DNA of 61,712 bases, filler included, from Candidatus Babelota bacterium (GTDB lineage Bacteria > JAGOBX01): the NCBI GenBank assembly GCA_017999075.1. It is 10 parts of 10 records of this genome, joined end to end, with 100 filler letters (N's around TTAATTAATTAA, not from the genome) between each part and the next. Parts side by side here need not be neighbours in the genome. Positions count along the whole stretch, not along the records: positions 19,700 to 33,157 come from JAGOBX010000042.1; 9 more parts are not named here. The stretch is one strand, 5' to 3'. Both the position numbers and the translations under genes were made by a program. The notes under the pieces were generated by a model. The model had not been told where the DNA came from, did not search any database, and was given only the letters and a program-made list of their open reading frames with translations. Below, piece by piece: positions 1 to 61,712 of this stretch. How positions within the stretch are numbered: the first letter of the stretch is position 1; every line of letters begins with the position of its first letter.

Positions 1-1
1 T

Positions 2-634
2 ATTGGGGATTATAATATTTCCGAAAAAGATTTTATAGGTTGTCTTAATGGCGAAAGAGAAAGAGGCTGATTTAATAGTGAATAGGCTCTTTTGAGTGTT
101 ATAGATCGCTTGAATTACTATGAATTGAAGGAAACAATACCTTTTGATATGATAAAAAAAATAGGATAAAATTTAGAGGAAAGAAATTCGTGAAGGATTG
201 GAATTTGTTTTATTTAGAAACAATATGTATCCGCTTCAGCACAGAATACTCAATAAATTGAAGCTTTTAAATATGAAATAACTAATCAAAACGATTGTTT
301 TTCGAGTATTATTGTTGAAAAAAATTTAAAAATAGATTTTGTTAACGATATTCCATTTTATTACGGAAGACAAATAGTATTTGATTTTTATCCAAAAACT
401 GACAATATTCAAAATATTTTATCAAATAAATTGACTTGTTTACAAAGCAGAATGCAAGCGAAAGATTTGATTGATATTTGGATTATATGGAGAGAAAATA
501 ACCCGATAGATTTGCGGGAAATGTTTACGGCATCTCAATCAAAAACAGTAGGAATGTATCTGCCGGAAATTGCGCGTTTGATTTCAATTTTTCCGAATCG
601 TGAATTGAATCAAATAAAATTTGTGAAAAAATAA
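2..634 (+). pseudogene. Decayed two-gene AbiEii-like nucleotidyltransferase toxin locus with small upstream partner
   Basis: Frame from 2 reads IGDYNISEKDF..G*FNSE*ALL..RLNYYEL with stops at 68 and 83. From 225, MYPLQHRIL shifts frame into KIDFVNDIP..DNIQNILSNKLTCL..KDLIDIW, which resembles AbiEii/AbiGii motifs; the usual GGTAL segment is not seen. Confidence 0.55.
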
Positions 635-763
635 TATAATGATTTTTTTATTAAAGAATCACCTATATTAGTGGATAGTTTATTATAAATTTAATCCGTT
701 AATTCAATAATTAATAAAATTTTTGTGTTTTGCACTCTGTAAGCATTACTATTAAAAAAAATC

Positions 764-1753
764 ATGTCAAATATAAAAGTAAACTCCAATTTTCATACTT
801 TATCTGAAAAAAGTTTGTTTGATAATCCTGATATAAAATTTCAGGAATACCGCAGAAAATGGAAAGAAAATCCTGAAAAAGGGATTGTGGAAGATTTTCC
901 TTTGTTTCTTGATATCGAAGTTACAAGCGTTTGTAATTTGAAGTGTCCGTTTTGCGCAACTACTTTTCGCGGAAACATAATTGAAAAAGGGTTTATGAAA
1001 ATTGAATTGTTAAAAAAAATTATTGATGAAGGTTCGGAAAAAGGTTTATATGGCTGTAAATTTAATATTCGCGGTGAACCGCTTCTTCATAAAGAAATTG
1101 ATAAATTCGTTGAATATTCTAAAAAAAAGGGTTTGATAGATGTATATTTTAACACAAATGCGCAATTATTAACTTATGATATGTCGTTGAAATTAATAGA
1201 TGCAGGATTAGACAGGATTTCAATTTCAATTGAAAGTTACAAAAAAGAAATTTATGAAAAATATAGATTTCCCGGTAAATTTGATGTTTTATTAAATAAT
1301 ATTGAATCATTGTTAAAAGCAAAAAAAAATAGAAAAGTAGATTTTCCTAAGATAAGAATACAGACAGTTTTAATAAATGAAGTTAAAAATGATCTTGAAA
1401 ATTATAAAAATTTTTGGCAGCAATATTGCGACGAGGTTTCATATCTTGATTATAAGGAAATGAAGGGGAAAAAATACGGAATTAAATCAGATTGGGTATG
1501 TCCTGAATTATGGCAACGTATGGCTGTTTGGTGGGATGGAACAATTTTGCCGTGCAATCATGATGACGAAGGATTATTGAAACTCGGAGATGTTAATACA
1601 GATAAAATAGAAAAATGTTGGGATTCTGATTTGATAAATATAATTCGAAAAAAATATAAATTCGGGTTAGCCCATGAGGTTAAGGCATGTGACGGTTGTT
1701 ATTTGCGCGATAGTGAAATAAATAAACCCCATAAAATTAGGAGAATAGAGTAA
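764..1753 (+). CDS. Radical SAM protein with SPASM/twitch domain
   Basis: CNLKCPFC triad, RGEPLLH, C-terminal CPELW..DGTILPC..CDGC. Confidence 0.9.
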   Translation: MSNIKVNSNFHTLSEKSLFDNPDIKFQEYRRKWKENPEKGIVEDFPLFLDIEVTSVCNLKCPFCATTFRGNIIEKGFMKIELLKKIIDEGSEKGLYGCKFNIRGEPLLHKEIDKFVEYSKKKGLIDVYFNTNAQLLTYDMSLKLIDAGLDRISISIESYKKEIYEKYRFPGKFDVLLNNIESLLKAKKNRKVDFPKIRIQTVLINEVKNDLENYKNFWQQYCDEVSYLDYKEMKGKKYGIKSDWVCPELWQRMAVWWDGTILPCNHDDEGLLKLGDVNTDKIEKCWDSDLINIIRKKYKFGLAHEVKACDGCYLRDSEINKPHKIRRIE

Positions 1754-1756
1754 TTT

Positions 1757-2485
1757 ATGAAAACTGTATTATTAACAGGAGCTACAGGAACAATTGGAAA
1801 ATCAATAATTAAAGCTTTAAATAAAAATGAATATAATATTGCCGGCCAATATTATAGTAATAATTCAGAAACTGAAAAACTGTTGAAAAAATACGATAAT
1901 TTAAAGATGTATAAAGCGGATTTATTGAATAATTTTGAATGTTTGGATTTAGTAGATAAAGTTATAAAAGATTTTTCAAGTATAGATATTCTCATAAATA
2001 ATGCAGGAAATATTTTTGGTGCAGAAAGTTTTTTTAACTTATCAGAAGAAAATTTTGATAAAACCATGAACCTTAATTTTAAATCTCATTTTTTTGTGAC
2101 TCAATCGGTTTACAGACAAATGATAAAAAAAAATAATAATGGCAGAATAATAAGTATAAGCTCAATTTCTGCTAAATATGGTGGAGGACAAAATACATTG
2201 CATTATGGATGCGCTAAAGCAGCGCTTGAATGTTTTACTAAAGGCTTAGCTAAAGAAGCCGCCAAGCATAATATATTAGTGAATTGTATACAACTTGGTT
2301 TTATTGAATCAGAATTGCATAAAAAAATCGGCAGAACAGATGAAGAAATAAAAAAACGGATTTTAATGATTCCTCTTCAACGTTCCGGAAAACCTGAAGA
2401 TGCTGCTAATATGATAGAGTTTTTATGCTCGGCGAAATCTGATTTTATAACAGGTCAGATTTTTACAGTGAGCGGTGGCGATTGA
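1757..2485 (+). CDS. Short-chain dehydrogenase/reductase (FabG-like)
   Basis: TGATGTIG, NNAG and YGCAK (YxxxK) motifs. Confidence 0.9.
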   Translation: MKTVLLTGATGTIGKSIIKALNKNEYNIAGQYYSNNSETEKLLKKYDNLKMYKADLLNNFECLDLVDKVIKDFSSIDILINNAGNIFGAESFFNLSEENFDKTMNLNFKSHFFVTQSVYRQMIKKNNNGRIISISSISAKYGGGQNTLHYGCAKAALECFTKGLAKEAAKHNILVNCIQLGFIESELHKKIGRTDEEIKKRILMIPLQRSGKPEDAANMIEFLCSAKSDFITGQIFTVSGGD

Positions 2486-2511
2486 AATAGTTTTAATAAA
2501 TAAAATATAGT

Positions 2512-2954
2512 ATGAGTAAAATTAAATTGTTTTTTTTATATCCGAATTTTGTAATGCAAAATCCGCCGCCTGTAAGTATTGCATTATTTTATTCTATACT
2601 TAAAAATAAGCAGAATCTTGAAATTAAATTGTTTGACACTACTTTTTATGATATTGAAGCAAAAACATCAGATAAGACAAAAGAAGAACATTTGCAGGTA
2701 AGACCATTTAATTTTAGCGAAAGAAATGTCGGATTAAAATCAGCCAATATATTTGTTGATTTAAAATAAACCGTTTATGAATTTAAACCAGATTTGATTG
2801 CGTTATCCTGTAATGAAATAACATATCAGCTTGGAGTAGAGTTACTTGAAAGCATTGAAGATTTTAAATGTTTAACAATTGCAGGAGGAGTGTTTCCGAC
2901 TTTTGCTCCGGAAAATGTGTTGCAAAACAAATTAATTGATATAGTTTGCATAGG
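2512..2954 (+). pseudogene. N-terminus of a B12-binding radical SAM protein, interrupted by an in-frame TAA and cut by the contig end
   Basis: FLYPN..PPVSIAL..DLK*TVYEFKPDLIALS..IAGGVFPTFAPE..DIVCIG reads in one frame across TAA 2767-2769. Confidence 0.7.
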
Positions 2955-3054
2955 NNNNNNNNNNNNNNNNNNNNNNNNNNNNNNNNNNNNNNNNNNNNTT
3001 AATTAATTAANNNNNNNNNNNNNNNNNNNNNNNNNNNNNNNNNNNNNNNNNNNN
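2955..3054. other. Artificial contig linker (first of nine)
   Basis: N run + TTAATTAATTAA (stops in all six frames) + N run, repeated identically nine times. Confidence 0.98.
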
Positions 3055-3777
3055 TCAGGAATTGATTTTTTAGTTGGAATAAGAAATGACAGGCACGATA
3101 ATTTTGGAAGAGAAACAACTTATAAAACAGCGCTGAATTACACTTACGAAGATTTTTCTTTAAGTCTGAAATCAAGTTACGGCAAAGGATTTAAAGCTCC
3201 TTCACTGTATAATTTATATTCTGCATACGGTTCAGCATCATTACAGCCGGAAATTTCAAACAATTTTGATCTGGCAATTTATAAATATTTCAAAAATGGA
3301 TTATGTTCATTAACATATTTTAATAACAGATTTAAAGAATTAATTGATTTTGATTATACCAACTGGATTTATTACAACGTTAACAGAGCAAAATCTTATG
3401 GTTATGAATTTGAATTCAACTATGATTTTTCAAGCTTTCCGGTGATGGTGGACATTCAATATACTTATATGCAAACTGAAAGCGCAAATGGAAAACAGTT
3501 ATTGTTAAGACCAGAGCACAAAGGAGAAGCCATAATTAATTATGACATTAATAATTTCAAATTTTCTCCATCCTTACGATATGTGGGAAAACGTTATGAT
3601 GTTCCTTACGTGGAAATTCCTTCGCATATCATATTTGATTTTTACTGCAAATATAAAATGAAAAACTGCGCTATTCAATTTCAATTGAATAATATTGCAA
3701 ACAAGCAATATGAAGAAACTGAAGGATATGGAGCTGCAGGAAGAAATTTTGTTATAGGTATGGATTTCAATTTTTAA
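3055..3777 (+). CDS. TonB-dependent receptor C-terminal part, probably BtuB-like
   Basis: Open from the contig edge: GIRNDRHDNFG..SYGKGFKAPSLYNLY..LQPE..NNIANKQYE..GRNF, terminal Phe; lies upstream of cob genes. Confidence 0.8.
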   Translation, partial: SGIDFLVGIRNDRHDNFGRETTYKTALNYTYEDFSLSLKSSYGKGFKAPSLYNLYSAYGSASLQPEISNNFDLAIYKYFKNGLCSLTYFNNRFKELIDFDYTNWIYYNVNRAKSYGYEFEFNYDFSSFPVMVDIQYTYMQTESANGKQLLLRPEHKGEAIINYDINNFKFSPSLRYVGKRYDVPYVEIPSHIIFDFYCKYKMKNCAIQFQLNNIANKQYEETEGYGAAGRNFVIGMDFNF

Positions 3778-3789
3778 TGTATTTTTTTT

Positions 3790-3837
3790 AATTTTATGAG
3801 AAATGCAAAATAAATATTTTTGTGTTTCTCATAAATT
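3790..3837 (+). terminator. Intergenic stem-loop between the receptor gene and cobU
   Basis: TTTATGAGAAATGCAAAA ... TTTTGTGTTTCTCATAAA inverted repeat. Confidence 0.5.
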
Positions 3838-3856
3838 TCACAGGGGGTCGAACTTT

Positions 3857-4363
3857 ATGATTATTCTTGTAACAGGCGGTGTAAAAAGCGGCAAATCAAA
3901 ATTCGCAGAATCTCTGGCCTGTAAATATAACAAGGTTTACTATATTGCCACAAATGTTTTTTTCGATGACGAAATGAAAATTAAAATCGAAACCCATAAA
4001 AAACGCAGACCTGAGAATTGGATTACAATAGAGGAAGGATATGAATTAGAAAAAAAATTGAATAACTCTGAACAAGACTGCTGTTATTTAATTGATTGTA
4101 TAACAGTATATATTTCAAATTTACTGATTAAATCAAACGATTCTGAAAATGTTATAAAAAATATACAGCAGTTAATGAAAACCGTCAGTTCTAAAAATTC
4201 GGTTTTTATTTTTGTAGCTAATGAAATAGGATTATCCGTTATAAACGAAAATCCGCTTGCACGAAAATTCACAGAACTTGCAGGAATAGTAAATCAAATT
4301 ATATCTTCATATTCTGATGAAGTGTATTTTACAATTACAGGAATACCCGTTAAAATAAAATAA
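3857..4363 (+). CDS. cobU: Adenosylcobinamide kinase / phosphate guanylyltransferase
   Basis: LVTGGVKSGKS, HKKRRPENW.TIEE, LIDC, VANEIG motifs. Confidence 0.93.
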   Translation: MIILVTGGVKSGKSKFAESLACKYNKVYYIATNVFFDDEMKIKIETHKKRRPENWITIEEGYELEKKLNNSEQDCCYLIDCITVYISNLLIKSNDSENVIKNIQQLMKTVSSKNSVFIFVANEIGLSVINENPLARKFTELAGIVNQIISSYSDEVYFTITGIPVKIK

Positions 4364-4458
4364 GAAATTCAAATCACTGACTTTTGTCGGGAAAATTTTC
4401 GGATTCAATTTTTATTTTTTATATTTATCATAAAATAAATTTAAACGAGGAACTAAAA

Positions 4459-5469
4459 ATGAACTTAAATGAACAAATTCAATTAAAGCTTGATTCTCTC
4501 ACAAAACCAAAAGATAGTTTGGGAGACCTTGAAAAAATCGCGCTTAAACTCGGTATGATTCAACAAACCGATAAACCTGTTATTAAACAAAAAGGAACTA
4601 TTGTTTTTGCAGCTGATCACGGAGTAGTAAAACATAAAGTAAGCGCTTTTCCAAAAGAAGTAACTGTTCAAATGGTTTTGAATTTTTTAAATAACGGCGC
4701 TGCTATAAATGTTTTATCAAATTTTGTTAATTCAAAAGTTTTCGTAGTGGATTCTGGTGTCGATTATGATTTTGATGAAAAATGCGGAGTCATAAAAAAC
4801 AAAATTATGAAAGGTACAGGTGATATTTATCTTGATAAAGCCATGAGTTTAGAGCAAGCCAAAAAAAATGTTGAATTAGGAAAAAATCTTGTATTAAAAT
4901 TGATTTCAGAGCATAATCTTGATTTGATAACATTAGGAGAAATGGGTATTGGAAACACAACTCCTGCAACAGCTATAATAGGAATTATTTGCGGACTTGA
5001 TTCTGATAAAATAACCGGCAGAGGAACAGGGATTAACAATGAATCCCTTCGGATAAAAGAAAAAATCATTTCATCTGTTATTAAAAAACTTTCAGGTCAA
5101 AATGATCCTTTTATAATTTTAAGCGAAACTGGCGGACTTGAAATAGCTCAGATGGCAGGAGCTATTATAGCATGTTATGAAAAGAAAATTCCTGTCGTAA
5201 TAGACGGTTTGATATGTACCGGCGCTGCGTTAATAAGTTATTTGATTAATAATAAAACTCCTGATTATATGTTTGCAGGTCATAAATCTTTTGAACCAGG
5301 ACATATTTTTGCCTTGAAAAAACTCGGATTAAAGCCTATACTTGATCTTGATATGAGACTGGGCGAAGGTACAGGCGCTGTTTTAGCGATGAATATAATT
5401 GAAGCCTCAACAAGAATTATAAATGAAATGGCTACTTTCGACACAGCAGGAGTAAGTAAAAAAATATGA
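4459..5469 (+). CDS. cobT: Nicotinate-nucleotide-dimethylbenzimidazole phosphoribosyltransferase
   Basis: LTKP..SLG.LE, FAADHGV, GEMGIGNTT, MRLGEGTGA; GAGG RBS before ATG 4459. Confidence 0.95.
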   Translation: MNLNEQIQLKLDSLTKPKDSLGDLEKIALKLGMIQQTDKPVIKQKGTIVFAADHGVVKHKVSAFPKEVTVQMVLNFLNNGAAINVLSNFVNSKVFVVDSGVDYDFDEKCGVIKNKIMKGTGDIYLDKAMSLEQAKKNVELGKNLVLKLISEHNLDLITLGEMGIGNTTPATAIIGIICGLDSDKITGRGTGINNESLRIKEKIISSVIKKLSGQNDPFIILSETGGLEIAQMAGAIIACYEKKIPVVIDGLICTGAALISYLINNKTPDYMFAGHKSFEPGHIFALKKLGLKPILDLDMRLGEGTGAVLAMNIIEASTRIINEMATFDTAGVSKKI

Positions 5470-6005
5470 AATTAAAAGAATGGATAGAATCAATAAAACT
5501 CGCTTTATCATTTTTAACCATAATTCCATTTAAATCAGATTATTCTCCAAGCATATTAAGAAAATCATTGTATTTTTTTTCACTTTCCGGAATAGCGACA
5601 GGCTGCATAATGTTCTTTGCTGCTAAAATTGCATCCATATTCAATCCCATAAATTTTTTCCTATACGCCTCGATTATTTTATTGGCAGAATATTTAACAT
5701 CAAATTTTTTTCATATTGACGGATATTGCGATTGTTCAGATGCTCTATATTTTACTAAACAGGGAAAAGATAAGCATAAAATTTTAAAAGATCCGCATAT
5801 AGGAATGTATGCGGCAAGTCTCCTGTTTTTTCTGTTTATTATAAAAATCGGACTAATGATTTCCGTTGTTCAAAATAATTATTTAAAATTACTTTTATTA
5901 TATCCTGTATCAGGTTATATCCCTGCATTTATCCAGACGCTTTTTTTTAAACCAATGTTTGAAGAAGGATTGGGAAACAGTTTAAAAAAAGAAATTTCTT
6001 TCAAA
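5466..6005 (+). CDS. cobS: Adenosylcobinamide-GDP ribazoletransferase (truncated by contig end)
   Basis: ALSFLTIIP, FHIDG..D..DA, ILKDPHIG motifs; hydrophobic; follows cobT. Confidence 0.88.
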
Positions 6006-6396
6006 NNNNNNNNNNNNNNNNNNNNNNNNNNNNNNNNNNNNNNNNNNNNTTAATTAATTAANNNNNNNNNNNNNNNNNNNNNNNNNNNNNNNNNNNNNNN
6101 NNNNNTTATTTTTTAAAATGTTATTAATTTTTGCAGAATTTTTTTTTTATTTTCTGCGACAAAATGAAATAATTATCGGAAAATTTGGTATGTCAAAAAT
6201 TTATAAAAACTTCATTCTTATATTGTATGTTTTAAATTTTTTGAAATTGATAATAAAAATCCTTATTTTATTACAGTATTGTTTAAAAATAACCACTTGC
6301 TTTTTTTTATTAATAAAATTATATTAAAGTGTTTATTTAATTGGCAAAAATTAAATAATTCTCCCAAAAAATATAAAAAGGCAGTAGGTAAAACAT

Positions 6397-9300
6397 ATGA
6401 TAAATTATAAACCGACCTTTATGAGATTTTTTTTAATAATTATTTTAATTTTATTTAATTTTTCAGTACTTATTTTTGCAGACACTATACAAATCAATAA
6501 AAATACAGATATTTCTACTGGAAAAATTTATGGAGGAAATGTTAATTTTGTAGTAATGTCGCTGAATTTAACTTTGAGCGGAGGTTCTGCTGTAGCAGAC
6601 ACAATCACTCAATTTGCCATAAAAAATAACGGAACAATGGTTAATTCCACAGATGTATCAAAACTTAGTTTGTGGTATGACGCAGGAACAACAAATTACT
6701 GGGATGCCGGCGACACTAAAATCGGGGACTTATCGTGGAATGGGGTTTCGTCAATGTGGGATACTGCAAACTGTGCAATTCCGCTTTTCCCTTCAGTTAC
6801 AACTAAAATTATAATAACAATAACAATAGATACCAATTCTGTAATAGGCAGAACTTTTAATGCACAGATTCCGAAAGAAATGATTGTATGCTTGTCAGGA
6901 GACACAGGTCCGGCGTCTAATTTAATTAATTCCGGAACTCAAACCGTATCGCTTTTGCAGCTTGAAATGGAAAAGCTTGAGGATATAGCTTCAGGATATA
7001 TTTATCCGAGTTCTGCAAACAATACAGTAATGGCTTTGTCAATATCAGGCGCTGCGAATGTTACTGATACAGTAGTGTTATTTTCATTGAAAAATCTTGG
7101 GAATATGGATAACAACGATGTGGATACTGTATCATTATGGTATGATTCAAACGGTAATAACCAATGGAATTCAGGAGATGTTTATATAAACAGTTTAACA
7201 TGGCAGGGTTCAGGAGTATGGAGTTCAAACTCGGTTAATATTGTTATGACCAGCGGATCAGCCAAGGTTTTAGTAACAGTAACAATGAAATCAGGGTTGA
7301 CTGTAGGAGATACTCTTCAATTGCAGATAATAACAGGCAGCTGTTCTGCATCAATCGCAGGAACAGGACCTGTAACATCAATAACAAACAGCGGAATAAA
7401 AACAGCATCGGCAGGGAAAAAATGGACTTTTATGGTATATTTGGATGGAGATAACAATCTTGAGGAAGATGGTGTAACAGATTTTACTGAAATGGCTTCG
7501 GTTGGTTCAAACGATGATTTTAACATTGTAGTTCAATTTGACAGAATTACAGGTTACAGCACTCTTCACGGTGACTGGAAAAATACGCAGAGGTTTTATG
7601 TTACTGCGGGAATGGATCCTACTACTGCAAATGCAATATCTGACTGGGGTGATGGCTCCGGCGGCGGTAGAGAAGTAAATATGGCTGATACTCAGGTGTT
7701 CGTGGACTTTTTGAATTGGACAAAAAACAATTATCCTGCTGACAGTTATGTTCTGGTTATGTGGAACCATGGAGGCGGCTGGAGAAGCAGAAGCGCAGGT
7801 TCATCTCAAAGAAATAAAGCTGTAGTTTGGGATGAATCCACTGCCGGTGAACCTAGAATAAGAATGTCTGATATGCGGCGGGCTATTGAACAAACAGGGA
7901 TGAAATTTGACATAATCGGGTTTGACGTATGTCTGGCAGGTATGATTGAAGTTGCTTATGAACTGAAAGATTTGGCTAAAGTAGTAGTTGCATCTCCGCT
8001 AACAGAACCTGGCGGCGGTTGGCCTTATACAGAAATTCTTACTTATTTGAAAAATAATCCGACAACTACATCAGCGGCATTTGGTTCTACTATAGTTGAT
8101 GAATATAATAACAGTTATCCTAGCGGACCTGTAACTCAATCCGCTTACAATATAGGAAATATTAATACGTTTACTGCCTTAATAGATGATTTTTCAGAAA
8201 AATTAATGGCTGCTAATATATGGGCTGATATAAAAACTCAGAGAACTGCTATGGTAGAATCATCTGATCCGATAACAGGGACGCTTGGTGAAATGGACGA
8301 TGGCGACGATGGAACCAACAGTGCGAATACGGGTATTGATTTAAAAGCTTTTGCAGCTGCTTTATCAGGTAAAGAAGCCAATTTGACAACTTCAATCACA
8401 AATTTATCTAATGGTTTTTCAAATTTTATAATTAATTTTAAAAGCAGAGATACAAGCAATCATAATGGTCTGGCAATATTTTTTCCCCGGTTGATAAATA
8501 ATCCTACACATAAATATTCTATGAAATTCGGACAGGCATCTAAATGGGATGAATTTTTGAGAATGTATTGGTCTAACGAAACAGGAAAGGGACCGTATAA
8601 TTTATCAATGACTCCATTATCTGATTCAAGTATAACCGGAAATTATTATGTTGGATGGTCAGGAGCAAAAGACGCTAATGGCATAAACAAATATAGACTA
8701 AAAGAATATAAGGATGCTCAGATACTTTTTATTGATAATGCTGAAAACGGGTTGAGCGGCTGGACAAATACAGGATTTTCAGTAACTGACAGGTATAAAA
8801 ACAGCGGAACATATTCTTTTGCTTCAGGAGAAGGATATTCAACAACCAAAAAAATCACAAAATCAATTTCTTTACCGGCAGGTAAGAATTATTTATTGAC
8901 TTACTGGATTTATAATGATGCTGGCGGAGATGCGGTGTCAGTAAAAGTGAACAGTTCGTCAAAAAAATCATATTCGGTAAATACTATTTCAGAACCGTTA
9001 GAAACTGTTGATTTATCAAGTTATGCGGGACAGACTATTACTCTTGAATTTTCTGTGGTGTTTGATAATTCGCTTGGTTGGGATGGCGAAGGCGTTTTTA
9101 TAGACGATATAAATATATGGTCATATGTAAGCGTTTCAACTGTTGCTGATACGATAAGTTCTGCTTCTGACAGTATTTATTTGACAGGAAAAACTCCTGA
9201 TGCGTATATGTATACAATCGCAGCATCTGACGGAACTAACTGGAGTAATGAATATGGTTTTGATACAACTGTGGTAGTAGGACTGAATATAGATACTCTT

Positions 9301-12300
9301 GGAATTATTGTTTCAGATAGTATTATGCGCACTCAACAGAATATAACTGTTTCAGGAGTTTCTGTAAAAACAGGATTATCATCAGATGTATTAACAAAAT
9401 TTTCTGTAAAAAATTTAGGAAGTGTAAGCAGTTCTGATATTGATAATATGAAACTTTGGTTTGATTCCGATAATAATAGTCAGTATTCCACAGGCGATAC
9501 ATATATAGGTATTTTATCATGGAATGCAGGTTTATCTCAATGGGATACTCAATCAGCAGTTATACGATTGGTTTCAGGCTCTGCTAATTTGATTGTAACA
9601 ATAGATGTAAATTCAATTGCAGATGTTGGAGAAACTTTTCAGGCGCAGGTTCCTGTTAATGGAATAACATCTCAAAGTTTGGGAGACGGACCTTCAACTG
9701 TAAAAACAGAAAAAGCTGTAAAAACAGTTATAAACCTTAATTTTTCTTTAACTAAAATGTATGATGCTCCTACGGCAAAAATATTGCCAGGAGCTCAGAA
9801 CGTAACTGTTTTAAGCGTTAGGGCAACTGGAAGCAATCCTGTTGATACTATAACTCAGTTTGCTTTAAAAAATATTGGAAATATGAATAATGTTCAAATC
9901 GACAGCGTAGCTTTATGGTTTGATGCCAATGGAAATCTTACATATGATGCTGCTGATACATATATAGGGTTGCTTGGATGGAATGCAGGATTGTCTTGCT
10001 GGGATACAGGAATATCCGGAACAAGCAAGATTGTTCTGACTTCAGGAGCAGCAAATATAATAGTAACGATTTGCGTTGATACTCCAGCAGCGGTTCAGGG
10101 AGATTCATTTCAGGCAAATATAGAAATAAACTGCTGTACTGCTGAATTGTCGGGGTTCGGACCTTCAACAGCAATATTGAATTCAGGAATAAAAACTGTA
10201 TCTACAGGAAAAGCATGGACTTTTATGGTTTATATGGATGCGGATAATGATTTGGAACCTTCTATATTGGCAGATCTTGTTGAAATGTATTCAGTAGGGT
10301 CCAACGATGATTTGAATATAGTAGCGCAGATGGATAGAATAACAGGATATGACGGCACTTCAGGAGATTGGATTAACACTCAAAGATTTTATGTTACCTC
10401 AGGATTAACCCCCACAACAGAAAATGCAATATCTGACTGGGGCGATGGATCTGGAGGACGTGAAGTTAATATGGCTGATTCAATGGTAATGGTGGATTTT
10501 GTCAATTGGGCAATATCAAATTATCCTGCGGAAAAATATGCACTGGTAGTATCTAATCACGGAGGCGGCTGGAGATCTAAAAGATCGGCCGCAGACAAAT
10601 CTTCTAAAACAAGAGCATTGATTTGGGATGATTCTGCTGATGGAGCTCCTGGCATGAAAATGCCGGATTTCCGTAGAGCTCTTGAAAAAATCGGGAAAAA
10701 ATTTGATTTGATAGGATTTGATGTCTGCCTTGCAGGAATGGCGGAAGTAGCATACGAAATAAAAGATTATGCAGAAGTTATAGTGGCTTCACAGAGAACT
10801 GAACCTGGAAGCGGTTATCCGTATGACGCTATTCTGACAACATTGAAGACAAATGCTCAAACATATACAGCAGAACAATTAGGAACGCTGATAGTAGATG
10901 AATATTATAACAGCACTTCAGGAGATAATTCTACTCAGGCTGCTTACAGAACCAGCAGAATGAGTAATTTAAAAACTGCTATAGATAATTTTGCTGATGC
11001 AATATGCTCTGCTAACATATGGTCAGAAATAAGAACTGCAAGAGAAACAATAGCAAGCAATGCTAACGGTGAAAATGAAGAAATGGATGATGGAGATGAT
11101 GATGGAGATAATTCAGGAATAGATTTATATCATTTTGCTGAATTATTGTCTGCTACATCAAATGCAGGAGTTAATTCTGCTGCATCAAATTTAAAAAATG
11201 AGATATCACAATTTCTGATTCGTTTTAAAAAACATTATACAACATCTGATTATGCTAATCCTGGTCCTGACTGGAACGGTATAGCGATATTTTTACCGAA
11301 TGAGAATTATAATCCTGTTCACGATAAAGCTATTGCTTTCGGAAGAGACAGTTCTTGGACAAAATTTTTGAGATATTATAGAACATCTATGGATGGCAGC
11401 GGAGCAGGAGAACCAATAGAATTGATAATGAATCCGATTCAGGATTTAGTTGCTGACGCTGCTGTAACTGTAGAATGGTATTCTGCATACGATGGAAATG
11501 GATTATTGAATTACAGATTGACACAGTTTAAAGGTGTTGATTTGCTGTTTTCAGAAAATTTTGAAAACGGGATAGGAAACTGGACAAATTCAGGATTCGG
11601 ATTAACAACGCTTTATAAAATGAGCGGAAGTTCATATTCGTTGTCTTCTGGAACAGGATATAATACTGACAATTCAATAACACTGACAAACTCAATTTCT
11701 TTACCTGCCGGAAAAAATATAATGCTGACATATTGGAACTACAATGATTTTGCATATGATGGAAGTAATTTTTATGATAGCGGAACCATACAGGTTAGCA
11801 CTGATAATGGCGCAAGCTGGACAGGTGTTAAAAGTATAGTAACAGGGAAATATGTTTCAGAAGATTATGATGCCGTTGATATAAGCGCCTATTCAGGACA
11901 GAATATAAAAGTAAAAATAGTTTTTAAAACAGATAATGTTTTGGGTTGGGATGGAGAAGGAATGTTCCTGGATGATATAAAAATTTGGAGTTATACGGAC
12001 AAAACTACAGTTGCTGACACTATAGGGAATGGAACTCTTTTATTTACTGTTACAGATCTGAGCAATGATACATATATGTTTACTCTTGAAGCAGAAGATG
12101 TAAATAATAATATGTCTAATCCTGTGGGATATGATACTGTAGTGGTATTAGTAGCGTTAGATACACCGATTATAAACAGTGTTTTGATAAACAATCATAC
12201 TGGAGGAATATATGCAATAGATTCGCCTGTGATAACTGCTGATTCCAGCACAAATTCAGGTACAGTATATTTTAACGGAAATACATCAAATACATTGAAA

Positions 12301-15300
12301 CTTTTAGTTAATTGGCAGTCGGTATCTACAATGAAATCTATAAATTCAGAGGATATATTTGGAAATGGAATTTTAACAGATACAACTTCTGCTGATTCAT
12401 GGATATTGAATTTCAGCAATGTTACAGGAAGATATGATACTTATGCAGTAATCAGTGCTGTAAACTATCAAAATAGAGTAGATACAGTTTTGATTAATTT
12501 TATTGCAGACACATATTCTCCGGCAGTAAGTTTGATTACCCCTGCTGATACGTATTATTCAAATGTCAGCGGAATATATTTTAACTGGAATAATGCTTCT
12601 GACGACAAATCAGGAACCAAATATTATCTGCTTCAAATTTCAACTGTCAGCAATTTTTCTGTAATTGACAGTTCTGTTATATTAACGGACACTACAGGAT
12701 ATTATGGTTCATTTTCAGAAGGGATATATTATTGGCGTGTAAAACTTGCTGATAGAGTAAATAATTTAAGTTCTGACACTGAATCAGTGAGCAGAATTTT
12801 TTCTGTTGATATGACTAAACCTGTAATTTCAGGAATTTATGTTTATACAGTAAATCAGGCTGATTCAGGGTATTTATACAGAAATGGATTATTATCGTCA
12901 TTAGAAGAAGATACTATTTGGCTAAATTCAAATTTTTCAATATCGGAAAGAATGGATATTGTATGGACAGATTTGAATAAAGATAGCGTTGCTGGTTCGA
13001 ATATATTTGGAACAGCTCCGGTTGATACGTCTTCTGCAGATTCATGGATATTGAACTATACAAGTAATGTAAAATTCGGAGACACAATAATTATAGTTTC
13101 TGCTTATGATAAAAATGGCAATACAGATACTGCCAAAATTAATTTTAGAGAAGATATAAGCGCGCCTTCAACTCCTGTTTTAACTTCTCCTGCAAACATG
13201 ACATATATAAATTCAGATACGAATTTAGTATGGAACCAGTCTTCAGATACTCAATCAGGATTCAAACATTATAAACTCGAGATATTTGATACGTATGCAG
13301 TAAACCAGTCTGAACCTATATATTCTGTAATTACGTCAAGTTTAAGCGTTCAGCTTCCAGTATATTCTCTTGAAGCCAATACTTACTGCTGGCGGGTTAT
13401 TGCATATGACAATGTAAACAATTTTGATACAAGCGTTGCATATAATACTTTTGTAATTCAAAATAAAGTTCCGGTAATTACAAATATAATATTAACAAGT
13501 TCACAGATGAACAATCTTGCTTTTGCCGGAAGAATAAATCAGGATTATAAATTAAATGTTGATGAAGATACGGTTTATTACAGTAATTTTGCAAGTTCTT
13601 CAAATATCACCTTGAATTTTTGCATAACCTGGTCAAATGGAGATACTATATATTATGATACTTTATACTACAATTCCGGATTTGCAACTTCTTCCGGTTA
13701 TGTTACTGATACTTCTACCTCCACTACTCAGTCTAATACAATAACATATACAATAACAAGAAATGTAAATTATCCGGATACAAAAATAATAATTGCTGTT
13801 TATGATAAAACTGATGGGGATTCTGATTTTGCAGTAATAAACATAGCTGCTGACACGAAAGTTGATAATGTAACTCTTGTTTATCCGACCGATGATTATT
13901 GCACATCAAATTTGAAACCTTTATTTAAATGGAATTCTGTGACTTCTGAAAAGTATGGAGTATCAGGATATTATTTGAAAATATGTTCAAATACTCAATT
14001 TAAAACTTTTGAACAATCTGTTTTCACTACGGATACAAACTATACTTTACTGACAAATTTATCAGAAGGAAAACATTATTGGACTGTATTGGCAGCGGAT
14101 ACTTTAGGAAATATTTCAGATACTTTATCGTCAAGTTTTGTTTATGACACCATAATAATAGACTCTACTCCTCCTTCAATAGATTTTGTTTATATAAAAT
14201 CATCGTCTCCTGAATATTTGTATTACAATAACCAGACGTTTAATCAACCGTTAAATATTTCAAATAAACGTTCTGAAAATGTTTATATTAATGGAAATCA
14301 TTCAATGAATTTAGTTTTAAATGCTGCGTTTGACGATAACAATCCTGAAAAAATAATATTTGGAAAATGTTATGAAAACAGTGATTCGGTTTATTTTACA
14401 TCATATCAGGATACCTGTTATTATCTCAGCATAGGAACAAGTAAAGGAGATACTCAAATATTGATAACTGTTTATGATAAATCTGGATTGACAGATACAG
14501 TTTTGATTGTTATTAAAGAGGATAAAATAGTTACATATTTACCTTCTCTGGAATTACCTGAAAATTTAGCGCAGGAAGTACAGTTCGACACATATTTTGT
14601 TTGGTCGTCTGATGCTGACGAATTATCAGGGATATCATATTTCCGAGTTTATGCAGATACTGAAGGAACATTTGCTGCACCTTATTCTATAGATACAACT
14701 TCATTTATAATAAGAACAAGCGATTTGATACAGGAATCATCTTTACAAACAGGAGATTCGGTTTACTGGAAAGTTGAAACATTTGATAAAGTCGGAAATT
14801 CACGTATGAGTTCTGCAAGAAGTTATAGAGTTAGAACAGATTTTACTCCTCCTTATTATAGTGATGAAAAACCAGAAAATAATTCAATGCCCAATAATTC
14901 CGCTTCAATAATATCTTTGAAATATAATGACTTGAACGGTGTGGATACAAGATATGTAAAATTATATGTTAACAGCGCAGATGTAACTTCGTTGTCGACT
15001 GTAACAGCAACTTCGATATCTTTTGAAACTTCGGGAATTTATCCGCATGGAGAAAAAGTATATGTTATGGCGATACTTGGCGATATTTATAACAATACCA
15101 CTACAGTTCAATGGTCGTTCACTCCAATTTACAAAAATGTCTCTGCCGATATATTGAAACCTGACGATAATCATAATACTTCAACAAGAATTATAAATGT
15201 TTCTGGAACTGCCGGAGCAGTAAAAACCGGAAATAAATTATTGGTTTATTTAAATGATGTTAATGTAAATACTGTTTCATTGACTGCCGATGCTTCATTG

Positions 15301-18300
15301 AACGCAACATGGAGCTCTACTGTTTCATTAACAGGTTATGGCGATAAAATCAGAGTAAGCGTTAATGATACTTTTGGAAGAAATGCGCAGGATACAATAA
15401 TTGTAAACTATTTTGAATCAATAGGGATAAATATAACATCTCCAGCAGATAATTATGATACTTTGGTTGGCGGCATAATTATCAGCGGGACAGTTAAAGG
15501 TGTAAATTCTGGAGATTCTGTGGTTTTATTAAGAAACGGATTAAATTATGATGTATATACATTTGTGAGTCATACAGATACTTTGTGGGCAATTTATACC
15601 GAATTGCCTTCGCAGAATGTTATATTCACTGCGAGGTTGAACAGCAGTTTGTTCGGACAAAACATAGCTTCTGTTTCTATAACTGCAAGCTATATTGATA
15701 CTCCATCTGTTGAAATTCAGTCGCCTGTAAATAATTATGACACAAAATCGTCATCATTAATTTTTAGCGGAACTACATACAACACACTCTCTAATGATGA
15801 GGCAATTATTTATCTTAACGGAACCTCAGTATTAAACTGGAATATTGACTCGAAAAATGGAAGCTGGTCGAAAACATTGAATTTGTCAGGAAAATCCGAC
15901 GTTGTTTCAATTTATGTAACTGATGCTTTTGGCAGAACAGGATGCGATACTGCGATAGTATCATACTACAAAATCCCTGAAATAGAAATAAAACTTCCTT
16001 CTTCTAATTCATGCACTACATTACAGTCAGTAACGGTTTCAGGAACAAGTTTGTATAGTTCTGTGAACGATACAGTAATAATTTATAAAAATGGTGTTGT
16101 ACATTCAAATTATATTATAACAGAAAATAACGGCAGTTGGTCAGGAACTGTAAGTTTGAGTTCATCAAATGATACAATTTTAGTAAAAATTACTGATAAA
16201 TTCAGCCAGTCAAGTTATGATACTATATTTTTGAATTATCTTAATATAACAAGTTTTTCTGAGAATGAAATTATAAATGTTTATGAAGATTTAACAACTC
16301 AAATACAGGTTGTATCGACAGAAAAAATAAGTAATTCTATTTGGTCAGTTAATTCCGGGTCAAATATATCTGTATCAGTTTTAGAAGGTGAAACAGATTA
16401 TATTTCAATAACTCCTAAATTTGATTTTACAGGGACAGAGACTTTGGTCTTAACGTTAAGATATTATCCTGATTTAGGTAATTTAGCTGAATATTTTGTG
16501 GATACAGTTCAGCTGAGCGTCAATGTAATGAATACTAACGATACTCCTTATTTCATAACTGAAATGCCGGATACTTTTGTTAATGTAACAAAATTATTTT
16601 GGTTAAAAGTTATTGGAACTGATACGGATGCAAATTCGATGACATTCAGTTTCAATGGTTCGGTACCGTCTGGAATGACTGTAAACCGTGTTGACGATAC
16701 GTCTGCTATAATTCAATGGACCCCATCTTCTCAACAGGTTGATTCATATTTTATAAATATCAAAGTTTCTGATAATTATGGTTATTATTCTCAGAAATTA
16801 TTTAAAATAACAGTTAATAGGCCTACGGTAATAATATCTTCACCGAATAATCTTGACTGCACCACAGTAAAAGAAGTAAAAATAAGCGGAATTACTGTAA
16901 ACAGTTCAAATAATGACGATATTAAAATTTATAAAAACAACGTGTTGCAGTCAAGAGTCAAATTGACTGCAGATAATGGCGAGTGGTCAGGTACTGTTTC
17001 TTTAAGTTCGCGAGCTGATTCCGTAAGAGTGGAAATAATTAATAGAACAACTTCAGTTTTATATTATGCAGATACAATAACATTGAATTATCTTGATATT
17101 TTAAATGATACAGTTTTATTGACTGAAGATTCGGCAGGAATTTTTATATTATCTTCTACTGAATCATCGGAATATGTTGAATGGTCAGTACTACCCGGGA
17201 AATATCAGACTGTCAAAATTATTGAAGGAACCGCAGATTATGTTATAGATACTCCCTGCATTGATTGTATAGGATATGACACATTATTATTAACTGCAAC
17301 TTATTTTCCAGATAGCCCTTTACGTACAAGAAGTATTTCCGATTCCAAAATTATTAACGTTATAATTCAGAATGTTAATGATAAACCGTATTTTACAAGT
17401 TCTGCGTCATTGAAGAATATAGAAGTAAGTATGTTATATACTTATTTAATTACAGCTTCAGATACGGATAATGATAAATTGACTTTCGATTTTTATATAA
17501 ATCTGAATAATGCATCGATAACTAAAATAAGTGATACGTCTGCGGTTTTGGAATGGACGCCAGATAAAAATCAGGTTGGAGTTCAGCCGGTTTCTGTCAG
17601 GGTTACAGATATAAACGGAGCGTATTCTATACAAACTTATAATGTTTTAGTTGAACCAAGGACATTGCCTGTATATAATATAAATTCTCCAGTTGCAAAC
17701 AATAATACATTAGAGTTAAACTGGACAAGAACTTCGGATACGGATATTGTGTATTATTATATTTATTCGGCAGATTATGACAGCGGTATAGGTTCAATAG
17801 ATGTTGCCAAGCCGTTAGATACAGTCCCTGCGTCAGTTAATTCCATAACTTTGAATAATATATTGAAAACAGGTGTTGAACAAATGATTACGGTTTTACC
17901 TGTAGATAAAAATGGTATAACAGCAGATATTAACGACGGAGGTTTTATAGTTGTTAAACCTGAACTTGATAATAATTGTCTCGTAGAATCAAAAATCAAT
18001 TTTATAAATGGATTTAAAGTATCAGGAGATTTTCTTAAAGTTGAATCGTTTTTAGTTAAAGGAAATGTTGAGAAAATGTCGTCGATAGTTTTTGAATATA
18101 GGAAAACTGGCGATACTAAATGGGAAACTATGGCGGTTGTATCAGGTTCAAATGTAAGCAATCCAATCAAAAATGTTAAAAATATAACAGAAAACGGTTT
18201 GTCTATAAATTGGAATATTTCACAATTTAACGAAGGTTCGTATCAGATTCGGACTGTTGCAACTGATGTCAATAATCTTGTTGAACAAAACCCTATGGCA

Positions 18301-19269
18301 ATAGTGATTTATATAATTAAAAATAATCAGGCGGCAGATTATTATTCTTATAAAGAAAACGGCGCTGAAGTTATAAGCCAGACAATTTTTGCCGGACTTG
18401 CGGGAGACAACAAAATAAACATTTTTACAGAATCTGAGAATAAAATTGATAAATCTACTATTGTATCAAGCGTTAAAGTTTCTATTCCTGGAGACTATGT
18501 TGATACAGGCAATAATCAGAAAATAGTAATAACTTTATTAACTCCTGAAATAATTGAAACAGTTAATTCAAATATCAAAGATCCTTTCGGTGAAAAAATT
18601 GTGGGAAATAATATTGTAGTTCTTGATACGATACCGTATAACTCTTTGGTTAGTTTAAATAATCTTATTGCGGAAGGACAGGAAAGCAGGTTAAATAAAG
18701 AAGCTAATGTTATAATTGATTATCCTGATAAAAATAACGATGGCTGGATAGATAATATTAATTCTCCGGTTCCGGTAAGAGAAGAATGGCTTGCCGTATG
18801 GTATCGTGAAAATATTTCTGAAGAATGGAAGATTTATAATATGGAAAAAGTCAAATTCGATTATGAAAAAAATACTGTAAATATCAGCGTTTCGCATTTT
18901 ACAATGTATGCTTTGTTTACCATGTCTGAAGCTATGAATATGAATAATTCAATTGATAATGTTGTCGTATATCCTAATCCGTATATTCCTAATGGAGCTA
19001 ATCCTAAACAAGGGAAGCCATATACTTCCAGCGATCCTGTTTCAGGAATTATATTTAACGGAATCAATGACGGAACAAAAATAGAAGTGTTTACTTTACG
19101 CGGAAAACTTGTTTGGGATGCAGTAGTTGATAATGCTGCTGCAGTTAATTGGAAATGCAGGTGGAATGTTAAAAATAATTCCGGAGAAGATGTTGCATCA
19201 GGATGGTATTTGTATGTTATTAATAAAAACGGAAATAGGAAAACAGGAAAAATTGCGGTTATTAGATAA
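6397..19269 (+). CDS. Giant secreted protein with two clostripain (peptidase C11) domains, Ig/FN3/cadherin-like repeats and a C-terminal FlgD/T9SS-like domain
   Basis: Signal peptide; WTFMVY.D.DN.LE, NHGGGW and GFDVCL each occur twice; cadherin-like NVNDKPYF and NTNDTPYF; ends VVVYPNPY..SGWYLYVI..TGKIAVIR. Confidence 0.88.
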   Translation: MINYKPTFMRFFLIIILILFNFSVLIFADTIQINKNTDISTGKIYGGNVNFVVMSLNLTLSGGSAVADTITQFAIKNNGTMVNSTDVSKLSLWYDAGTTNYWDAGDTKIGDLSWNGVSSMWDTANCAIPLFPSVTTKIIITITIDTNSVIGRTFNAQIPKEMIVCLSGDTGPASNLINSGTQTVSLLQLEMEKLEDIASGYIYPSSANNTVMALSISGAANVTDTVVLFSLKNLGNMDNNDVDTVSLWYDSNGNNQWNSGDVYINSLTWQGSGVWSSNSVNIVMTSGSAKVLVTVTMKSGLTVGDTLQLQIITGSCSASIAGTGPVTSITNSGIKTASAGKKWTFMVYLDGDNNLEEDGVTDFTEMASVGSNDDFNIVVQFDRITGYSTLHGDWKNTQRFYVTAGMDPTTANAISDWGDGSGGGREVNMADTQVFVDFLNWTKNNYPADSYVLVMWNHGGGWRSRSAGSSQRNKAVVWDESTAGEPRIRMSDMRRAIEQTGMKFDIIGFDVCLAGMIEVAYELKDLAKVVVASPLTEPGGGWPYTEILTYLKNNPTTTSAAFGSTIVDEYNNSYPSGPVTQSAYNIGNINTFTALIDDFSEKLMAANIWADIKTQRTAMVESSDPITGTLGEMDDGDDGTNSANTGIDLKAFAAALSGKEANLTTSITNLSNGFSNFIINFKSRDTSNHNGLAIFFPRLINNPTHKYSMKFGQASKWDEFLRMYWSNETGKGPYNLSMTPLSDSSITGNYYVGWSGAKDANGINKYRLKEYKDAQILFIDNAENGLSGWTNTGFSVTDRYKNSGTYSFASGEGYSTTKKITKSISLPAGKNYLLTYWIYNDAGGDAVSVKVNSSSKKSYSVNTISEPLETVDLSSYAGQTITLEFSVVFDNSLGWDGEGVFIDDINIWSYVSVSTVADTISSASDSIYLTGKTPDAYMYTIAASDGTNWSNEYGFDTTVVVGLNIDTLGIIVSDSIMRTQQNITVSGVSVKTGLSSDVLTKFSVKNLGSVSSSDIDNMKLWFDSDNNSQYSTGDTYIGILSWNAGLSQWDTQSAVIRLVSGSANLIVTIDVNSIADVGETFQAQVPVNGITSQSLGDGPSTVKTEKAVKTVINLNFSLTKMYDAPTAKILPGAQNVTVLSVRATGSNPVDTITQFALKNIGNMNNVQIDSVALWFDANGNLTYDAADTYIGLLGWNAGLSCWDTGISGTSKIVLTSGAANIIVTICVDTPAAVQGDSFQANIEINCCTAELSGFGPSTAILNSGIKTVSTGKAWTFMVYMDADNDLEPSILADLVEMYSVGSNDDLNIVAQMDRITGYDGTSGDWINTQRFYVTSGLTPTTENAISDWGDGSGGREVNMADSMVMVDFVNWAISNYPAEKYALVVSNHGGGWRSKRSAADKSSKTRALIWDDSADGAPGMKMPDFRRALEKIGKKFDLIGFDVCLAGMAEVAYEIKDYAEVIVASQRTEPGSGYPYDAILTTLKTNAQTYTAEQLGTLIVDEYYNSTSGDNSTQAAYRTSRMSNLKTAIDNFADAICSANIWSEIRTARETIASNANGENEEMDDGDDDGDNSGIDLYHFAELLSATSNAGVNSAASNLKNEISQFLIRFKKHYTTSDYANPGPDWNGIAIFLPNENYNPVHDKAIAFGRDSSWTKFLRYYRTSMDGSGAGEPIELIMNPIQDLVADAAVTVEWYSAYDGNGLLNYRLTQFKGVDLLFSENFENGIGNWTNSGFGLTTLYKMSGSSYSLSSGTGYNTDNSITLTNSISLPAGKNIMLTYWNYNDFAYDGSNFYDSGTIQVSTDNGASWTGVKSIVTGKYVSEDYDAVDISAYSGQNIKVKIVFKTDNVLGWDGEGMFLDDIKIWSYTDKTTVADTIGNGTLLFTVTDLSNDTYMFTLEAEDVNNNMSNPVGYDTVVVLVALDTPIINSVLINNHTGGIYAIDSPVITADSSTNSGTVYFNGNTSNTLKLLVNWQSVSTMKSINSEDIFGNGILTDTTSADSWILNFSNVTGRYDTYAVISAVNYQNRVDTVLINFIADTYSPAVSLITPADTYYSNVSGIYFNWNNASDDKSGTKYYLLQISTVSNFSVIDSSVILTDTTGYYGSFSEGIYYWRVKLADRVNNLSSDTESVSRIFSVDMTKPVISGIYVYTVNQADSGYLYRNGLLSSLEEDTIWLNSNFSISERMDIVWTDLNKDSVAGSNIFGTAPVDTSSADSWILNYTSNVKFGDTIIIVSAYDKNGNTDTAKINFREDISAPSTPVLTSPANMTYINSDTNLVWNQSSDTQSGFKHYKLEIFDTYAVNQSEPIYSVITSSLSVQLPVYSLEANTYCWRVIAYDNVNNFDTSVAYNTFVIQNKVPVITNIILTSSQMNNLAFAGRINQDYKLNVDEDTVYYSNFASSSNITLNFCITWSNGDTIYYDTLYYNSGFATSSGYVTDTSTSTTQSNTITYTITRNVNYPDTKIIIAVYDKTDGDSDFAVINIAADTKVDNVTLVYPTDDYCTSNLKPLFKWNSVTSEKYGVSGYYLKICSNTQFKTFEQSVFTTDTNYTLLTNLSEGKHYWTVLAADTLGNISDTLSSSFVYDTIIIDSTPPSIDFVYIKSSSPEYLYYNNQTFNQPLNISNKRSENVYINGNHSMNLVLNAAFDDNNPEKIIFGKCYENSDSVYFTSYQDTCYYLSIGTSKGDTQILITVYDKSGLTDTVLIVIKEDKIVTYLPSLELPENLAQEVQFDTYFVWSSDADELSGISYFRVYADTEGTFAAPYSIDTTSFIIRTSDLIQESSLQTGDSVYWKVETFDKVGNSRMSSARSYRVRTDFTPPYYSDEKPENNSMPNNSASIISLKYNDLNGVDTRYVKLYVNSADVTSLSTVTATSISFETSGIYPHGEKVYVMAILGDIYNNTTTVQWSFTPIYKNVSADILKPDDNHNTSTRIINVSGTAGAVKTGNKLLVYLNDVNVNTVSLTADASLNATWSSTVSLTGYGDKIRVSVNDTFGRNAQDTIIVNYFESIGINITSPADNYDTLVGGIIISGTVKGVNSGDSVVLLRNGLNYDVYTFVSHTDTLWAIYTELPSQNVIFTARLNSSLFGQNIASVSITASYIDTPSVEIQSPVNNYDTKSSSLIFSGTTYNTLSNDEAIIYLNGTSVLNWNIDSKNGSWSKTLNLSGKSDVVSIYVTDAFGRTGCDTAIVSYYKIPEIEIKLPSSNSCTTLQSVTVSGTSLYSSVNDTVIIYKNGVVHSNYIITENNGSWSGTVSLSSSNDTILVKITDKFSQSSYDTIFLNYLNITSFSENEIINVYEDLTTQIQVVSTEKISNSIWSVNSGSNISVSVLEGETDYISITPKFDFTGTETLVLTLRYYPDLGNLAEYFVDTVQLSVNVMNTNDTPYFITEMPDTFVNVTKLFWLKVIGTDTDANSMTFSFNGSVPSGMTVNRVDDTSAIIQWTPSSQQVDSYFINIKVSDNYGYYSQKLFKITVNRPTVIISSPNNLDCTTVKEVKISGITVNSSNNDDIKIYKNNVLQSRVKLTADNGEWSGTVSLSSRADSVRVEIINRTTSVLYYADTITLNYLDILNDTVLLTEDSAGIFILSSTESSEYVEWSVLPGKYQTVKIIEGTADYVIDTPCIDCIGYDTLLLTATYFPDSPLRTRSISDSKIINVIIQNVNDKPYFTSSASLKNIEVSMLYTYLITASDTDNDKLTFDFYINLNNASITKISDTSAVLEWTPDKNQVGVQPVSVRVTDINGAYSIQTYNVLVEPRTLPVYNINSPVANNNTLELNWTRTSDTDIVYYYIYSADYDSGIGSIDVAKPLDTVPASVNSITLNNILKTGVEQMITVLPVDKNGITADINDGGFIVVKPELDNNCLVESKINFINGFKVSGDFLKVESFLVKGNVEKMSSIVFEYRKTGDTKWETMAVVSGSNVSNPIKNVKNITENGLSINWNISQFNEGSYQIRTVATDVNNLVEQNPMAIVIYIIKNNQAADYYSYKENGAEVISQTIFAGLAGDNKINIFTESENKIDKSTIVSSVKVSIPGDYVDTGNNQKIVITLLTPEIIETVNSNIKDPFGEKIVGNNIVVLDTIPYNSLVSLNNLIAEGQESRLNKEANVIIDYPDKNNDGWIDNINSPVPVREEWLAVWYRENISEEWKIYNMEKVKFDYEKNTVNISVSHFTMYALFTMSEAMNMNNSIDNVVVYPNPYIPNGANPKQGKPYTSSDPVSGIIFNGINDGTKIEVFTLRGKLVWDAVVDNAAAVNWKCRWNVKNNSGEDVASGWYLYVINKNGNRKTGKIAVIR

Positions 19270-19344
19270 TTCGGGTTTTATGTTATAAATCAATGGTTAG
19301 CGTAAAATCAGGATTAATTTAAATAAATTGTGAAAGGACTTTTT

Positions 19345-19599
19345 ATGAAAAAAATCAGTTTAATATTTATAATAAACTTTTTTATTTATTCTGTAGTTTT
19401 TGCTTCTGGTTTTGGAACAAAAACAAGTGAATTTTTGAATTTGGGAGTCGGCGCCAGAGCATTAGGAATGAGTTCGGCATATACTGCAGCAGATGAAGAT
19501 GTGTATTCTGCATACTGGAATCCTGCAGGACTTGCTTCTTTGCAGTCAAGCCAAATTGCATTTATGCATAATAGTCTGCCCGAACGTATTTCTCAGGAT
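19345..19599 (+). CDS. PorV/PorQ-family outer-membrane protein N-terminus (truncated)
   Basis: Signal peptide then FLNLGVGARALGMSSAYTA..AYWNPAGLA. Confidence 0.8.
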
Positions 19600-19772
19600 N
19601 NNNNNNNNNNNNNNNNNNNNNNNNNNNNNNNNNNNNNNNNNNNTTAATTAATTAANNNNNNNNNNNNNNNNNNNNNNNNNNNNNNNNNNNNNNNNNNNNG
19701 GCGTATACTCCTGAAAGTGATATTCCGCTGCTGAAATAGGTTTCTCACCTAGTTAATAAATGGAGGAAACGA

Positions 19773-19964
19773 ATGAATACAATGATATTAACACAAAATG
19801 AAATTAAACGTCAAGGATTTAATGCGCTGCAAAAGAATCTTGGGATAAGCGGTTTTATTAAATTTATCCAACAGTTCGATTTAGGCGACGGTGATTATAC
19901 AAAAGAACGGAAAAAAATTGTAAAAAAGAAAACTGTAGTGGAAATTGTTAAAGAAATTAGATAG
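19773..19964 (+). CDS. Small protein resembling PIN-toxin-associated antitoxin-like proteins
   Basis: GGAGG RBS; EIKRQGFNAL..LG...IKFIQQF..GDGDYTKER pattern. Confidence 0.55.
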   Translation: MNTMILTQNEIKRQGFNALQKNLGISGFIKFIQQFDLGDGDYTKERKKIVKKKTVVEIVKEIR

Positions 19965-20011
19965 AAATTTGTTATTTCAAAATCACATTTCAGATTTTTT
20001 AATTAGTATAA

Positions 20012-20256
20012 TTCCGATATAGATTTTAATCTAATCGGAAATCACTAACCGGAATCCGTAATTGTTTTAGCAGTCCTCCGGGTATCCGGTGGTGCGGAAG
20101 GCAACCCGACAGCCTCCTTCACCGTTGTTCCTACTGCCGCAGCGCAAAACACGGCTAGAGCCGGATTGCGAACCTTTTGGATTACTTTTCGGACTGTTTT
20201 TATAATAATTTTTCGTCATACCAATCCTGGCACCATTCCAATACATTACCGCTCAT
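20012..20256 (-). pseudogene. Decayed copy of the FGE/CLec 3' end of gene 21868-24198 (orphan VR-like cassette)
   Basis: Reads MSGNVLEWCQDWYDE(fs)YYKNSPKSNPKGSQSGSSRVLRCGSRNNGEGGCRVAFRTTGYPEDC*NNYGFR; aligns to 21852-22104 including sequence past the stop. Confidence 0.85.
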
Positions 20257-20299
20257 TAGGAACTTTTATTCTGCAATTTTTCCACTTTTTTTCCATTAT

Positions 20300-21613
20300 C
20301 TACTCTACAATTTTATTTATTGCCCATTTCCAATATGGTACACATATTACTGTATAATCCTCAATTTTCTTCAATTCTTCCTGAGATTTGGTTATAATAA
20401 AACCTTTTTTTAATTTGAATTTTTTCAGCGCTTCAAGCAGTCCTGTTATTTCACGGACTTCGTTATTTCTATTCAATTCATAACATACTTGATAAGCGCT
20501 ATCGATTTTTTTATTTTTACCTGTAATAAAATCACATTCTCTTGATTTATCATTTTTATAATAAAAGATTTTATTTTCGCGCTTAAGCAATTCTAAAAAC
20601 ACTGCATTTTCAAGTTTTCTGCCTGCATTTTCATTCTCGCTGAATTCTGCAATATTTATGAAACCATTGTCAGCAATATAAATTTTTTTTGACATATACT
20701 GCTCCGATGTCTTCAATGAATATTTCCCTGCAAAATATAAAAACCCTATATCTTCAAGATATGAAAAATAATCAAATACTGTGTCCTTGCTTAAACTGTA
20801 TTCTTTTTTATATTTGTTTATAAATGAATTAACTGAAAATTCACAGGCGTAATTGGTAAGCACATAATGCATAATCAGTTTTATTATATGCGTATTCCTT
20901 ATCGCGTAGCGTTCGACTATATCCTTGAAGATTATCATATCAAGATAATCCTTCAACCGCTCGTTTTTCTGGTGTATATCGTATTCCATTGTAACCGCAG
21001 GAAATCCGCCAAACCGAATGAATTCGTTTGCTCTTTTAACTATTCCAAACCGCGCTGTTGAGTATTCGCTGTTCTTTTCAATAACGCTGTTATTGAATTT
21101 CAGAAATTCATCGAAACTAAGCGGATATATTTTATAAGTGACTATTCTGCCGCGTAATTCGGTTGCTATCTCTGAACTCAGTAATCTGCTCGATGACCCT
21201 GTTATAGTTATCCTGTATTTCTTTTTTTCATATAACCGTTTTATAAACAATCCCCATTTATCAAGATTCTGTATTTCGTCAAAAAAAATATATAACTGCC
21301 TGCTGATATTTTCAGGAAATAATTCATAATACGCTTCAATTATCGAATCGTAACCGTTCGCGCTGCTGTTTAAATTTATAAGACGCTCGTCGTCAAAGTT
21401 GATATACAATATCTGATTTATATTTGTCCTGCCTTTCAGCAACTTCCTTATTTCCGTAAACAGCAGGTATGTCTTACCGCTTCTACGCAGTCCGATAATT
21501 GTGTTTATTTCGTTAGTGTAACGCAACGCCGTATTTCGTTCATATACCTTTTCGCTGAAATTCTTTATGTTTTCCTGCCACTCAACGATAATTCTTTTTA
21601 AATTTTCTTTCAT
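20300..21613 (-). CDS. AAA+ ATPase, AAA_14 + DUF4143 family
   Basis: GLRRSGKT Walker A, FFDEIQN Walker B, ITGSSS, GGFP, KKIYIADNG, ENAVFLEL..ECDF. Confidence 0.92.
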   Translation of the reverse strand: MKENLKRIIVEWQENIKNFSEKVYERNTALRYTNEINTIIGLRRSGKTYLLFTEIRKLLKGRTNINQILYINFDDERLINLNSSANGYDSIIEAYYELFPENISRQLYIFFDEIQNLDKWGLFIKRLYEKKKYRITITGSSSRLLSSEIATELRGRIVTYKIYPLSFDEFLKFNNSVIEKNSEYSTARFGIVKRANEFIRFGGFPAVTMEYDIHQKNERLKDYLDMIIFKDIVERYAIRNTHIIKLIMHYVLTNYACEFSVNSFINKYKKEYSLSKDTVFDYFSYLEDIGFLYFAGKYSLKTSEQYMSKKIYIADNGFINIAEFSENENAGRKLENAVFLELLKRENKIFYYKNDKSRECDFITGKNKKIDSAYQVCYELNRNNEVREITGLLEALKKFKLKKGFIITKSQEELKKIEDYTVICVPYWKWAINKIVE

Positions 21614-21646
21614 TACATAACCGCCAATAAAATAATTTTATATCCT

Positions 21647-21674
21647 ATTATATTAGGAAACTATTATTTTACAA
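21647..21674 (-). promoter_or_regulatory. Sigma70-like promoter of the ATPase gene
   Basis: TTGTAA-16 nt-TATAAT on the minus strand, overlapping a TCCTA-N6-TAGGA inverted repeat. Confidence 0.5.
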
Positions 21675-21851
21675 GTAAATTTTTGAAAATACAATAAATT
21701 TATTTCGGCTTGAGCTTCCGCTCTTGCCCAAATTTCATTCTTTCTTCTGCAACTTCTCCTTACTTTTTCCAAAGGGTAAAAGGGTTCCCGTCAGTTAAAA
21801 TATGCTGAATTTTACGAACTGACAGGCAAGTCCAAAGTGTTATTCTGTACT

Positions 21852-21884
21852 CTGTCCGATATAGAGTTTAATCTAATCGGACAG
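21852..21884. repeat. Hairpin across the stop codon of the FGE-domain gene
   Basis: CTGTCCGAT-A-TAGA..TCTA-ATCGGACAG; homologous hairpin at 20012-20040. Confidence 0.75.
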
Positions 21885-24198
21885 CACTAACCAACCGGAA
21901 GCCGTAGTTGCTGCCGCGGTACGACGGGCCGTTGCCGTCGCGGCTGGCAACACGACAGTAGTCGTCGCCGCCGTCGTACCAACCGCCGCCGCGCAAAACA
22001 CGGCCCGAGCCGAATTGCGGACCGTTAGGATTATCGGTCAGACTATTTGAATAATAGTCCTCCTGATACCAGTCCTGGCACCATTCACAGACATTGCCGC
22101 TCATATCGTATAAGCCATAACCGTTAGACCGCTTCTGGCCAACACTGTTTGTCCTGTTTCCGCTGTTTGAGCTATACCAGCCAACCTCGTCTAAATCATC
22201 GCTACCGGAGTATTCATATTCCTGCCCCCCTTTTGCTGCGTATTCCCATTCCGCCTCTGTCGGCAAGCGGAGCTTCATTCCTGTTATTTCATTTATTTTT
22301 TCTATAAATTCCTGACAATCCTCCCAACTTACTTGTTCGACTGGAAGATTATTGCCTTTAAATTCACTGTGGTTTTCTCCCATTACCGCTTCCCATTGTT
22401 CCTGCGTTACTTCGTATTTGCCGATATAAAAATCATCAAGTGTTACGCGGTGAACAGGTTTTTCATCATCGCTTCCATTATTAGAGCCCATATTAAAATT
22501 TCGGCCTTCTATAAAGACCATTTCAAGTTTAACGCCTCCGCCTAAATCAATCTCATCAGTAACGCCGTGTTTTATTTTCGGCAACGCAATATTCAATGCA
22601 AGCAATTTATTAAATCTCTTAACAAGCCCTCTGCTCTGTATTTTCCCTGCGTAATCCAGCCATTTATTCTTAAATGCTTCAAGGTATTTCTGCTGAATAT
22701 TCTGCCGCAGTTTTGATTTCACCATTTTTTCCATACTACCGAGTTCAGCTTTAAAATCGCCTTCGCGTTTTTTTATTGTCGCTTCCATTTCTATTTTCGC
22801 TTCTTCGGCAGACTGTATATACGGTGCAAGCATATTCGGATACTGACTGCTGATTTCAGGAAAAGCAGAACTCGCTTTTATTTTTTCCTGCATTTTATTC
22901 AAAGCGTCAAGTTTCCTCTGAATATCCTGTTCGTTCTGGCATTTCTGCAATTCTGTCTGATACCATTGCCGCATTTCTGAGGAATATTTTTCTTTTGCTT
23001 CTTCGTATTTACGTTTTTCTTCTTCCTTGCGTTTGCGTTCTTCCTCGTCCTTCCGCTTGCGTTCAAGTTCCTGTTGTTTTGCATAAACTTCGCGCCAGTT
23101 TTCAATTTTTGTATTTTTCATTTTTGAATAATCGATTACTTCTTCGTCATCGGATTTATATGTGAACACAGGCAGTTTCTCGTCAAGATATGAATTGTCA
23201 ATTTCTGTTTTTGGCCTGTTAGCCGCCTCCGCTTCAATCTCGCTCATAGCTTCCGCTGCAATATCCAGCTCAGATTTTCGGTTTTCAACTTCATTGGCTT
23301 TTTCGTCTTTCTTATAAGAAAATAAATTGAAATGAGAATATTCAACATCTCCGTCAGCCATATAAACTGGCGTCATCCGATTAACGCCTTTCTGGTCAGC
23401 ATACTCGGCTATCTTGATTTCAGCGTATGCTGTCAATTCTTCAATAGAAATCTTCAAGTCATTGTTCTTATCCATCTGCGGCAGCGCCCGCGATGACTCC
23501 TTCATATAAGTAAAATAATATGTGAACGCGCCATTGTTCTTATTTATATTTTCAATTGATTTTTCGTTATTTCCGCACGAAAAGATTGTTTTTACAATTG
23601 TCCCGCGTTCATCCGAGCGCCGAGCGGCAGAGCGGAGCTCCGCTGGATTATCCTCCCGTATCTTAACGCCTTTGCCTGGCTTTAAATTAACCTGCATTTC
23701 TCTGCCCGAGTCCCTGTCTTTTTTCTGAATTATAGGACGCGCTGCGTCAATTATTATAACAACTTCTTTCGGATTATTCTGTTTCAGCATATTGCGGATG
23801 CCAGACAAATCAAGGATGCCCATTTTAGTTTCTATATTTGCGTCAGAAGCAAATAACTGAACAGTATTCTTGTCATCAGTGAACGCCCTGCCGCTGAAAT
23901 AAAATATGATACGGTCATCGGGTCTTATTGTTCTGCTGAAATCGCTTATAAACTTGAACAACCGCGAAGCTGTCAGCATATTATTAGTTTTGTAATCATC
24001 TTTAAACAGCAGCGTGTAATCATCCTCAAATCCCGAATAATTAAGCAGGAATTTCATATCATCAGCATCGCCGTGACAGCAGGGCAGCGGCGTATAGAAA
24101 TCATAATTTTGTATGCCGATAATTACTGCACGGTTTTTAGCGTAAACGCTTGTGCATACAGCCATAAGTAAAAACAATACAAGCACTTTATTAAGCAT
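21868..24198 (-). CDS. Secreted pseudocaspase (C14 fold, dyad lost) + coiled coil + FGE-sulfatase/CLec domain; probable DGR target
   Basis: Signal peptide; AVIIGIQNY; FYFSGRA (His to Arg); IIDAAR (Cys to Ala); FYIGKYEVTQEQW, RLPTEAEWEYAA, GLYDMSGNVCEWCQDWY, RVLRGGGW..YGFRLV. Confidence 0.9.
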   Translation of the reverse strand: MLNKVLVLFLLMAVCTSVYAKNRAVIIGIQNYDFYTPLPCCHGDADDMKFLLNYSGFEDDYTLLFKDDYKTNNMLTASRLFKFISDFSRTIRPDDRIIFYFSGRAFTDDKNTVQLFASDANIETKMGILDLSGIRNMLKQNNPKEVVIIIDAARPIIQKKDRDSGREMQVNLKPGKGVKIREDNPAELRSAARRSDERGTIVKTIFSCGNNEKSIENINKNNGAFTYYFTYMKESSRALPQMDKNNDLKISIEELTAYAEIKIAEYADQKGVNRMTPVYMADGDVEYSHFNLFSYKKDEKANEVENRKSELDIAAEAMSEIEAEAANRPKTEIDNSYLDEKLPVFTYKSDDEEVIDYSKMKNTKIENWREVYAKQQELERKRKDEEERKRKEEEKRKYEEAKEKYSSEMRQWYQTELQKCQNEQDIQRKLDALNKMQEKIKASSAFPEISSQYPNMLAPYIQSAEEAKIEMEATIKKREGDFKAELGSMEKMVKSKLRQNIQQKYLEAFKNKWLDYAGKIQSRGLVKRFNKLLALNIALPKIKHGVTDEIDLGGGVKLEMVFIEGRNFNMGSNNGSDDEKPVHRVTLDDFYIGKYEVTQEQWEAVMGENHSEFKGNNLPVEQVSWEDCQEFIEKINEITGMKLRLPTEAEWEYAAKGGQEYEYSGSDDLDEVGWYSSNSGNRTNSVGQKRSNGYGLYDMSGNVCEWCQDWYQEDYYSNSLTDNPNGPQFGSGRVLRGGGWYDGGDDYCRVASRDGNGPSYRGSNYGFRLVSAVRLD
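21895..22000 (-). repeat. Putative DGR variable region (VR)
   Basis: 22 of 27 codons in 21898-21978 end in C (TAC GAC GGC GGC GAC GAC TAC..AGC CGC GAC GGC AAC GGC..TAC CGC GGC AGC AAC TAC); GC-rich patch at the CLec ligand-binding end. Confidence 0.75.
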
Positions 24199-24231
24199 TT
24201 TATTTCCTCGCTAATTTATAGTCAAACTTGT

Positions 24232-25944
24232 TTATTTTTTTGCTTTTTTCTTTATTTGAGATTTTTGTAAGTTTTTAACAGGAACCCCATTTTTTGAAGG
24301 TTGTTTCATTATTTCTTTTTTAGGTTTTTCTGCGCCATAATAAATAACTTCCTCGTATCTTTCAGATAATTCGGATGATACTTTATCAATATACGGTTTA
24401 TAGTCACTCCATTTATCTTTAAACGCGCTGACAAAATTAAGTTTGATATTTTTCTGCAAATCAGTTTTCAGCATTTTTTCTATTTCTGAAAGGTCAGCAG
24501 AAAGTTTATTGCTGAATTCTCGATATACTGCATCTTTCTTGTTCTTCGCAGTTTTCACTTCATTGAATACCGGTTCAATTAGCATCATGATTTTACTGGT
24601 TATATCTTCAAACCGCTTTTCTGAATTAATTTCATTTTTAAATTTCACAAGCGCGGAATATTTCTCATCTATGGATTTTGATTTATTAATTTTATTTATA
24701 ATATCTGAATACATTTGCTTTGATTTTATGAAATACTGTTTTTTCGATTTATGAAATGCGGCGCGTTCCTCCTCCTCATTAATTTGCGTTTCTATTTCTT
24801 TCTGGCGGTCGAGTATTTCTTCCCAGGAAAAAATATCCTGCGTACTGGCAGCTGAATTAAGCGCTGCTTCAAGTTTGGTTTTTGAATATTTCGGAGTATA
24901 TTCAGGAATATCGTCATCCAACGCATTGCTGTCAAGTTTCATAGAGTTAATCTTTGACAAAGCATCCGATTCGTCGTATGAAAACAATATATCCTTTGTC
25001 TTGTTAACAGCAGATGACTGCATAGCGTTAACAGTAGCAGAATTATCAAACTTGAAAAGTTTTGTATGTCCGCTCATAACTCCGCCTTCAATGCTGAATA
25101 CAGGGTTCATTTCGTTCAGGTTATTGCCGCGGCAGTATTCCTCAAGTCTGCTTTTAGCGAATACCGTTAATTCCTCGATTGTTACTATCCCGTCGTTATT
25201 CAAATCATTATCGTTTATCGCGTTCTTTATGCCTGAATTCTTTGTCTCAATCGGATATGTAAAATAATAAGTGAACGCGCCATTATTCTTTTCGTGCCGC
25301 TCGAACGACTGCTGCCCTTCCGCGCACGCATAAATCATTTTGATTACTGTCTGCGCGTTCTTGCGGTTTTCTTTTGCTTCCAGATTTTTCTGCGCGTCAA
25401 TTCCAGCCCCTGTATTGAAATATGATTTTATCTCCTGACCCTTATTTCTGCCTTTCAATACTTCAAATGTCCTGCAAGCGTCTATTATCATAACAATTTC
25501 TTCAGGATTGTTTTTCTTTAAATAATTTTTTATGTTCACAAGCGGCAGGCTGCCGAATTTCTCTGGCAAATCGCGATTGCCGTCATACGCAAGCAGATAG
25601 TTATTACCTTTATCATCGCCTACTCCGTGTCCGCTGAAAAAGAACAGCACATTATCGCCTGCTTTGACAGCTCTGGAAAAATCATTAATATTACGCATAA
25701 TTTTAGCGGCAGTCAAAGGGTCGCTGGATTTTTCGTCCTTCAAAACCATTATGTCTTCGTCCTCATATCCTGACATGGCAAGCAGTTGCCGCATATCGTC
25801 AACATCGCCGTGCGTACAGGACAACGGCGCATAATCCGCATAATTCTGAACGCCGATAAGAATCGCCTTTTTCGCGGCAGACAAAGTATTTGACATTAAC
25901 AAAATGGTTATAAACACTGATGCTACAATTTTTTTCATAAACAT
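24232..25944 (-). CDS. Secreted caspase-family (peptidase C14) protein with coiled-coil C-terminus
   Basis: Signal peptide; AILIGVQNY, FFFSGHG, IIDACR, GAFTYY; EF-hand-like DLNNDGIVTIEEL; GGGAG RBS. Confidence 0.9.
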   Translation of the reverse strand: MFMKKIVASVFITILLMSNTLSAAKKAILIGVQNYADYAPLSCTHGDVDDMRQLLAMSGYEDEDIMVLKDEKSSDPLTAAKIMRNINDFSRAVKAGDNVLFFFSGHGVGDDKGNNYLLAYDGNRDLPEKFGSLPLVNIKNYLKKNNPEEIVMIIDACRTFEVLKGRNKGQEIKSYFNTGAGIDAQKNLEAKENRKNAQTVIKMIYACAEGQQSFERHEKNNGAFTYYFTYPIETKNSGIKNAINDNDLNNDGIVTIEELTVFAKSRLEEYCRGNNLNEMNPVFSIEGGVMSGHTKLFKFDNSATVNAMQSSAVNKTKDILFSYDESDALSKINSMKLDSNALDDDIPEYTPKYSKTKLEAALNSAASTQDIFSWEEILDRQKEIETQINEEEERAAFHKSKKQYFIKSKQMYSDIINKINKSKSIDEKYSALVKFKNEINSEKRFEDITSKIMMLIEPVFNEVKTAKNKKDAVYREFSNKLSADLSEIEKMLKTDLQKNIKLNFVSAFKDKWSDYKPYIDKVSSELSERYEEVIYYGAEKPKKEIMKQPSKNGVPVKNLQKSQIKKKAKK

Positions 25945-25964
25945 CACACTCCCTGATTTTACTT

Positions 25965-26378
25965 TCATAATTTCGGTTTAATCCAGTCTTCATATTTTAA
26001 TCCGGATATCAGCGAGAAATGTCCGGTATTACCTGTAATCAGAGTAAAATTATTTTGTATAGTTATCGATGCTATACGCAAATCAGGTTCGCTAACGCTT
26101 ATTCCTTTTCTGTTCATTTGCGCTTTAAGCCGACCGTATATTTCAGCGCTCGCCGTATCAAACGGCAATATTGACAGGTAAGGGAATATACGTTCTTTAT
26201 ACGCTTTCAGCAATATATCGCTGTTTGAAGAATTGTATATACCAAAATATATCTCGGCAATATTTACCGATGTCGTGAACTGCATATTCTGCGGAACTGT
26301 TCTCAGTTTTTTCAGCAGCCGGTCTGACGGTTTTTTTTTCATAGTGTTGCTTATTGTATCAGTATCATAAACATACAT
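25965..26378 (-). CDS. vapC: VapC/PIN-domain toxin
   Basis: YVYDTDTIS, AEIYFG, DLRIASI, LITGNTGHF. Confidence 0.9.
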   Translation of the reverse strand: MYVYDTDTISNTMKKKPSDRLLKKLRTVPQNMQFTTSVNIAEIYFGIYNSSNSDILLKAYKERIFPYLSILPFDTASAEIYGRLKAQMNRKGISVSEPDLRIASITIQNNFTLITGNTGHFSLISGLKYEDWIKPKL

Positions 26379-26644
26379 TATAAAGATACCTCGCGCTCAG
26401 ACGACTTTTTCCTTTCAGAATAAATAATATCCACAAATCTATCTACTTCCTCGTCAGTCATTGCTCCTGCCGCATTCAGTAAACCGTTCCCTGAATTATT
26501 GCGCGCATATTCAGAAAAAGGCATAATAACCGCGACATTCTTTTTTTTCTTTGTTATAAAAATTTTTTCTTTTCTTGACTGTACATCGTTGATTATGGCA
26601 GACAGCGATGCTTTTGCTTTGGTCAATGAATAAACATTCGGCAT
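26378..26644 (-). CDS. Phd/YefM-family antitoxin
   Basis: SLTKAKASLSAIINDV..EKIFITK...VAVIMP; stop overlaps the vapC start. Confidence 0.85.
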   Translation of the reverse strand: MPNVYSLTKAKASLSAIINDVQSRKEKIFITKKKKNVAVIMPFSEYARNNSGNGLLNAAGAMTDEEVDRFVDIIYSERKKSSEREVSL

Positions 26645-26695
26645 ATAAATCACCTCGTTAATCACGGATTATGCTAATGCAATATTTAGGTTAAT

Positions 26696-26724
26696 AATAT
26701 AGTCTGTAAAACTATAACTGTCAA
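26696..26724 (-). promoter_or_regulatory. Promoter/operator of the phd-vapC pair
   Basis: TTGACA-17 nt-TATATT with an internal TATAGT-N7-ACTATA inverted repeat. Confidence 0.7.
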
Positions 26725-26810
26725 GCAAAATTTAAATCAAAACACATAAACGCATAATGCAACTTGAACATGAAAACCTTGTTAGAAAAATACTATTATT
26801 TTTTTCAGCG

Positions 26811-27983
26811 TCAATAATGCGTAAACTCATACACTTTCATAATATACGGCTTGCCTGTCAGCATATCAGGAAATCCGTTTATCTCATTGCGTATCGGATT
26901 CGGCGAACTTTTTATAATCGTGCCTTTCGCTGAATAGTTTTTTGTAATATCTACTTTGAACATATCATCGCTTATATTATTTTTAATTTGTTTTATCAGA
27001 GTATTTATTTCTTTCTGTTCTTCCTTGAACGAAAACACATAAAATATTTCTTTGCCTTTAATATCGTCAAACGCATATACCTTTCTATCCGGAATATAAT
27101 ATTCAATGCCTTTGCGCAGCGGGTTGCTGACTGACATATTCTGGTCATCAGGGAATATCAGGTTAACCTTTCTCGACGAGTCTATATTAAATACATAAAG
27201 GTAACAGTCCGCTGACGGCCGGGCATACAAACGGAAACTTTCGTCAGACATCACTGATTCGCCTGACTGCAATATCTTCTCAGAACCGTATGTTTTCTTT
27301 GTCATAAATGCGAACTGCATTTCAACAGGTAAATCAGCAAGCGCTTTTGCCCTTTCAAGTTCTATCTGCTTTCTGCCTTCAATTTCTTTTTCCTTTGCTT
27401 TTATTTTCTCAACCTCTTTCTGCTTTTTACTTTCAATAACTTTCAAATATTCGTCTTCCGGAACTTTGGCTTTCACAAATACTTTGTAATATTGTTCTAT
27501 TATATCATTATCAGACATTGCAGCCCATTTTTCAATATACCATTCGCTTGTCTTGACACGCGACACAAGCGCGTCTATCGCTTGCTTTTCATTGTTTACT
27601 GTTGCTTTAGTCGCGTCATGAATGTCAGAAGATAATCCGAAACCTGTAGTTATGCTTTTATAAAGTTCAGTCACTTCAACTCCGCAGTATGCCGCGAATT
27701 TTTTTATGCAGTCGCGGTGCGCGTTTTCACGGGCTTCCTTCTCTGTTGCGATTTTATCAGATATTCCGATAAAAAACATAAAACCTGCGGCAGGTTCCGG
27801 TTCATTGAATATCCATTGCGGCTTGGTTTCCGGATAAGCGGATAACAGCCGCTCGCCTGTAAACTTTTTCTGTATAACAACTGGAGGCTGTGTATCCGCT
27901 CGCTGCAATTCTTTTTTTGCAGCGCAGCCGAATAATAATAATACCGCAGTCATAAAGCATAATATCAAATTTTTTATATTCAT
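26811..27983 (-). CDS. Lipoprotein with LPP20-like domain and C-terminal DUF4384-like domain
   Basis: Lipobox LFGC; KPQWI..FIGIS; C-terminal DCYLYVFNIDSSRKVNLIFP..GKEIFYVF. Confidence 0.75.
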   Translation of the reverse strand: MNIKNLILCFMTAVLLLFGCAAKKELQRADTQPPVVIQKKFTGERLLSAYPETKPQWIFNEPEPAAGFMFFIGISDKIATEKEARENAHRDCIKKFAAYCGVEVTELYKSITTGFGLSSDIHDATKATVNNEKQAIDALVSRVKTSEWYIEKWAAMSDNDIIEQYYKVFVKAKVPEDEYLKVIESKKQKEVEKIKAKEKEIEGRKQIELERAKALADLPVEMQFAFMTKKTYGSEKILQSGESVMSDESFRLYARPSADCYLYVFNIDSSRKVNLIFPDDQNMSVSNPLRKGIEYYIPDRKVYAFDDIKGKEIFYVFSFKEEQKEINTLIKQIKNNISDDMFKVDITKNYSAKGTIIKSSPNPIRNEINGFPDMLTGKPYIMKVYEFTHY

Positions 27984-27992
27984 ACACTGCCC

Positions 27993-28742
27993 CTATTTAT
28001 CTAAAAAATCATTTTCTAATCTTTTCAATTCATTTAAATAATTATCTTTTATTTTTTTAATACTTTCATCATAATTATCTTCTATTTTCTCTAATTCAAT
28101 ATTATACTTTTCACTCATTAAATTTCTGTTATAATCAAATCTATCAAGAATTTTTTCTGAATTTGTTTCATAAAACTCTTTAATTTTTTCCGACAGTTCT
28201 GTTATTTGAAAGGGCTCAGAATCATTTGCTATTACAACTTGTTTATTCGAAAGTAATTTAATATTTGAATTATCATTGAAATCATTAATCCTGCCGGCAT
28301 TAACGCTTCCTTCAAAAACTGCAATTTCAGTAAAACTATTATTAGCCCTAATTAGTAAAGTAGTGCCTCTTATACATGCTTTTGCTGTGGGGGTAGCAAC
28401 TATATACTCTTGCTGTGAATCTGAAATTTTATCTAATAATATCAATCCTTTTTTTAAAATTATTGATGTGGTTTTTTTATCAAGATTTGAAATTTTAAGT
28501 AAAGCAGAGGTATCAATAAAAATAACAGTATTATCTGCAAAAACCAAATCTGCAGCGCCTGTTTTGTTTGTAATAATTATAGAATTAATATTTACTTCGC
28601 CTATAGTGTCGCATACAATCCACGAAGAAGATAAAGAATCCCTGATTTTAACATTTTGGTTCATCGGATTAATGATGCCAACTGCTGCTTCAATTCTGAA
28701 CTCAATAAAAACAATCAAAAACAAAATCGCATATTTTTTCAT
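27993..28742 (-). CDS. FecR-domain exported protein
   Basis: Signal peptide; ADLVFADNT, VATPTAKACIRGT, IAVFEGSV. Confidence 0.8.
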   Translation of the reverse strand: MKKYAILFLIVFIEFRIEAAVGIINPMNQNVKIRDSLSSSWIVCDTIGEVNINSIIITNKTGAADLVFADNTVIFIDTSALLKISNLDKKTTSIILKKGLILLDKISDSQQEYIVATPTAKACIRGTTLLIRANNSFTEIAVFEGSVNAGRINDFNDNSNIKLLSNKQVVIANDSEPFQITELSEKIKEFYETNSEKILDRFDYNRNLMSEKYNIELEKIEDNYDESIKKIKDNYLNELKRLENDFLDK

Positions 28743-28778
28743 TTTTAAAAATAAAAAACACACAAAGCAATTTTTGAA

Positions 28779-28856
28779 TTAACCCAAGTTTAATCAAAAA
28801 AAGTATTTATTATTTACACATCAATACAATACTAATTTTGAGTAAACCCGGGTTAA
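28779..28856 (-). terminator. Long intergenic stem-loop after the lipoprotein gene
   Basis: 29-nt arms match at 24 positions; two mismatches become G-U pairs on the minus (mRNA) strand. Confidence 0.65.
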
Positions 28857-28865
28857 AATATCATT

Positions 28866-29525
28866 TTATTTATCGAATCCTGATTCCTTCATTTTCTCAA
28901 ATGCATTCAACGCGTCTTGCATTTGTTTTTTCGCCTGTTCATTTTTTGCTTCTTTCATTTTTTCTTTAATTTTTTCCTGTTCTCCTTCAATTGTATCCTT
29001 GTATGCTTGGTCTATCATAGATTTAGGCATACCTGCAAGCCCATATCCTTTATAGTATATTTCTCCGAGTTTTGTCTGCCATTTTTCAAAATACCATTTT
29101 TCTACTTTCAACTGTTTTGCTACACCTGCTGACAATTGTTCTTCAAATCCTCTTGCTGCTTTTGTAGCGTCAGATATATCGCTTGACAATCCGAATTTTG
29201 TAGTTATCTGTTGAAAATGGTCTTTAACAGCAACGCCAAGATAATTTACAACCTGTTTAGCGGAATCTCTGCGGATTTCTTCTCGCATACCGTTTTCAGT
29301 AGAATTCTTTCCAGACAATCCAACAAAATACATTGTAGGTCCTTCGCTTTTAGGTTCTTCAATTGTCCATGAAGGTCTTTCTCCTGAAGTCCAAATCATA
29401 CGTTCTGTTTCCTCAAAAGCTTTGGATACTTCTCCCTCTTTCTTAACAGTATCTTTATTCCCTGCGCAACTAATCAATAAAGAGCTTATAATTATTAATA
29501 ATCCCATAACTTTAAAAATATTCAT
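28866..29525 (-). CDS. LPP20-like lipoprotein
   Basis: Lipobox LISC; RPSWT..YFVGLS; paralogous to 26811-27983 (ITT.FGLSSDI.DATKA..WY.EKW); GGAGG RBS. Confidence 0.75.
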   Translation of the reverse strand: MNIFKVMGLLIIISSLLISCAGNKDTVKKEGEVSKAFEETERMIWTSGERPSWTIEEPKSEGPTMYFVGLSGKNSTENGMREEIRRDSAKQVVNYLGVAVKDHFQQITTKFGLSSDISDATKAARGFEEQLSAGVAKQLKVEKWYFEKWQTKLGEIYYKGYGLAGMPKSMIDQAYKDTIEGEQEKIKEKMKEAKNEQAKKQMQDALNAFEKMKESGFDK

Positions 29526-29740
29526 AATTTTATTCCTCCAAAAAACTACAGATTTATAACACTTTAATCAAAAAAAAATTAAAAACTATATTGGTCCAGG
29601 CAGATTTACTTATACCACCTCCTTTACGCCTGAATCTGATTAAATGGTATAGTTAATATTTCATAATATAAATTTTGTAAAAATGTTAGAACTTCAATTT
29701 GAAAACATTTCATTATACTCTATAATCTTTATTAAGTTCG

Positions 29741-32539
29741 CTACCAATCCACTGTTACACTTCCGGTTGATGTTCCCCCTCCTCCTCCGGAACTTGAGCT
29801 TGCTCCGCCGCCATTTCCTCCACCTCCGCCGCCTCCTGCAGCTGCAGCTCCTCCACCTATAACAATTGCCCAGAACCACCATTTTTTATAAAACGGTTTT
29901 TTCTTCAAAACAATTTTTTCAGATGTAGTCTTATTATGATAGACAGTAGTTTTTAATTTTTGTGAATAAAATGGATGAGAAGTCATATTTACTTTTACAT
30001 AATAATCTCCGGCAGGCAAATTCTTTATTTCTACCGGCGTATTGCTTCCATAAAATTTGTCATTAACATATACTTCAGAATTTTTCGGTTCTGTTTTAAT
30101 CTTCAAATTTCCATTTGGTAATTCAATTTCAAGTTTACTTGTTTTATCTTTTTCAATATTAACTACTGCTGTTTTTTCAATTCCGTATTTTATAACTGTT
30201 ATTTCTATTTTACCGACAGGAATATCTTTTATTTTACAATTACTTTTTGTGTTATGCAAAACTCGGTTAATATAAACATCTGCTCCTTTTGGAGATGTAA
30301 CCAAATCAAGAGCTCCGCGCTCTGCTTTTGCAAAATCTAATTTTATTTCCGTATTTTGGTTTTCAAAAATTTTTACTGTTTCTGAGACAATATCTTTTCT
30401 TTTTTTTACTGCTACTATGTATTCCCCTATCATCAAATCTTTAATGATATCCGGAGTTTTTTTACCTGTATATTTATCGTTAATATAAATATCCGCATCA
30501 TCTTCAGGAATAGATGAAACATCAAGATTCCCTGTAATAGGAATTAAATTTTCATTTAAAACCACAGGCCTATCAAGCGTAATTTCAATTTCTTTTTCCA
30601 AATTTTTATATTTTGATTTTACAAATTTTAATTTATATTTTCCAATCTCTAATTTTAAATCATTTCTTGGCGTTATATATTTATAATCTTTATCATTACT
30701 GTCTGAAATCGTTACTTCTACTTCACTTGGCTCAGTAGCTACAGTTAATAAACCAAAACGAGGATTTAAATTTTCGCGTATTACATATCTTTTATCATCA
30801 TCAATATTTAATTTAAAATAAAGCGGTTCATATAATTTCAATTTAAATGCAATTTCATAATTGCCTGATTTCATATGTTCATTTATATAGGGAGTTTTCC
30901 CGCTATTTACCCCGTTAATAAAAAGTTCAGCGCCTTCAGGAATAGAATTTATGGATACATAGCTGAATCTTGGTTTTAATGGGAGTTTTATTTTAGCTGT
31001 TTCTGCGTCTTTAATCTCAAACTCAGACGTATAATCATAGTATTCCTGTAGTTTAACTGTAACCTTGTGTTTCCCGCTTTTTATTTTATCTAATGTAAAT
31101 GGCGTTTTACCGCGCTCGTAATTTTCATTATCTAAATATATAAGCGCTCCTGAAGGTTCAGTAACGATTTCAACAGACCCATAATTCTGATTTAATTTTA
31201 TATTGTTCAAATCTTCTTTATTATAAGCATTTGCTGGTATTACCACAGTTGTGTCAAAATGGTAATATAAATCTTTAACAATTCTAACTTTTACTGGACC
31301 GGCGGGGATATTTTCTAATGTAGCAGGTGTTTTTTCTTTTTTTAATTCTCCGTCTATATATATATCGGCAAATTCAGGTTCTGATGTTATTCTCAATTTT
31401 CCCGTAACCTTTATTTTTTTCAAAGAATATGTTTTTGTTAATGGTTTCCCGAGTTCTAATTTTATATTCTCTACAATAGATTTATATCCGGTTTTTGAAA
31501 TTACTATTTCATAATCCCCCCACCCAAGTTCAAAATTTTTATCATTATATTTTTGTCCATTTATGGTGATTTCAGAATTATCCGGTGAAACGATTAAATA
31601 TAAACGTTCAGTCTTTTTTACAAGATTATAATTAAAATTTATCGGTAAATTTTCTGATATGGAAATATTTGTAATGTAATCTTCATATTTATCGTTTTTA
31701 AAAATTATTGAATACGCTCCAACAGGTAATGAATCATTAAATGGAGTAACAAAACTTTTTAAAATTTTATTACCAGCATATATTTTCCCGGATGCTCCGG
31801 TTGGTTCGGATGTAACTGTAATAAGTCCAAATTCGCTTTGAAATATAATATGTTTTGTTTTTTTATCATTTGCATTTATTTGAAGACTGAATTCTACTGC
31901 GCTAAAACCATCTTTTATCAGCATTACCGAATGTATACCTGGAGATACTGCAATTGATGTCGGCGTTTTTTTATCAGTTTTAACTCCGTTGATAAATATC
32001 TCAGCTTCAGCCGGATTGCTTGTTAATTCGATAATTCCTGTCTGGACCGCATCGCGCACATCTAATATTTCTTTTGATAATTGTTCTATTGCATTCTCAA
32101 ATTCTTTATAATCATTGATTTTACAGTTTGCAGATGCTGTCTTTTCAGATTGTCCTGTTTCTACATTTATAAGTTTAATATTGAATATAAACATATTGTC
32201 GCCAAACTTCCCTATTGAACCCATTATTATTACCTGTGCAGCAAGAAGTTTTCCAAGTTTTATTCCGCATTCATTGGAAAAACAATCTTCAAACTGTTTT
32301 TTTTGTTCTTCAAGAATTTTTTCAATACGCACAGTTTCTATCAGTTTGAACATTTGTTTATTTTCTGTGTGTTTTCCGATTTTAGTAAATAATAAATCAC
32401 TCGCTGTTTTTGCTGCCATCCTGTCTACATTTTCTAATGTGTCAAGAGGCTTTATTGCAAGTGTCCTGACATCAGAAAAACTATTATTTACGCAAAATAG
32501 TATTATTAAAAAGCTTATAATTACTGTGTTAAAACGCAT
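29741..32539 (-). CDS. Exported CsgG/TolB-N-like + multi-PEGA-domain protein with C-terminal hydrophobic, Gly-rich tail
   Basis: IEKILEEQ..GKLLAAQVIIMGSIGK..LINVETG; about ten (S/T)xPxGAxIYI(N/D)G..TP-type repeats; AAGGAG RBS. Confidence 0.88.
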   Translation of the reverse strand: MRFNTVIISFLIILFCVNNSFSDVRTLAIKPLDTLENVDRMAAKTASDLLFTKIGKHTENKQMFKLIETVRIEKILEEQKKQFEDCFSNECGIKLGKLLAAQVIIMGSIGKFGDNMFIFNIKLINVETGQSEKTASANCKINDYKEFENAIEQLSKEILDVRDAVQTGIIELTSNPAEAEIFINGVKTDKKTPTSIAVSPGIHSVMLIKDGFSAVEFSLQINANDKKTKHIIFQSEFGLITVTSEPTGASGKIYAGNKILKSFVTPFNDSLPVGAYSIIFKNDKYEDYITNISISENLPINFNYNLVKKTERLYLIVSPDNSEITINGQKYNDKNFELGWGDYEIVISKTGYKSIVENIKLELGKPLTKTYSLKKIKVTGKLRITSEPEFADIYIDGELKKEKTPATLENIPAGPVKVRIVKDLYYHFDTTVVIPANAYNKEDLNNIKLNQNYGSVEIVTEPSGALIYLDNENYERGKTPFTLDKIKSGKHKVTVKLQEYYDYTSEFEIKDAETAKIKLPLKPRFSYVSINSIPEGAELFINGVNSGKTPYINEHMKSGNYEIAFKLKLYEPLYFKLNIDDDKRYVIRENLNPRFGLLTVATEPSEVEVTISDSNDKDYKYITPRNDLKLEIGKYKLKFVKSKYKNLEKEIEITLDRPVVLNENLIPITGNLDVSSIPEDDADIYINDKYTGKKTPDIIKDLMIGEYIVAVKKRKDIVSETVKIFENQNTEIKLDFAKAERGALDLVTSPKGADVYINRVLHNTKSNCKIKDIPVGKIEITVIKYGIEKTAVVNIEKDKTSKLEIELPNGNLKIKTEPKNSEVYVNDKFYGSNTPVEIKNLPAGDYYVKVNMTSHPFYSQKLKTTVYHNKTTSEKIVLKKKPFYKKWWFWAIVIGGGAAAAGGGGGGGNGGGASSSSGGGGGTSTGSVTVDW

Positions 32540-32564
32540 TTTATTTAACTCCTTTAAAATAATT

Positions 32565-33044
32565 TTACAGGCGAGGCACCTTAAATAGTTCAATCAATGA
32601 AAATTCAAGAAATGTTTCAATGTTGTCGATACCCAAATCCTTCATTTTAATCCATTCATATTCATTAAAATATACTAATATTTCCCCCGTTTTAAATAAA
32701 TTATTGGCTATTGAATTTTCTCTAACTTTATTAATAACAATTTGCTTATTAGTTTTATCGATTTCATATTCAATACCGCATTTATCAATGATTAATTTTC
32801 GCATATATTCAATTACATCAGCAATTAATTTTTTGTTTTTTTGTTTTAATTCATTATAAATATCTGCATTCGGTTCCTGGCGATCATCACAATAGTAAAA
32901 TTTAATATCAAAAGTCGAATTTTCTTCTACTTTTAAAAAGGCGTCAACTTGAAAAATATTTTTTTTTTCATTAAATTTTATATCCCAATCTTTTTTTATA
33001 TCCAAATTTTTTTCTTCAAACATAAATGAAATTTTATTATTCAT
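32565..33044 (-). CDS. Hypothetical protein with possible partial PDZ-like C-terminus
   Basis: 159-aa ORF; GIEYE..IVINKVRENSIA...TGEILVYFN resembles PDZ. Confidence 0.4.
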   Translation of the reverse strand: MNNKISFMFEEKNLDIKKDWDIKFNEKKNIFQVDAFLKVEENSTFDIKFYYCDDRQEPNADIYNELKQKNKKLIADVIEYMRKLIIDKCGIEYEIDKTNKQIVINKVRENSIANNLFKTGEILVYFNEYEWIKMKDLGIDNIETFLEFSLIELFKVPRL

Positions 33045-33257
33045 ATTATTAGCATTTGTTATTTTTATTGTTGATTTTTGAGTTTTGCCTGAATATAATA
33101 AATTAGCACCAGCTGCAGCATACCAATAAATAGCCGATTTAGCATCATATCCAATACNNNNNNNNNNNNNNNNNNNNNNNNNNNNNNNNNNNNNNNNNNN
33201 NTTAATTAATTAANNNNNNNNNNNNNNNNNNNNNNNNNNNNNNNNNNNNNNNNNNNN

Positions 33258-33998
33258 CCCTTCGTTCCACATCCCTATTTTTATTTTGTTTATATCCATT
33301 TCAAATTCAGAAAGTTTAAATACATCGCCTTTATCAACTGATGCTTTAAACTTCATATACATTTTTTTCAGTTTTCCAAGTTTTTCTTTAGAATAAATAT
33401 CTACATATTTAACTTTTATTTCTGCTCCCTCAAAAATATCTATTACAAGTTTTACTCTGTTTTTTTTATCATTGTTTTTCACATAATTCGAAGTTACCTG
33501 AGCATAATAATATCCTTCTGAAACCAGATAACTTTTTATTTTTTCAGTGATTTTTTTTGTTCTGAAATCAGTTGCAAAATCTCCTTTATTATAATCAACC
33601 ATATCCTTTATTTTATCTATGATTTCAGTATCGTCTTTGTTGGATTTGACATTATTTAACCCAGTTATCTCATAGGAATCAAATATCGGCCATTCTTCAA
33701 GATATAGATAAATCACTTCAGTATCTTTCTCTTCAATTTTAAAATTTACATTTTTAAAATTATTAGTCGCATATAAAATTTTTGTGGATTTATCAATAAG
33801 TTCATAAAATTTGTTAATTTCATATTTTTCTTCTTTTAAAACTATGTTTTCACGGATTTCAAATTCAGTTATCAGATTATTCCCGGTTATTTTGATGTCT
33901 TTTATGTTAATGTATCTGTCTGATTCTGCATATAATTTGTAATTGAATATAGAGAATATTGTTATTATCAAAATTAAATAGATATATATTTTTTTCAT
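33258..33998 (-). CDS. BamA/Omp85-family N-terminal POTRA domains (truncated)
   Basis: Signal peptide; IKDIKITGNNLI, LYATNNFKNV, LEEWP, YLVSEGYYYAQV, IDIFEG. Confidence 0.8.
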
Positions 33999-34210
33999 TT
34001 TTTTCTCAATAAATTTATAATATTTTTATAAAAATTGCCGAAAATGTAACTTGTTGTCCGTATAAAATTACAAATTTATATACAGAATCTACTCCTCACG
34101 ATACAAATCATTTTATTATAGCAAAAAAAAAATTGCATGTCAATAAATTTTAATAAAATTTAAAATATATTATAATCATTTGTTAATTGTCTTGTCTGTA
34201 AGTTTTTAGA

Positions 34211-35809
34211 TTATTTCATAACAAAATCATTATGACGTGATGCTAATTCGATTTTTGATTCAGGATAATCTGTTCTGAAATGAGCACCCCTGCTTTCCTC
34301 TCTTAACAAAGCAGCTTTAACAATTATTTCTCCTACAATTATTTTATTCTGCAATTCAAACCCGGAAACGTTTTGAAATGATCTGGCAAACAAATATGTT
34401 TTCCATTTTTCTATTGTTTTTAATGCTTCAGATAAAATTTCTTTATCACGAAAAATCCCGATATTTCGCCACATAAGACTTTTTATAGAATTTTTAGCAT
34501 CTGCTATATTGAAATTATCAAAAAATTTTGTTTGCCCTGCCCCAAATTCAATACTATTAAATGTTAATTTGTTTTTGTGCAAATTCTTGTTTAAAGCATA
34601 TTTCCCTGCCCTGTATCCGAAAACTAATCCTTCAAGAAGTGAATTGCTTGCTAGCCTGTTCGCACCATGTACTCCTGAACATGCGCATTCCCCGCATGCA
34701 TACAACCCTTCCACGTTTGTTTCTCCAAACTCGTTTGTTTTTATCCCTCCCATAAAATAATGTTCTGCCGGTCTTACCGGAATATAATCTTTTTTTATGT
34801 CAATTCCGTATAACATACACATTTGAAGAATATTAGGAAAACGCGTTTCTATTAGTTTGGCCGGCAAATGAGTTAAATCGAGATGAACATTAGAAGTATT
34901 CGTTTCAATCATTTCGTATGAAATTGAACGGCTCACTATATCCCGGGCAGCAAGTTCTCCGTCTTTATGATATTTAAACATAAACCGTTCTTTTTTTTTG
35001 TTTATCAGATATGCACCTTCGCCTCTTACTGATTCGGATATTAAAAAACGGGGAGCTCCTGCTAAATAAAAAGTAGTTGGATGAAATTGAACAAACTCCA
35101 TATCAGTCAAAACAGCTCCGCTTCTATATGCCATTGCTATTGTATCTCCGGTAATCTCTCCGGGATTCGTGGTTTCTCTGTAAATTTGACCTATTCCGCC
35201 TCCAGCTAATATTATTCTTTCCGCTAAAATAAATATTTCCTGGCCTGTGTTAAGATCATATGCAGTACATCCGCAGCATCTATTATTTATTACTATCAGA
35301 TCAATCGCAAAAAGCTGTTCCTTAACAAAAATATTTTCATGCAGCCTTATTTTTTTTATCAAAGAATATTCTATCTCTCTCCCGGTTGCATCACCGCTGC
35401 AATGAATTATCCTATTGTTCGAATGAGCCGCTTCTTTTGTAAGATGTATTTTTCCTGTTTCTGTCCTGTCAAATTTAACTCCCCATTCTATCAATTGGTT
35501 TATCCGTTTTTTCCCTTCTTTTACAAGAATTTCAACAGATGGTTTTACACATATTCCGGCGCCAGCATTTAATGTATCATTTATATGATTTTCAAAAGTG
35601 TCTTCATCACTCATAACAACAGATATCCCGCCCTGTGCCAACGGGGTACTGCCGGAATTAAGTTTTGTTTTTGAAATTATTGTAACACGCGCATTTTCTT
35701 CTCCTGCACTAATCGCAGACATAAGCCCTGCTATACCGCTGCCTATTACAAGTATATCAGTTTCATATCTCAATAAATCGTTTAATTTATAATTTTTTAA
35801 TAATAGCAT
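34211..35809 (-). CDS. nadB: L-aspartate oxidase
   Basis: IGSGIAG, AQGGI, EAAHS..RIIH, EFVQFHPT, LISESVRGEG, GVHGANRLASNSLLEG, ESRGAHFR. Confidence 0.95.
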   Translation of the reverse strand: MLLLKNYKLNDLLRYETDILVIGSGIAGLMSAISAGEENARVTIISKTKLNSGSTPLAQGGISVVMSDEDTFENHINDTLNAGAGICVKPSVEILVKEGKKRINQLIEWGVKFDRTETGKIHLTKEAAHSNNRIIHCSGDATGREIEYSLIKKIRLHENIFVKEQLFAIDLIVINNRCCGCTAYDLNTGQEIFILAERIILAGGGIGQIYRETTNPGEITGDTIAMAYRSGAVLTDMEFVQFHPTTFYLAGAPRFLISESVRGEGAYLINKKKERFMFKYHKDGELAARDIVSRSISYEMIETNTSNVHLDLTHLPAKLIETRFPNILQMCMLYGIDIKKDYIPVRPAEHYFMGGIKTNEFGETNVEGLYACGECACSGVHGANRLASNSLLEGLVFGYRAGKYALNKNLHKNKLTFNSIEFGAGQTKFFDNFNIADAKNSIKSLMWRNIGIFRDKEILSEALKTIEKWKTYLFARSFQNVSGFELQNKIIVGEIIVKAALLREESRGAHFRTDYPESKIELASRHNDFVMK

Positions 35810-35865
35810 ATTTCAAATTATATTTAACAATATCAATAAAACAAGTTAAAAAAATAAAAATATTA

Positions 35866-35893
35866 TTGACAATTTTTTTTATATTATTATATT
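35866..35893 (+). promoter_or_regulatory. Sigma70-like promoter of tRNA-Gln
   Basis: TTGACA-16 nt-TATATT about 15 nt upstream of the tRNA. Confidence 0.55.
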
Positions 35894-35907
35894 TAATTTC
35901 AAAAAAT

Positions 35908-35981
35908 TGCCCCGTAGTGTAACGGTAGCACACCGGACTCTGACTCCGCTTGTTAAGGTTCAAATCCTTACGGGGCATCCA
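35908..35981 (+). tRNA. tRNA-Gln (CTG)
   Basis: Acceptor TGCCCCG/CGGGGCA, anticodon loop CTCTGAC, T arm GGTTCAAATCC, encoded CCA. Confidence 0.95.
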
Positions 35982-36282
35982 ACAATATTTTTTCTAACCT
36001 AATTGATATTCAAGGCTTTAATATGGTGATTTTTCGGTATGTCCGTAGTCTGTCCAAAAACAGCAAAAGGACTATAAAGGACTATTGCGGACAGTAAAAT
36101 CGGAAAATAATCGGAAAATTTTTATAAAGCAAAAAGTTATTGATATAACAAATTCCAAGAAATTGAAAAATATTTNNNNNNNNNNNNNNNNNNNNNNNNN
36201 NNNNNNNNNNNNNNNNNNNTTAATTAATTAANNNNNNNNNNNNNNNNNNNNNNNNNNNNNNNNNNNNNNNNNNNNTGATTAT

Positions 36283-37374
36283 ATGCATCCATGGATTTAT
36301 CAAAAATCATGTTTAAATATTAATTCTGAATTTAATACAGGCGATTTTGTTTTTGTGTCCTATAAAAACAAAATCAATGCAGCAGGTTTTTTAGATAAAA
36401 ATTCATTATACGCGCTAAAAATTTTTGAATTTAATGTTGAACCGGAAAAGTTTGATGTTAAAGCCTGTTTAAAAAATAAAATTTTGAAGGCCGTTTCTTA
36501 TCGAAACAGCATTGGTTATAATAAAGTGTGCAGAATAGTTCACGGTGAAGCGGATGGTATTCCCGGTTTGTTTATTGAACGATATGAAAATCTTATAGTA
36601 ATACAGTATTCTTTTAAAGGAATATATAATTTTAGTAATTTAATAACGGAAATTATAATTGAATTATTTGATGATATTTCAATTTTTATAATTTCTCCAG
36701 ACAATGAAAAAAAAATAATTTATGGAAACATAAAATTACCTGTAAAAATCGAGATAGACAATGTTAAGTTTTATATAAATCCTGATGGGCAAAAAACAGG
36801 ATTTTATCTTGATCAGAGAATTAACAGAATTAATCTGTCTAATTATGTAAGAAAGGGTATGCGGATTCTTGATTCTTTTGCTTATACAGGAGGTTTTGCT
36901 TTATACTGTATGCGCCGGGGTGCAGTAGCGGATATCATAGAATATAATAAACGCTATGTCGATCAGTTTGAGCAGAATTGCGAATTAAACGGGTTTATGC
37001 AATCTCAATACAAATGTTATATAGGAAGAACAGAAGAAATTTTTAAACGGCTGGATTCAAAGTACGATATTATATTTATAGATCCTCCTGGTTTGGTTTC
37101 AAAATCGAATCAAAAAAATAATGCTTTAAAATATATTTATAATCTTTTTATTGATGCAATAAGTTTATTGAATTCCGAAGGGATTATTTCATTAAGCGTA
37201 TGTTCAAATATTTTAACCGATGATTCTTTAAACAGAACCATTATGAATGCTTGCGCTGCAAAAAAAGAGCGTTTTAGAATAATATATGAAAATCGTTCTT
37301 CTTCTGATCACCCGGTATTGCTAAATTTTCCTGAAGGCGATTACCTCAGATGTTTGGCATTTCAAAAAGTATAA
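36283..37374 (+). CDS. RlmI-like class I SAM-dependent rRNA methyltransferase (5' end at contig edge)
   Basis: HPWIY, RIVHGEADGIPGL, GQKTGFYLDQR, FAYTGGF, IDPP, DHPV..FPEGDYL. Confidence 0.88.
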   Translation: MHPWIYQKSCLNINSEFNTGDFVFVSYKNKINAAGFLDKNSLYALKIFEFNVEPEKFDVKACLKNKILKAVSYRNSIGYNKVCRIVHGEADGIPGLFIERYENLIVIQYSFKGIYNFSNLITEIIIELFDDISIFIISPDNEKKIIYGNIKLPVKIEIDNVKFYINPDGQKTGFYLDQRINRINLSNYVRKGMRILDSFAYTGGFALYCMRRGAVADIIEYNKRYVDQFEQNCELNGFMQSQYKCYIGRTEEIFKRLDSKYDIIFIDPPGLVSKSNQKNNALKYIYNLFIDAISLLNSEGIISLSVCSNILTDDSLNRTIMNACAAKKERFRIIYENRSSSDHPVLLNFPEGDYLRCLAFQKV

Positions 37375-37385
37375 TTTTGAAAATG

Positions 37386-38273
37386 TTATTTAATCCTTAA
37401 TTTTTTTTTAAATTTTATTCCTGATTCAGTTATTGCAAGTCCGCCTTCAGATGTTTCTTTATAAATTACAGGCATGTTGTCAGCAATCTCTTTCACCACA
37501 TTGACAACTTCGTCAAACGGAATAACGCTTACAATTCCTGATATGGACAATTGAGCAGCCACTAATGATTCTATAGCTTTGAATCCGTTTCGTTTAACAC
37601 ATGGAACTTCAACAAGTCCTGCTACAGGATCGCAGGTTAATCCAAGATTATTTTTTAAAGATAACGCGGCAGCATTAAAAATTTGATTGATATTTCCTTT
37701 TAATAAAAATACTATTGCTCCGGATGCCATAGCAGAAGCTATACCGCATTCAACCATACATCCTCCAGCAGCTCCTGATATAGAAGTCTTTGACGCTGCT
37801 ATTCTTCCGATTTCTCCTGCAACAAGCAAAGAATCTACTATTAATTCAATATTGAATTTATATTTTTTTGATAAAGGAATTAAAACGCCAGGCAGTATTC
37901 CGCATGAACCCGCAGTAGGACATGCAACTATTTTGCCCATGCTGCAGTTATATTCAGCAACTGCTATAGAAGAATATAATATTTCATATTCTAAAGAGTT
38001 CAATAATCTGAATTTATTTTTAACTAATTTTTTTGATTCATTGTCAAGACAAACTGTATCAAGATTTTTTCGGAGACCGTTATTTATTGATTCACGCATT
38101 GTTTTTATGTATTTTTTTAGTTTTAATCTTATTTGATTTTTTTTAACGCCAAATAATTTAGATTCCCGTTCAACTATAAAATCAGGCAAATTAAAATTAT
38201 ATTTTTTTATAATTTTAATTAATTCGGAGCATGAACTGTAATTGTATTTATTCATATTATTTTTATTCACCAT
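37386..38273 (-). CDS. sdaAA: L-serine dehydratase, Fe-S dependent, alpha subunit
   Basis: MGKIVACPTAGSCG, ISGAAGGC..ECG, LGLTCDPVAGLVEVPCVKRN, ETSEGGLA. Confidence 0.95.
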   Translation of the reverse strand: MVNKNNMNKYNYSSCSELIKIIKKYNFNLPDFIVERESKLFGVKKNQIRLKLKKYIKTMRESINNGLRKNLDTVCLDNESKKLVKNKFRLLNSLEYEILYSSIAVAEYNCSMGKIVACPTAGSCGILPGVLIPLSKKYKFNIELIVDSLLVAGEIGRIAASKTSISGAAGGCMVECGIASAMASGAIVFLLKGNINQIFNAAALSLKNNLGLTCDPVAGLVEVPCVKRNGFKAIESLVAAQLSISGIVSVIPFDEVVNVVKEIADNMPVIYKETSEGGLAITESGIKFKKKLRIK

Positions 38274-38956
38274 ATTTCATGAATCTTATGAATTACTCTT
38301 GCTCTTAAAACATCGTTAAGCATCATGATATTTTTTTTGATTTTTGGTTCAATGAAATTATCGAATGTGATGACAGTTTTGATATCTTCTATTTTATTAT
38401 GACGGACAGAATTTATTGAAACAATATTCAGTTTGTAATCTGATAAAATTTTAAGTATTTCAGATAATATGCCTATTCTGTCTTTATGAGTAACTATAAG
38501 TGTTTCATTATCTCCTGTAATATTGACTTCAAATCCGTCTATCTCCTGTATTAAAATTAATCCTCCCCCTAACGAAACCCCTACTACTTCTATTGACAAT
38601 TTTTCAGAGCACATATTTATTATTGCAGTATTTGGAAGGTAATTGTTAGGTTTGTAAATTTTTTCGATACAATATTTTATTTTTTTTTCTTTAAAAATTT
38701 TTTCTGCTGTTTTTATCCGTTTATCTGATTTTGAAAGACCTATGAGTCCTGCTAAAAGAGCTTTATGAGTTCCGTGTCCAACACCTGTTTCAGCGAAAGA
38801 ATTAAATAAGCTTATTTTAACACTTAATAATTCTCCGTTTAGAATGCTTCTGCAAGCCAGTCCTATTCGAACTGCTCCGGCAGTGTGCGATGATGAAGGG
38901 CCAATCATTTCAGGACCTATTATATCAAGAATGCTGTCAAATCTGAAATTAGACAT
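38267..38956 (-). CDS. sdaAB: L-serine dehydratase beta subunit with ACT domain
   Basis: IIGPEMIGPSSSHTAGAVRIG, SFAETGVGHGT, SLGGG, HKDRIGIL. Confidence 0.95.
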   Translation of the reverse strand: MSNFRFDSILDIIGPEMIGPSSSHTAGAVRIGLACRSILNGELLSVKISLFNSFAETGVGHGTHKALLAGLIGLSKSDKRIKTAEKIFKEKKIKYCIEKIYKPNNYLPNTAIINMCSEKLSIEVVGVSLGGGLILIQEIDGFEVNITGDNETLIVTHKDRIGILSEILKILSDYKLNIVSINSVRHNKIEDIKTVITFDNFIEPKIKKNIMMLNDVLRARVIHKIHEIW

Positions 38957-39860
38957 AACTTATAAATAAAGATAAACATTTTGAAGATATACATCCGGCA
39001 TCAATAAGATTATTTGATTTATATAAAGCATTTATCAATATATCGTTAAAATTTCCTGTGATAACATTTCCGGCATATAAATCTTTTCTATGAAAACAAG
39101 GAAATACATTTCCGAAAACATCTATAACTGCAGCTGCACTTCCCATAAAACAACTTATACCTTTTATATCATTTTTTTCATAATAATCCTGAATCAGTTG
39201 AACATAACTATATGTATTGTTTTCGATCATCCAGTCTGATAATTGTTCTTTGATATTTTTCCAGAATTTTTTATCAATCTCGGATAAAGAGTATTTTTTG
39301 AAAACTGCGGGTAAGTTTTCGTCAATATGCAGCGGCTGTATAATAAAATGTTTGTTTTCTGATTTGCTGACTTTTTTATATACATCATAAATTCGTGTAT
39401 GATTTTTCGAAGATAACAAAAATGTTGAAGTTACCGTTCCGAAAATTTTTTTTACTGTTTCTGTTTTATCATAATAAAAATTTAATAAATTATTGAAATC
39501 TTCCGAGTCGGAATCAATAAGTTTTGAAAGAGAAACAGTTACTGCGTTTAGACCTGAATTCTTTAAATTTGTCATAGATTCTTCGGTAATCAATTCAGCA
39601 TTTGTAAGCAATAAAGTTGAAATACCATTTTTATAAGCTTCTGAAACTATAGCATTAATATTATTATTCAGTAGAGGTTCGCCTCCTGTCAATATGATAT
39701 TGTTAATAGCTGCTTTTTTCATTTTTGAAATCAGTTCTATATATTGGGATAAACTTAATTCTTGAGTTCTGCTGTGCAAATTAATTTTGTTTAAATTATT
39801 TAAACAATAAAAACAGTTATTATTACATTCATTAGTCAGCATTAAAAAAATATTGTTCAA
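38949..39860 (-). CDS. Radical SAM protein with SPASM/twitch-like C-terminus
   Basis: CNNNCFYC, LTGGEPLL, CFMG..IDVFGNVFPC; TTG start with GGAG RBS. Confidence 0.85.
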   Translation of the reverse strand: MNNIFLMLTNECNNNCFYCLNNLNKINLHSRTQELSLSQYIELISKMKKAAINNIILTGGEPLLNNNINAIVSEAYKNGISTLLLTNAELITEESMTNLKNSGLNAVTVSLSKLIDSDSEDFNNLLNFYYDKTETVKKIFGTVTSTFLLSSKNHTRIYDVYKKVSKSENKHFIIQPLHIDENLPAVFKKYSLSEIDKKFWKNIKEQLSDWMIENNTYSYVQLIQDYYEKNDIKGISCFMGSAAAVIDVFGNVFPCFHRKDLYAGNVITGNFNDILINALYKSNNLIDAGCISSKCLSLFISYV

Positions 39861-39888
39861 ATTTAATCTCCGGTATAAATTAATAAAA

Positions 39889-40698
39889 TTATATCAGCCT
39901 TTTTTTTTTCAGAAAAATCAGGGTTAAAAAGTAAAATAATCCTATCAGAACCGAGTAATATAAAAAAGTATATCCGAAATATTTTAATTTATCCGGCTCA
40001 ATAATGTAGCTAAGATATATATTTCCCTTGAACTTTTCATAAGGAGATAGTGAAGGAACGCAGTAATATATCATAAACAATATTTGTTCTAATATTTTGT
40101 AAAACTGTTTATATATTCCTGAACTGATTTTAAGTCCTGCATTTGAAGAAAGACACAAATGATAGAAAGTAGATTCATTTAACGATAGTCCGAGAATTAG
40201 CGCGATGGCCGGATGAAATAAAACTGAAAGGAAAGTAAATAAAGCGAACAATACGAAAGATAAATAAAATTTTTCAAATAAAACAAGTATCATTCCTTTT
40301 TGTATTGGTATTGACCAAAATAAAGACAATCCTAATATTGAAATTAGTATAACGGAATAAAAGAATATAATAAAAATTAATCCTGAAATTAATATTGATA
40401 GAGTCCATATTTCTGCTGAACATGGTTTGGTTATTATCATCTTTACCGAACGGTTTTTTATATGTGAAGATAATGTTATAAGGGCAAGTATAACTGTTAT
40501 CGCATAACATGAACTTGTTAATTGTGAAAATATATTTTGAATAATATCGAATTTTTTGGTTGCAGAAAAAAACATTATTGAGGGAATTGCCGATAAAGCT
40601 ACAATCCCTCCTAAAACCAGAATGAAAAGCATGAGCAGTTTGTTTCTGCGAAAATATATTAAAGTAGCTTTAACATTTGCAATAATTTGATTTTTCAT
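39889..40698 (-). CDS. ABC-2 type permease
   Basis: About six hydrophobic segments; follows the ABC ATPase. Confidence 0.75.
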   Translation of the reverse strand: MKNQIIANVKATLIYFRRNKLLMLFILVLGGIVALSAIPSIMFFSATKKFDIIQNIFSQLTSSCYAITVILALITLSSHIKNRSVKMIITKPCSAEIWTLSILISGLIFIIFFYSVILISILGLSLFWSIPIQKGMILVLFEKFYLSFVLFALFTFLSVLFHPAIALILGLSLNESTFYHLCLSSNAGLKISSGIYKQFYKILEQILFMIYYCVPSLSPYEKFKGNIYLSYIIEPDKLKYFGYTFLYYSVLIGLFYFLTLIFLKKKRLI

Positions 40699-40716
40699 GT
40701 TTTTAGTTTAATATAA

Positions 40717-41622
40717 TTATTTACCTTTTAAAATATTGAAAAAAGCATCTTCAAGGGAAATTTTTTTCATAGAACAGTTTATAAGTATACTGTTTGTTTC
40801 AATTATAAATTTAAAAAAATTATTGATATGATAGATATTGACTTCGCATTTGAGAATATCATTTTCCTGATTCAATATTTTTACAAAATCAGGAATTCTA
40901 ATTGTCGAATCAGATAATTTTAATTCAATATTATAGTGCTCTTTATCTGTTCTCATCAAATTTGAAAGTTCATCCTGCACAATTAATTTTCCTTTGTTTA
41001 TTATAGCTACTCGGTTGCAGACAGTTTCAATTTCTGATAACATATGGGAATTAATGACAAATGAAACTCCGTTTTTATTCATATCAAGTATTATGTCGCG
41101 GAATTCTTTTACCATAATAGGATCAAGTCCGCGTGTTGGTTCGTCTAAAAATACAATTTCCACATTTTTTACAAGACAGCACGCTATTCCAAGCTTCTGT
41201 TTCATTCCTTTAGAACATTTTGATAATTGTAAATCACGGTGTTCATATAACCCTATTCGTTTAAGAATTGAAGAAAAATTTTCTTTTTTAACGCCTGTCA
41301 TATATAATGAGGCATAATATTTCAACGCTTCCTCTACAGTAAGATATAAATGATAATGAGGTTCTTCAGGAATATAAGCGATTTTATCAAATAAAATTGA
41401 GCCTGGTTCAGGATGATTTCCGAAAATTTTAATGATTCCTTTATTCGGTTTTATTAAACCCAGAAAACAATACATGGCAGTTGATTTTCCGGCACCATTA
41501 GGGCCGAGCAATCCAAAAATATCGCCGCGGTTGATTTTAATGTTGAAACCGTCAAGTGCGTGTATTTTTTTTTTAAATAAATTTTTTTTAAATAAAACCG
41601 TTACATTATCTGCAGTTATCAT
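40717..41622 (-). CDS. ABC transporter ATP-binding protein
   Basis: GPNGAGKST, SKGMKQKL, FLDEPT, SH. Confidence 0.95.
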   Translation of the reverse strand: MITADNVTVLFKKNLFKKKIHALDGFNIKINRGDIFGLLGPNGAGKSTAMYCFLGLIKPNKGIIKIFGNHPEPGSILFDKIAYIPEEPHYHLYLTVEEALKYYASLYMTGVKKENFSSILKRIGLYEHRDLQLSKCSKGMKQKLGIACCLVKNVEIVFLDEPTRGLDPIMVKEFRDIILDMNKNGVSFVINSHMLSEIETVCNRVAIINKGKLIVQDELSNLMRTDKEHYNIELKLSDSTIRIPDFVKILNQENDILKCEVNIYHINNFFKFIIETNSILINCSMKKISLEDAFFNILKGK

Positions 41623-41626
41623 AATG

Positions 41627-42199
41627 TTATTTTTTTATTGAATTTAATTGAGTTTCTACTAAATTATCAAAAGTAACATCAGCGTTGCTGATTGCTCCAA
41701 TTTCATACATTTTTATTTTTTTATCCAATCCTATAACTATTGTAGTAGGATAGGACTCTACATTATATTTTTTCATTATGCTTCCGTCATTATCCATTCC
41801 AACTATGAATTTTACTTTGTTTTCCGTAACAAAACTCAACACTTGTTCTAATTTATCTCCTGCGTCTATACCTATTATAATACAATCTTTATTTTTAATT
41901 TTGTCGAAATACCTGTTTAATTCGGGGATTTCCATTTTACATGGTTGGCACCATACGGCAAAAAAATTTATTATTATTATTTTTTTGCCGAGATAATCTG
42001 ATAATTTTAGTTTTGTTCCATTTATCAAATCAAGTTCGAAATCAGCTGGTTCTTTACCGAGTAATTTGGTTGAATGATGAACAAAATTGGTCATTTGTTC
42101 GACCTCTTCCTGTGTTGGTTGATTTTTTATTAGATAATGAAACAGCAGCATTATAATAACTAATGATAGGGTTATAATAAGTAAAGTATGATTTTTCAT
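41627..42199 (-). CDS. TlpA/ResA-family membrane-anchored thioredoxin
   Basis: N-terminal TM; INFFAVWCQPCKMEIP; YPTT. Confidence 0.9.
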   Translation of the reverse strand: MKNHTLLIITLSLVIIMLLFHYLIKNQPTQEEVEQMTNFVHHSTKLLGKEPADFELDLINGTKLKLSDYLGKKIIIINFFAVWCQPCKMEIPELNRYFDKIKNKDCIIIGIDAGDKLEQVLSFVTENKVKFIVGMDNDGSIMKKYNVESYPTTIVIGLDKKIKMYEIGAISNADVTFDNLVETQLNSIKK

Positions 42200-42203
42200 T
42201 TTA

Positions 42204-43730
42204 TCAGATATTCTGATTGGGATCAGTTGATTTTATATAATTTAAAATTTCTTTAGCGACATCCGAATATGCAACTACTTTATCATAATCAAAAGAAACG
42301 TTATTTAAATATTGCAAAATAATTGAATCTCCTGCAACTGCATACGGCATTATTCCTGAAAAGAAAAATCCTAATTTTTCAAGTTCGGGTTCAACAAAAT
42401 ATGTGATTGGATTATCGAGACTTAAAAATAATGTTATAGACGCAACCTGTTTAAGACATAAATCACGAAGAATAAATTTTATTTCTTTTAATATTTCCGA
42501 ACCATATTTTTTTACAAATATTTCAGCGCTTCCTTCTGCGGAATGTAAAGAAATGTCGATTACAGATTTATCTTGAGAAAATTTTAATAAACTGCTGTCA
42601 GGATTTTTAAAAATATGTTCTGCTCCAAGGTTTTTATAAAGTTTGTCTGCTATATTTTTATGTTTTTCAGGAACATATAGAGTTAATTGTTCGGGTTTTC
42701 CAATATATTTATAATTTAACACTACGCTTATACGCTGAGATGTGTCTCCATCAATACCTTTGAAATGCCATGTGGCTGGACTTGTGGCAAGTTCTATGCC
42801 GCAATCATTAATGCCGTATTTAATCATTGTTTTTTGAGTATAAGGATGATTTGCTACGGAATAAGCATAAATTCCTTTAAGTTTATATTTTTTTTCAACA
42901 TTGAATAAAAAATCATTCAATCTTGTAAAACATCCTTGTCCGCGGTATTCCGGATTTACAAATACAAAAGTGAGTTCGGCTATTTCCGCTCCTATTTCCG
43001 GATAATAATATGCGGCATGTCCCATAAAAATATTATCTTTTGTAATAGCTACAGCAGAGATTAGCTGATGGCTATTGTTTAATTCTACAAGTTTGTCTGG
43101 ATAATAGATATGATCATCGAAAAAAGTGTATCCGTGAGAAATATAAGCGCCTTTAGAAACCTCAATAGCTTCTTCAGGTTTCATCAATCTAACATCATAC
43201 GGAATTTTTTCAGTGATTATTTTAGGTCCTTTTGTAGGTTCTGGAGATTTGGGCTGAAGTTCTGATTCTGAAAAATATTCAGTGATATTTTTTTTAGGCA
43301 GATATTTTATAATACATGTTTCTTTTCCGTCAAGACCGAGATTATGAAATGAAACTTCATCCATAATTTCTTTCATCAAGTATACTCCCAATCCGGATGA
43401 ACTTTTATTATTTTCAGATGAAATTGAAGATGGATCATATTTGGGAAGTTTTTCCGGATCAAAAGGAATTCCTTTTTCTTTTACAGTAATTTTTATTCCA
43501 AGCGGTATTTTCTCACATATTATATCGAATTCGCTTTGTTCTCCCTCGGCAAACGCATGCTGAATAACATTAACAACAGCTTCTTCGACTCCAAGCTGAA
43601 TCTGATATAATGATTTGCCCGTGAATCCTATTTTTTTTGACATTTCATTAATTGCAGATTGTATGATTTCAAGATATTTAATGTTATTTGGAACAGTTAA
43701 TTTGAAAAAATCCGATGAAAATTTGTTCAT
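42204..43730 (-). CDS. RsbW-like anti-sigma/HATPase domain fused to GNAT-like domain
   Basis: EEAVVNVIQHA, KGIPFDP, GLGVYLMKEIMDEV; then AELTFVFVNPEYRGQG. Confidence 0.8.
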   Translation of the reverse strand: MNKFSSDFFKLTVPNNIKYLEIIQSAINEMSKKIGFTGKSLYQIQLGVEEAVVNVIQHAFAEGEQSEFDIICEKIPLGIKITVKEKGIPFDPEKLPKYDPSSISSENNKSSSGLGVYLMKEIMDEVSFHNLGLDGKETCIIKYLPKKNITEYFSESELQPKSPEPTKGPKIITEKIPYDVRLMKPEEAIEVSKGAYISHGYTFFDDHIYYPDKLVELNNSHQLISAVAITKDNIFMGHAAYYYPEIGAEIAELTFVFVNPEYRGQGCFTRLNDFLFNVEKKYKLKGIYAYSVANHPYTQKTMIKYGINDCGIELATSPATWHFKGIDGDTSQRISVVLNYKYIGKPEQLTLYVPEKHKNIADKLYKNLGAEHIFKNPDSSLLKFSQDKSVIDISLHSAEGSAEIFVKKYGSEILKEIKFILRDLCLKQVASITLFLSLDNPITYFVEPELEKLGFFFSGIMPYAVAGDSIILQYLNNVSFDYDKVVAYSDVAKEILNYIKSTDPNQNI

Positions 43731-43759
43731 GATGTATCTCCTGGATATTAAGTTGAATT

Positions 43760-44713
43760 TTATATTTCTATAAGCATTGAATCATAAGCTTGAGATATTT
43801 TTAAATTATTGTTTTTTATAAAATGCTGAGCATATTTTTTTGTGTCTCCCAAAATTTTATCAAGTTCAAAATCCTCGCGTGAAGGTTCAGAATGAAACAT
43901 TACAAGATGTTTAGTGTTAGATAATGATGCGAATTCTACAGCCAGAAAATTACTTGAGTGCCCCCAATCGCATTTAATATATTCTGAATCAACCAAAGTA
44001 TATTGCGCGTCAAATATCATTAAATCTGAATTTCTGAAAAATTCAATGAATTCCGATCCGATAACTTCTTCTTTATGTTCAGCATCAGTAGAGTAAACAA
44101 TTTTTTTGCCATTTTTAATAAAAGAATATCCGTATGATTTTCCAGGATGGTTTTGTTCAATTATGCTTATTTCATACCCGGATATATTGTATTTTTCTTT
44201 ATTGGACAATTGAATGAATTTTTTTTCTGCTGCCATCATTTTTAGGCTTATTGGAAAAAACGGTTGAGACTGCTGTGTTTCAAAATTTTTTTCCAATTCA
44301 TTATGGACTCCATAAATTATTATTTTGTTGCCTGGAATATATGCTGGTGTAAAAAAAGGAAAACCGTGAATATGATCCCAATGGGTATGAGAAATAAAAA
44401 TATGAAATGTTTTATTTATTTTAATATTTGTATTTTTCATTATATAATTTCCGAAATCACGCAATCCTGTGCCTGCGTCTAATATTATATAATTTTCTTT
44501 ATTCCCATCGTCAATTTGAACACATGAAGTGTTTGTTCCGTAAGCTTTAGATACAGAAAATTGGGCAGTGCTGATAATATTTTTTAAATCTGAATAGGTG
44601 ATACTTTTTTTTTCAGACAATAACTCCAATATTTTATTGAGTTTCATTTCAATTTGATTTGATGTTATTGAAGCGGGTAATGAACCGCGTGTTCCCCAAA
44701 ATTTTACTTCCAT
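43760..44713 (-). CDS. MBL-fold metallo-hydrolase
   Basis: FWGTRGS, LDAGTG, SHTHWDHIHG, HPG, TDAEH, WGHSS. Confidence 0.9.
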   Translation of the reverse strand: MEVKFWGTRGSLPASITSNQIEMKLNKILELLSEKKSITYSDLKNIISTAQFSVSKAYGTNTSCVQIDDGNKENYIILDAGTGLRDFGNYIMKNTNIKINKTFHIFISHTHWDHIHGFPFFTPAYIPGNKIIIYGVHNELEKNFETQQSQPFFPISLKMMAAEKKFIQLSNKEKYNISGYEISIIEQNHPGKSYGYSFIKNGKKIVYSTDAEHKEEVIGSEFIEFFRNSDLMIFDAQYTLVDSEYIKCDWGHSSNFLAVEFASLSNTKHLVMFHSEPSREDFELDKILGDTKKYAQHFIKNNNLKISQAYDSMLIEI

Positions 44714-44897
44714 AGTTTGCTAATTATATAACAAAAATTTAAATCGTCAAATATAATTTGATTTTAAAAATCTTGACAAGTTTGATAATAAAAATATACT
44801 TCTCTTTCATATTAATAATGGAATAAAGATGTTATTTTTTTGTTATGATACCATATCTGAATTTATAAACAATTAAAAAAATAAAGGAAAAAATAAA

Positions 44898-46310
44898 TTG
44901 AAAAAATTGAAAGTGCTGTTTTATGTTTATGATTTTGATGATGAACCTATAGGACTATTATATATATCAGGTATGATGAAATCGGTTGGAGCAAGCGTTG
45001 ACATTGTTCTTACTAAATATGAGAATTATATTGAAAAAACCAAATCATTTAAACCGGATATAGCCGCATTTACTGTAACAACAGGATTTGATAATTATTA
45101 TATTGGAATTGCTGAAACTGTTAAAAAAGTTGATAAAAATATTATTACAATTTTCGGCGGGCCTCATTGCACATTTTTTCCGGAATTTATAGAAAACCAG
45201 AGTAGCGATATTGTATTCAGAGGAGAATCTGAATTAGCAGTATGTGATTTTTTAAAAATTTTTTCTGAAAGCGGAGATTATTCGGAAATAAAAAATATTA
45301 TTTGCAAAAAGAATGGAAAAACAATAATAAACGAGCTTAGAAATCTTGTTCAAGACATAGACGATTTGCCTCAACCTGACAGGGCTCTTCTTTCTAAATA
45401 TAAATTTTACAGGGAAGGTTCTAAAAAAGATTTTATAACAGGACGAGGATGTCCTTTCAATTGTTCATATTGCTTCAATCACGCTTTTAACAAAATGTAT
45501 AAGGGTAAAGGTAAAATAATAAGAAAACACAGCGTTGATTATGTTTTAACTCAAATAAGGGAATTAAAAAAAATCGCAAATGTAAACTTTATACAATTTG
45601 TTGATGATATTTTTATAATATATGAAGATTGGCTAAGAGAATTTTCTGAAAAATATGCTGCTGAATTTGATATGCCGTTTAATTGTAATATAAGAGTTGA
45701 TTATGTTACTGAAAAAACAATTTCGCTGTTAAAAAAATCAGGATGTCATTCTGTTTCAATGGGAATTGAATCCGGTGACGAATATGTTAGAAATAATATT
45801 TTGAAACGCAATTTGAAAGACAAAGAGATAATTGATGCGTGTAAAATAATAAAATCAGCAGGATTAAAACTTGCCACTCAAAATATTGTAGGCATTCCCG
45901 GGGGAAGCCTCGAAAATGATTTTAAAACAATGAGACTTAATTATAAATGCAGGTCGGATTATGCATGGTGTACATTATATCAGCCCTATCCTGGAGTAGA
46001 ATTAACGGAGTATGCAATAAAAATAGGGGTATTTGATGGAAATAGAAAAAATATTTCTGCAAGTTTTCACAATGACAGCATTTTGAATATTCAAAATAAA
46101 ATAGAAGTTATTAATTTGCATAAACTTTTCGGAATAGGCGCAGAATATTGTAAACTTGAATGGTTTATAAAAATTTTAATAAAATTAAGGTTAACATGGT
46201 TTTATTCAATAATAAGAAAAATATGGAATGCATATTGCTATAAATTTAGAATCGCTAGAAAAATTTCCATGAAGGAAATTTTTTGGAAAGCACTATTGAA
46301 AAAAATTTAA
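44898..46310 (+). CDS. B12-binding radical SAM protein
   Basis: GGPHCTFFPE, RGESE, GRGCPFNCSYC, FVDD, GIESG. Confidence 0.9.
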   Translation: MKKLKVLFYVYDFDDEPIGLLYISGMMKSVGASVDIVLTKYENYIEKTKSFKPDIAAFTVTTGFDNYYIGIAETVKKVDKNIITIFGGPHCTFFPEFIENQSSDIVFRGESELAVCDFLKIFSESGDYSEIKNIICKKNGKTIINELRNLVQDIDDLPQPDRALLSKYKFYREGSKKDFITGRGCPFNCSYCFNHAFNKMYKGKGKIIRKHSVDYVLTQIRELKKIANVNFIQFVDDIFIIYEDWLREFSEKYAAEFDMPFNCNIRVDYVTEKTISLLKKSGCHSVSMGIESGDEYVRNNILKRNLKDKEIIDACKIIKSAGLKLATQNIVGIPGGSLENDFKTMRLNYKCRSDYAWCTLYQPYPGVELTEYAIKIGVFDGNRKNISASFHNDSILNIQNKIEVINLHKLFGIGAEYCKLEWFIKILIKLRLTWFYSIIRKIWNAYCYKFRIARKISMKEIFWKALLKKI

Positions 46311-46329
46311 ATTCTCTAAAATTCGAAAT

Positions 46330-47361
46330 ATGGAATTTAACAGCGGAAATTTTAGCCAGGCTTTTTATTTACCAATATTTTTTGTTTTATTAGCATTATG
46401 GTACTACAGGAAATCCTCTAAAAAGTTATATTTATTAGTCAAATCAAACAATATTATATTTGATAAAATGTTTGGAAATTTGTCCATGAAAAAAGCGCGT
46501 TTGAAAATATACGCTCTTTCTTTGACAATGGTTTTAATAACAATATCTATAATGCGGCCGGTTTCAGGCTTAAAACAAAGTATGATATCGCAGAAGTCAT
46601 CGGATATAATTTTTTTAATTGATGTTTCAAATAGTATGGCCGCTACAGATATTAAACCGTCAAGGATTGATTATTTAAAATTTTTTGTAAAAAAATTTAT
46701 TGAAATGTTTTATATAACAGACCGGTCAGGAATTGTTATTTTTGCAGGATCGCCGTTTGTATTATGTCCCTTGACAAACGATTATACCGCGTTTTCAGAG
46801 CTTCTTGATTCTGCGGATATTTCATCAAATTCTGTTCAAGGTACCAATTTTAAATCAGCATTATATGCATCTGCTGATTTACTTTATGGTTTATCGCATT
46901 TTTATAATACTAATAAAATGATTTTACTTTTGACTGATGGTGAAGATTTTAGTTCGGAAGCGTTATCAACAGTGGAAATATTGAAAAAAAAATTTAGTGA
47001 TTTAAAAATTTACTGTATTGGAGTCGGCTCCCAAAAAGGATCAAAGATACTTATGAAAACAGGCGCTGTTTTGAAAGATAATTTTAATAAGGAGGTTATA
47101 ACTAAGTATAACGAAAATCTTTTAAAAAATATTTCTTTATTGACAGGTTCAAAATATTATTACTTAAATGAAAATACATTTGATTTTGTATTTAAAGATT
47201 TAAGTTCTGAGTTAAAAAATATAAACACCTCCTCTAAAGTTATAATAAAATATGCTGAAAAAGAATATTATAAAATATTTTTGATTTTTGCAATAGTGCT
47301 GATCTTAATAGAGACTTTTATCTCTATTTCAAATCCTTGTTTGGATAAAGGAATAGAATGA
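46330..47361 (+). CDS. vWA-domain membrane protein (BatB-like)
   Basis: DVSNSM MIDAS motif, DIKPSR, PLTNDY, LLTDGED; terminal TM segments. Confidence 0.85.
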   Translation: MEFNSGNFSQAFYLPIFFVLLALWYYRKSSKKLYLLVKSNNIIFDKMFGNLSMKKARLKIYALSLTMVLITISIMRPVSGLKQSMISQKSSDIIFLIDVSNSMAATDIKPSRIDYLKFFVKKFIEMFYITDRSGIVIFAGSPFVLCPLTNDYTAFSELLDSADISSNSVQGTNFKSALYASADLLYGLSHFYNTNKMILLLTDGEDFSSEALSTVEILKKKFSDLKIYCIGVGSQKGSKILMKTGAVLKDNFNKEVITKYNENLLKNISLLTGSKYYYLNENTFDFVFKDLSSELKNINTSSKVIIKYAEKEYYKIFLIFAIVLILIETFISISNPCLDKGIE

Positions 47362-48053
47362 TGAACTTGAAAAATATTTTATTTCTTTTAATGCTTGCAA
47401 TTATAATTAATTTTAAGATATTTGACGAAGAATATGAAAATATAAAGAAAGGATATGATTATTTTAGAAAATCTGATTTTAAGCAATCTGCTAAATATTT
47501 TGAAAATATTTTTTTTATTAATCCTGAAAATGCGTTGAATCCTTATAATTTAGCGTTGGTTCAAATGAAATTGAATAATTATAAAAATGCAGTTTCAAGT
47601 TTTAAATTATCAGCTTCATATAATAAAAATGATAAAAATTTATTGATAAAAACTTATTATAATATTGCTGATTCAATGATGAAAATTAAAAATTATCAGG
47701 AAGCTATAATTTACTATAAAAAATGTTTGAAATTAAATCCGGATTTTTTTAATGCCAAATACAATTTGAAGACAGCTATAATGTTGAATCAAGATTCGGT
47801 TAAAACTTCCATTGATAAAAATTCGGATTATAATAAATCTAAAAATAAAAAAGATAATACAAACAGTATCAATAATGATGCGGGAAAACAAAACAACAAA
47901 CAAAATGCAAATAATGAAATTCCGTATTCTCTTCCTATAATATCTAAGGAAAATGCAGACAATATATTTCGTTCAGCTGTTGACATGAATCGAGCCGGCA
48001 AGTATAAACAACCAGGAGTTGTTAGCAGTGATTTCAAGGGAATATCCTGGTGA
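47358..48053 (+). CDS. TPR protein (BatC-like)
   Basis: YNLA and YYNIA..AIIYYKKCLKLNP..AKYNL TPRs, N/K-rich linker, terminal W. Confidence 0.8.
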   Translation: MMNLKNILFLLMLAIIINFKIFDEEYENIKKGYDYFRKSDFKQSAKYFENIFFINPENALNPYNLALVQMKLNNYKNAVSSFKLSASYNKNDKNLLIKTYYNIADSMMKIKNYQEAIIYYKKCLKLNPDFFNAKYNLKTAIMLNQDSVKTSIDKNSDYNKSKNKKDNTNSINNDAGKQNNKQNANNEIPYSLPIISKENADNIFRSAVDMNRAGKYKQPGVVSSDFKGISW

Positions 48054-48059
48054 TTATAT

Positions 48060-49631
48060 ATGCTTAATAATATATATATTGCCGTAATAATTATTTTTTT
48101 TAATATTTTTCCTGCTTTTTCAGAACCTGAATTTACGCCGCTGTTAAATAAATCGGAAATATTTTTTAATGAAGAAGTAATTTATTCAATACAAATAAAA
48201 GGAGAAAATCTGCCCGACTTCACAATTCGCCAAATTCCTGATTTTATTATTGTTGATCAAAAAACAGAATATGCCGGAAATTCATATTTTGAAACAATAA
48301 TTGATGGAAAACTTATACAGTCAATTAATTCAAATAGAGCAAAAATATTATATTTTACCTTGAAACCGTTAAAAACCGGAAATATAAAAATAGGGCCATT
48401 TAACGCCTTGATAGATTCGCAGCCATATATTATTCCCCCTGTAAAGTTATTGGTGAAAAAAAAAGAAAATTCCTTTTCTGAAAAAATTGTATCTGCTGAA
48501 TACAATTCGGGAAGACAGGTTTTTATTGAAACTTCAGTATCTTCTATTTTAAAAAAAAAACAAGAACGTAAAGAAAATCCTGATTTTAATTCTTTTTTTT
48601 ATATCAATGAACCTATAATAGTAGAATATAATTTATATTCAAAGGTAAATATTAAATTTTTGGATAATCCTGAAATACCGATTTACAAAGGGTTTCAAAC
48701 TGAAAATGATTTTGAATTTCAATCAAGTTTTATAAAAAATAAAGATAAGTATAAACTATATTCTATTAGAAGAATTATTTATCCTTTAATAGCTGGAGAG
48801 TTGGTTGTTCCTGGGATAAAAATAAATATGCTGTCTAATTACGATCCTTATTTTAATACAGGGAGAAATATTAAAATCAAATCTGAAGATAAAAAAATAT
48901 ATGTAAGAAAAATTGAAACAAATGATCTTGATTTTACAAGAATTGTTGCTGATTCGATTAGCCTTTCTTATTTTTTTGATACTGATAAAATTCTTGTGCA
49001 CCAACCTTTTACGCTGATATTAAAATTGGACGGAAGGTTTAATTTACGTGTTCCTGTGCCGATGAAATTGAAATTAAGTGATGGATTAAGAGTTTTTAAT
49101 CAAACTGATTCAAATTCGATATCGTGCGATTCATACGGATTATATGGTTCAAAAATTTATAAATATATTTTAATTTCTGAAAATTCAGGAACAGAAACAG
49201 CTTCAATTTCATCAATTTCTTTTTATTCTGATAAATCTAAAAAAATTGAAAAATTGGACTGCCAGATTGTCATTTACGTAGATTCAGATCAAATAAATTT
49301 ACCAGGTGCAGATAAAAGTAATTTTATTTCTTATTACTCTTATCACAAGAAAAAAAGTGCACCGATGTATAAAAAAAATTCGGATATTATTGATAAACTT
49401 TTTGTATTTTTTATAGTGATTTTGTCTAGCATAACATTAATATTTTTTATTAATAAAAAAAAATGCAATAAAATGGCAATTAACAAAAAAACAGTTTTTG
49501 ATAAATTTGATTTGAAAAACATATCTGAAACAATTGAACCGAAAATTTTTTATGAAAGGATATACGATTCATTGGTTTATATATATCTGCTAAATTTAAA
49601 ATCAATTTTGCAGCTAATCCTGATTAATTGA
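48060..49631 (+). CDS. BatD-like exported protein
   Basis: Signal peptide; LKPLKTGNIKIGP, INEPIIVEYNLY, IYPLIAGELVVP; C-terminal TM; follows BatB/BatC-like genes. Confidence 0.75.
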   Translation: MLNNIYIAVIIIFFNIFPAFSEPEFTPLLNKSEIFFNEEVIYSIQIKGENLPDFTIRQIPDFIIVDQKTEYAGNSYFETIIDGKLIQSINSNRAKILYFTLKPLKTGNIKIGPFNALIDSQPYIIPPVKLLVKKKENSFSEKIVSAEYNSGRQVFIETSVSSILKKKQERKENPDFNSFFYINEPIIVEYNLYSKVNIKFLDNPEIPIYKGFQTENDFEFQSSFIKNKDKYKLYSIRRIIYPLIAGELVVPGIKINMLSNYDPYFNTGRNIKIKSEDKKIYVRKIETNDLDFTRIVADSISLSYFFDTDKILVHQPFTLILKLDGRFNLRVPVPMKLKLSDGLRVFNQTDSNSISCDSYGLYGSKIYKYILISENSGTETASISSISFYSDKSKKIEKLDCQIVIYVDSDQINLPGADKSNFISYYSYHKKKSAPMYKKNSDIIDKLFVFFIVILSSITLIFFINKKKCNKMAINKKTVFDKFDLKNISETIEPKIFYERIYDSLVYIYLLNLKSILQLILIN

Positions 49632-50132
49632 CGGTATTTGAGCTATTAAATAAAACAAGTATCACTATTGAAAAAACAGAAAAANNNNNNNNNNNNNNNN
49701 NNNNNNNNNNNNNNNNNNNNNNNNNNNNTTAATTAATTAANNNNNNNNNNNNNNNNNNNNNNNNNNNNNNNNNNNNNNNNNNNNTTCCTGTTCGGTTTTA
49801 TAATTCATTTTTTAATTTCTCAATAAATCTTTAAATTTTTTTTCTAATTTTATTCTGGTTATCATCGAATAATCTTACAATATCCATTATATTTCTACAA
49901 TCGCCGAATTATAATTTAAATTTAAATTTTTTAAATTATCATACTGACACATTTTTTTAAATTTTTCTTTTTCTGTTAATTTTTGTTTTTTGTAATTTGA
50001 ATTTTTAAAATATTCTCTTCTTTTTTCTAAAAGTTCTTCGGTTTCATCAAACATAATAATAATACTCCTAAAATTTTTATAAAAAGCGACGGGGGATTAA
50101 CTGCAAAATCCGCACCGCCGCCGATAAGCTAA

Positions 50133-50582
50133 TTAAAATTCGTCTTCATATAATTTATTTATATCTTTATGTTTTAATAATTTAATAGCGGAATAATCAA
50201 AAGTCAAACATTTTTTTTCAAGACAAAATTTATGCTGATAACATTTTTGTCTAAGCGGATTTTTATAAAAATTCAAATCCAATTTATCACGTTTAGGACA
50301 AAAAAACAAATCTTTTTTTATTGGTCTTTTAAGTTTTCTACTTAATTTTTTTAATTTGAAAATTTTTGTTTGATTCCCTCTTTTATATTGGCAGCCGCAA
50401 GATAAATTTGTTTTTCGCTTTATAGCTATTCTAATATCCTGCGAACTTTTGTCAAAGATATTTCCACATTGACATTGTAAAACATAAACAAAACAACCAA
50501 ACTTATTTTTACCTTTTAATTTTATTATAATTGATTTCCCGATTTGCATACCTTCTTTTATTTCAAATTTTCGAGCCGGCAT
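50133..50582 (-). CDS. Phage-type Cys-rich basic protein (HNH/AP2-associated N-terminal motif)
   Basis: QCQCGN..LSCGC motif; GGAGG RBS. Confidence 0.5.
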   Translation of the reverse strand: MPARKFEIKEGMQIGKSIIIKLKGKNKFGCFVYVLQCQCGNIFDKSSQDIRIAIKRKTNLSCGCQYKRGNQTKIFKLKKLSRKLKRPIKKDLFFCPKRDKLDLNFYKNPLRQKCYQHKFCLEKKCLTFDYSAIKLLKHKDINKLYEDEF

Positions 50583-50600
50583 ATTAAATATTCAACCTCC

Positions 50601-51980
50601 TTACAAAATAATATTTAGTTCATTATCAGTATTATAAAAAGAATAATACTCCTTATAATATCCCAACATAACACTTCCCGTTGCTCCGTTCCGGTGCTTC
50701 CCAATGATTATTTCTGAATATCTTTTGTTTTCTATATTATCACAATTTCTAATTTTTAAATTAGCTTCTCCAAAATAATAATTTTCGTGAAAAGGGAATA
50801 AGACTAAATCAGCGTCTTGTTCGATGTTTCCTGAATCTCGCAAATCAGAAAGTTGGGGTCTTTTATCCGCTCTTTTTTCAACATCCCGCGATAAATGAAC
50901 TAAAACTACTACAGGGACATCTAATTCTTTCGCAAGCTGTTTTAATAATCGTGTTATTTCGCCGATAATATCATTTTTATTTGCAAATTTATTTTTTGAT
51001 TTATAAATTATAAAACTCAATAAATCAATTACAATTAAATTTATATTGTCTTGAACTTTATGTTTTTTCGATATTGCAAAAATATTTTCTATTGTCAATC
51101 CCGCAGAATCATTAATTAAAATATTATCATTATCAAAATTTTCTGCCGAATTTATTATTGTTCGCCATTCTGTTTCGCTAAATTCACAATCTCTAAATTT
51201 GTCAGAATTTATTTTGGATTTTAAAATTATAAAGCGATTAAGTATTTGCTCTTTTGACATTTCCAACGAAAAAAATAATGATTTTGTATTTTGTAATTTT
51301 GCCGAATTGTTTATTATATTTAGTGCGAACGCTGTTTTGCCCATTGCAGGTCTTCCAGCGATAAAAATCAAGTCTTTCTTTTGTAAGCCGCCTGTTATTG
51401 CGTCTAATTTTTCAAAGCCGGTTAAAACGCCTGTCATCGAGATTTCTTTTTTTGATATTTTTTCTATTTTATTTAAATATGCCGGTAATAAATTTTTTAA
51501 TAAGATTGTTTCATTTTTTTTGACATCGAGCAAAGATAAAATTTCCGATTGCGAATTATTTATTAATTCTTCAACATTTATATCATCTTCTAAAGTTTTT
51601 TCATTTATTTCTTTTGTTAAAACATATAATTTTTTCAAATAGTATTTTTCTTTTACTATTTTTATATATGCTTTTATGTTGCTATACGATACCACTTTAT
51701 CAATAATTTCAGAAATATAAACAACGTTAAATTTATTGTCTTTTATTTTAATTAAATTTATAAGTGTCGTAGCGTCTATTTTTATATTTTTCATATATAG
51801 CTCAATCATACAGCTATATATAAATCTGTTTGTAGCGTTATAAAAATAAATTTCGGATTCCAATTCCTGAACTGCTATATTTATATTTGACTCTTTAATT
51901 AGAATCGAAGTTAAAATTGAAATTTCAGCTTCAGGCGAATAAAAATTATTTAAATTTAAGTTTTTAGATGTATTGGACAT
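50601..51980 (-). CDS. dnaB: Replicative DNA helicase DnaB family, probably phage-borne
   Basis: SPEAE, TGFEKLD..TGG, AGRPAMGKT, FSLEMS, PQLSDLRDSGNIEQDAD, KHRNGATG. Confidence 0.9.
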   Translation of the reverse strand: MSNTSKNLNLNNFYSPEAEISILTSILIKESNINIAVQELESEIYFYNATNRFIYSCMIELYMKNIKIDATTLINLIKIKDNKFNVVYISEIIDKVVSYSNIKAYIKIVKEKYYLKKLYVLTKEINEKTLEDDINVEELINNSQSEILSLLDVKKNETILLKNLLPAYLNKIEKISKKEISMTGVLTGFEKLDAITGGLQKKDLIFIAGRPAMGKTAFALNIINNSAKLQNTKSLFFSLEMSKEQILNRFIILKSKINSDKFRDCEFSETEWRTIINSAENFDNDNILINDSAGLTIENIFAISKKHKVQDNINLIVIDLLSFIIYKSKNKFANKNDIIGEITRLLKQLAKELDVPVVVLVHLSRDVEKRADKRPQLSDLRDSGNIEQDADLVLFPFHENYYFGEANLKIRNCDNIENKRYSEIIIGKHRNGATGSVMLGYYKEYYSFYNTDNELNIIL

Positions 51981-52695
51981 ATTGCTCCGCCTCTCCCAAA
52001 TTCTCTATTCCCATTTTTTTTAATCTCATTTTTATGTTTGAATTAATTAACAGCACCAGCCAGCGTTTGAAATTGTCTTTGTGATAATGAAAGCGTTTTA
52101 CATAATCAAATTTTTTCAAATTTTTAAGAATTAATTCTCTTGATTTTTCTACTGATTTGGTTTTTTCATATTCCTCTTCTGCTTTATTTTCGTATAATAA
52201 TTGACTTGCCATATCTTTTGGCTCATAATAATATTTTTCGTATTTTACGCCCTCTACGGTTATCCATTTGTCTAATTTTACGCCTGATACCTCTATCTGT
52301 TCGTTTTCTTCTTGTTTTTGAGTTTTATTTTTAAAATTATCATCATCAAAATTTCCGGCTAATGCTTTTTTTATGTTTTCCGGATTATGCCAAAATTTAT
52401 GAAAAACTTTTTTATTCTGTAAAAATTGTTTTGAATTATTTATAGCTTTTAATAATTCTGAAGTATCCCAGATTTCTTTTATCGCAGTAATTTGGTCTCT
52501 GATAAACACAGGCGGAATCAAAGGTAATGCCTGAAATTTAAAATTTTCAACAAAAATAGAATTCCAATCTTCGATAATAGAATCGAATTTTGAATTATTA
52601 TTATTTAAAAAAACTTCATCATCGCTTATATCATGTGCGCGCGCACTATTAATAGCCTGATGCTTACTTTCTTTTCTTTTATTTACTTTATTTAC
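51964..52695 (-). CDS. Putative phage replication initiator, C-terminal part
   Basis: Open from the contig edge: VNKVNKRKESK..ARAH..IIEDWNSI..NPENIKKALAGNFDD; overlaps the dnaB start. Confidence 0.55.
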   Translation of the reverse strand, partial: VNKVNKRKESKHQAINSARAHDISDDEVFLNNNNSKFDSIIEDWNSIFVENFKFQALPLIPPVFIRDQITAIKEIWDTSELLKAINNSKQFLQNKKVFHKFWHNPENIKKALAGNFDDDNFKNKTQKQEENEQIEVSGVKLDKWITVEGVKYEKYYYEPKDMASQLLYENKAEEEYEKTKSVEKSRELILKNLKKFDYVKRFHYHKDNFKRWLVLLINSNIKMRLKKMGIENLGEAEQYVQYI

Positions 52696-52795
52696 NNNNN
52701 NNNNNNNNNNNNNNNNNNNNNNNNNNNNNNNNNNNNNNNTTAATTAATTAANNNNNNNNNNNNNNNNNNNNNNNNNNNNNNNNNNNNNNNNNNNN

Positions 52796-53141
52796 TTTTT
52801 CAGAAAAATCAATAAACACAGTAATCAAAAACATAAAATGGAGTTTTGACGAAACATCTCTTGAAGTTGATAACCCGAATGAAAAACCAGTTATGCTTAT
52901 TTTTAACGACTCATATTACCATGAATGGGCTGCGGAAATTAATGGAAAAAAAACTGATTTATATACTGCAAATTTTCTTTTTAAAAGTATTGTTATTCCT
53001 TCGGGAAAAAATAAAATAAAATTTTATTTTTCTTATTCTTCTTTAAAAAAAGGAGCAGTAATTTCAATAATTGTTTTTGCAGTTACAGCGATTTTCGTTG
53101 GAATCATTATTTTTAAAAACAGGAAAACTAAATATCCCTAA
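52796..53141 (+). CDS. YfhO-family membrane protein C-terminus
   Basis: LIFNDSYYHEWAAEING..ANFLFKSIVIPSGKNKIKF plus terminal TM. Confidence 0.75.
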
Positions 53142-54624
53142 CATATAATTTTTGGTAATCATCTCTTAATAATTTAAACCCATTTTTTTCAAAAAATTCA
53201 GAAGAATAAACTGACTCCGCAGACTCAGAAGCAGTTCTATTCAATAAAACAGCGCATTTATCAGATAATTTTGGAAAAGCTGTTTTTATTTCCGAAAACT
53301 GGCGATTAGAAATATTATTTTCTGTCCCTTCAAAAAAATTTTGATTGTCAATATACAATAAATCAATTTTTTTATCAAATCCGCTTAAAAATTCTATTGA
53401 ATTGCAGGTATGAAACTCTACATACTCAATATATTGAAAAACAGCTATCTTCGCAAAGTCAGCAGCCTTTTTATCAAAATCAACCGAATGCACTTTCCCG
53501 TTATATTTCGAAACAAATTCAGCAAATTTATAAGTTGAATGTAATCCGCCAACTTCGCAATCGCGCATAGTGCTCGTTTCCACTATTACAGGAAACCTGA
53601 TTTGAGATATATGCCGTAAAGCATAAAACATTGCAGCATACATTTTCTTAGAAGTATAATTCAGCTGAATCTGATATTTTCTAAAATAATTTATATCCTG
53701 AATTTCATCGTAATTTTTATCAATTAGCAACTCATCCTCTATATTCCAATAATGCAGCCGCGGAAATTTTTTTCCTAAAAATTTCGCTGTAAAAACCATA
53801 TATGCCCAGTATTCAAAAGAAGTTGAATATTTTTTATAATCCTGACACATGCTCCACATTGCGTTTTTTTTATAATTTTCAAAAACAACATCATTATGTA
53901 CATCATACCAGCCGCAAAATCCGTCATATAATTCAGGAATTTTCGAAGAATTAAATAAACCGAATCTTGATGCTAATCCGTATAATTCATATTCACTGAA
54001 AGAATAATCCGTTTTATTTAACATTTCATCCGCGCAATAAGGATCATATTGTTCTATTTGTTTCCATAATTCCTCAATATTTTTCGTGGAAAAAACCGCC
54101 ATTCCCGTTATATGTCTCGGATATGAATCCGAGTCCGCAAAATCCATTATATTCCGGCAGCCCGGCAAATTTCGAAGCATATACGCTGCGCCTTTATACA
54201 TCATATAATCCCATACCGGCTTCCGCACAGACGGAATCCATGAGTATACTTTATGATTTCCATTTATTCCGAATAATTCGGATTCATTCCAATTGTCAAA
54301 AAAAAACGTCTCACTGTCAAGAATAACAGCATATTCTTCAGTTATAAATCTGTCAATTGCAAGCCTTAAAAACTGTTGCTTATACCATCCGAATTCCCTG
54401 AATTTATTTTTCCAGTTCACTTTCGGTAAACGTCCAGTCAAATTAATTTCATTTTCATCAATATATTCGGCTCCATAATCATAAAGCAGATCAATTTGTC
54501 TTGGATTTTTCAAATTGCCTGCAATTAAAACTTTTTTTGATGTTAACGGACGGAGAGTCCTCAACATCATTATTGCTGACAACAAATGTTTTTCAGATAA
54601 TGTAATAAAATATGCAATATCCAT
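53128..54624 (-). CDS. DUF6492/glycosyltransferase-like domain fused to methyltransferase-like domain
   Basis: GWYKQQFLRLA..VILDSET..FSEYELYG; C-terminal IVET..VHSVD..SIEFL..KIDLLYID. Confidence 0.6.
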   Translation of the reverse strand: MDIAYFITLSEKHLLSAIMMLRTLRPLTSKKVLIAGNLKNPRQIDLLYDYGAEYIDENEINLTGRLPKVNWKNKFREFGWYKQQFLRLAIDRFITEEYAVILDSETFFFDNWNESELFGINGNHKVYSWIPSVRKPVWDYMMYKGAAYMLRNLPGCRNIMDFADSDSYPRHITGMAVFSTKNIEELWKQIEQYDPYCADEMLNKTDYSFSEYELYGLASRFGLFNSSKIPELYDGFCGWYDVHNDVVFENYKKNAMWSMCQDYKKYSTSFEYWAYMVFTAKFLGKKFPRLHYWNIEDELLIDKNYDEIQDINYFRKYQIQLNYTSKKMYAAMFYALRHISQIRFPVIVETSTMRDCEVGGLHSTYKFAEFVSKYNGKVHSVDFDKKAADFAKIAVFQYIEYVEFHTCNSIEFLSGFDKKIDLLYIDNQNFFEGTENNISNRQFSEIKTAFPKLSDKCAVLLNRTASESAESVYSSEFFEKNGFKLLRDDYQKLYVRDI

Positions 54625-54629
54625 AAAAT

Positions 54630-55702
54630 TTATTTAAAAACAGAATCAAAAAAAATCGTAGACCTTATAACATCATTTTTTTTAACCGTTACAACCCAAC
54701 TTATCGGTTCCTGAATATTTGAAAATAAACCTATACCTACCGGATGGCAATCCATTATCATAAAATTATTCATATACATTTCAGCTGCAAGCGTATAGTT
54801 ACTGAAAAAAACATCATAAATATTATATCCGCCCCAACCTGAATTGTATCTTATGCTGCATTCAAGATTCTTTGAACTTGCATCAAAAATAAAAATCCCG
54901 TTAAGTTTAAGAATTTTATGTAATGCAGAATAAACAGATTTGCGCAATTTGTATTCAAAATGCCTTAAAAACCGGAAACAAACAACAGCATCAACAGAAT
55001 TATTTTTCAAAGGAATATTGAAACTATCAGAAATTATTCTTATAATCTTATTTTCTATCGAACAGTTAAGTTCTCGTGAAATGTTATGCATTTCAGCAGA
55101 ATTATCAAATGCAAAAATTTTTCCCGTTTCAACTAAAGCATTAAGCATTCTGCCGTCGCCAGAACTTAAATCTATAATAATCTTATTTTTAAAGGGTGTT
55201 ATGAATTTTTTAATAGACTTTGAAACTTCTGTTTGTTCAGATTGATTAATTATATTGTAAGGATATTTTGAAAATCTTTGTCTTGAATATTCTACTGTAA
55301 CTTTTTTATTTTCATAATACCTCTTCATATTTTCTATCCCTTTAACCAATAATTGGCTGCTGCGCTGACACTCGCTTCTCCATATTTTTAATGATAATGC
55401 CGGCAATTGGCTTCCTGCTATTTGATATAAATTCATATACCTTTTAATATAACTTTTCTGATTGCAATATTTTTCAAGAAATCTTAATGCATTATATGTC
55501 AATTTGTTTTTGTTCTCCAAAACATGTTCTGTAATTTTATTAAAATCGTCTGAATCAAAATTAAAAACTTCAATACTTTCCATTAAAAGTAATTCCGACG
55601 CGCCTGCAACGTTTTCAGAACAAATAACAGGAACACCAAATTTAAATGCTTCCAGCATTGAAAACGGCATAGAATGAGTAGAATCCTTATCTGTATAAGG
55701 AA
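54630..55702 (-). CDS. GT-B glycosyltransferase C-terminus fused to class I SAM methyltransferase (5' truncated)
   Basis: PFSMLEAFKFGVPVICS; IIDLSSGDGR, DNSAEM, VDAVVCFRFLRH. Confidence 0.75.
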
Positions 55703-55985
55703 NNNNNNNNNNNNNNNNNNNNNNNNNNNNNNNNNNNNNNNNNNNNTTAATTAATTAANNNNNNNNNNNNNNNNNNNNNNNNNNNNNNNNNNNNNNNNNN
55801 NNTTGGACAGTCCATCCAGTAATGACATTCTCTATCGTCATTAGTATTTAAGCCAGGAAAATCCGTCGGCTTACGGACTATAGAGTCGGCTGCATCTGCT
55901 AAAATAGTGTCGGGATAATTATTGATTTCATCAATAATTTTTTGTTTATCCAACTCTTTATTATTATTATTATTTTCATTATCAC

Positions 55986-56495
55986 TCATTGTAATCTCCC
56001 TGATAAAATATCTTTTACAGTTTGTTTAATGTTAATTTTGCTTTTGTTCTGTTCAGCGCTTGAATTATAAATTAGTTCCCCGCATTTGCGACACTTGAAA
56101 ATATTATACGGATTGTCTCCGTAAGGAAAATATAAAATTTCGAAACGCTTATCACAAACGCCGCATTTCATATAATATCTTTTGCCTCCGTATCGGCAAT
56201 CCTTGTATACAACATCAATTTTCTGATTCATAACTAAGGTAAAATCCTTCAAACTTTTAAACCGTCCATCAATTAAACGCTTGAGTAGTAAAATATAATT
56301 ACCGTTTTCGGGATTTATTTTTGTCTGAAAAAATAATACTGCTGAAACATTACGGAGATCAGTTCCAGAGCCATAAACTAAATCAATTTCCTGACTCAAG
56401 CCTCGCTCCAGCATTTTATTCTCAGCCAGATTATTAATGTTTATCCGTCTGCACAATTCTAAAATTTTTTTATTTTTTGATTTTGCTGTCTTCAT
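55986..56495 (-). CDS. Hypothetical zinc-ribbon protein of a type seen in mobile elements
   Basis: RYGGKRYYMKCGVC..LY..FKCRKCGELIYNS. Confidence 0.55.
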   Translation of the reverse strand: MKTAKSKNKKILELCRRININNLAENKMLERGLSQEIDLVYGSGTDLRNVSAVLFFQTKINPENGNYILLLKRLIDGRFKSLKDFTLVMNQKIDVVYKDCRYGGKRYYMKCGVCDKRFEILYFPYGDNPYNIFKCRKCGELIYNSSAEQNKSKINIKQTVKDILSGRLQ

Positions 56496-56570
56496 ACTTT
56501 TAATATAGCGTTAATGTTTATTTTTTTCAAGTTTTATTTTTATGGTTAAAAAAAAGAACCGCCAAAAGTT

Positions 56571-56749
56571 TTATTTTAAAAATAAAAGATTTAGCGGTTT
56601 TCTGAAAAAACAATATAAAACAGCAAAAATCAATGGAACAATTACCAACCAGATGATAATCTTTATTTGTTTATATGTAGCACCAAAAACATCCGCCAGT
56701 TGTTCTAAAATATAAACTGTTCCTCCGAAAAACATTTCAATTATTTTCA
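56571..56749 (-). CDS. Small membrane protein
   Basis: VYILEQLADVFGATYKQI.IIIWLV hydrophobic; start overlaps the end of the previous ORF region. Confidence 0.45.
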
Positions 56750-56757
56750 TAACAGCT

Positions 56758-56916
56758 TCAGCTGCTCCCCCAAGTTGAAAATAATATAAAGTATAATACA
56801 ACCCCTACTAAAAGCAGTGGCACGAATAACAACAGCGCCTTCACAAAAGCAATTACAAGAAAAACTGCAAAAGTTATAAGGCCTCCGATAATCAAAATTT
56901 TTATAACAGCTTCCAT
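56758..56916 (-). CDS. Small hydrophobic membrane protein
   Basis: AGGAGG RBS then MEAVIKILIIGG.., two hydrophobic stretches. Confidence 0.55.
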   Translation of the reverse strand: MEAVIKILIIGGLITFAVFLVIAFVKALLLFVPLLLVGVVLYFILFSTWGSS

Positions 56917-57124
56917 AGTGTAGCACCTCCTTGAAATACTGAACCGTTTGAAAAATAGTTCAGTTTGTTTAATAAAATTAAGATGCAGACAATTCAATAT
57001 TTATAGTCGGATAAAGTAGTAGCGGTATTTTTGATGTTATACTTTATTGAATTTTAAAGAAGTTTACGGGGAGTATAGAAAGTGTTATCCGAAAATATAA
57101 ATTGAATTGCCTGCGGTGATAATG

Positions 57125-57988
57125 TTAAAGATAATAATCAGTTTTCTTCAATGCCCCCCCACAGCGCGCCTGACACCAGAAGGCATATTCGCAGCCGTAG
57201 CAGTAGAACGACTGGCAGGGCAGATAAACATTATCCTGATTTTCAGTATTACTTATGAATCCCTTGATGATCTTGAAAAGTCGGTTAAAATCAGAATACT
57301 GCCGCGTAGTTGATATTTCCTGAATCTTCGGCTTTACCTGCTTCAGCAGAACTTGAAAGGTCAGTTTCGGGATGTACGCATACTGCGGCGAAAGATATAC
57401 AGCCAAGGCATAAAGCCCAACCTGCAAATTTGAATCGGTGTCTGCCTGTGATTTAGAAACTTTTGCTGTTTTAAAATCGAATACTGTTTTGTCCGCGAAT
57501 AAATCAATATATCCGAGTAATTCATACCCGTCTAATGTTTCACTTGTATTCGGATTACTTATCAAAGTTCTTAGTTCTAAATCAACACCATCGATTTTTT
57601 TTGGCGGCTTGATTGTATCACAATACAGTTTCAGAAGATTGGCGGCAGTTTCACAGATTTCGTCTTTCTGCTGGCCGTTGTAGTTTACGCCTTCAGCTTC
57701 AGCAGATTCGTAATACTGATGAAATACATCTACAACTTGTTCCGGTTTCGGCTTGCTTTTATTCCTTATCTGCGTATAATAGAAAGACAATGCTGAATGG
57801 ATACTTTTCCCACAGGCGATATTAGCAGATACCTTATCGGGAACAATCTTGTCAATATATTTAAAACGATATTTAAGCGGGCAGTTGATGTAACAGGTCA
57901 GCTCGCTGTATGAAATAGAACGGATGCAGGTCTGGCAGTTATTCCGAACAGGTGTCGCGACTTCTGCATTAGGTAATGATATATTCAT
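57125..57988 (-). CDS. PD-(D/E)XK nuclease, RecB/Cas4-like, with Fe-S staple cysteines
   Basis: SYSEL..YINCPLKY, GKSIHSAL, GYIDL..DFKT, QVGLYA, C-terminal YCYGCEYAFWC. Confidence 0.88.
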   Translation of the reverse strand: MNISLPNAEVATPVRNNCQTCIRSISYSELTCYINCPLKYRFKYIDKIVPDKVSANIACGKSIHSALSFYYTQIRNKSKPKPEQVVDVFHQYYESAEAEGVNYNGQQKDEICETAANLLKLYCDTIKPPKKIDGVDLELRTLISNPNTSETLDGYELLGYIDLFADKTVFDFKTAKVSKSQADTDSNLQVGLYALAVYLSPQYAYIPKLTFQVLLKQVKPKIQEISTTRQYSDFNRLFKIIKGFISNTENQDNVYLPCQSFYCYGCEYAFWCQARCGGALKKTDYYL

Positions 57989-58027
57989 ACCACTCACGCT
58001 CCGTTGTTAGTCAATTTCAATAGATGG

Positions 58028-58195
58028 TCGATAACACGTGATCCCTGCTTGTTAAACGAGCAAATGAACTCTCATGAACTTTTGATTGAAAAAGTTAAAT
58101 TAGCTTCGCCGGATCAAATTGAAATAAGCGCAACTGCTGCACTATTGCATTCATTTTATAACGGTATCGAAAATATATTCAAATCCGTTACCTGA
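58028..58195 (+). pseudogene. Fragment of a HepT/HEPN-like RNase toxin
   Basis: ATAALLHSFYNGIENIF then an early stop; no start and no Rx4-6H motif. Confidence 0.55.
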
Positions 58196-58220
58196 CATAG
58201 CCATAAGAAAAAAATAACGA

Positions 58221-58259
58221 TTGACAAACTCAAATTTTTAGTATATACTTTGTATATAT
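58221..58259 (+). promoter_or_regulatory. mazEF promoter and operator
   Basis: TTGACA-17 nt-TATACT; palindrome AGTATATACT followed by a second GTATATA. Confidence 0.8.
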
Positions 58260-58276
58260 TTAAAAAGAGGTGCAAT

Positions 58277-58516
58277 ATGTTGACAAAAGTTCAAAAATGG
58301 GGTAATAGTTTAGGAGTGAGAATACCAAAGCCATTTGTTGAAGAAACTCAAATCAGTGATGGCTATTCTGTTGATATAAATTTTGACGGCGAAAATATTA
58401 TAATAAAACCAATAAAAAATGCGTATCGCCTTAATGATTTATTAGGCCAAATAAACTCAAAAAATATTCATAAGGAAATTCAAACCCGAGCAATTGTTGG
58501 TAAGGAGATATGGTAA
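58277..58516 (+). CDS. mazE: AbrB/MazE antitoxin
   Basis: TKVQKWGNSLGVRIPK..LNDLL..I...NIH.E....VGKEIW. Confidence 0.92.
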   Translation: MLTKVQKWGNSLGVRIPKPFVEETQISDGYSVDINFDGENIIIKPIKNAYRLNDLLGQINSKNIHKEIQTRAIVGKEIW

Positions 58517-58709
58517 TGACTTCAAAATATATACCAACAAGAGGAGATATTGTGTGGCTTGATTTTGATCCTCAAACTGGGCATGAACAAGCAGGACACA
58601 GACCGGCGTTAGTAATTTCACCTAAAGAATATAATGAAAAAGTCGGATTAGCATTATTTTGTCCGATAACTTCTCAAACAAAAAAATATCCATTTGAGGT
58701 TGTTATTCC
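58510..58709 (+). CDS. mazF: MazF endoribonuclease toxin (truncated by contig end)
   Basis: YIPTRGDIVWLDFDPQTGHEQAGHRPALVISP..CPITSQ..YPFEV. Confidence 0.92.
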
Positions 58710-58809
58710 NNNNNNNNNNNNNNNNNNNNNNNNNNNNNNNNNNNNNNNNNNNNTTAATTAATTAANNNNNNNNNNNNNNNNNNNNNNNNNNNNNNNNNNN
58801 NNNNNNNNN

Positions 58810-59257
58810 ATTCAATGATATTGCTTTCCTCATCTATTAAAACTCCATCCGTTTCTTTATTTTTTACTAAAGCAAGAGTAGCCCAATTTTTTCGGCTACT
58901 ATGATATTCTATTAAAATATTTAAATCAATATCAGCTATAATATCTGCATTATATACAACCACATCATCCGGATAAAAATATTTTTTCAGCTTACCAATT
59001 CCGCCGCCTACTCCGAGTATGCATTCTTTTTCAACCGAAATATTAAATTCCAGTTTTTTTGTTTTTAAAAATTCTATTATCATATTGGAAAGATGATGTA
59101 CATTGATACTTATATCTGAAATTCCAGTTTTTTTTATTCTATCTGCGCATATTTCCAAAGGTGTTTTATCAAAAATAGGAATAATTGGTTTAGGAATAAA
59201 ATTTGTTATAGGTCTAAGTCGTGTTCCGAAACCGGCAGCAAGTATAAACGCTTTCAT
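58810..59257 (-). CDS. Sugar-phosphate nucleotidyltransferase, MurU-like (truncated)
   Basis: MKAFILAAGFGTRLRPIT..PKP, NVHHL, YNADI. Confidence 0.85.
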
Positions 59258-60426
59258 TTATAAATCCGCCATTTTCTGTTTTCATCAAAAAAATTCTTTT
59301 CTTCAATATTAATTTTAGAAAATATATTTTTTAATACGTTTTGATTATCCACACACTTTCTGAACAAATCTGATCCGTATAAAATATCTATAGCAGGTAT
59401 TTTATTTTCATATTCATATGCTCCTGAATACCATTCAAACTTTTCAGGATATAATTTTTTTAAAAGATATATCAAAATCAATGCTGTTCTAACAGGCTTG
59501 AATTTTTTCCGATCAATAACGTGAAAAAATAATCCGCCGCATATCTCATTTTTAAATTTATCAAAAGTTGGTCTAAAGTAAATCTGACGGAAACATACTC
59601 CGCCTAATTTAAATCTATTTATTTCTTTCAATAATTCAGCCGGATTTATAAAAGGAGCCCCTATAATCTCAAATGGTCTTGTTGTTCCTCTTCCTTCAGA
59701 AATATTTGTAGCTTCAAATAAACAAGTTCCCGGATAAGTTACTGCAGAAGTTATACTGGGAATATTTGGCGATGCCGGAATCCATTCATTTTTATATTCA
59801 TCAAAATATTTTTCTCTCGACCAATTTTTCAATTTCACTACTTCCAATTCCAATTTTTTAAACTTTAAATTTTTCAGCATAATTGCGAACTCGCCTATAG
59901 TTAACCCATATCTGTTTAAAATAGGGAATAATCCGACAAATGAATTATATCCTTCAGAAATAGTGTTTCCTTCTATGTCTATTCCATTAATAATATTAGG
60001 TCTGTCAAGCACTAATATTTTTTTTCCGTTTTTTTCACATGCTTCCATGCAATAATACAATGTCCATAGATATGTATAATATCGGCTTCCTACATCTTGT
60101 AAATCAAAAATAATAAAATCTATATTTTTTAAATATCTATCATTAATTTTACGAGTTGAAGAATATAAACTTACAAGATTTATACCAGTCAAATTATCGA
60201 TAGAATTCGGTGTCTCAATCATATTAGCCTGTTCAGTGCAATAAAATCCGTGTTGAGGCGAAAATAAATATTTTATTTTTAGTTTTTTATTTAATTCAAT
60301 ATGAGAATATTTTAAATCTTGAGTTACTGAAGCCTGATTACATACTATTCCTGCGCAATATTTTTTTTTTTTATAAGTAATTTTTTCAAGATAATTATCT
60401 ACTCCATTTTTTATTATTTCACTCAT
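59254..60426 (-). CDS. Exo-beta-N-acetylmuramidase NamZ family (DUF1343)
   Basis: LFSPQHG, FDLQDVGSRYYTY, VLDRPN, SPNIP, SEGRGTTRPFE..GAP. Confidence 0.9.
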   Translation of the reverse strand: MSEIIKNGVDNYLEKITYKKKKYCAGIVCNQASVTQDLKYSHIELNKKLKIKYLFSPQHGFYCTEQANMIETPNSIDNLTGINLVSLYSSTRKINDRYLKNIDFIIFDLQDVGSRYYTYLWTLYYCMEACEKNGKKILVLDRPNIINGIDIEGNTISEGYNSFVGLFPILNRYGLTIGEFAIMLKNLKFKKLELEVVKLKNWSREKYFDEYKNEWIPASPNIPSITSAVTYPGTCLFEATNISEGRGTTRPFEIIGAPFINPAELLKEINRFKLGGVCFRQIYFRPTFDKFKNEICGGLFFHVIDRKKFKPVRTALILIYLLKKLYPEKFEWYSGAYEYENKIPAIDILYGSDLFRKCVDNQNVLKNIFSKINIEEKNFFDENRKWRIYK

Positions 60427-60953
60427 TTTATTTGTTTCTCGCATCTTTTACAATAAAATTTTTCATTAGTTTTTTCTCCGCATTCACAAATATATCCTTT
60501 AAGTTTTGCCGGATTTCCATAAACAAGACCATAATCAGGAACATCTTTTGTAACAACAGAACCTGCTCCTACAAAAGCATATTGCCCTATTGTTATTCCG
60601 CATACAATTGTTGCATTAGCTCCTATAGTGCATCCTTTTTTTAAAAAAGTAGGTTGAAATTCTTCTGATTTTTTTTTTCTAAATGACCTTGGATTAATAT
60701 CATTAGTAAATACAACAAAAGGTCCTACAAAAACATCATCTTCAATTTTCACTTTATCCCATACAGCTACACCATTTTTAATTTTAACATTATTGCCAAT
60801 TATTGCGCCTGTTTCAACAAATACATTATCGCAAATATTACAATTTTCTCCAATTTCAGCATTTTTCAGTATATGCGCCCATGCCCAGATTCTCGTACCA
60901 GCGCCTATTTTATCTGATTCTACCAATGCAGTTTGATGAACAAAATATTTCAT
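60423..60953 (-). CDS. Hexapeptide-repeat N-acyltransferase (WbpD/FdtC-like)
   Basis: IGAGTRIW, IGENCNI, VFTNDINPRS, IGANATIVCG, YGNPAK. Confidence 0.9.
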   Translation of the reverse strand: MKYFVHQTALVESDKIGAGTRIWAWAHILKNAEIGENCNICDNVFVETGAIIGNNVKIKNGVAVWDKVKIEDDVFVGPFVVFTNDINPRSFRKKKSEEFQPTFLKKGCTIGANATIVCGITIGQYAFVGAGSVVTKDVPDYGLVYGNPAKLKGYICECGEKTNEKFYCKRCEKQIK

Positions 60954-61007
60954 AATTCAATCTCTAATAATTAAATAAAATTTAAATCTATTTTCTATGT
61001 TATTATT

Positions 61008-61571
61008 TTATAAATTTATCAAATCACTCAAAGAAACAACTCTGCCAAGTGATTTTTGAAAAAAAAACAATTCGTTATTATGTGAATCCTCAGAACTCGA
61101 CGTCATACATTCTCTTATGAAAAATAAATTATACCCGAAATTATACGCATCTCGAGCAGTTGAGCTAACACAACATCCAGTAGTTAATCCTGAAAAATAT
61201 AAATTTTCAATTTTATAATTTTTCAATTTTTTTTTCAAATCAGTATCATAAAAACCGCTGTAAAATTTTTTTTTTACTATTATTTCATTTTGAATAGAAT
61301 CTTTCAATTCTTTTATTATTTCAGCGCCTGAGGTATTTTCAATACAATATTTCCTATTGAGTTCAATATCTTTTTTCCCCCAGTACTTCATTTCAGAAGA
61401 ATGTTCTGTTACAACATGAATAATAATCTGAAAATTTGATTTAAAAAAATTTTTAACTGCTAAAATATTTTTTATTATTTTTACAGAACCCGGGATATAA
61501 ACTGGACTCGATTCATTTTTAACGAAGTCATTTTGCATATCAATTACTAATAAGGCAGAATTTTCAATCAT
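61008..61571 (-). CDS. Isochorismatase-family cysteine hydrolase
   Basis: ALLVIDMQNDF, KKFYSGF, GLTTGCCVSSTARDA. Confidence 0.9.
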   Translation of the reverse strand: MIENSALLVIDMQNDFVKNESSPVYIPGSVKIIKNILAVKNFFKSNFQIIIHVVTEHSSEMKYWGKKDIELNRKYCIENTSGAEIIKELKDSIQNEIIVKKKFYSGFYDTDLKKKLKNYKIENLYFSGLTTGCCVSSTARDAYNFGYNLFFIRECMTSSSEDSHNNELFFFQKSLGRVVSLSDLINL

Positions 61572-61712
61572 ATATATTTTAACATCCGAATAATAATTAT
61601 TTTTTTATAAACTTTTCAATAATGTAATTTTATTCTCTAAAAACTGATAAAAAATTTTAGTTTTATATTTACCATTGACTAAATCTTTTAACATATTATT
61701 TATAGTTAATAA

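What the first reader, a model, noticed from the sequence alone, without database searches (positions are those of the whole stretch)
21868..25944. Candidate new system: secreted caspase paired with a pseudocaspase carrying a hypervariable lectin domain
Seen: two adjacent, co-oriented paralogues, both with signal peptides. They align beyond the C14 domain (LDDDIPEY/LDEKLPVF, SWEEILDRQKEIE/NWREVYAKQQELE, EKMLKTDLQKNIK..FKDKWSDY/EKMVKSKLRQNIQ..FKNKWLDY, and an EF-hand-like DxNND..IEEL loop). The upstream gene keeps the dyad (SGHG, DACR) and has no ligand domain. The downstream gene has lost both residues (SGRA, DAAR) and carries an FGE/CLec domain with a DGR-like variable end. Established: caspases are activated by dimerisation, caspase-8 is tuned by its inactive paralogue cFLIP, and FGE-type CLec folds are common DGR targets. 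Inference: a diversified receptor subunit binds an extracellular ligand and controls the active protease through a coiled-coil heterodimer, giving an adaptive sensor-protease in the envelope.
Basis: partly seen in the sequence, partly recalled or inferred. Interest (0 to 1): 0.92.

Follow-up and report, generated by a model that had tools for sequence, protein, structure and literature searches.

The report
Active caspase beside dead lectin-bearing paralogue
Two neighbouring genes for secreted caspase-like proteins, one intact and one with a dead active site plus a sugar-binding-type domain, are a one-off split of a protein that its relatives make as a single active chain, not a conserved new system.

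Summary
casA (24232..25968, -) and casB (21868..24198, -) are tandem paralogues, 33% identical over 555 aa, and both have Sec-type leaders. casA keeps SGHG/DACR. casB has SGRA/DAAR and a C-terminal FGE-sulfatase/CLec domain. Its closest solved relative is the Treponema variable protein TvpA.

The tip of that domain has the NNC-codon look of a DGR variable region: 21 of 26 codons end in C, against 124 of 700 elsewhere, p=4e-12. A stop-codon hairpin follows it.

The "new system" reading is not supported.
- Every relative found keeps His and Cys, and most carry protease and lectin in one chain.
- casB is the positional orthologue of such an active fused gene in a close relative. It has diverged at 34 of 99 family-invariant positions, clustered at the active site.
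- No RT or clean TR lies in the window. The downstream repeat is a decayed 3' gene fragment.
- The variable region is identical in contigs dated 2019 and 2021.

Best reading: lineage-specific complementary degeneration of a secreted lectin-protease. Whether the two proteins bind each other is open. The architecture and the idea are already published for cyanobacteria. Interest is moderate to low.

The parts
24232..25968 (-). casA: a secreted C14 peptidase with an intact dyad, an EF-hand-like loop and a helical stalk, and no lectin domain. The probable start is Met9 or Met11 (25944 or 25938).
   Evidence: ORF. Pfam PF00656 at 2e-23. AF2 mean pLDDT 86.6. Foldseek top hits are MALT1 paracaspase and metacaspases, E 1e-11.
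25051..25872 (-). casA C14 domain (residues 33-306). His114 is the codon at 25627-25629 and Cys165 the codon at 25474-25476.
25168..25206 (-). casA EF-hand-like loop DLNNDGIVTIEEL (residues 255-267): D1, N3, D5, G6, V8, E12.
   Evidence: Read directly from the sequence. The loop is conserved in 10 of 10 rows of A3. In the AF2 model it lies between helices 246-252 and 264-281.
24343..24834 (-). casA helical stalk (helices 379-429, 433-448, 454-500, 506-530, 532-542). It belongs to no known family.
   Evidence: AF2 pLDDT 88-98. No Pfam hit. No usable Atlas hit.
21868..24198 (-). casB: a secreted pseudo-C14 domain, a helical stalk and a TvpA-type FGE/CLec domain.
   Evidence: An SD-like GAGGA lies before Met1.
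23317..24135 (-). casB dead C14 domain (residues 22-294). Arg104 (23887-23889) replaces His and Ala153 (23740-23742) replaces Cys. The loops 104-114 and 210-217 are also remodelled.
   Evidence: Pfam PF00656 at 8.2e-15 on residues 1-310. casB differs at 34 of 99 family-invariant columns. The terminal branch is 1.5, against a median of 0.08. AF2 is confident.
23434..23472 (-). casB EF-hand-like loop DKNNDLKISIEEL (residues 243-255). Gly6 is replaced by Leu.
22600..23106 (-). casB helical stalk (helices 365-421, 426-442, 453-493, 499-517, 523-533).
   Evidence: AF2. It is 25% identical to the casA stalk.
21883..22563 (-). casB FGE-sulfatase/CLec domain (residues 546-772).
   Evidence: Pfam PF03781 at 8.6e-51. 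The best PDB match is TvpA 2y3c, by phmmer (1.6e-44) and by Foldseek (8.9e-23, TM 0.77, rmsd 1.5 A). The first Cys of FGE's 'LCHDSYC' aligns to Gly.
21901..21978 (-). Core of the variable-region-like tip (residues 741-766).
   Evidence: 21 of 26 codons end in C, against 124 of 700 elsewhere; p=4e-12. Compared with L001, the scaffold codons are identical and the differences sit in NNC codons.
21852..21884 (-). Hairpin of 13 bp that straddles the casB stop codon.
   Evidence: DNA fold z = -4.8; 0 of 200 shuffles fold as well. A hairpin lies at the same place after the L005 gene, built from different stem letters.
20026..20256 (-). Decayed copy of the last ~78 codons of a casB-like gene, including the variable-region scaffold, the stop codon and the hairpin (20012-20040). 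It has one frameshift and an in-frame TAA.
   Evidence: Found by the repeat finder as D4 and D18. blastn gives 73% over 241 nt against the casB end. Mismatch spectrum: 26 at A, 31 at other bases, plus gaps. Hairpin.
20300..21613 (-). AAA_14/DUF4143 ATPase between casB and the fragment. It is a conserved neighbour of the C14-FGE gene.
   Evidence: Pfam. PADLOC PDC-S01 at 1.2e-99. It is 75% identical to the gene after the L005 homologue. A more distant one follows L009b.
25965..26665 (-). phd/PIN toxin-antitoxin pair directly upstream. The PIN stop overlaps the first ATG of casA, and the best promoter-like site lies at 26696-26724.
   Evidence: Pfam. Promoter scan.

Best explanation
casA and casB are a lineage-specific pair. 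They derive from a small family of Sec-secreted proteins found in uncultured bacteria from wastewater and digester samples.

The normal family member is a single chain with four parts:
- a paracaspase/metacaspase-like C14 protease with an EF-hand-type loop;
- a helical-bundle stalk of about 200 aa;
- a C-terminal TvpA-type CLec (FGE-fold) binding domain.

That arrangement reads as a lectin-guided extracellular protease.

In this genome the two functions sit on two genes.
- casB is the positional orthologue of the fused active gene. It has lost His, Cys and the neighbouring substrate loops. It keeps the leader, the fold, the stalk and the lectin, so it most likely works as a non-catalytic secreted or envelope binding protein.
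- casA keeps the protease and stalk but has no lectin, so it most likely works as a free, probably Ca2+-modulated protease.

The lectin tip was written by a diversity-generating retroelement (DGR) in the past, as shown by the NNC codons, the TvpA scaffold and the post-VR hairpin. It is not demonstrably being rewritten now.

Shown: the anatomy, the loss of the dyad, the accelerated divergence, the uniqueness of the pair and the DGR codon signature. Inferred: secretion, the binding role of casB, protease activity and Ca2+ dependence of casA, and independent action of the two proteins.
For: Paralogy and domains.

Relatives are fused and active.
- P0002-P0005 have C14 + FGE with SGHG/DACR.
- 9 of 9 locus ORFs that include the catalytic region keep the dyad.
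- 16 of 16 further proteins keep it.
- The best matches to casA, at 37-40% identity, are nearly all C14+FGE fusions.
- The family is tiny: 14 proteins at E<=1e-30 among 1.84 billion representatives.

Positional orthology and acceleration.
- The genes flanking the L005 homologue match window genes at 75% (AAA_14), 86.5% and 79% amino-acid identity. The C14-FGE gene itself matches casB at only 47%.
- By domain, casB vs L001 is 67% in FGE, 36% in C14 and 33% in the stalk.
- dN is 0.59-0.63 in C14 and 0.69-0.76 in the stalk. It is 0.20 in FGE and 0.11-0.15 in the neighbours.
- The casB terminal branch is 1.5, casA is 0.67 and the median is 0.08.
- 34 of 99 family-invariant columns are changed. They cluster at residues 104-114, at 153 and at 210-217.
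- The fold is retained (AF2; MALT1 hits at E 2e-11).

Lectin, not enzyme: TvpA is the best match by both sequence and structure. One of FGE's paired cysteines is Gly in casB.

Past DGR action.
- Codon test, p=4e-12.
- Against L001, same-residue codons are identical in 32 of 44 cases in the VR region, against 52 of 92 in the rest of FGE. The changes sit in NNC codons.
- A conserved hairpin follows the stop codon.
- The related MAG G001 holds a clean DGR of the same CLec type, with 21 of 24 TR/VR mismatches at A.
Against: - The whole genome is not held, and the contig ends about 300 nt past the fragment. A remote RT and TR cannot be excluded, so the variable region may still be live.
- dS is saturated or undefined in most comparisons. 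'Relaxed but not neutral' rests on dN ratios and on assumed orthology.
- In the C14 tree casA and casB join each other as two long branches, which may be an artefact. The origin of casA is therefore unresolved.
- The intact casB ORF could be kept only because a stop codon would also remove the C-terminal lectin. It does not prove that the dead domain has a role.
- The tight spacing of 33 nt, the lack of a terminator-like site between the genes and the shared stalk would suit a joint function, which this reading does not require.
- Secretion, Ca2+ binding and protease activity are all untested.
- The public gene call for casB (P0001) starts at Met232 and so skips the dead p20 half.
Confidence: 0.55

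Rival explanations
1. casB is a DGR-diversified receptor subunit. It pairs with casA through the stalks or the C14 domains and switches or steers the protease, giving a heteromeric adaptive sensor-protease in the envelope.
For: - The losses are complementary: protease without lectin, lectin without protease.
- The two stalks are homologous, and both are confident helical bundles.
- Only 33 nt separate the genes, and no terminator-like site lies between them.
- The C14 domains resemble MALT1 paracaspase most closely. That MALT1 is activated by dimerisation is recalled, not tested here.
- Pseudo-caspase partners are known: cFLIP with caspase-8, and TbMC4 with TbMC3 (passage in PMC6426788).
- If the fused ancestor oligomerised through its stalk, a heteromer would rebuild it.
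Against: - The pair occurs in this genome only. All relatives are active, and most are fused.
- The stalks are just 25% identical, and the dead domain has diverged at 34 of 99 invariant positions.
- There is no RT or cognate TR, and the VR is unchanged across the samples.
- The authors of PMC6426788 judge that bacterial pseudo-orthocaspases mostly do not regulate active ones (passage).
Confidence: 0.15
2. casB is a decaying gene. After casA took over proteolysis, or after the DGR was lost, the old fused gene drifted. The dead domain, and perhaps the whole protein, has no function.
For: - casB has the longest branch in the family.
- Several active-site segments are lost, not just two residues.
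- A truncated third copy lies 1.8 kb away, so decay does occur at this locus.
- The VR is static.
- The public gene call omits the first 231 codons.
Against: - The reading frame of 776 codons is open in DNA of about 37-40% G+C.
- 65 of 99 invariant positions are retained.
- AF2 is confident over all three domains.
- The FGE domain is conserved at 67% with dN 0.20.
- A good SD precedes Met1.
Confidence: 0.12
3. casB is a substrate, decoy or inhibitor of casA, a pseudo-enzyme that occupies or is processed by the active paralogue. It is not a receptor.
For: Precedents exist: TbMC4 is processed by TbMC3, and cFLIP pairs with caspase-8 (passage in PMC6426788). The loop at casB residues 160-200 is long, basic and of low confidence (pLDDT 54-69), like an exposed cleavage linker.
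Against: Nothing in the sequence points specifically to this. It does not explain why casB keeps the lectin.
Confidence: 0.08
4. The repeat at 20026-20256 is the template repeat of a DGR whose RT lies just beyond the contig end or elsewhere, and casB is (or was) its target.
For: - It lies downstream of the target, and the homology starts abruptly at ATGAGCGG.
- It is A-rich where casB varies in the 5' half. 26 of 57 substitutions fall at A, although A makes up 58 of 197 bases.
Against: - There are 31 non-A mismatches plus indels.
- In the hypervariable part it has GGT/GAA/GGA/ACC/TAC-type codons, not runs of AAC (beside).
- It extends through the stop codon and carries the post-VR hairpin, which is a target feature.
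- The next 300 nt hold a convergent 63-aa ORF, not an RT.
- tblastn with a DGR RT finds nothing in the window; the best E is 0.96.
Confidence: 0.12

Closest known systems
Metacaspase/orthocaspase-FGE-sulfatase proteins of bacteria, and the DGR variable proteins with an orthocaspase-like N-terminus in cyanobacteria (PMC3501461 and PMC7517822; passages read)
   Same: - C14 domain at the N-terminus and an FGE-fold CLec at the C-terminus.
- 33 of 671 prokaryotic metacaspases carry FGE-sulfatase.
- One Trichodesmium C14-FGE protein is listed as lacking the Cys/His dyad.
- In cyanobacteria the CLec tip is a DGR variable region, and paralogues and remote targets are common.
   Different: [quoted passage not shown]
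- They have an EF-hand-type loop inside the C14 domain and a ~200-aa helical stalk of no known family.
- In this genome protease and lectin sit on two adjacent genes.
- No RT or TR is at hand.
- The papers' supplementary tables could not be opened, so similar split pairs listed there cannot be excluded.
TvpA, Treponema denticola variable protein 1 (PDB 2y3c)
   Same: TvpA is the best match to the casB CLec domain by sequence (1.6e-44) and by structure (TM 0.77, rmsd 1.5 A, 36% identity). The C-terminal scaffold is the same: VLRGGxW...YC.V..R......R.S..GFRL. That TvpA is a secreted, non-enzymatic FGE-fold protein is recalled.
   Different: TvpA is a single-domain lipoprotein that sits next to its DGR (recalled). 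casB carries a dead caspase domain and a stalk, and has no DGR on its contig.
Pseudo-orthocaspases of cyanobacteria (PMC6426788; passages read)
   Same: A bacterial C14 fold that lacks the His-Cys dyad and is kept as an open gene.
   Different: - Those form conserved clades with Tyr/Ser or Tyr/Asn at the dyad positions and an extra N-terminal domain.
- They often occur without an active partner.
- casB has Arg/Ala, is a singleton, and is the fast-evolving orthologue of an active gene.
Caspase-8/cFLIP and TbMC3/TbMC4 pairs of active and pseudo-caspases
   Same: An inactive paralogue is encoded alongside an active one.
   Different: Those pairs are conserved and have been shown to interact or to be processed. 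Here no interaction is shown and the pair is not conserved.
DGR-diversified CLec sensors coupled to peptidase effectors in conflict systems (PMC10907252; passages read)
   Same: The idea is the same: a hypervariable CLec senses a ligand and a protease on another chain acts. Some of those targets have signal peptides.
   Different: Those systems rely on STAND or MoxR NTPases, vWA and adapter domains, trypsin-like or CHAT peptidases, and a DGR in the locus. None of these accompanies casA and casB. The only NTPase nearby is an AAA_14/DUF4143 (PDC-S01) gene.

Membership tests
Peptidase C14 (caspase/metacaspase/paracaspase) | Sequence match to PF00656 above the gathering score | tested here: met
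   casA scores 83.7 bits. casB residues 1-310 score 55.6 bits against a cut-off of 21.4. The scan of whole casB did not list the family at E<=0.01.
Peptidase C14 (caspase/metacaspase/paracaspase) | Catalytic His-Cys dyad | tested here: not met
   This applies to casB, which has Arg104 and Ala153 at the aligned columns. casA meets the feature with His114 and Cys165.
Peptidase C14 (caspase/metacaspase/paracaspase) | Caspase-hemoglobinase fold | tested here: met
   AF2 models are confident. Foldseek finds MALT1 and metacaspases for casA at E 1e-11, and MALT1 for casB at E 2e-11, rank 36.
DGR variable protein of the FGE/CLec (TvpA) type | FGE-fold CLec domain at the C-terminus that resembles known variable proteins | tested here: met
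   PF03781 at 8.6e-51. TvpA is the top hit by sequence and by fold.
DGR variable protein of the FGE/CLec (TvpA) type | Variable region with the signature of adenine mutagenesis (AAC-derived NNC codons on a fixed scaffold) | tested here: met
   21 of 26 codons end in C, against 124 of 700; p=4e-12. Differences from L001 are confined to NNC codons while the scaffold codons are identical.
DGR variable protein of the FGE/CLec (TvpA) type | Cognate template repeat that differs from the VR almost only at A | tested here: not met
   The only repeat in the window has 26 A mismatches, 31 non-A mismatches and indels. The A-free 24-mer of the scaffold has no exact match in viral contigs. The rest of the genome is not available.
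DGR variable protein of the FGE/CLec (TvpA) type | DGR reverse transcriptase in the locus or genome | tested here: inconclusive
   tblastn with the G001 DGR RT finds nothing in the 61.7-kb window; the best E is 0.96. The contig ends at 19722 and no whole genome is held.
DGR variable protein of the FGE/CLec (TvpA) type | Hairpin or cruciform just after the VR (a cis element for homing; mentioned in PMC7517822) | tested here: met
   A 13-bp hairpin lies at 21852-21884, with z = -4.8. The L005 gene has a hairpin at the same place built from other stem letters. Its function was not tested.
DGR variable protein of the FGE/CLec (TvpA) type | VR differs among cells or samples | tested here: inconclusive
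   Contigs from runs X1, X2 and X4 cover 21884-22092 or more with 0, 2 and 0 differences. None of the differences is in residues 741-766. Contigs give a consensus only.
Formylglycine-generating enzyme | Pair of active-site cysteines | tested here: not met
   In the alignment to 6muj and 2q17, the first Cys of 'LCHDSYC' aligns to Gly in casB and the second is kept. Which cysteines are catalytic is recalled.
Cyanobacterial pseudo-orthocaspases (YS/YN types) | Tyr/Ser or Tyr/Asn at the dyad positions, with a conserved clade | tested here: not met
   casB has Arg/Ala. No relative shares this state.
Active/pseudo-caspase heterodimer (caspase-8/cFLIP type) | Physical association of the two paralogues | not testable with these tools
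   This needs co-purification or an equivalent experiment.
Conserved two-gene system (active C14 + dead C14-CLec) | The pair recurs in other genomes | tested here: not met
   No such pair occurs among 11 loci from genome and metagenome scans, or in G001 and G002. The L004 tandem pair is cut before the upstream gene's dyad.

The most novel reading that the evidence does not exclude
The fused ancestor worked as a stalk-mediated oligomer. After tandem duplication, the two copies lost complementary halves and now work only as a heteromer. casB is the retargetable address module, written by a remote DGR. casA is the Ca2+-gated blade. This would be a natural two-chain, lectin-programmable extracellular protease caught soon after it formed.
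Probability: 0.12. Interest if true: 0.7.

Novelty: new variant of a known kind. Interest (0 to 1): 0.33.

Why it matters
Caspase-fold proteases fused to DGR-type lectin domains are known from surveys, but none has a known target or mode of action. This locus offers a natural dissection of such a protein. A close relative has the one-chain active form. Here the protease and the lectin sit on separate neighbouring genes, and the dead domain has diverged four to five times faster than its neighbours. That makes it a convenient pair for asking whether the lectin guides the protease and whether the dead caspase fold has a scaffolding role. It is a single genome's variant, not a widespread system, so the general significance is limited unless an interaction is shown.

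Tried and rejected
- **Whole-genome searches for an RT or TR.** No genome is held for this window.
- **Complex prediction, casA 32-530 with casB 21-521, own alignments.** No verdict. The scores were 0.08 and 0.04 against a mark of 0.32, and the controls were not run. This counts neither for nor against binding.
- **Read laying at 80% likeness.**
  - In X1 no extra contig lay over the hypervariable part (bin 21822-22031 had depth 7.9, against 7.55 for the organism's own contig). A TR could fall below 80% likeness, so this says nothing about its absence.
  - The high depth at 22032-22451 comes from other organisms' FGE domains.
  - One 233-nt X4 contig with 21 differences and 2 gaps is probably from a relative or a paralogue.
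- **Exact search of the A-free 24-mer in viral contigs.** No match.
- **dN/dS.** dS was saturated or undefined in most comparisons, and the ML values of 17-28 are meaningless. Only dN ratios were used.
- **G001's DGR as the writer of the L001 variable region.** Only 43 nt match at 81%, so it is not cognate.
- **Naming the stalk.** Pfam gave nothing at E<=10 worth noting. The Atlas gave no feature hit, and its structure hits were below TM 0.5.
- **Defence-system reading.** PADLOC gave only a generic 'caspase' model for casA and casB, at 1.7e-13 and 5.6e-08.
- **The repeat finder for short inverted repeats after the VR.** It found none, although folding shows the hairpin. The stem has a bulge.
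- **Rfam on the window.** Only one tRNA was found.

Full report
**Setting**

The window is not one stretch of genome. It is ten contigs joined by N44-TTAATTAATTAA-N44 linkers. The finding lies on a 13.4-kb contig, 19700..33157. Other contigs carry ordinary chromosomal genes such as nadB, dnaB and cobT. No whole genome is held for the window. One family member is named by NCBI as coming from 'Candidatus Delongbacteria bacterium'. The DNA occurs in wastewater metagenome runs of a single study.

**Observation**

Two co-oriented ORFs lie on the - strand, 33 nt apart: casA (24232..25968) and casB (21868..24198).

- They align over 555 residues at 33% identity, E 1e-84. The alignment runs from the leader through the C14 domain and a long helical region.
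- The EF-hand-like loop is canonical in casA (D1, N3, D5, G6, V8, E12). It is conserved in all ten rows of alignment A3, and casB has Leu at position 6.
- casA has His114 and Cys165. casB has Arg104 and Ala153.
- Pfam calls Peptidase_C14 in casA (2e-23) and FGE-sulfatase in casB (8.6e-51).
- The scan of whole casB did not list C14. The first 310 residues alone score 55.6 bits, above the cut-off of 21.4.
- The leaders look like Sec signal peptides by eye. No predictor was run.

**Structure**

AlphaFold2 models are confident for both proteins (mean pLDDT 86.6 and 87.2).

- Each has a caspase-fold domain. Foldseek finds MALT1 paracaspase and metacaspases.
- Each then has a poorly ordered linker, followed by a bundle of long helices (casA 379-542, casB 365-533). 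No family can be named for this bundle.
- casB ends in an FGE-fold domain. Its best solved relative is TvpA, the Treponema denticola variable protein, by sequence (1.6e-44) and by fold (TM 0.77, rmsd 1.5 A).
- In the alignment to true FGEs, the first cysteine of the 'LCHDSYC' pair is glycine in casB. That these cysteines are the catalytic pair is recalled.

The domain is therefore a binding module, not the enzyme.

**The family**

A profile of C14 plus stalk was searched against 1.84 billion representative proteins. It found only 14 at E<=1e-30. Word-based searches and contig scans added a few more.

- The typical member is a single secreted chain: C14, stalk, FGE. One member (L003) has MORN repeats in place of FGE.
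- Every member whose catalytic region is visible keeps SGHG and DACR. That covers 9 of 9 locus ORFs, P0002-P0005 and 16 of 16 further proteins, one of them with DACH.
- In the wider set of 156 aligned C14 proteins, 130 have His/Cys, 6 lack the region and 19 besides casB have another residue at one or both columns. Some of those 19 are multi-stretch alignments and may be misaligned.
- None of the 33 other proteins that carry an FGE domain is among those 19.

casB is thus the only dead C14-FGE protein that I found. casA is the only full-length member that ends after the stalk with no C-terminal domain.

The literature already lists the architecture. 33 of 671 prokaryotic metacaspases carry FGE-sulfatase, including one Trichodesmium protein without the dyad (PMC3501461, passages). 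It also lists cyanobacterial DGR variable proteins with orthocaspase-like N-termini (PMC7517822, passages).

**Evolution**

Locus L005, and the near-identical L001 in MAG G001, comes from a close relative.

- Its AAA_14 gene and two lipoprotein/DUF4384 genes are 75%, 86.5% and 79% identical to window genes.
- Its C14-FGE gene sits directly before the AAA_14 gene, as casB does, so it is the positional orthologue of casB.
- It has an intact dyad (L001) and is only 47% identical to casB.
- By domain, casB vs L001 is 67% in FGE, 36% in C14 and 33% in the stalk.
- Non-synonymous distances are 0.59-0.63 in C14 and 0.69-0.76 in the stalk. They are 0.20 in FGE and 0.11-0.15 in the neighbours.
- dS is saturated, so no reliable omega can be given.
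- In the C14 tree casB has a terminal branch of 1.5, casA 0.67 and the median 0.08. The two join each other as long branches, so the origin of casA is unresolved.
- casB differs at 34 of 99 columns that are invariant in the nine other sequences. The changes cluster after the lost His (104-114), at the lost Cys (153) and in the EGQQ..R loop (210-217).

The whole catalytic apparatus has gone, while the fold, the leader and the frame remain. The open frame alone does not show that the dead domain is useful, because any stop codon would also remove the lectin.

**DGR question**

Evidence for past DGR action:

- In residues 741-766, 21 of 26 codons end in C, against 124 of 700 elsewhere (p=4e-12).
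- Against L001, the scaffold codons are identical to the letter and the differences lie in TAC/GAC/GGC/AGC/AAC-type codons. Identical codons among same-residue codons are 32 of 44 in this region, against 52 of 92 in the rest of FGE.
- A 13-bp hairpin straddles the stop codon (z = -4.8). It recurs after the L005 gene with different stem letters. Such cruciforms are cited as cis elements of DGR targets (PMC7517822).
- G001 holds a clean DGR of this CLec type, with 21 of 24 TR/VR mismatches at A. It is not cognate to L001.

Evidence against present activity here:

- The window holds no RT (best tblastn E 0.96).
- The only repeat of the variable region (20026-20256) differs from it at 26 A and 31 non-A positions plus indels. 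It has a frameshift and an in-frame stop.
- That repeat lacks AAC runs where casB varies. It runs through the stop codon and includes the hairpin.

I read that repeat as the decayed 3' end of a third family gene, not as a template.

Contigs from three samples (2021, 2021 and 2019) cover the variable region. They show 0, 2 and 0 differences, none in the hypervariable codons. Contigs are consensus sequences, and one of these samples is probably the source of the window.

So the tip was written by a DGR. Whether it still is cannot be told without the rest of the genome.

**Mechanism**

The best-supported reading is complementary degeneration of a secreted, lectin-guided protease.

- casB is now a non-catalytic binding protein on a caspase-fold and stalk scaffold.
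- casA is a free protease, probably modulated by Ca2+.

The heteromer model is attractive because the losses are complementary and the stalks are homologous. But nothing here shows binding, and the pair does not recur. I give it about 0.12-0.15.

**Comparison and verdict**

- The architecture (C14 + FGE/CLec) is published (PMC3501461, PMC7517822).
- The dead bacterial C14 fold is published (PMC6426788).
- The concept of a hypervariable CLec sensor with a separate peptidase is published (PMC10907252). I read passages only, and supplements were closed.

What is new is a secreted family with an EF-hand loop and an unnamed stalk, and in one genome the split into an active lectin-less gene and a dead lectin-bearing gene. 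This is a new variant of a known kind, of moderate to low interest.

Noticed in passing
window 2955-3054, 6006-6105, 19600-19699, 33158-33257, 36176-36275, 49685-49784, 52696-52795, 55703-55802, 58710-58809: The window is a chain of ten contigs joined by artificial N44-TTAATTAATTAA-N44 linkers. Neighbourhood across these points means nothing. The 27-copy 'repeat family' D1 is these linkers.
   Followed up: yes
window 20300-21613 (-): An AAA_14/DUF4143 ATPase matches the PADLOC candidate defence family PDC-S01 over its full length (1.2e-99). The same gene follows the C14-FGE gene in L001/L005 (75% identity). A more distant AAA_14/DUF4143 gene follows the one in L009. This may be a link or a coincidence.
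   Followed up: partly
window 25965-26665 (-): A phd/YefM antitoxin and a PIN toxin lie directly upstream of casA. The PIN stop overlaps the first ATG of casA. The strongest promoter-like site of the region (11 of 12 matches) lies before the antitoxin.
   Followed up: no
window 19773-19964 (+): A convergent 63-aa ORF with a GGAGG-like site upstream lies at the contig end, just past the decayed fragment. It has no Pfam family; the best E is 0.13.
   Followed up: partly
window 26811-33044 (-), and L005, L006, L009: C14-FGE genes sit among envelope genes: DUF4384 proteins, LPP20-like lipoproteins, a FecR-domain protein and a 950-aa PEGA-repeat protein. In L009 a PEGA-FGE fusion lies directly before the C14-FGE gene.
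   Followed up: partly
L012 (G001 contig C307) 999-2996: This is a clean DGR in the related MAG. The RT is at 1162-2169 (-), the TR at 999-1138 and the VR at 2857-2996, at the contig end. 21 of 24 mismatches fall at A of the coding strand.
   Followed up: yes
L004 (G001 contig C322) 3-2531: This is a second tandem pair of family genes, in the reverse order: the FGE-bearing gene first, then a gene with an intact dyad. The contig cuts off the catalytic region of the first gene and the C-terminus of the second.
   Followed up: partly
window 23503-24198 (-): The public protein record for casB (P0001, 545 aa) starts at Met232 and so omits the leader and the p20 half. Met1 has GAGGA 8 nt upstream, and Met232 has no such site.
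   Followed up: partly
window 6397-19269 (+): A 4290-aa ORF has an internal duplication about 2.8 kb apart (repeat families D2, D3, D5, D9 and D11, at 73-75% identity). It lies on another contig and was not analysed.
   Followed up: no
window 21780-21850 (-): A second strong hairpin (10-bp stem, CCTGTCAGTT...AACTGACGGG) lies in the spacer between casB and the ATPase gene. The fold of the whole 126-nt stretch has z = -4.4.
   Followed up: no

Follow-up and report, generated by a model that had tools for sequence, protein, structure and literature searches.

In DGRs, a template repeat is transcribed and reverse-transcribed with random misincorporation at adenines, and the resulting cDNA is substituted for the 3' end of a target gene. 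TvpA of Treponema denticola (PDB 2Y3C), the solved DGR variable protein nearest to the one described here, is a stand-alone lipoprotein whose gene adjoins its RT and template. Targets at a distance from their DGR, as well as variable proteins that join an orthocaspase to a lectin domain, are covered in PMC7517822, PMC4891356, and PMC7159879. The cyanobacterial proteins of this kind combine an N-terminal caspase-type peptidase with a C-terminal lectin-fold variable domain, an arrangement shared by the gene P0001, which comes from another lineage, an uncultured bacterium with a GC content of 31%. Here, we compare P0001 with these systems. The gene lies on a 13.4-kb contig (positions 19700 to 33157) of the window, i.e., the whole stretch of 61.7 kb that was analysed, which consists of ten separate, unlinked contigs of a fragmented assembly with 100-nt spacers between them and has a GC content of 0.31.

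P0001 (GC 0.42 over the whole gene) encodes a signal peptide, a caspase-like domain, a coiled coil, and a C-terminal FGE-sulfatase/C-type-lectin domain (aa 559-770). The latter matches Pfam PF03781 (E = 8.6e-51), and its top sequence match in the PDB is TvpA (E = 1.8e-44), compared with 3.7e-27 or weaker for true FGEs. The AlphaFold model (pLDDT 94.3) likewise has 2Y3C as its closest fold (TMq 0.92, rmsd 1.6 Å, 35% identity), while FGEs reach a TMq of about 0.78. By sequence match and predicted model, the C-terminus is a C-type-lectin fold of the FGE-sulfatase subtype. True FGE/SUMF1 enzymes have two catalytic copper-binding Cys in a C-terminal loop; in an alignment to 6MUJ and 2Q17, the enzyme motif 'lchdsyc' stands opposite 'ydggddyc' of P0001, which retains only the second Cys, the next three residues of both enzymes being absent. 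With one Cys of the pair, and with FGE scores at least 17 orders of magnitude below that of TvpA, P0001 was rejected as a formylglycine-generating enzyme. It was also rejected as an active caspase/Peptidase_C14, since the catalytic His-Cys dyad is gone from the caspase-like domain, which reads FSGRA and DAAR where an upstream paralogue and the homologues P0003-P0006 read FSGHG and DACR. Pfam did not detect this domain at E <= 0.01, and the matches consist of weak ones to NCBIfam and PADLOC. Full-length homologues of P0001 number only 9, and 4 of these (P0003-P0006; 32-36% identity) share the caspase-plus-lectin architecture and have ordinary C-termini.

As in TvpA, the putative variable region is situated at the extreme C-terminus, within the same GGxW...C...R...P..R...GFR frame. 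Unlike in TvpA, the lectin domain forms one protein with a dead caspase domain and a coiled coil, its first loop is one residue longer, and RT and template are not in the window. In comparison to the cyanobacterial caspase-lectin proteins, P0001 is without the caspase dyad; furthermore, most of those are predicted to be cytosolic, whereas P0001 carries a signal peptide, and no vWA or MoxR partners were seen on its contig.

The sequence-only reading of this DNA had quoted a run of codons with a DGR-like composition, which is indeed present as the core listed in Table 1 and falls within the interval 21895-22000 given there; its 22 C-ending codons were counted correctly, but the run comprises 29 codons, not 27. 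The remaining endings are 4 T, 3 G, and 0 A, and the share of C endings contrasts with that in the remainder of the gene (22/29 vs 138/747; Fisher p = 1e-10). With a GC content of 0.68 (0.41 in the rest of the gene, 0.31 in the window), the core is the GC-richest 87-nt stretch of the window. It holds 17 NNC codons (741-747, 752, 754-757, 760, and 762-765), interspersed with the conserved scaffold codons W, CRVA, R, P, R, and GF. These variable codons specify Tyr, Asp, Gly, Ser, and Asn, and given these amino acids, C endings in 17/17 would be expected by chance with a probability of 10^-11.8 if codon usage is taken from 33 other window ORFs, and of 10^-6.7 if it is taken from the part of the gene upstream of the core. 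The pattern extends to a wider region that starts 11 codons upstream of the conserved Trp: each of the 14 adenines in codons 729-770 is the first or second base of an NNC codon, and none is a third base (binomial 5e-7). This region is presumably the extent of homology to a template that is not in the window.

At positions 1 and 2 of the 17 variable codons (n = 34), we counted 14 A, 16 G, 4 T, and 0 C, in agreement with the earlier claim of changes mostly from A to G. That C is missing may be due to selection, or several GGC codons could be ordinary glycines; some may correspond to plain glycine in the template, and column 744 is Ala in 30/46 relatives. The loop from Trp to Cys comprises 7 residues in P0001 and 6 in a decayed second copy downstream, as had been claimed, with residue 745 being an insertion that is absent from all aligned relatives (0/47). 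An all-AAC template and an expansion of the loop through a run of AAC, both proposed on the basis of the codons, are guesses.

For comparison, 80 loci were collected by a protein search of genomes (46-61% identity), none of which is close enough to represent the same element. Complete DGR cassettes were found in two of them, L055 from a Candidatus Gallipaludibacter merdavium MAG and L033 from a Planctomycetia MAG, both in the order target, HRDC-type accessory gene, RT, and template. Their FGE domains are 50-52% identical to that of P0001, and their templates and variable regions mismatch almost only at template adenines. An adenine-tolerant repeat scan recovers both known templates; a third match, in L005, was rejected as an upstream repeat in the same multi-domain gene (a single match with 7 A-mismatches per 50 nt). 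Template homology in L055 and L033 starts 10-11 codons upstream of the Trp, and the A-free zone of P0001 begins within one codon of that start. Furthermore, eight positions after the Cys are Asn in both templates (seven) or Asn in one and Arg in the other (one), and all eight are NNC codons in P0001 (AGC, GAC, GGC, AAC, TAC, GGC, AGC, and AAC). The family as a whole varies at the same places: 16 of the 17 NNC codons have a family column, 13 of which show an entropy of H >= 3.0 bits among 47 relatives (mean 1.44), while the scaffold columns stay at <= 1.2 bits. The DGR-type character of the region, which the sequence-only reading had proposed, is supported by the TvpA-like fold, by NNC codons on hypervariable columns, and by the register with the two verified templates.

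Table 1. Features of the P0001 locus in window coordinates, with the basis on which each was assigned.
Feature	Position	Strand	Basis
Target gene P0001, 776 aa	21868..24198	minus	ORF and translation
Wider putative variable region (codons 729-770)	21889..22014	minus	A restricted to the first two bases of NNC codons
Variable core, codons 739-767 (the run quoted by the sequence-only reading)	21898..21984	minus	Codon pattern, family entropies, alignment to L055/L033 templates
Inverted repeat (hairpin) across the stop codon	21852..21884	minus	DNA folding, shuffles
Second FGE-type target gene, of which a decayed 3' fragment is left	20012..20256	minus	Repeat family D5; alignment to P0001
AAA_14/DUF4143 ATPase, between P0001 and the decayed copy	20300..21613	minus	Pfam; PADLOC PDC-S01, E = 1.2e-99
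Upstream caspase paralogue (Peptidase_C14), no lectin domain	24232..25968	minus	Pfam E = 2e-23

The composition by itself is an uncalibrated signature, as a verified variable region lacks it and many relatives that bear it lack a DGR in the surrounding 10 kb. It was scored for the 49 sequences with the motif, i.e., P0001 and 48 of the 80 loci, the other 32 having no motif match and being left unscored. Among these 49, the excess of GC in the region over its locus is largest in P0001 (+0.35), whereas in an ordinary class (L060, L066, L072, L073, and L079) a fraction of 0.11-0.19 of the codons ends in C and 6-12 codons end in A. The verified region without the signature is that of L055 (C-ending fraction 0.37, GC excess 0.03), the template of which mixes AAT and AAC, so that the region is neither C-ending nor GC-rich.

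A second copy of the 3' end, located 1.85 kb downstream of P0001, spans the MSGNV motif, the variable region, and the hairpin (20012-20040) and is disrupted: it has a frameshift, a TAA in frame, and Arg instead of Trp. The end of the contig at 19700 lies ~310 bp beyond its hairpin. While the 5' flanks are 76-87% identical between P0001 and this copy and identity in scaffold codons is 28/33 (85%), positions 1 and 2 of the variable codons agree at only 13/34 (Fisher p = 1.3e-4). The divergence between gene and paralogue is concentrated at the variable positions, and the variable region of the decayed copy was once diversified itself; the copy is down to 14/28 C-ending codons. L055 is similar in that its two targets lie in tandem and share conserved 3' flanks, much as P0001 and its decayed neighbour do.

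We consider it likely, with a probability of about 80%, that the last ~42 codons of P0001 are a DGR-written variable region of the TvpA/FGE-type C-type-lectin class. The lectin fold, the pattern of codons and adenines, the register with verified templates, and the divergence from the paralogue are properties of the locus as it stands, from which we infer retrohoming as the origin of the pattern and also its timing. An AAC-rich template repeat would be transcribed, reverse transcription would misincorporate randomly opposite its adenines, and the resulting cDNA would be swapped in for the 3' end of P0001. The scaffold codons, being A-free, would stay fixed, and some 17 AAC-derived codons would turn into NNC codons that re-specify the ligand-binding face of a protein predicted to be exported.

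The components that would carry out these steps were searched for in the window. Pfam revealed no RVT_1, Avd, or HRDC domain in its 42 ORFs of >=100 aa, in 24 further frames, or in a 4290-aa ORF analysed in four pieces; the RTs and accessory proteins of L055 and L033 gave no tblastn match to the window below E = 0.17; and the adenine-tolerant scan of the 61.7 kb returned the decayed copy alone. The statement of the sequence-only reading that the window holds neither RT nor template repeat is thereby confirmed. Beyond the window, an exact IUPAC pattern of the scaffold with N at the variable sites, which had been checked on the window before the genome scan, had 0 matches in 185,579 species genomes, a set without the source genome. 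The segment 21840-22130 had no blastn match in phage records, and its matches in 14 plasmid records cover only the conserved FGE motif upstream of the variable region. In L055 and L033, RT and template, together with the HRDC-type accessory gene, are found within 3 kb of the target, whereas the contig of P0001 continues for 2.2 kb beyond the gene in that direction and contains none of the three. As RT, accessory gene, and template are absent from all ten contigs, P0001 would either be a remote target that a DGR serves in trans or have become an orphan only recently, and between these two we lean slightly towards a DGR that still serves the gene in trans.

According to the second possibility, a DGR wrote the region earlier, its RT and template were then lost or left behind in a horizontal transfer, and the gene now evolves in the ordinary way. 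This is the strongest competitor to a region still being rewritten and quite conceivable, although we would put it at clearly less than even odds. RT and template are missing from contig and window, but with only ten short, unlinked contigs of a fragmented assembly at hand, this absence is nearly uninformative, and 78/80 related loci likewise lack an RT within 10 kb (tblastn). Moreover, remote targets are common, with 76/121 in cyanobacteria (PMC7517822). The adjoining second copy is already a pseudogene, and P0001 lies in a patch of raised GC (0.33-0.41) beside VapC/Phd toxin-antitoxin genes and candidate-defence genes (the PDC-S01 ATPase); together, these observations suggest an acquired island and fit a transfer of the island without its DGR. 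A precedent is provided by T. denticola, where, according to PMC4891356, the full system is present in only 9/17 strains and strains without the DGR core keep a variable-region gene of the FGE type with no RT or template nearby, such genes being interpreted there as remnants of a lost DGR or as having been acquired on their own. In T. denticola, however, the absence was established from whole genomes (PMC4891356), and not, as here, from about 62 kb of unlinked contigs. The region was also assembled as a single clean allele, and no second allele of P0001 was found in a protein collection of ~15 billion sequences, in which the 2 sequences of its 90% cluster both come from its own contig. Against an orphan stands the state of the codons: in the genes of the window, codons for Tyr, Asp, and Asn end in C in just 15-21% of cases, yet a shift to a T or A ending is seen in 0/17 variable codons of P0001, and no scaffold codon of the region has gained an A. 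This lack of silent decay argues for recent rewriting, and any loss of the DGR would have to be recent as well, as the codons of P0001 are intact while the abandoned copy has visibly decayed.

It is far less probable that no DGR was ever involved and that the region is an ordinary lectin C-terminus, shaped by conversion or transfer from a GC-rich donor and by selection for Tyr, Asp, Gly, Ser, and Asn in a binding loop. While FGE-sulfatase domains are very common and mostly not known as DGR targets, the nearest solved relative of this one is a DGR variable protein and no enzyme, and the four homologues of the same architecture have ordinary C-termini. The five amino acids are typical of binding sites, the entire gene has a raised GC content, and A-to-C changes are absent from the 34 positions; however, a GC-rich donor would bring in codons ending in G as well as in C and would not restrict A to the first two bases of NNC codons (30 of the 42 codons in the region are A-free, p = 1e-7). 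Furthermore, the limits of the anomaly coincide with the limits of template homology in the verified DGRs, and the differences from the paralogue cluster at exactly the variable positions. Least probable of all, and doubtful even as a minor option, is that the decayed copy is an old template whose cassette lost its RT to the ATPase gene: the order of target, one gene, and partial 3' copy does mirror the cassettes of L055 and L033, and the copy has A where P0001 has G or T in the first four differing codons, but we rejected it as a template because it shows 4-7 non-A mismatches per 60 nt, its own codons (TTC, ACC, ACC, TAC, GAC, and TGC) are diversified and not AAC-rich, and its homology starts ~90 nt upstream of the L055/L033 template starts and runs through the hairpin after the stop, as that of a truncated target gene would.

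This hairpin begins 5 nt past the A-free zone of P0001 and has a stem of 9+4 bp with one bulge and a 6-nt loop that holds the TAA stop. Folded as DNA, it reaches -11.5 kcal/mol (z = -3.6), and 0/200 shuffles were equally stable. It is kept in the decayed copy with both arms changed and a 4-nt loop, TAAA, and the homology between the two copies stops at its 3' base. The structure may represent a DGR target-recognition structure common to both copies. The target site of Mtd from Bordetella phage BPP-1, which combines an IMH with a hairpin/cruciform, is similar in that an inverted repeat directly 3' of the variable region overlaps the stop codon (PMC3240598); the hairpin here is, moreover, conserved between P0001 and the decayed copy as a structure and not as a sequence. 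However, phage DGR target stems are described in PMC3240598 as GC-rich, with 7-10 bp and a 4-nt GRNA loop, whereas the stem of P0001 is AT-rich and bulged with its 6-nt loop, and Mtd is a phage tail-fibre protein of another lectin subtype. As a diagnostic of DGR targets the hairpin was rejected, since L055 and L033, both verified, show no significant hairpin at the equivalent place after the variable region (z = -1.7, +0.2, and +1.6).

Concerning the neighbouring genes, the AAA_14/DUF4143 ATPase is a neighbour and no part of a DGR. The first 256 aa of the upstream caspase are 41% identical to the first 233 aa of P0001, and with its intact His/Cys dyad it is a possible partner of the latter. 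One could further imagine that P0001 acts as the sensor of a diversifying, immunity-like conflict module outside cyanobacteria, in which a trans-DGR-diversified lectin and a coiled-coil tether would be joined to a dead caspase domain that recruits or regulates the upstream caspase, in an island shared with the PDC-S01 ATPase and the VapC/Phd pair and with the AT-rich stop-codon hairpin, whose loop differs from that of phages, as the target mark for a remote DGR; taken as a whole, this scenario is speculative and rather unlikely.

If a cognate DGR exists, P0001 would add a remote, caspase-linked lectin target from a poorly sampled, low-GC, uncultured lineage and would extend a design of peptidase plus DGR-diversified binding domain that so far has mainly been cyanobacterial. 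Our knowledge of how DGRs work is left unchanged by it. Since a DGR-written stretch is visible in an AT-rich genome by composition alone, orphan or remote targets could be flagged in fragmented assemblies even with the RT on another contig.

Two further observations concern the window outside this gene. Its second-highest GC peak, near 29772, corresponds to the Gly-rich low-complexity tail of a PEGA-repeat protein and is unrelated to the variable region. In addition, the window encodes a NamZ, for which the nearest labelled proteins come from Ignavibacteriae and Bacteroidota MAGs (57-68% identity).

The stretch of NNC codons near the 3' end of the 776-aa target gene probably originated from a DGR (probability roughly 0.8). 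This is the best reading because the predicted fold of the encoded domain, the adenine pattern, the register with verified templates and the comparison with a decayed paralogue agree, which upholds the DGR variable-region signature proposed in the sequence-only reading. That reading had counted 22 C-ending codons out of 27; the string does hold 22 such codons, but it comprises 29, the remainder ending in T (4), G (3) and never in A. Its GC content of 0.68 exceeds that of the window (0.31) and of the remaining gene (0.41), and the string is the most GC-rich 87-nt stretch of the window. C-ending codons are likewise enriched (22/29 versus 138/747 in the remaining gene, p = 1e-10). All 17 Tyr, Asp, Gly, Ser and Asn codons end in C; conditional on the encoded residues, this has a probability of 10^-11.8 under the codon usage of 33 other ORFs, or 10^-6.7 if usage is taken from the upstream part of the gene itself. 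Across the A-free zone, all 14 adenines occupy position 1 or 2 of NNC codons, third-position A is absent (binomial 5e-7), and 30 of the 42 codons are devoid of any A compared to 32% upstream (p = 1e-7). By several measures, the pattern in both the string and the zone is beyond chance, and the combination of A-free scaffold codons with NNC variable codons is expected from the design of DGR templates, in which variable codons are AAC.

Coordinates of the features discussed, counted along the whole stretch
Feature	Position	Strand	Remark
Contig with the variable-region gene	19700-33157
Target ORF	21868-24198	-	776 aa
Caspase-like domain of target ORF	23500-24198	-	dyad lost
A-free zone	21889-22014	-	codons 729-770
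C-ending codon string	21898-21984	-	codons 739-767
Hairpin	21852-21884	-	stop codon in loop; starts 5 nt past A-free zone
Decayed copy of target gene's 3' end	20012-20256	-	245 nt; 1.85 kb downstream, past ATPase gene
AAA_14/DUF4143 ATPase	20300-21613	-	PADLOC candidate defence family PDC-S01, E = 1.2e-99
VapC (PIN) and Phd/YefM antitoxin	25965-26668	-	adjoining caspase genes
DUF4384 protein, FecR-domain protein, 950-aa PEGA protein	26811-32593	-	same-strand upstream genes
4290-aa ORF	6397-19269	+
MazE and PemK/MazF toxin	58196-58707	+	toxin cut by contig end
Spacers (44 N, TTAATTAATTAA, 44 N)	2955-3054, 6006-6105, 19600-19699, 33158-33257, 36176-36275, 49685-49784, 52696-52795, 55703-55802, 58710-58809

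A scan guided by the protein, with each species represented by one genome, yielded 80 related FGE-domain loci (46-61% identity), and an adenine-tolerant repeat scan detected template repeats in two of them, L033 (Planctomycetia MAG) and L055 (Candidatus Gallipaludibacter merdavium MAG), with mismatches nearly all on template adenines and a Pfam-confirmed cassette order of target, accessory gene (HRDC in L055), RT and template. Both provided a positive control for the method and a yardstick for the comparison. The two templates translate as ...SNRVNRGGSW NN(N/T)A(S/R)N CR(VS/SA) N R N(N/R)N(T/D) P(T/S) N R NNN (L/M)(G/A)FR, with seven post-Cys positions being Asn in both and one being Asn versus Arg; at these eight positions, the target gene carries AGC, GAC, GGC, AAC, TAC, GGC, AGC and AAC. 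Template homology begins 10-11 codons before the conserved Trp, and the A-free zone begins 11 codons before it. Column entropy across 47 relatives averages 1.44 bits; it reaches 3.0 bits or more at 13 of the 17 NNC codons and does not exceed 1.2 in the scaffold columns R733, V734, R736-G738, W740, C748-V750, R753, P758 and G766-R768. The previously suggested loop length of 7 codons versus 6 in the decayed copy is borne out by residue 745, an insertion with a counterpart in 0 of the 47 relatives.

Several further observations were made at these loci. In the otherwise clear cassette of L033, the RT (11464-12391, +) is broken into two overlapping ORFs that each encode a portion of RVT_1, which points to a frameshift or assembly error. 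L055 (9455-12033, +) encodes two tandem FGE targets that are nearly identical for more than 60 nt beyond the stop codon, well past the template homology, and resemble the window's pair of gene and fragment. Within one multi-domain FGE gene of another locus, L005, the repeat at 9807-9926 resembles a weak template for the next at 10530-10649 (both +; FNNARN versus ISSAWS, 7 A-mismatches per 50-nt window), and no RT was found within 10 kb.

Extraction of the motif succeeded for 48 of the 80 loci; 32 had no regex match and were left unscored. Among these 48 and the window gene, the latter has the largest GC excess of region over locus (+0.35). Signature-bearing relatives show C-ending fractions of 0.5-0.7 with 0-1 A-ending codons, compared to 0.11-0.19 and 6-12, respectively, in five ordinary relatives (L060, L066, L072, L073 and L079). 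The signature is poorly calibrated, since the verified variable region of L055 lacks it, its template mixing AAT with AAC, and tblastn revealed no RT within 10 kb of 78 of the 80 loci.

The decayed copy contains a frameshift, an in-frame TAA and a Trp to Arg change. Its homology to the gene begins at the MSGNV motif and ends exactly at the 3' base of the hairpin, with identities of 76% and 87% in two 5' segments and 82% in the hairpin. Scaffold codons are 28/33 identical, compared to only 13/34 for positions 1-2 of variable codons (Fisher p = 1.3e-4 versus scaffold codons, 9e-6 versus flanks). As a template, the copy was rejected: its variable codons are AAC-poor and diversified (TTC, ACC, ACC, TAC, GAC, TGC and others), and there are 4-7 non-A mismatches per 60 nt. 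Judging from these features, the copy represents a further variable region, now abandoned. Drift is visible at its third positions, where 14 of 28 codons remain C-ending and several are A-ending; the intact gene shows no such drift. A 4-nt GGTT indel follows the GFR codons (21885-21897 in the gene, 20041-20049 in the copy, both -), and the two therefore terminate in different frames, at a TAA in the hairpin loop and a TAG in the 5' arm, respectively.

The hairpin of the gene (-11.5 kcal/mol, z = -3.6, 0 of 200 shuffles equally stable) recurs in the copy (z = -3.0; 4-nt loop, TAAA), with both arms of the outer stem changed. Parts of PMC3240598 describe that homing of phage DGRs requires a hairpin 4-34 bp past the variable region, with a GC-rich stem and a 4-nt GRNA loop, whereas that of the gene has an AT-rich stem and a 6-nt loop. 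L055 and L033 have no significant hairpin at the same place. The hairpin is considered compatible with a DGR target site but not diagnostic of one.

As previously noted from sequence, neither an RT nor a template repeat was found in the window by Pfam, tblastn or the adenine-tolerant repeat scan. RVT_1, Avd and HRDC were absent from 42 ORFs (each 100 aa or longer), 24 further frames (contig-end pieces included) and the 4290-aa ORF, searched in four pieces; tblastn of the window with the two real RTs and their accessory proteins returned no hit with an E value under 0.17. The exact scaffold pattern, first verified on the window, had 0 matches in genome_contigs, not even to the variable region itself, and the source genome therefore lies outside that collection. 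Phage records did not match the variable-region stretch, and plasmid matches were confined to the conserved motif upstream of it. Since the assembly is fragmented and the window strings together ten unlinked contigs with nine 100-nt spacers between them, the absence of a gene says little. The window repeat family D1 was discarded as an artefact of these spacers. The organism is uncultured and lacks near relatives, its NamZ sharing 57-68% identity with proteins whose labels read bacterium, Ignavibacteriae or Bacteroidota.

A DGR that persists and acts in trans and one that has left an orphan variable region are nearly equally probable, with a slight lean towards a present element. The intact variable region shows no silent decay despite the strongly AT-biased genome, remote targets are common (76/121 in cyanobacteria, according to passages of PMC7517822), and templates may sit at other genome sites (excerpts of PMC7159879). 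Conversely, an orphan would fit the decay of the sister copy, a setting reminiscent of an island (elevated GC, VapC/Phd and the PDC-S01 ATPase) and the T. denticola strains that retain targets without RT and template (sections of PMC4891356). An origin outside DGRs, through acquisition from a GC-rich donor combined with selection, is highly improbable, as it would leave A unconfined to positions 1-2 of NNC codons and would give no start and stop matching templates.

The encoded protein is consistent with a DGR origin. FGE-sulfatase (aa 559-770, E = 8.6e-51) is the sole Pfam domain found, and the best solved sequence relative is TvpA, a DGR variable protein of Treponema denticola (2Y3C, E = 1.8e-44), true formylglycine-generating enzymes matching at 3.7e-27 or weaker. 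A model of the lectin domain built from 48 sequences (pLDDT 94.3) also matches 2Y3C best (TMq 0.92, rmsd 1.6 A; enzymes about 0.78). Aligned to the enzymes, the domain has only one of the two loop cysteines that form their catalytic pair. The N-terminus comprises a signal peptide and the caspase-like domain, separated from the lectin end by a long coiled coil; both dyad residues are lost (FSGRA, DAAR), whereas FSGHG and DACR persist in the paralogue encoded upstream (24232-25968, -) and in four distant proteins that share the target's architecture. The protein is predicted to be neither a true FGE nor an active caspase, and signal peptide, lost dyad and TvpA-like fold together indicate a putative binding module that is exported, lacks enzymatic activity and sits on a dead-caspase stalk. 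Only those four other proteins (32-36% identical, C-termini ordinary) share the architecture, and the target protein's 90% cluster has two members, both from the contig of this gene.

The modelled fold, codon design and position-restricted divergence are those of a DGR target. The gene would work like TvpA-class targets, and its architecture resembles cyanobacterial orthocaspase-lectin variable proteins described in portions of PMC7517822. A role as a sensor tuned by a DGR, carried on the dead caspase and working with the adjacent active caspase, seems unlikely; if true, the arrangement would constitute a conflict module outside cyanobacteria. The upstream paralogue has intact catalytic residues and no lectin domain, and the two genes could be a dead-sensor/live-enzyme pair.

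Regarding neighbouring genes, the ATPase lies between the intact gene and the truncated copy, as though replacing most of the latter. The 4290-aa ORF contains two clostripain (Peptidase_C11) domains within a ~2.8-kb internal duplication (73-75% identity), followed by fn3/Ig-type domains. In the 950-aa protein, ten PEGA repeats follow a CsgG-like N-terminus, and its Gly-rich tail forms the window's second GC peak near 29772; PEGA-domain fusions occur in many FGE-domain relatives.
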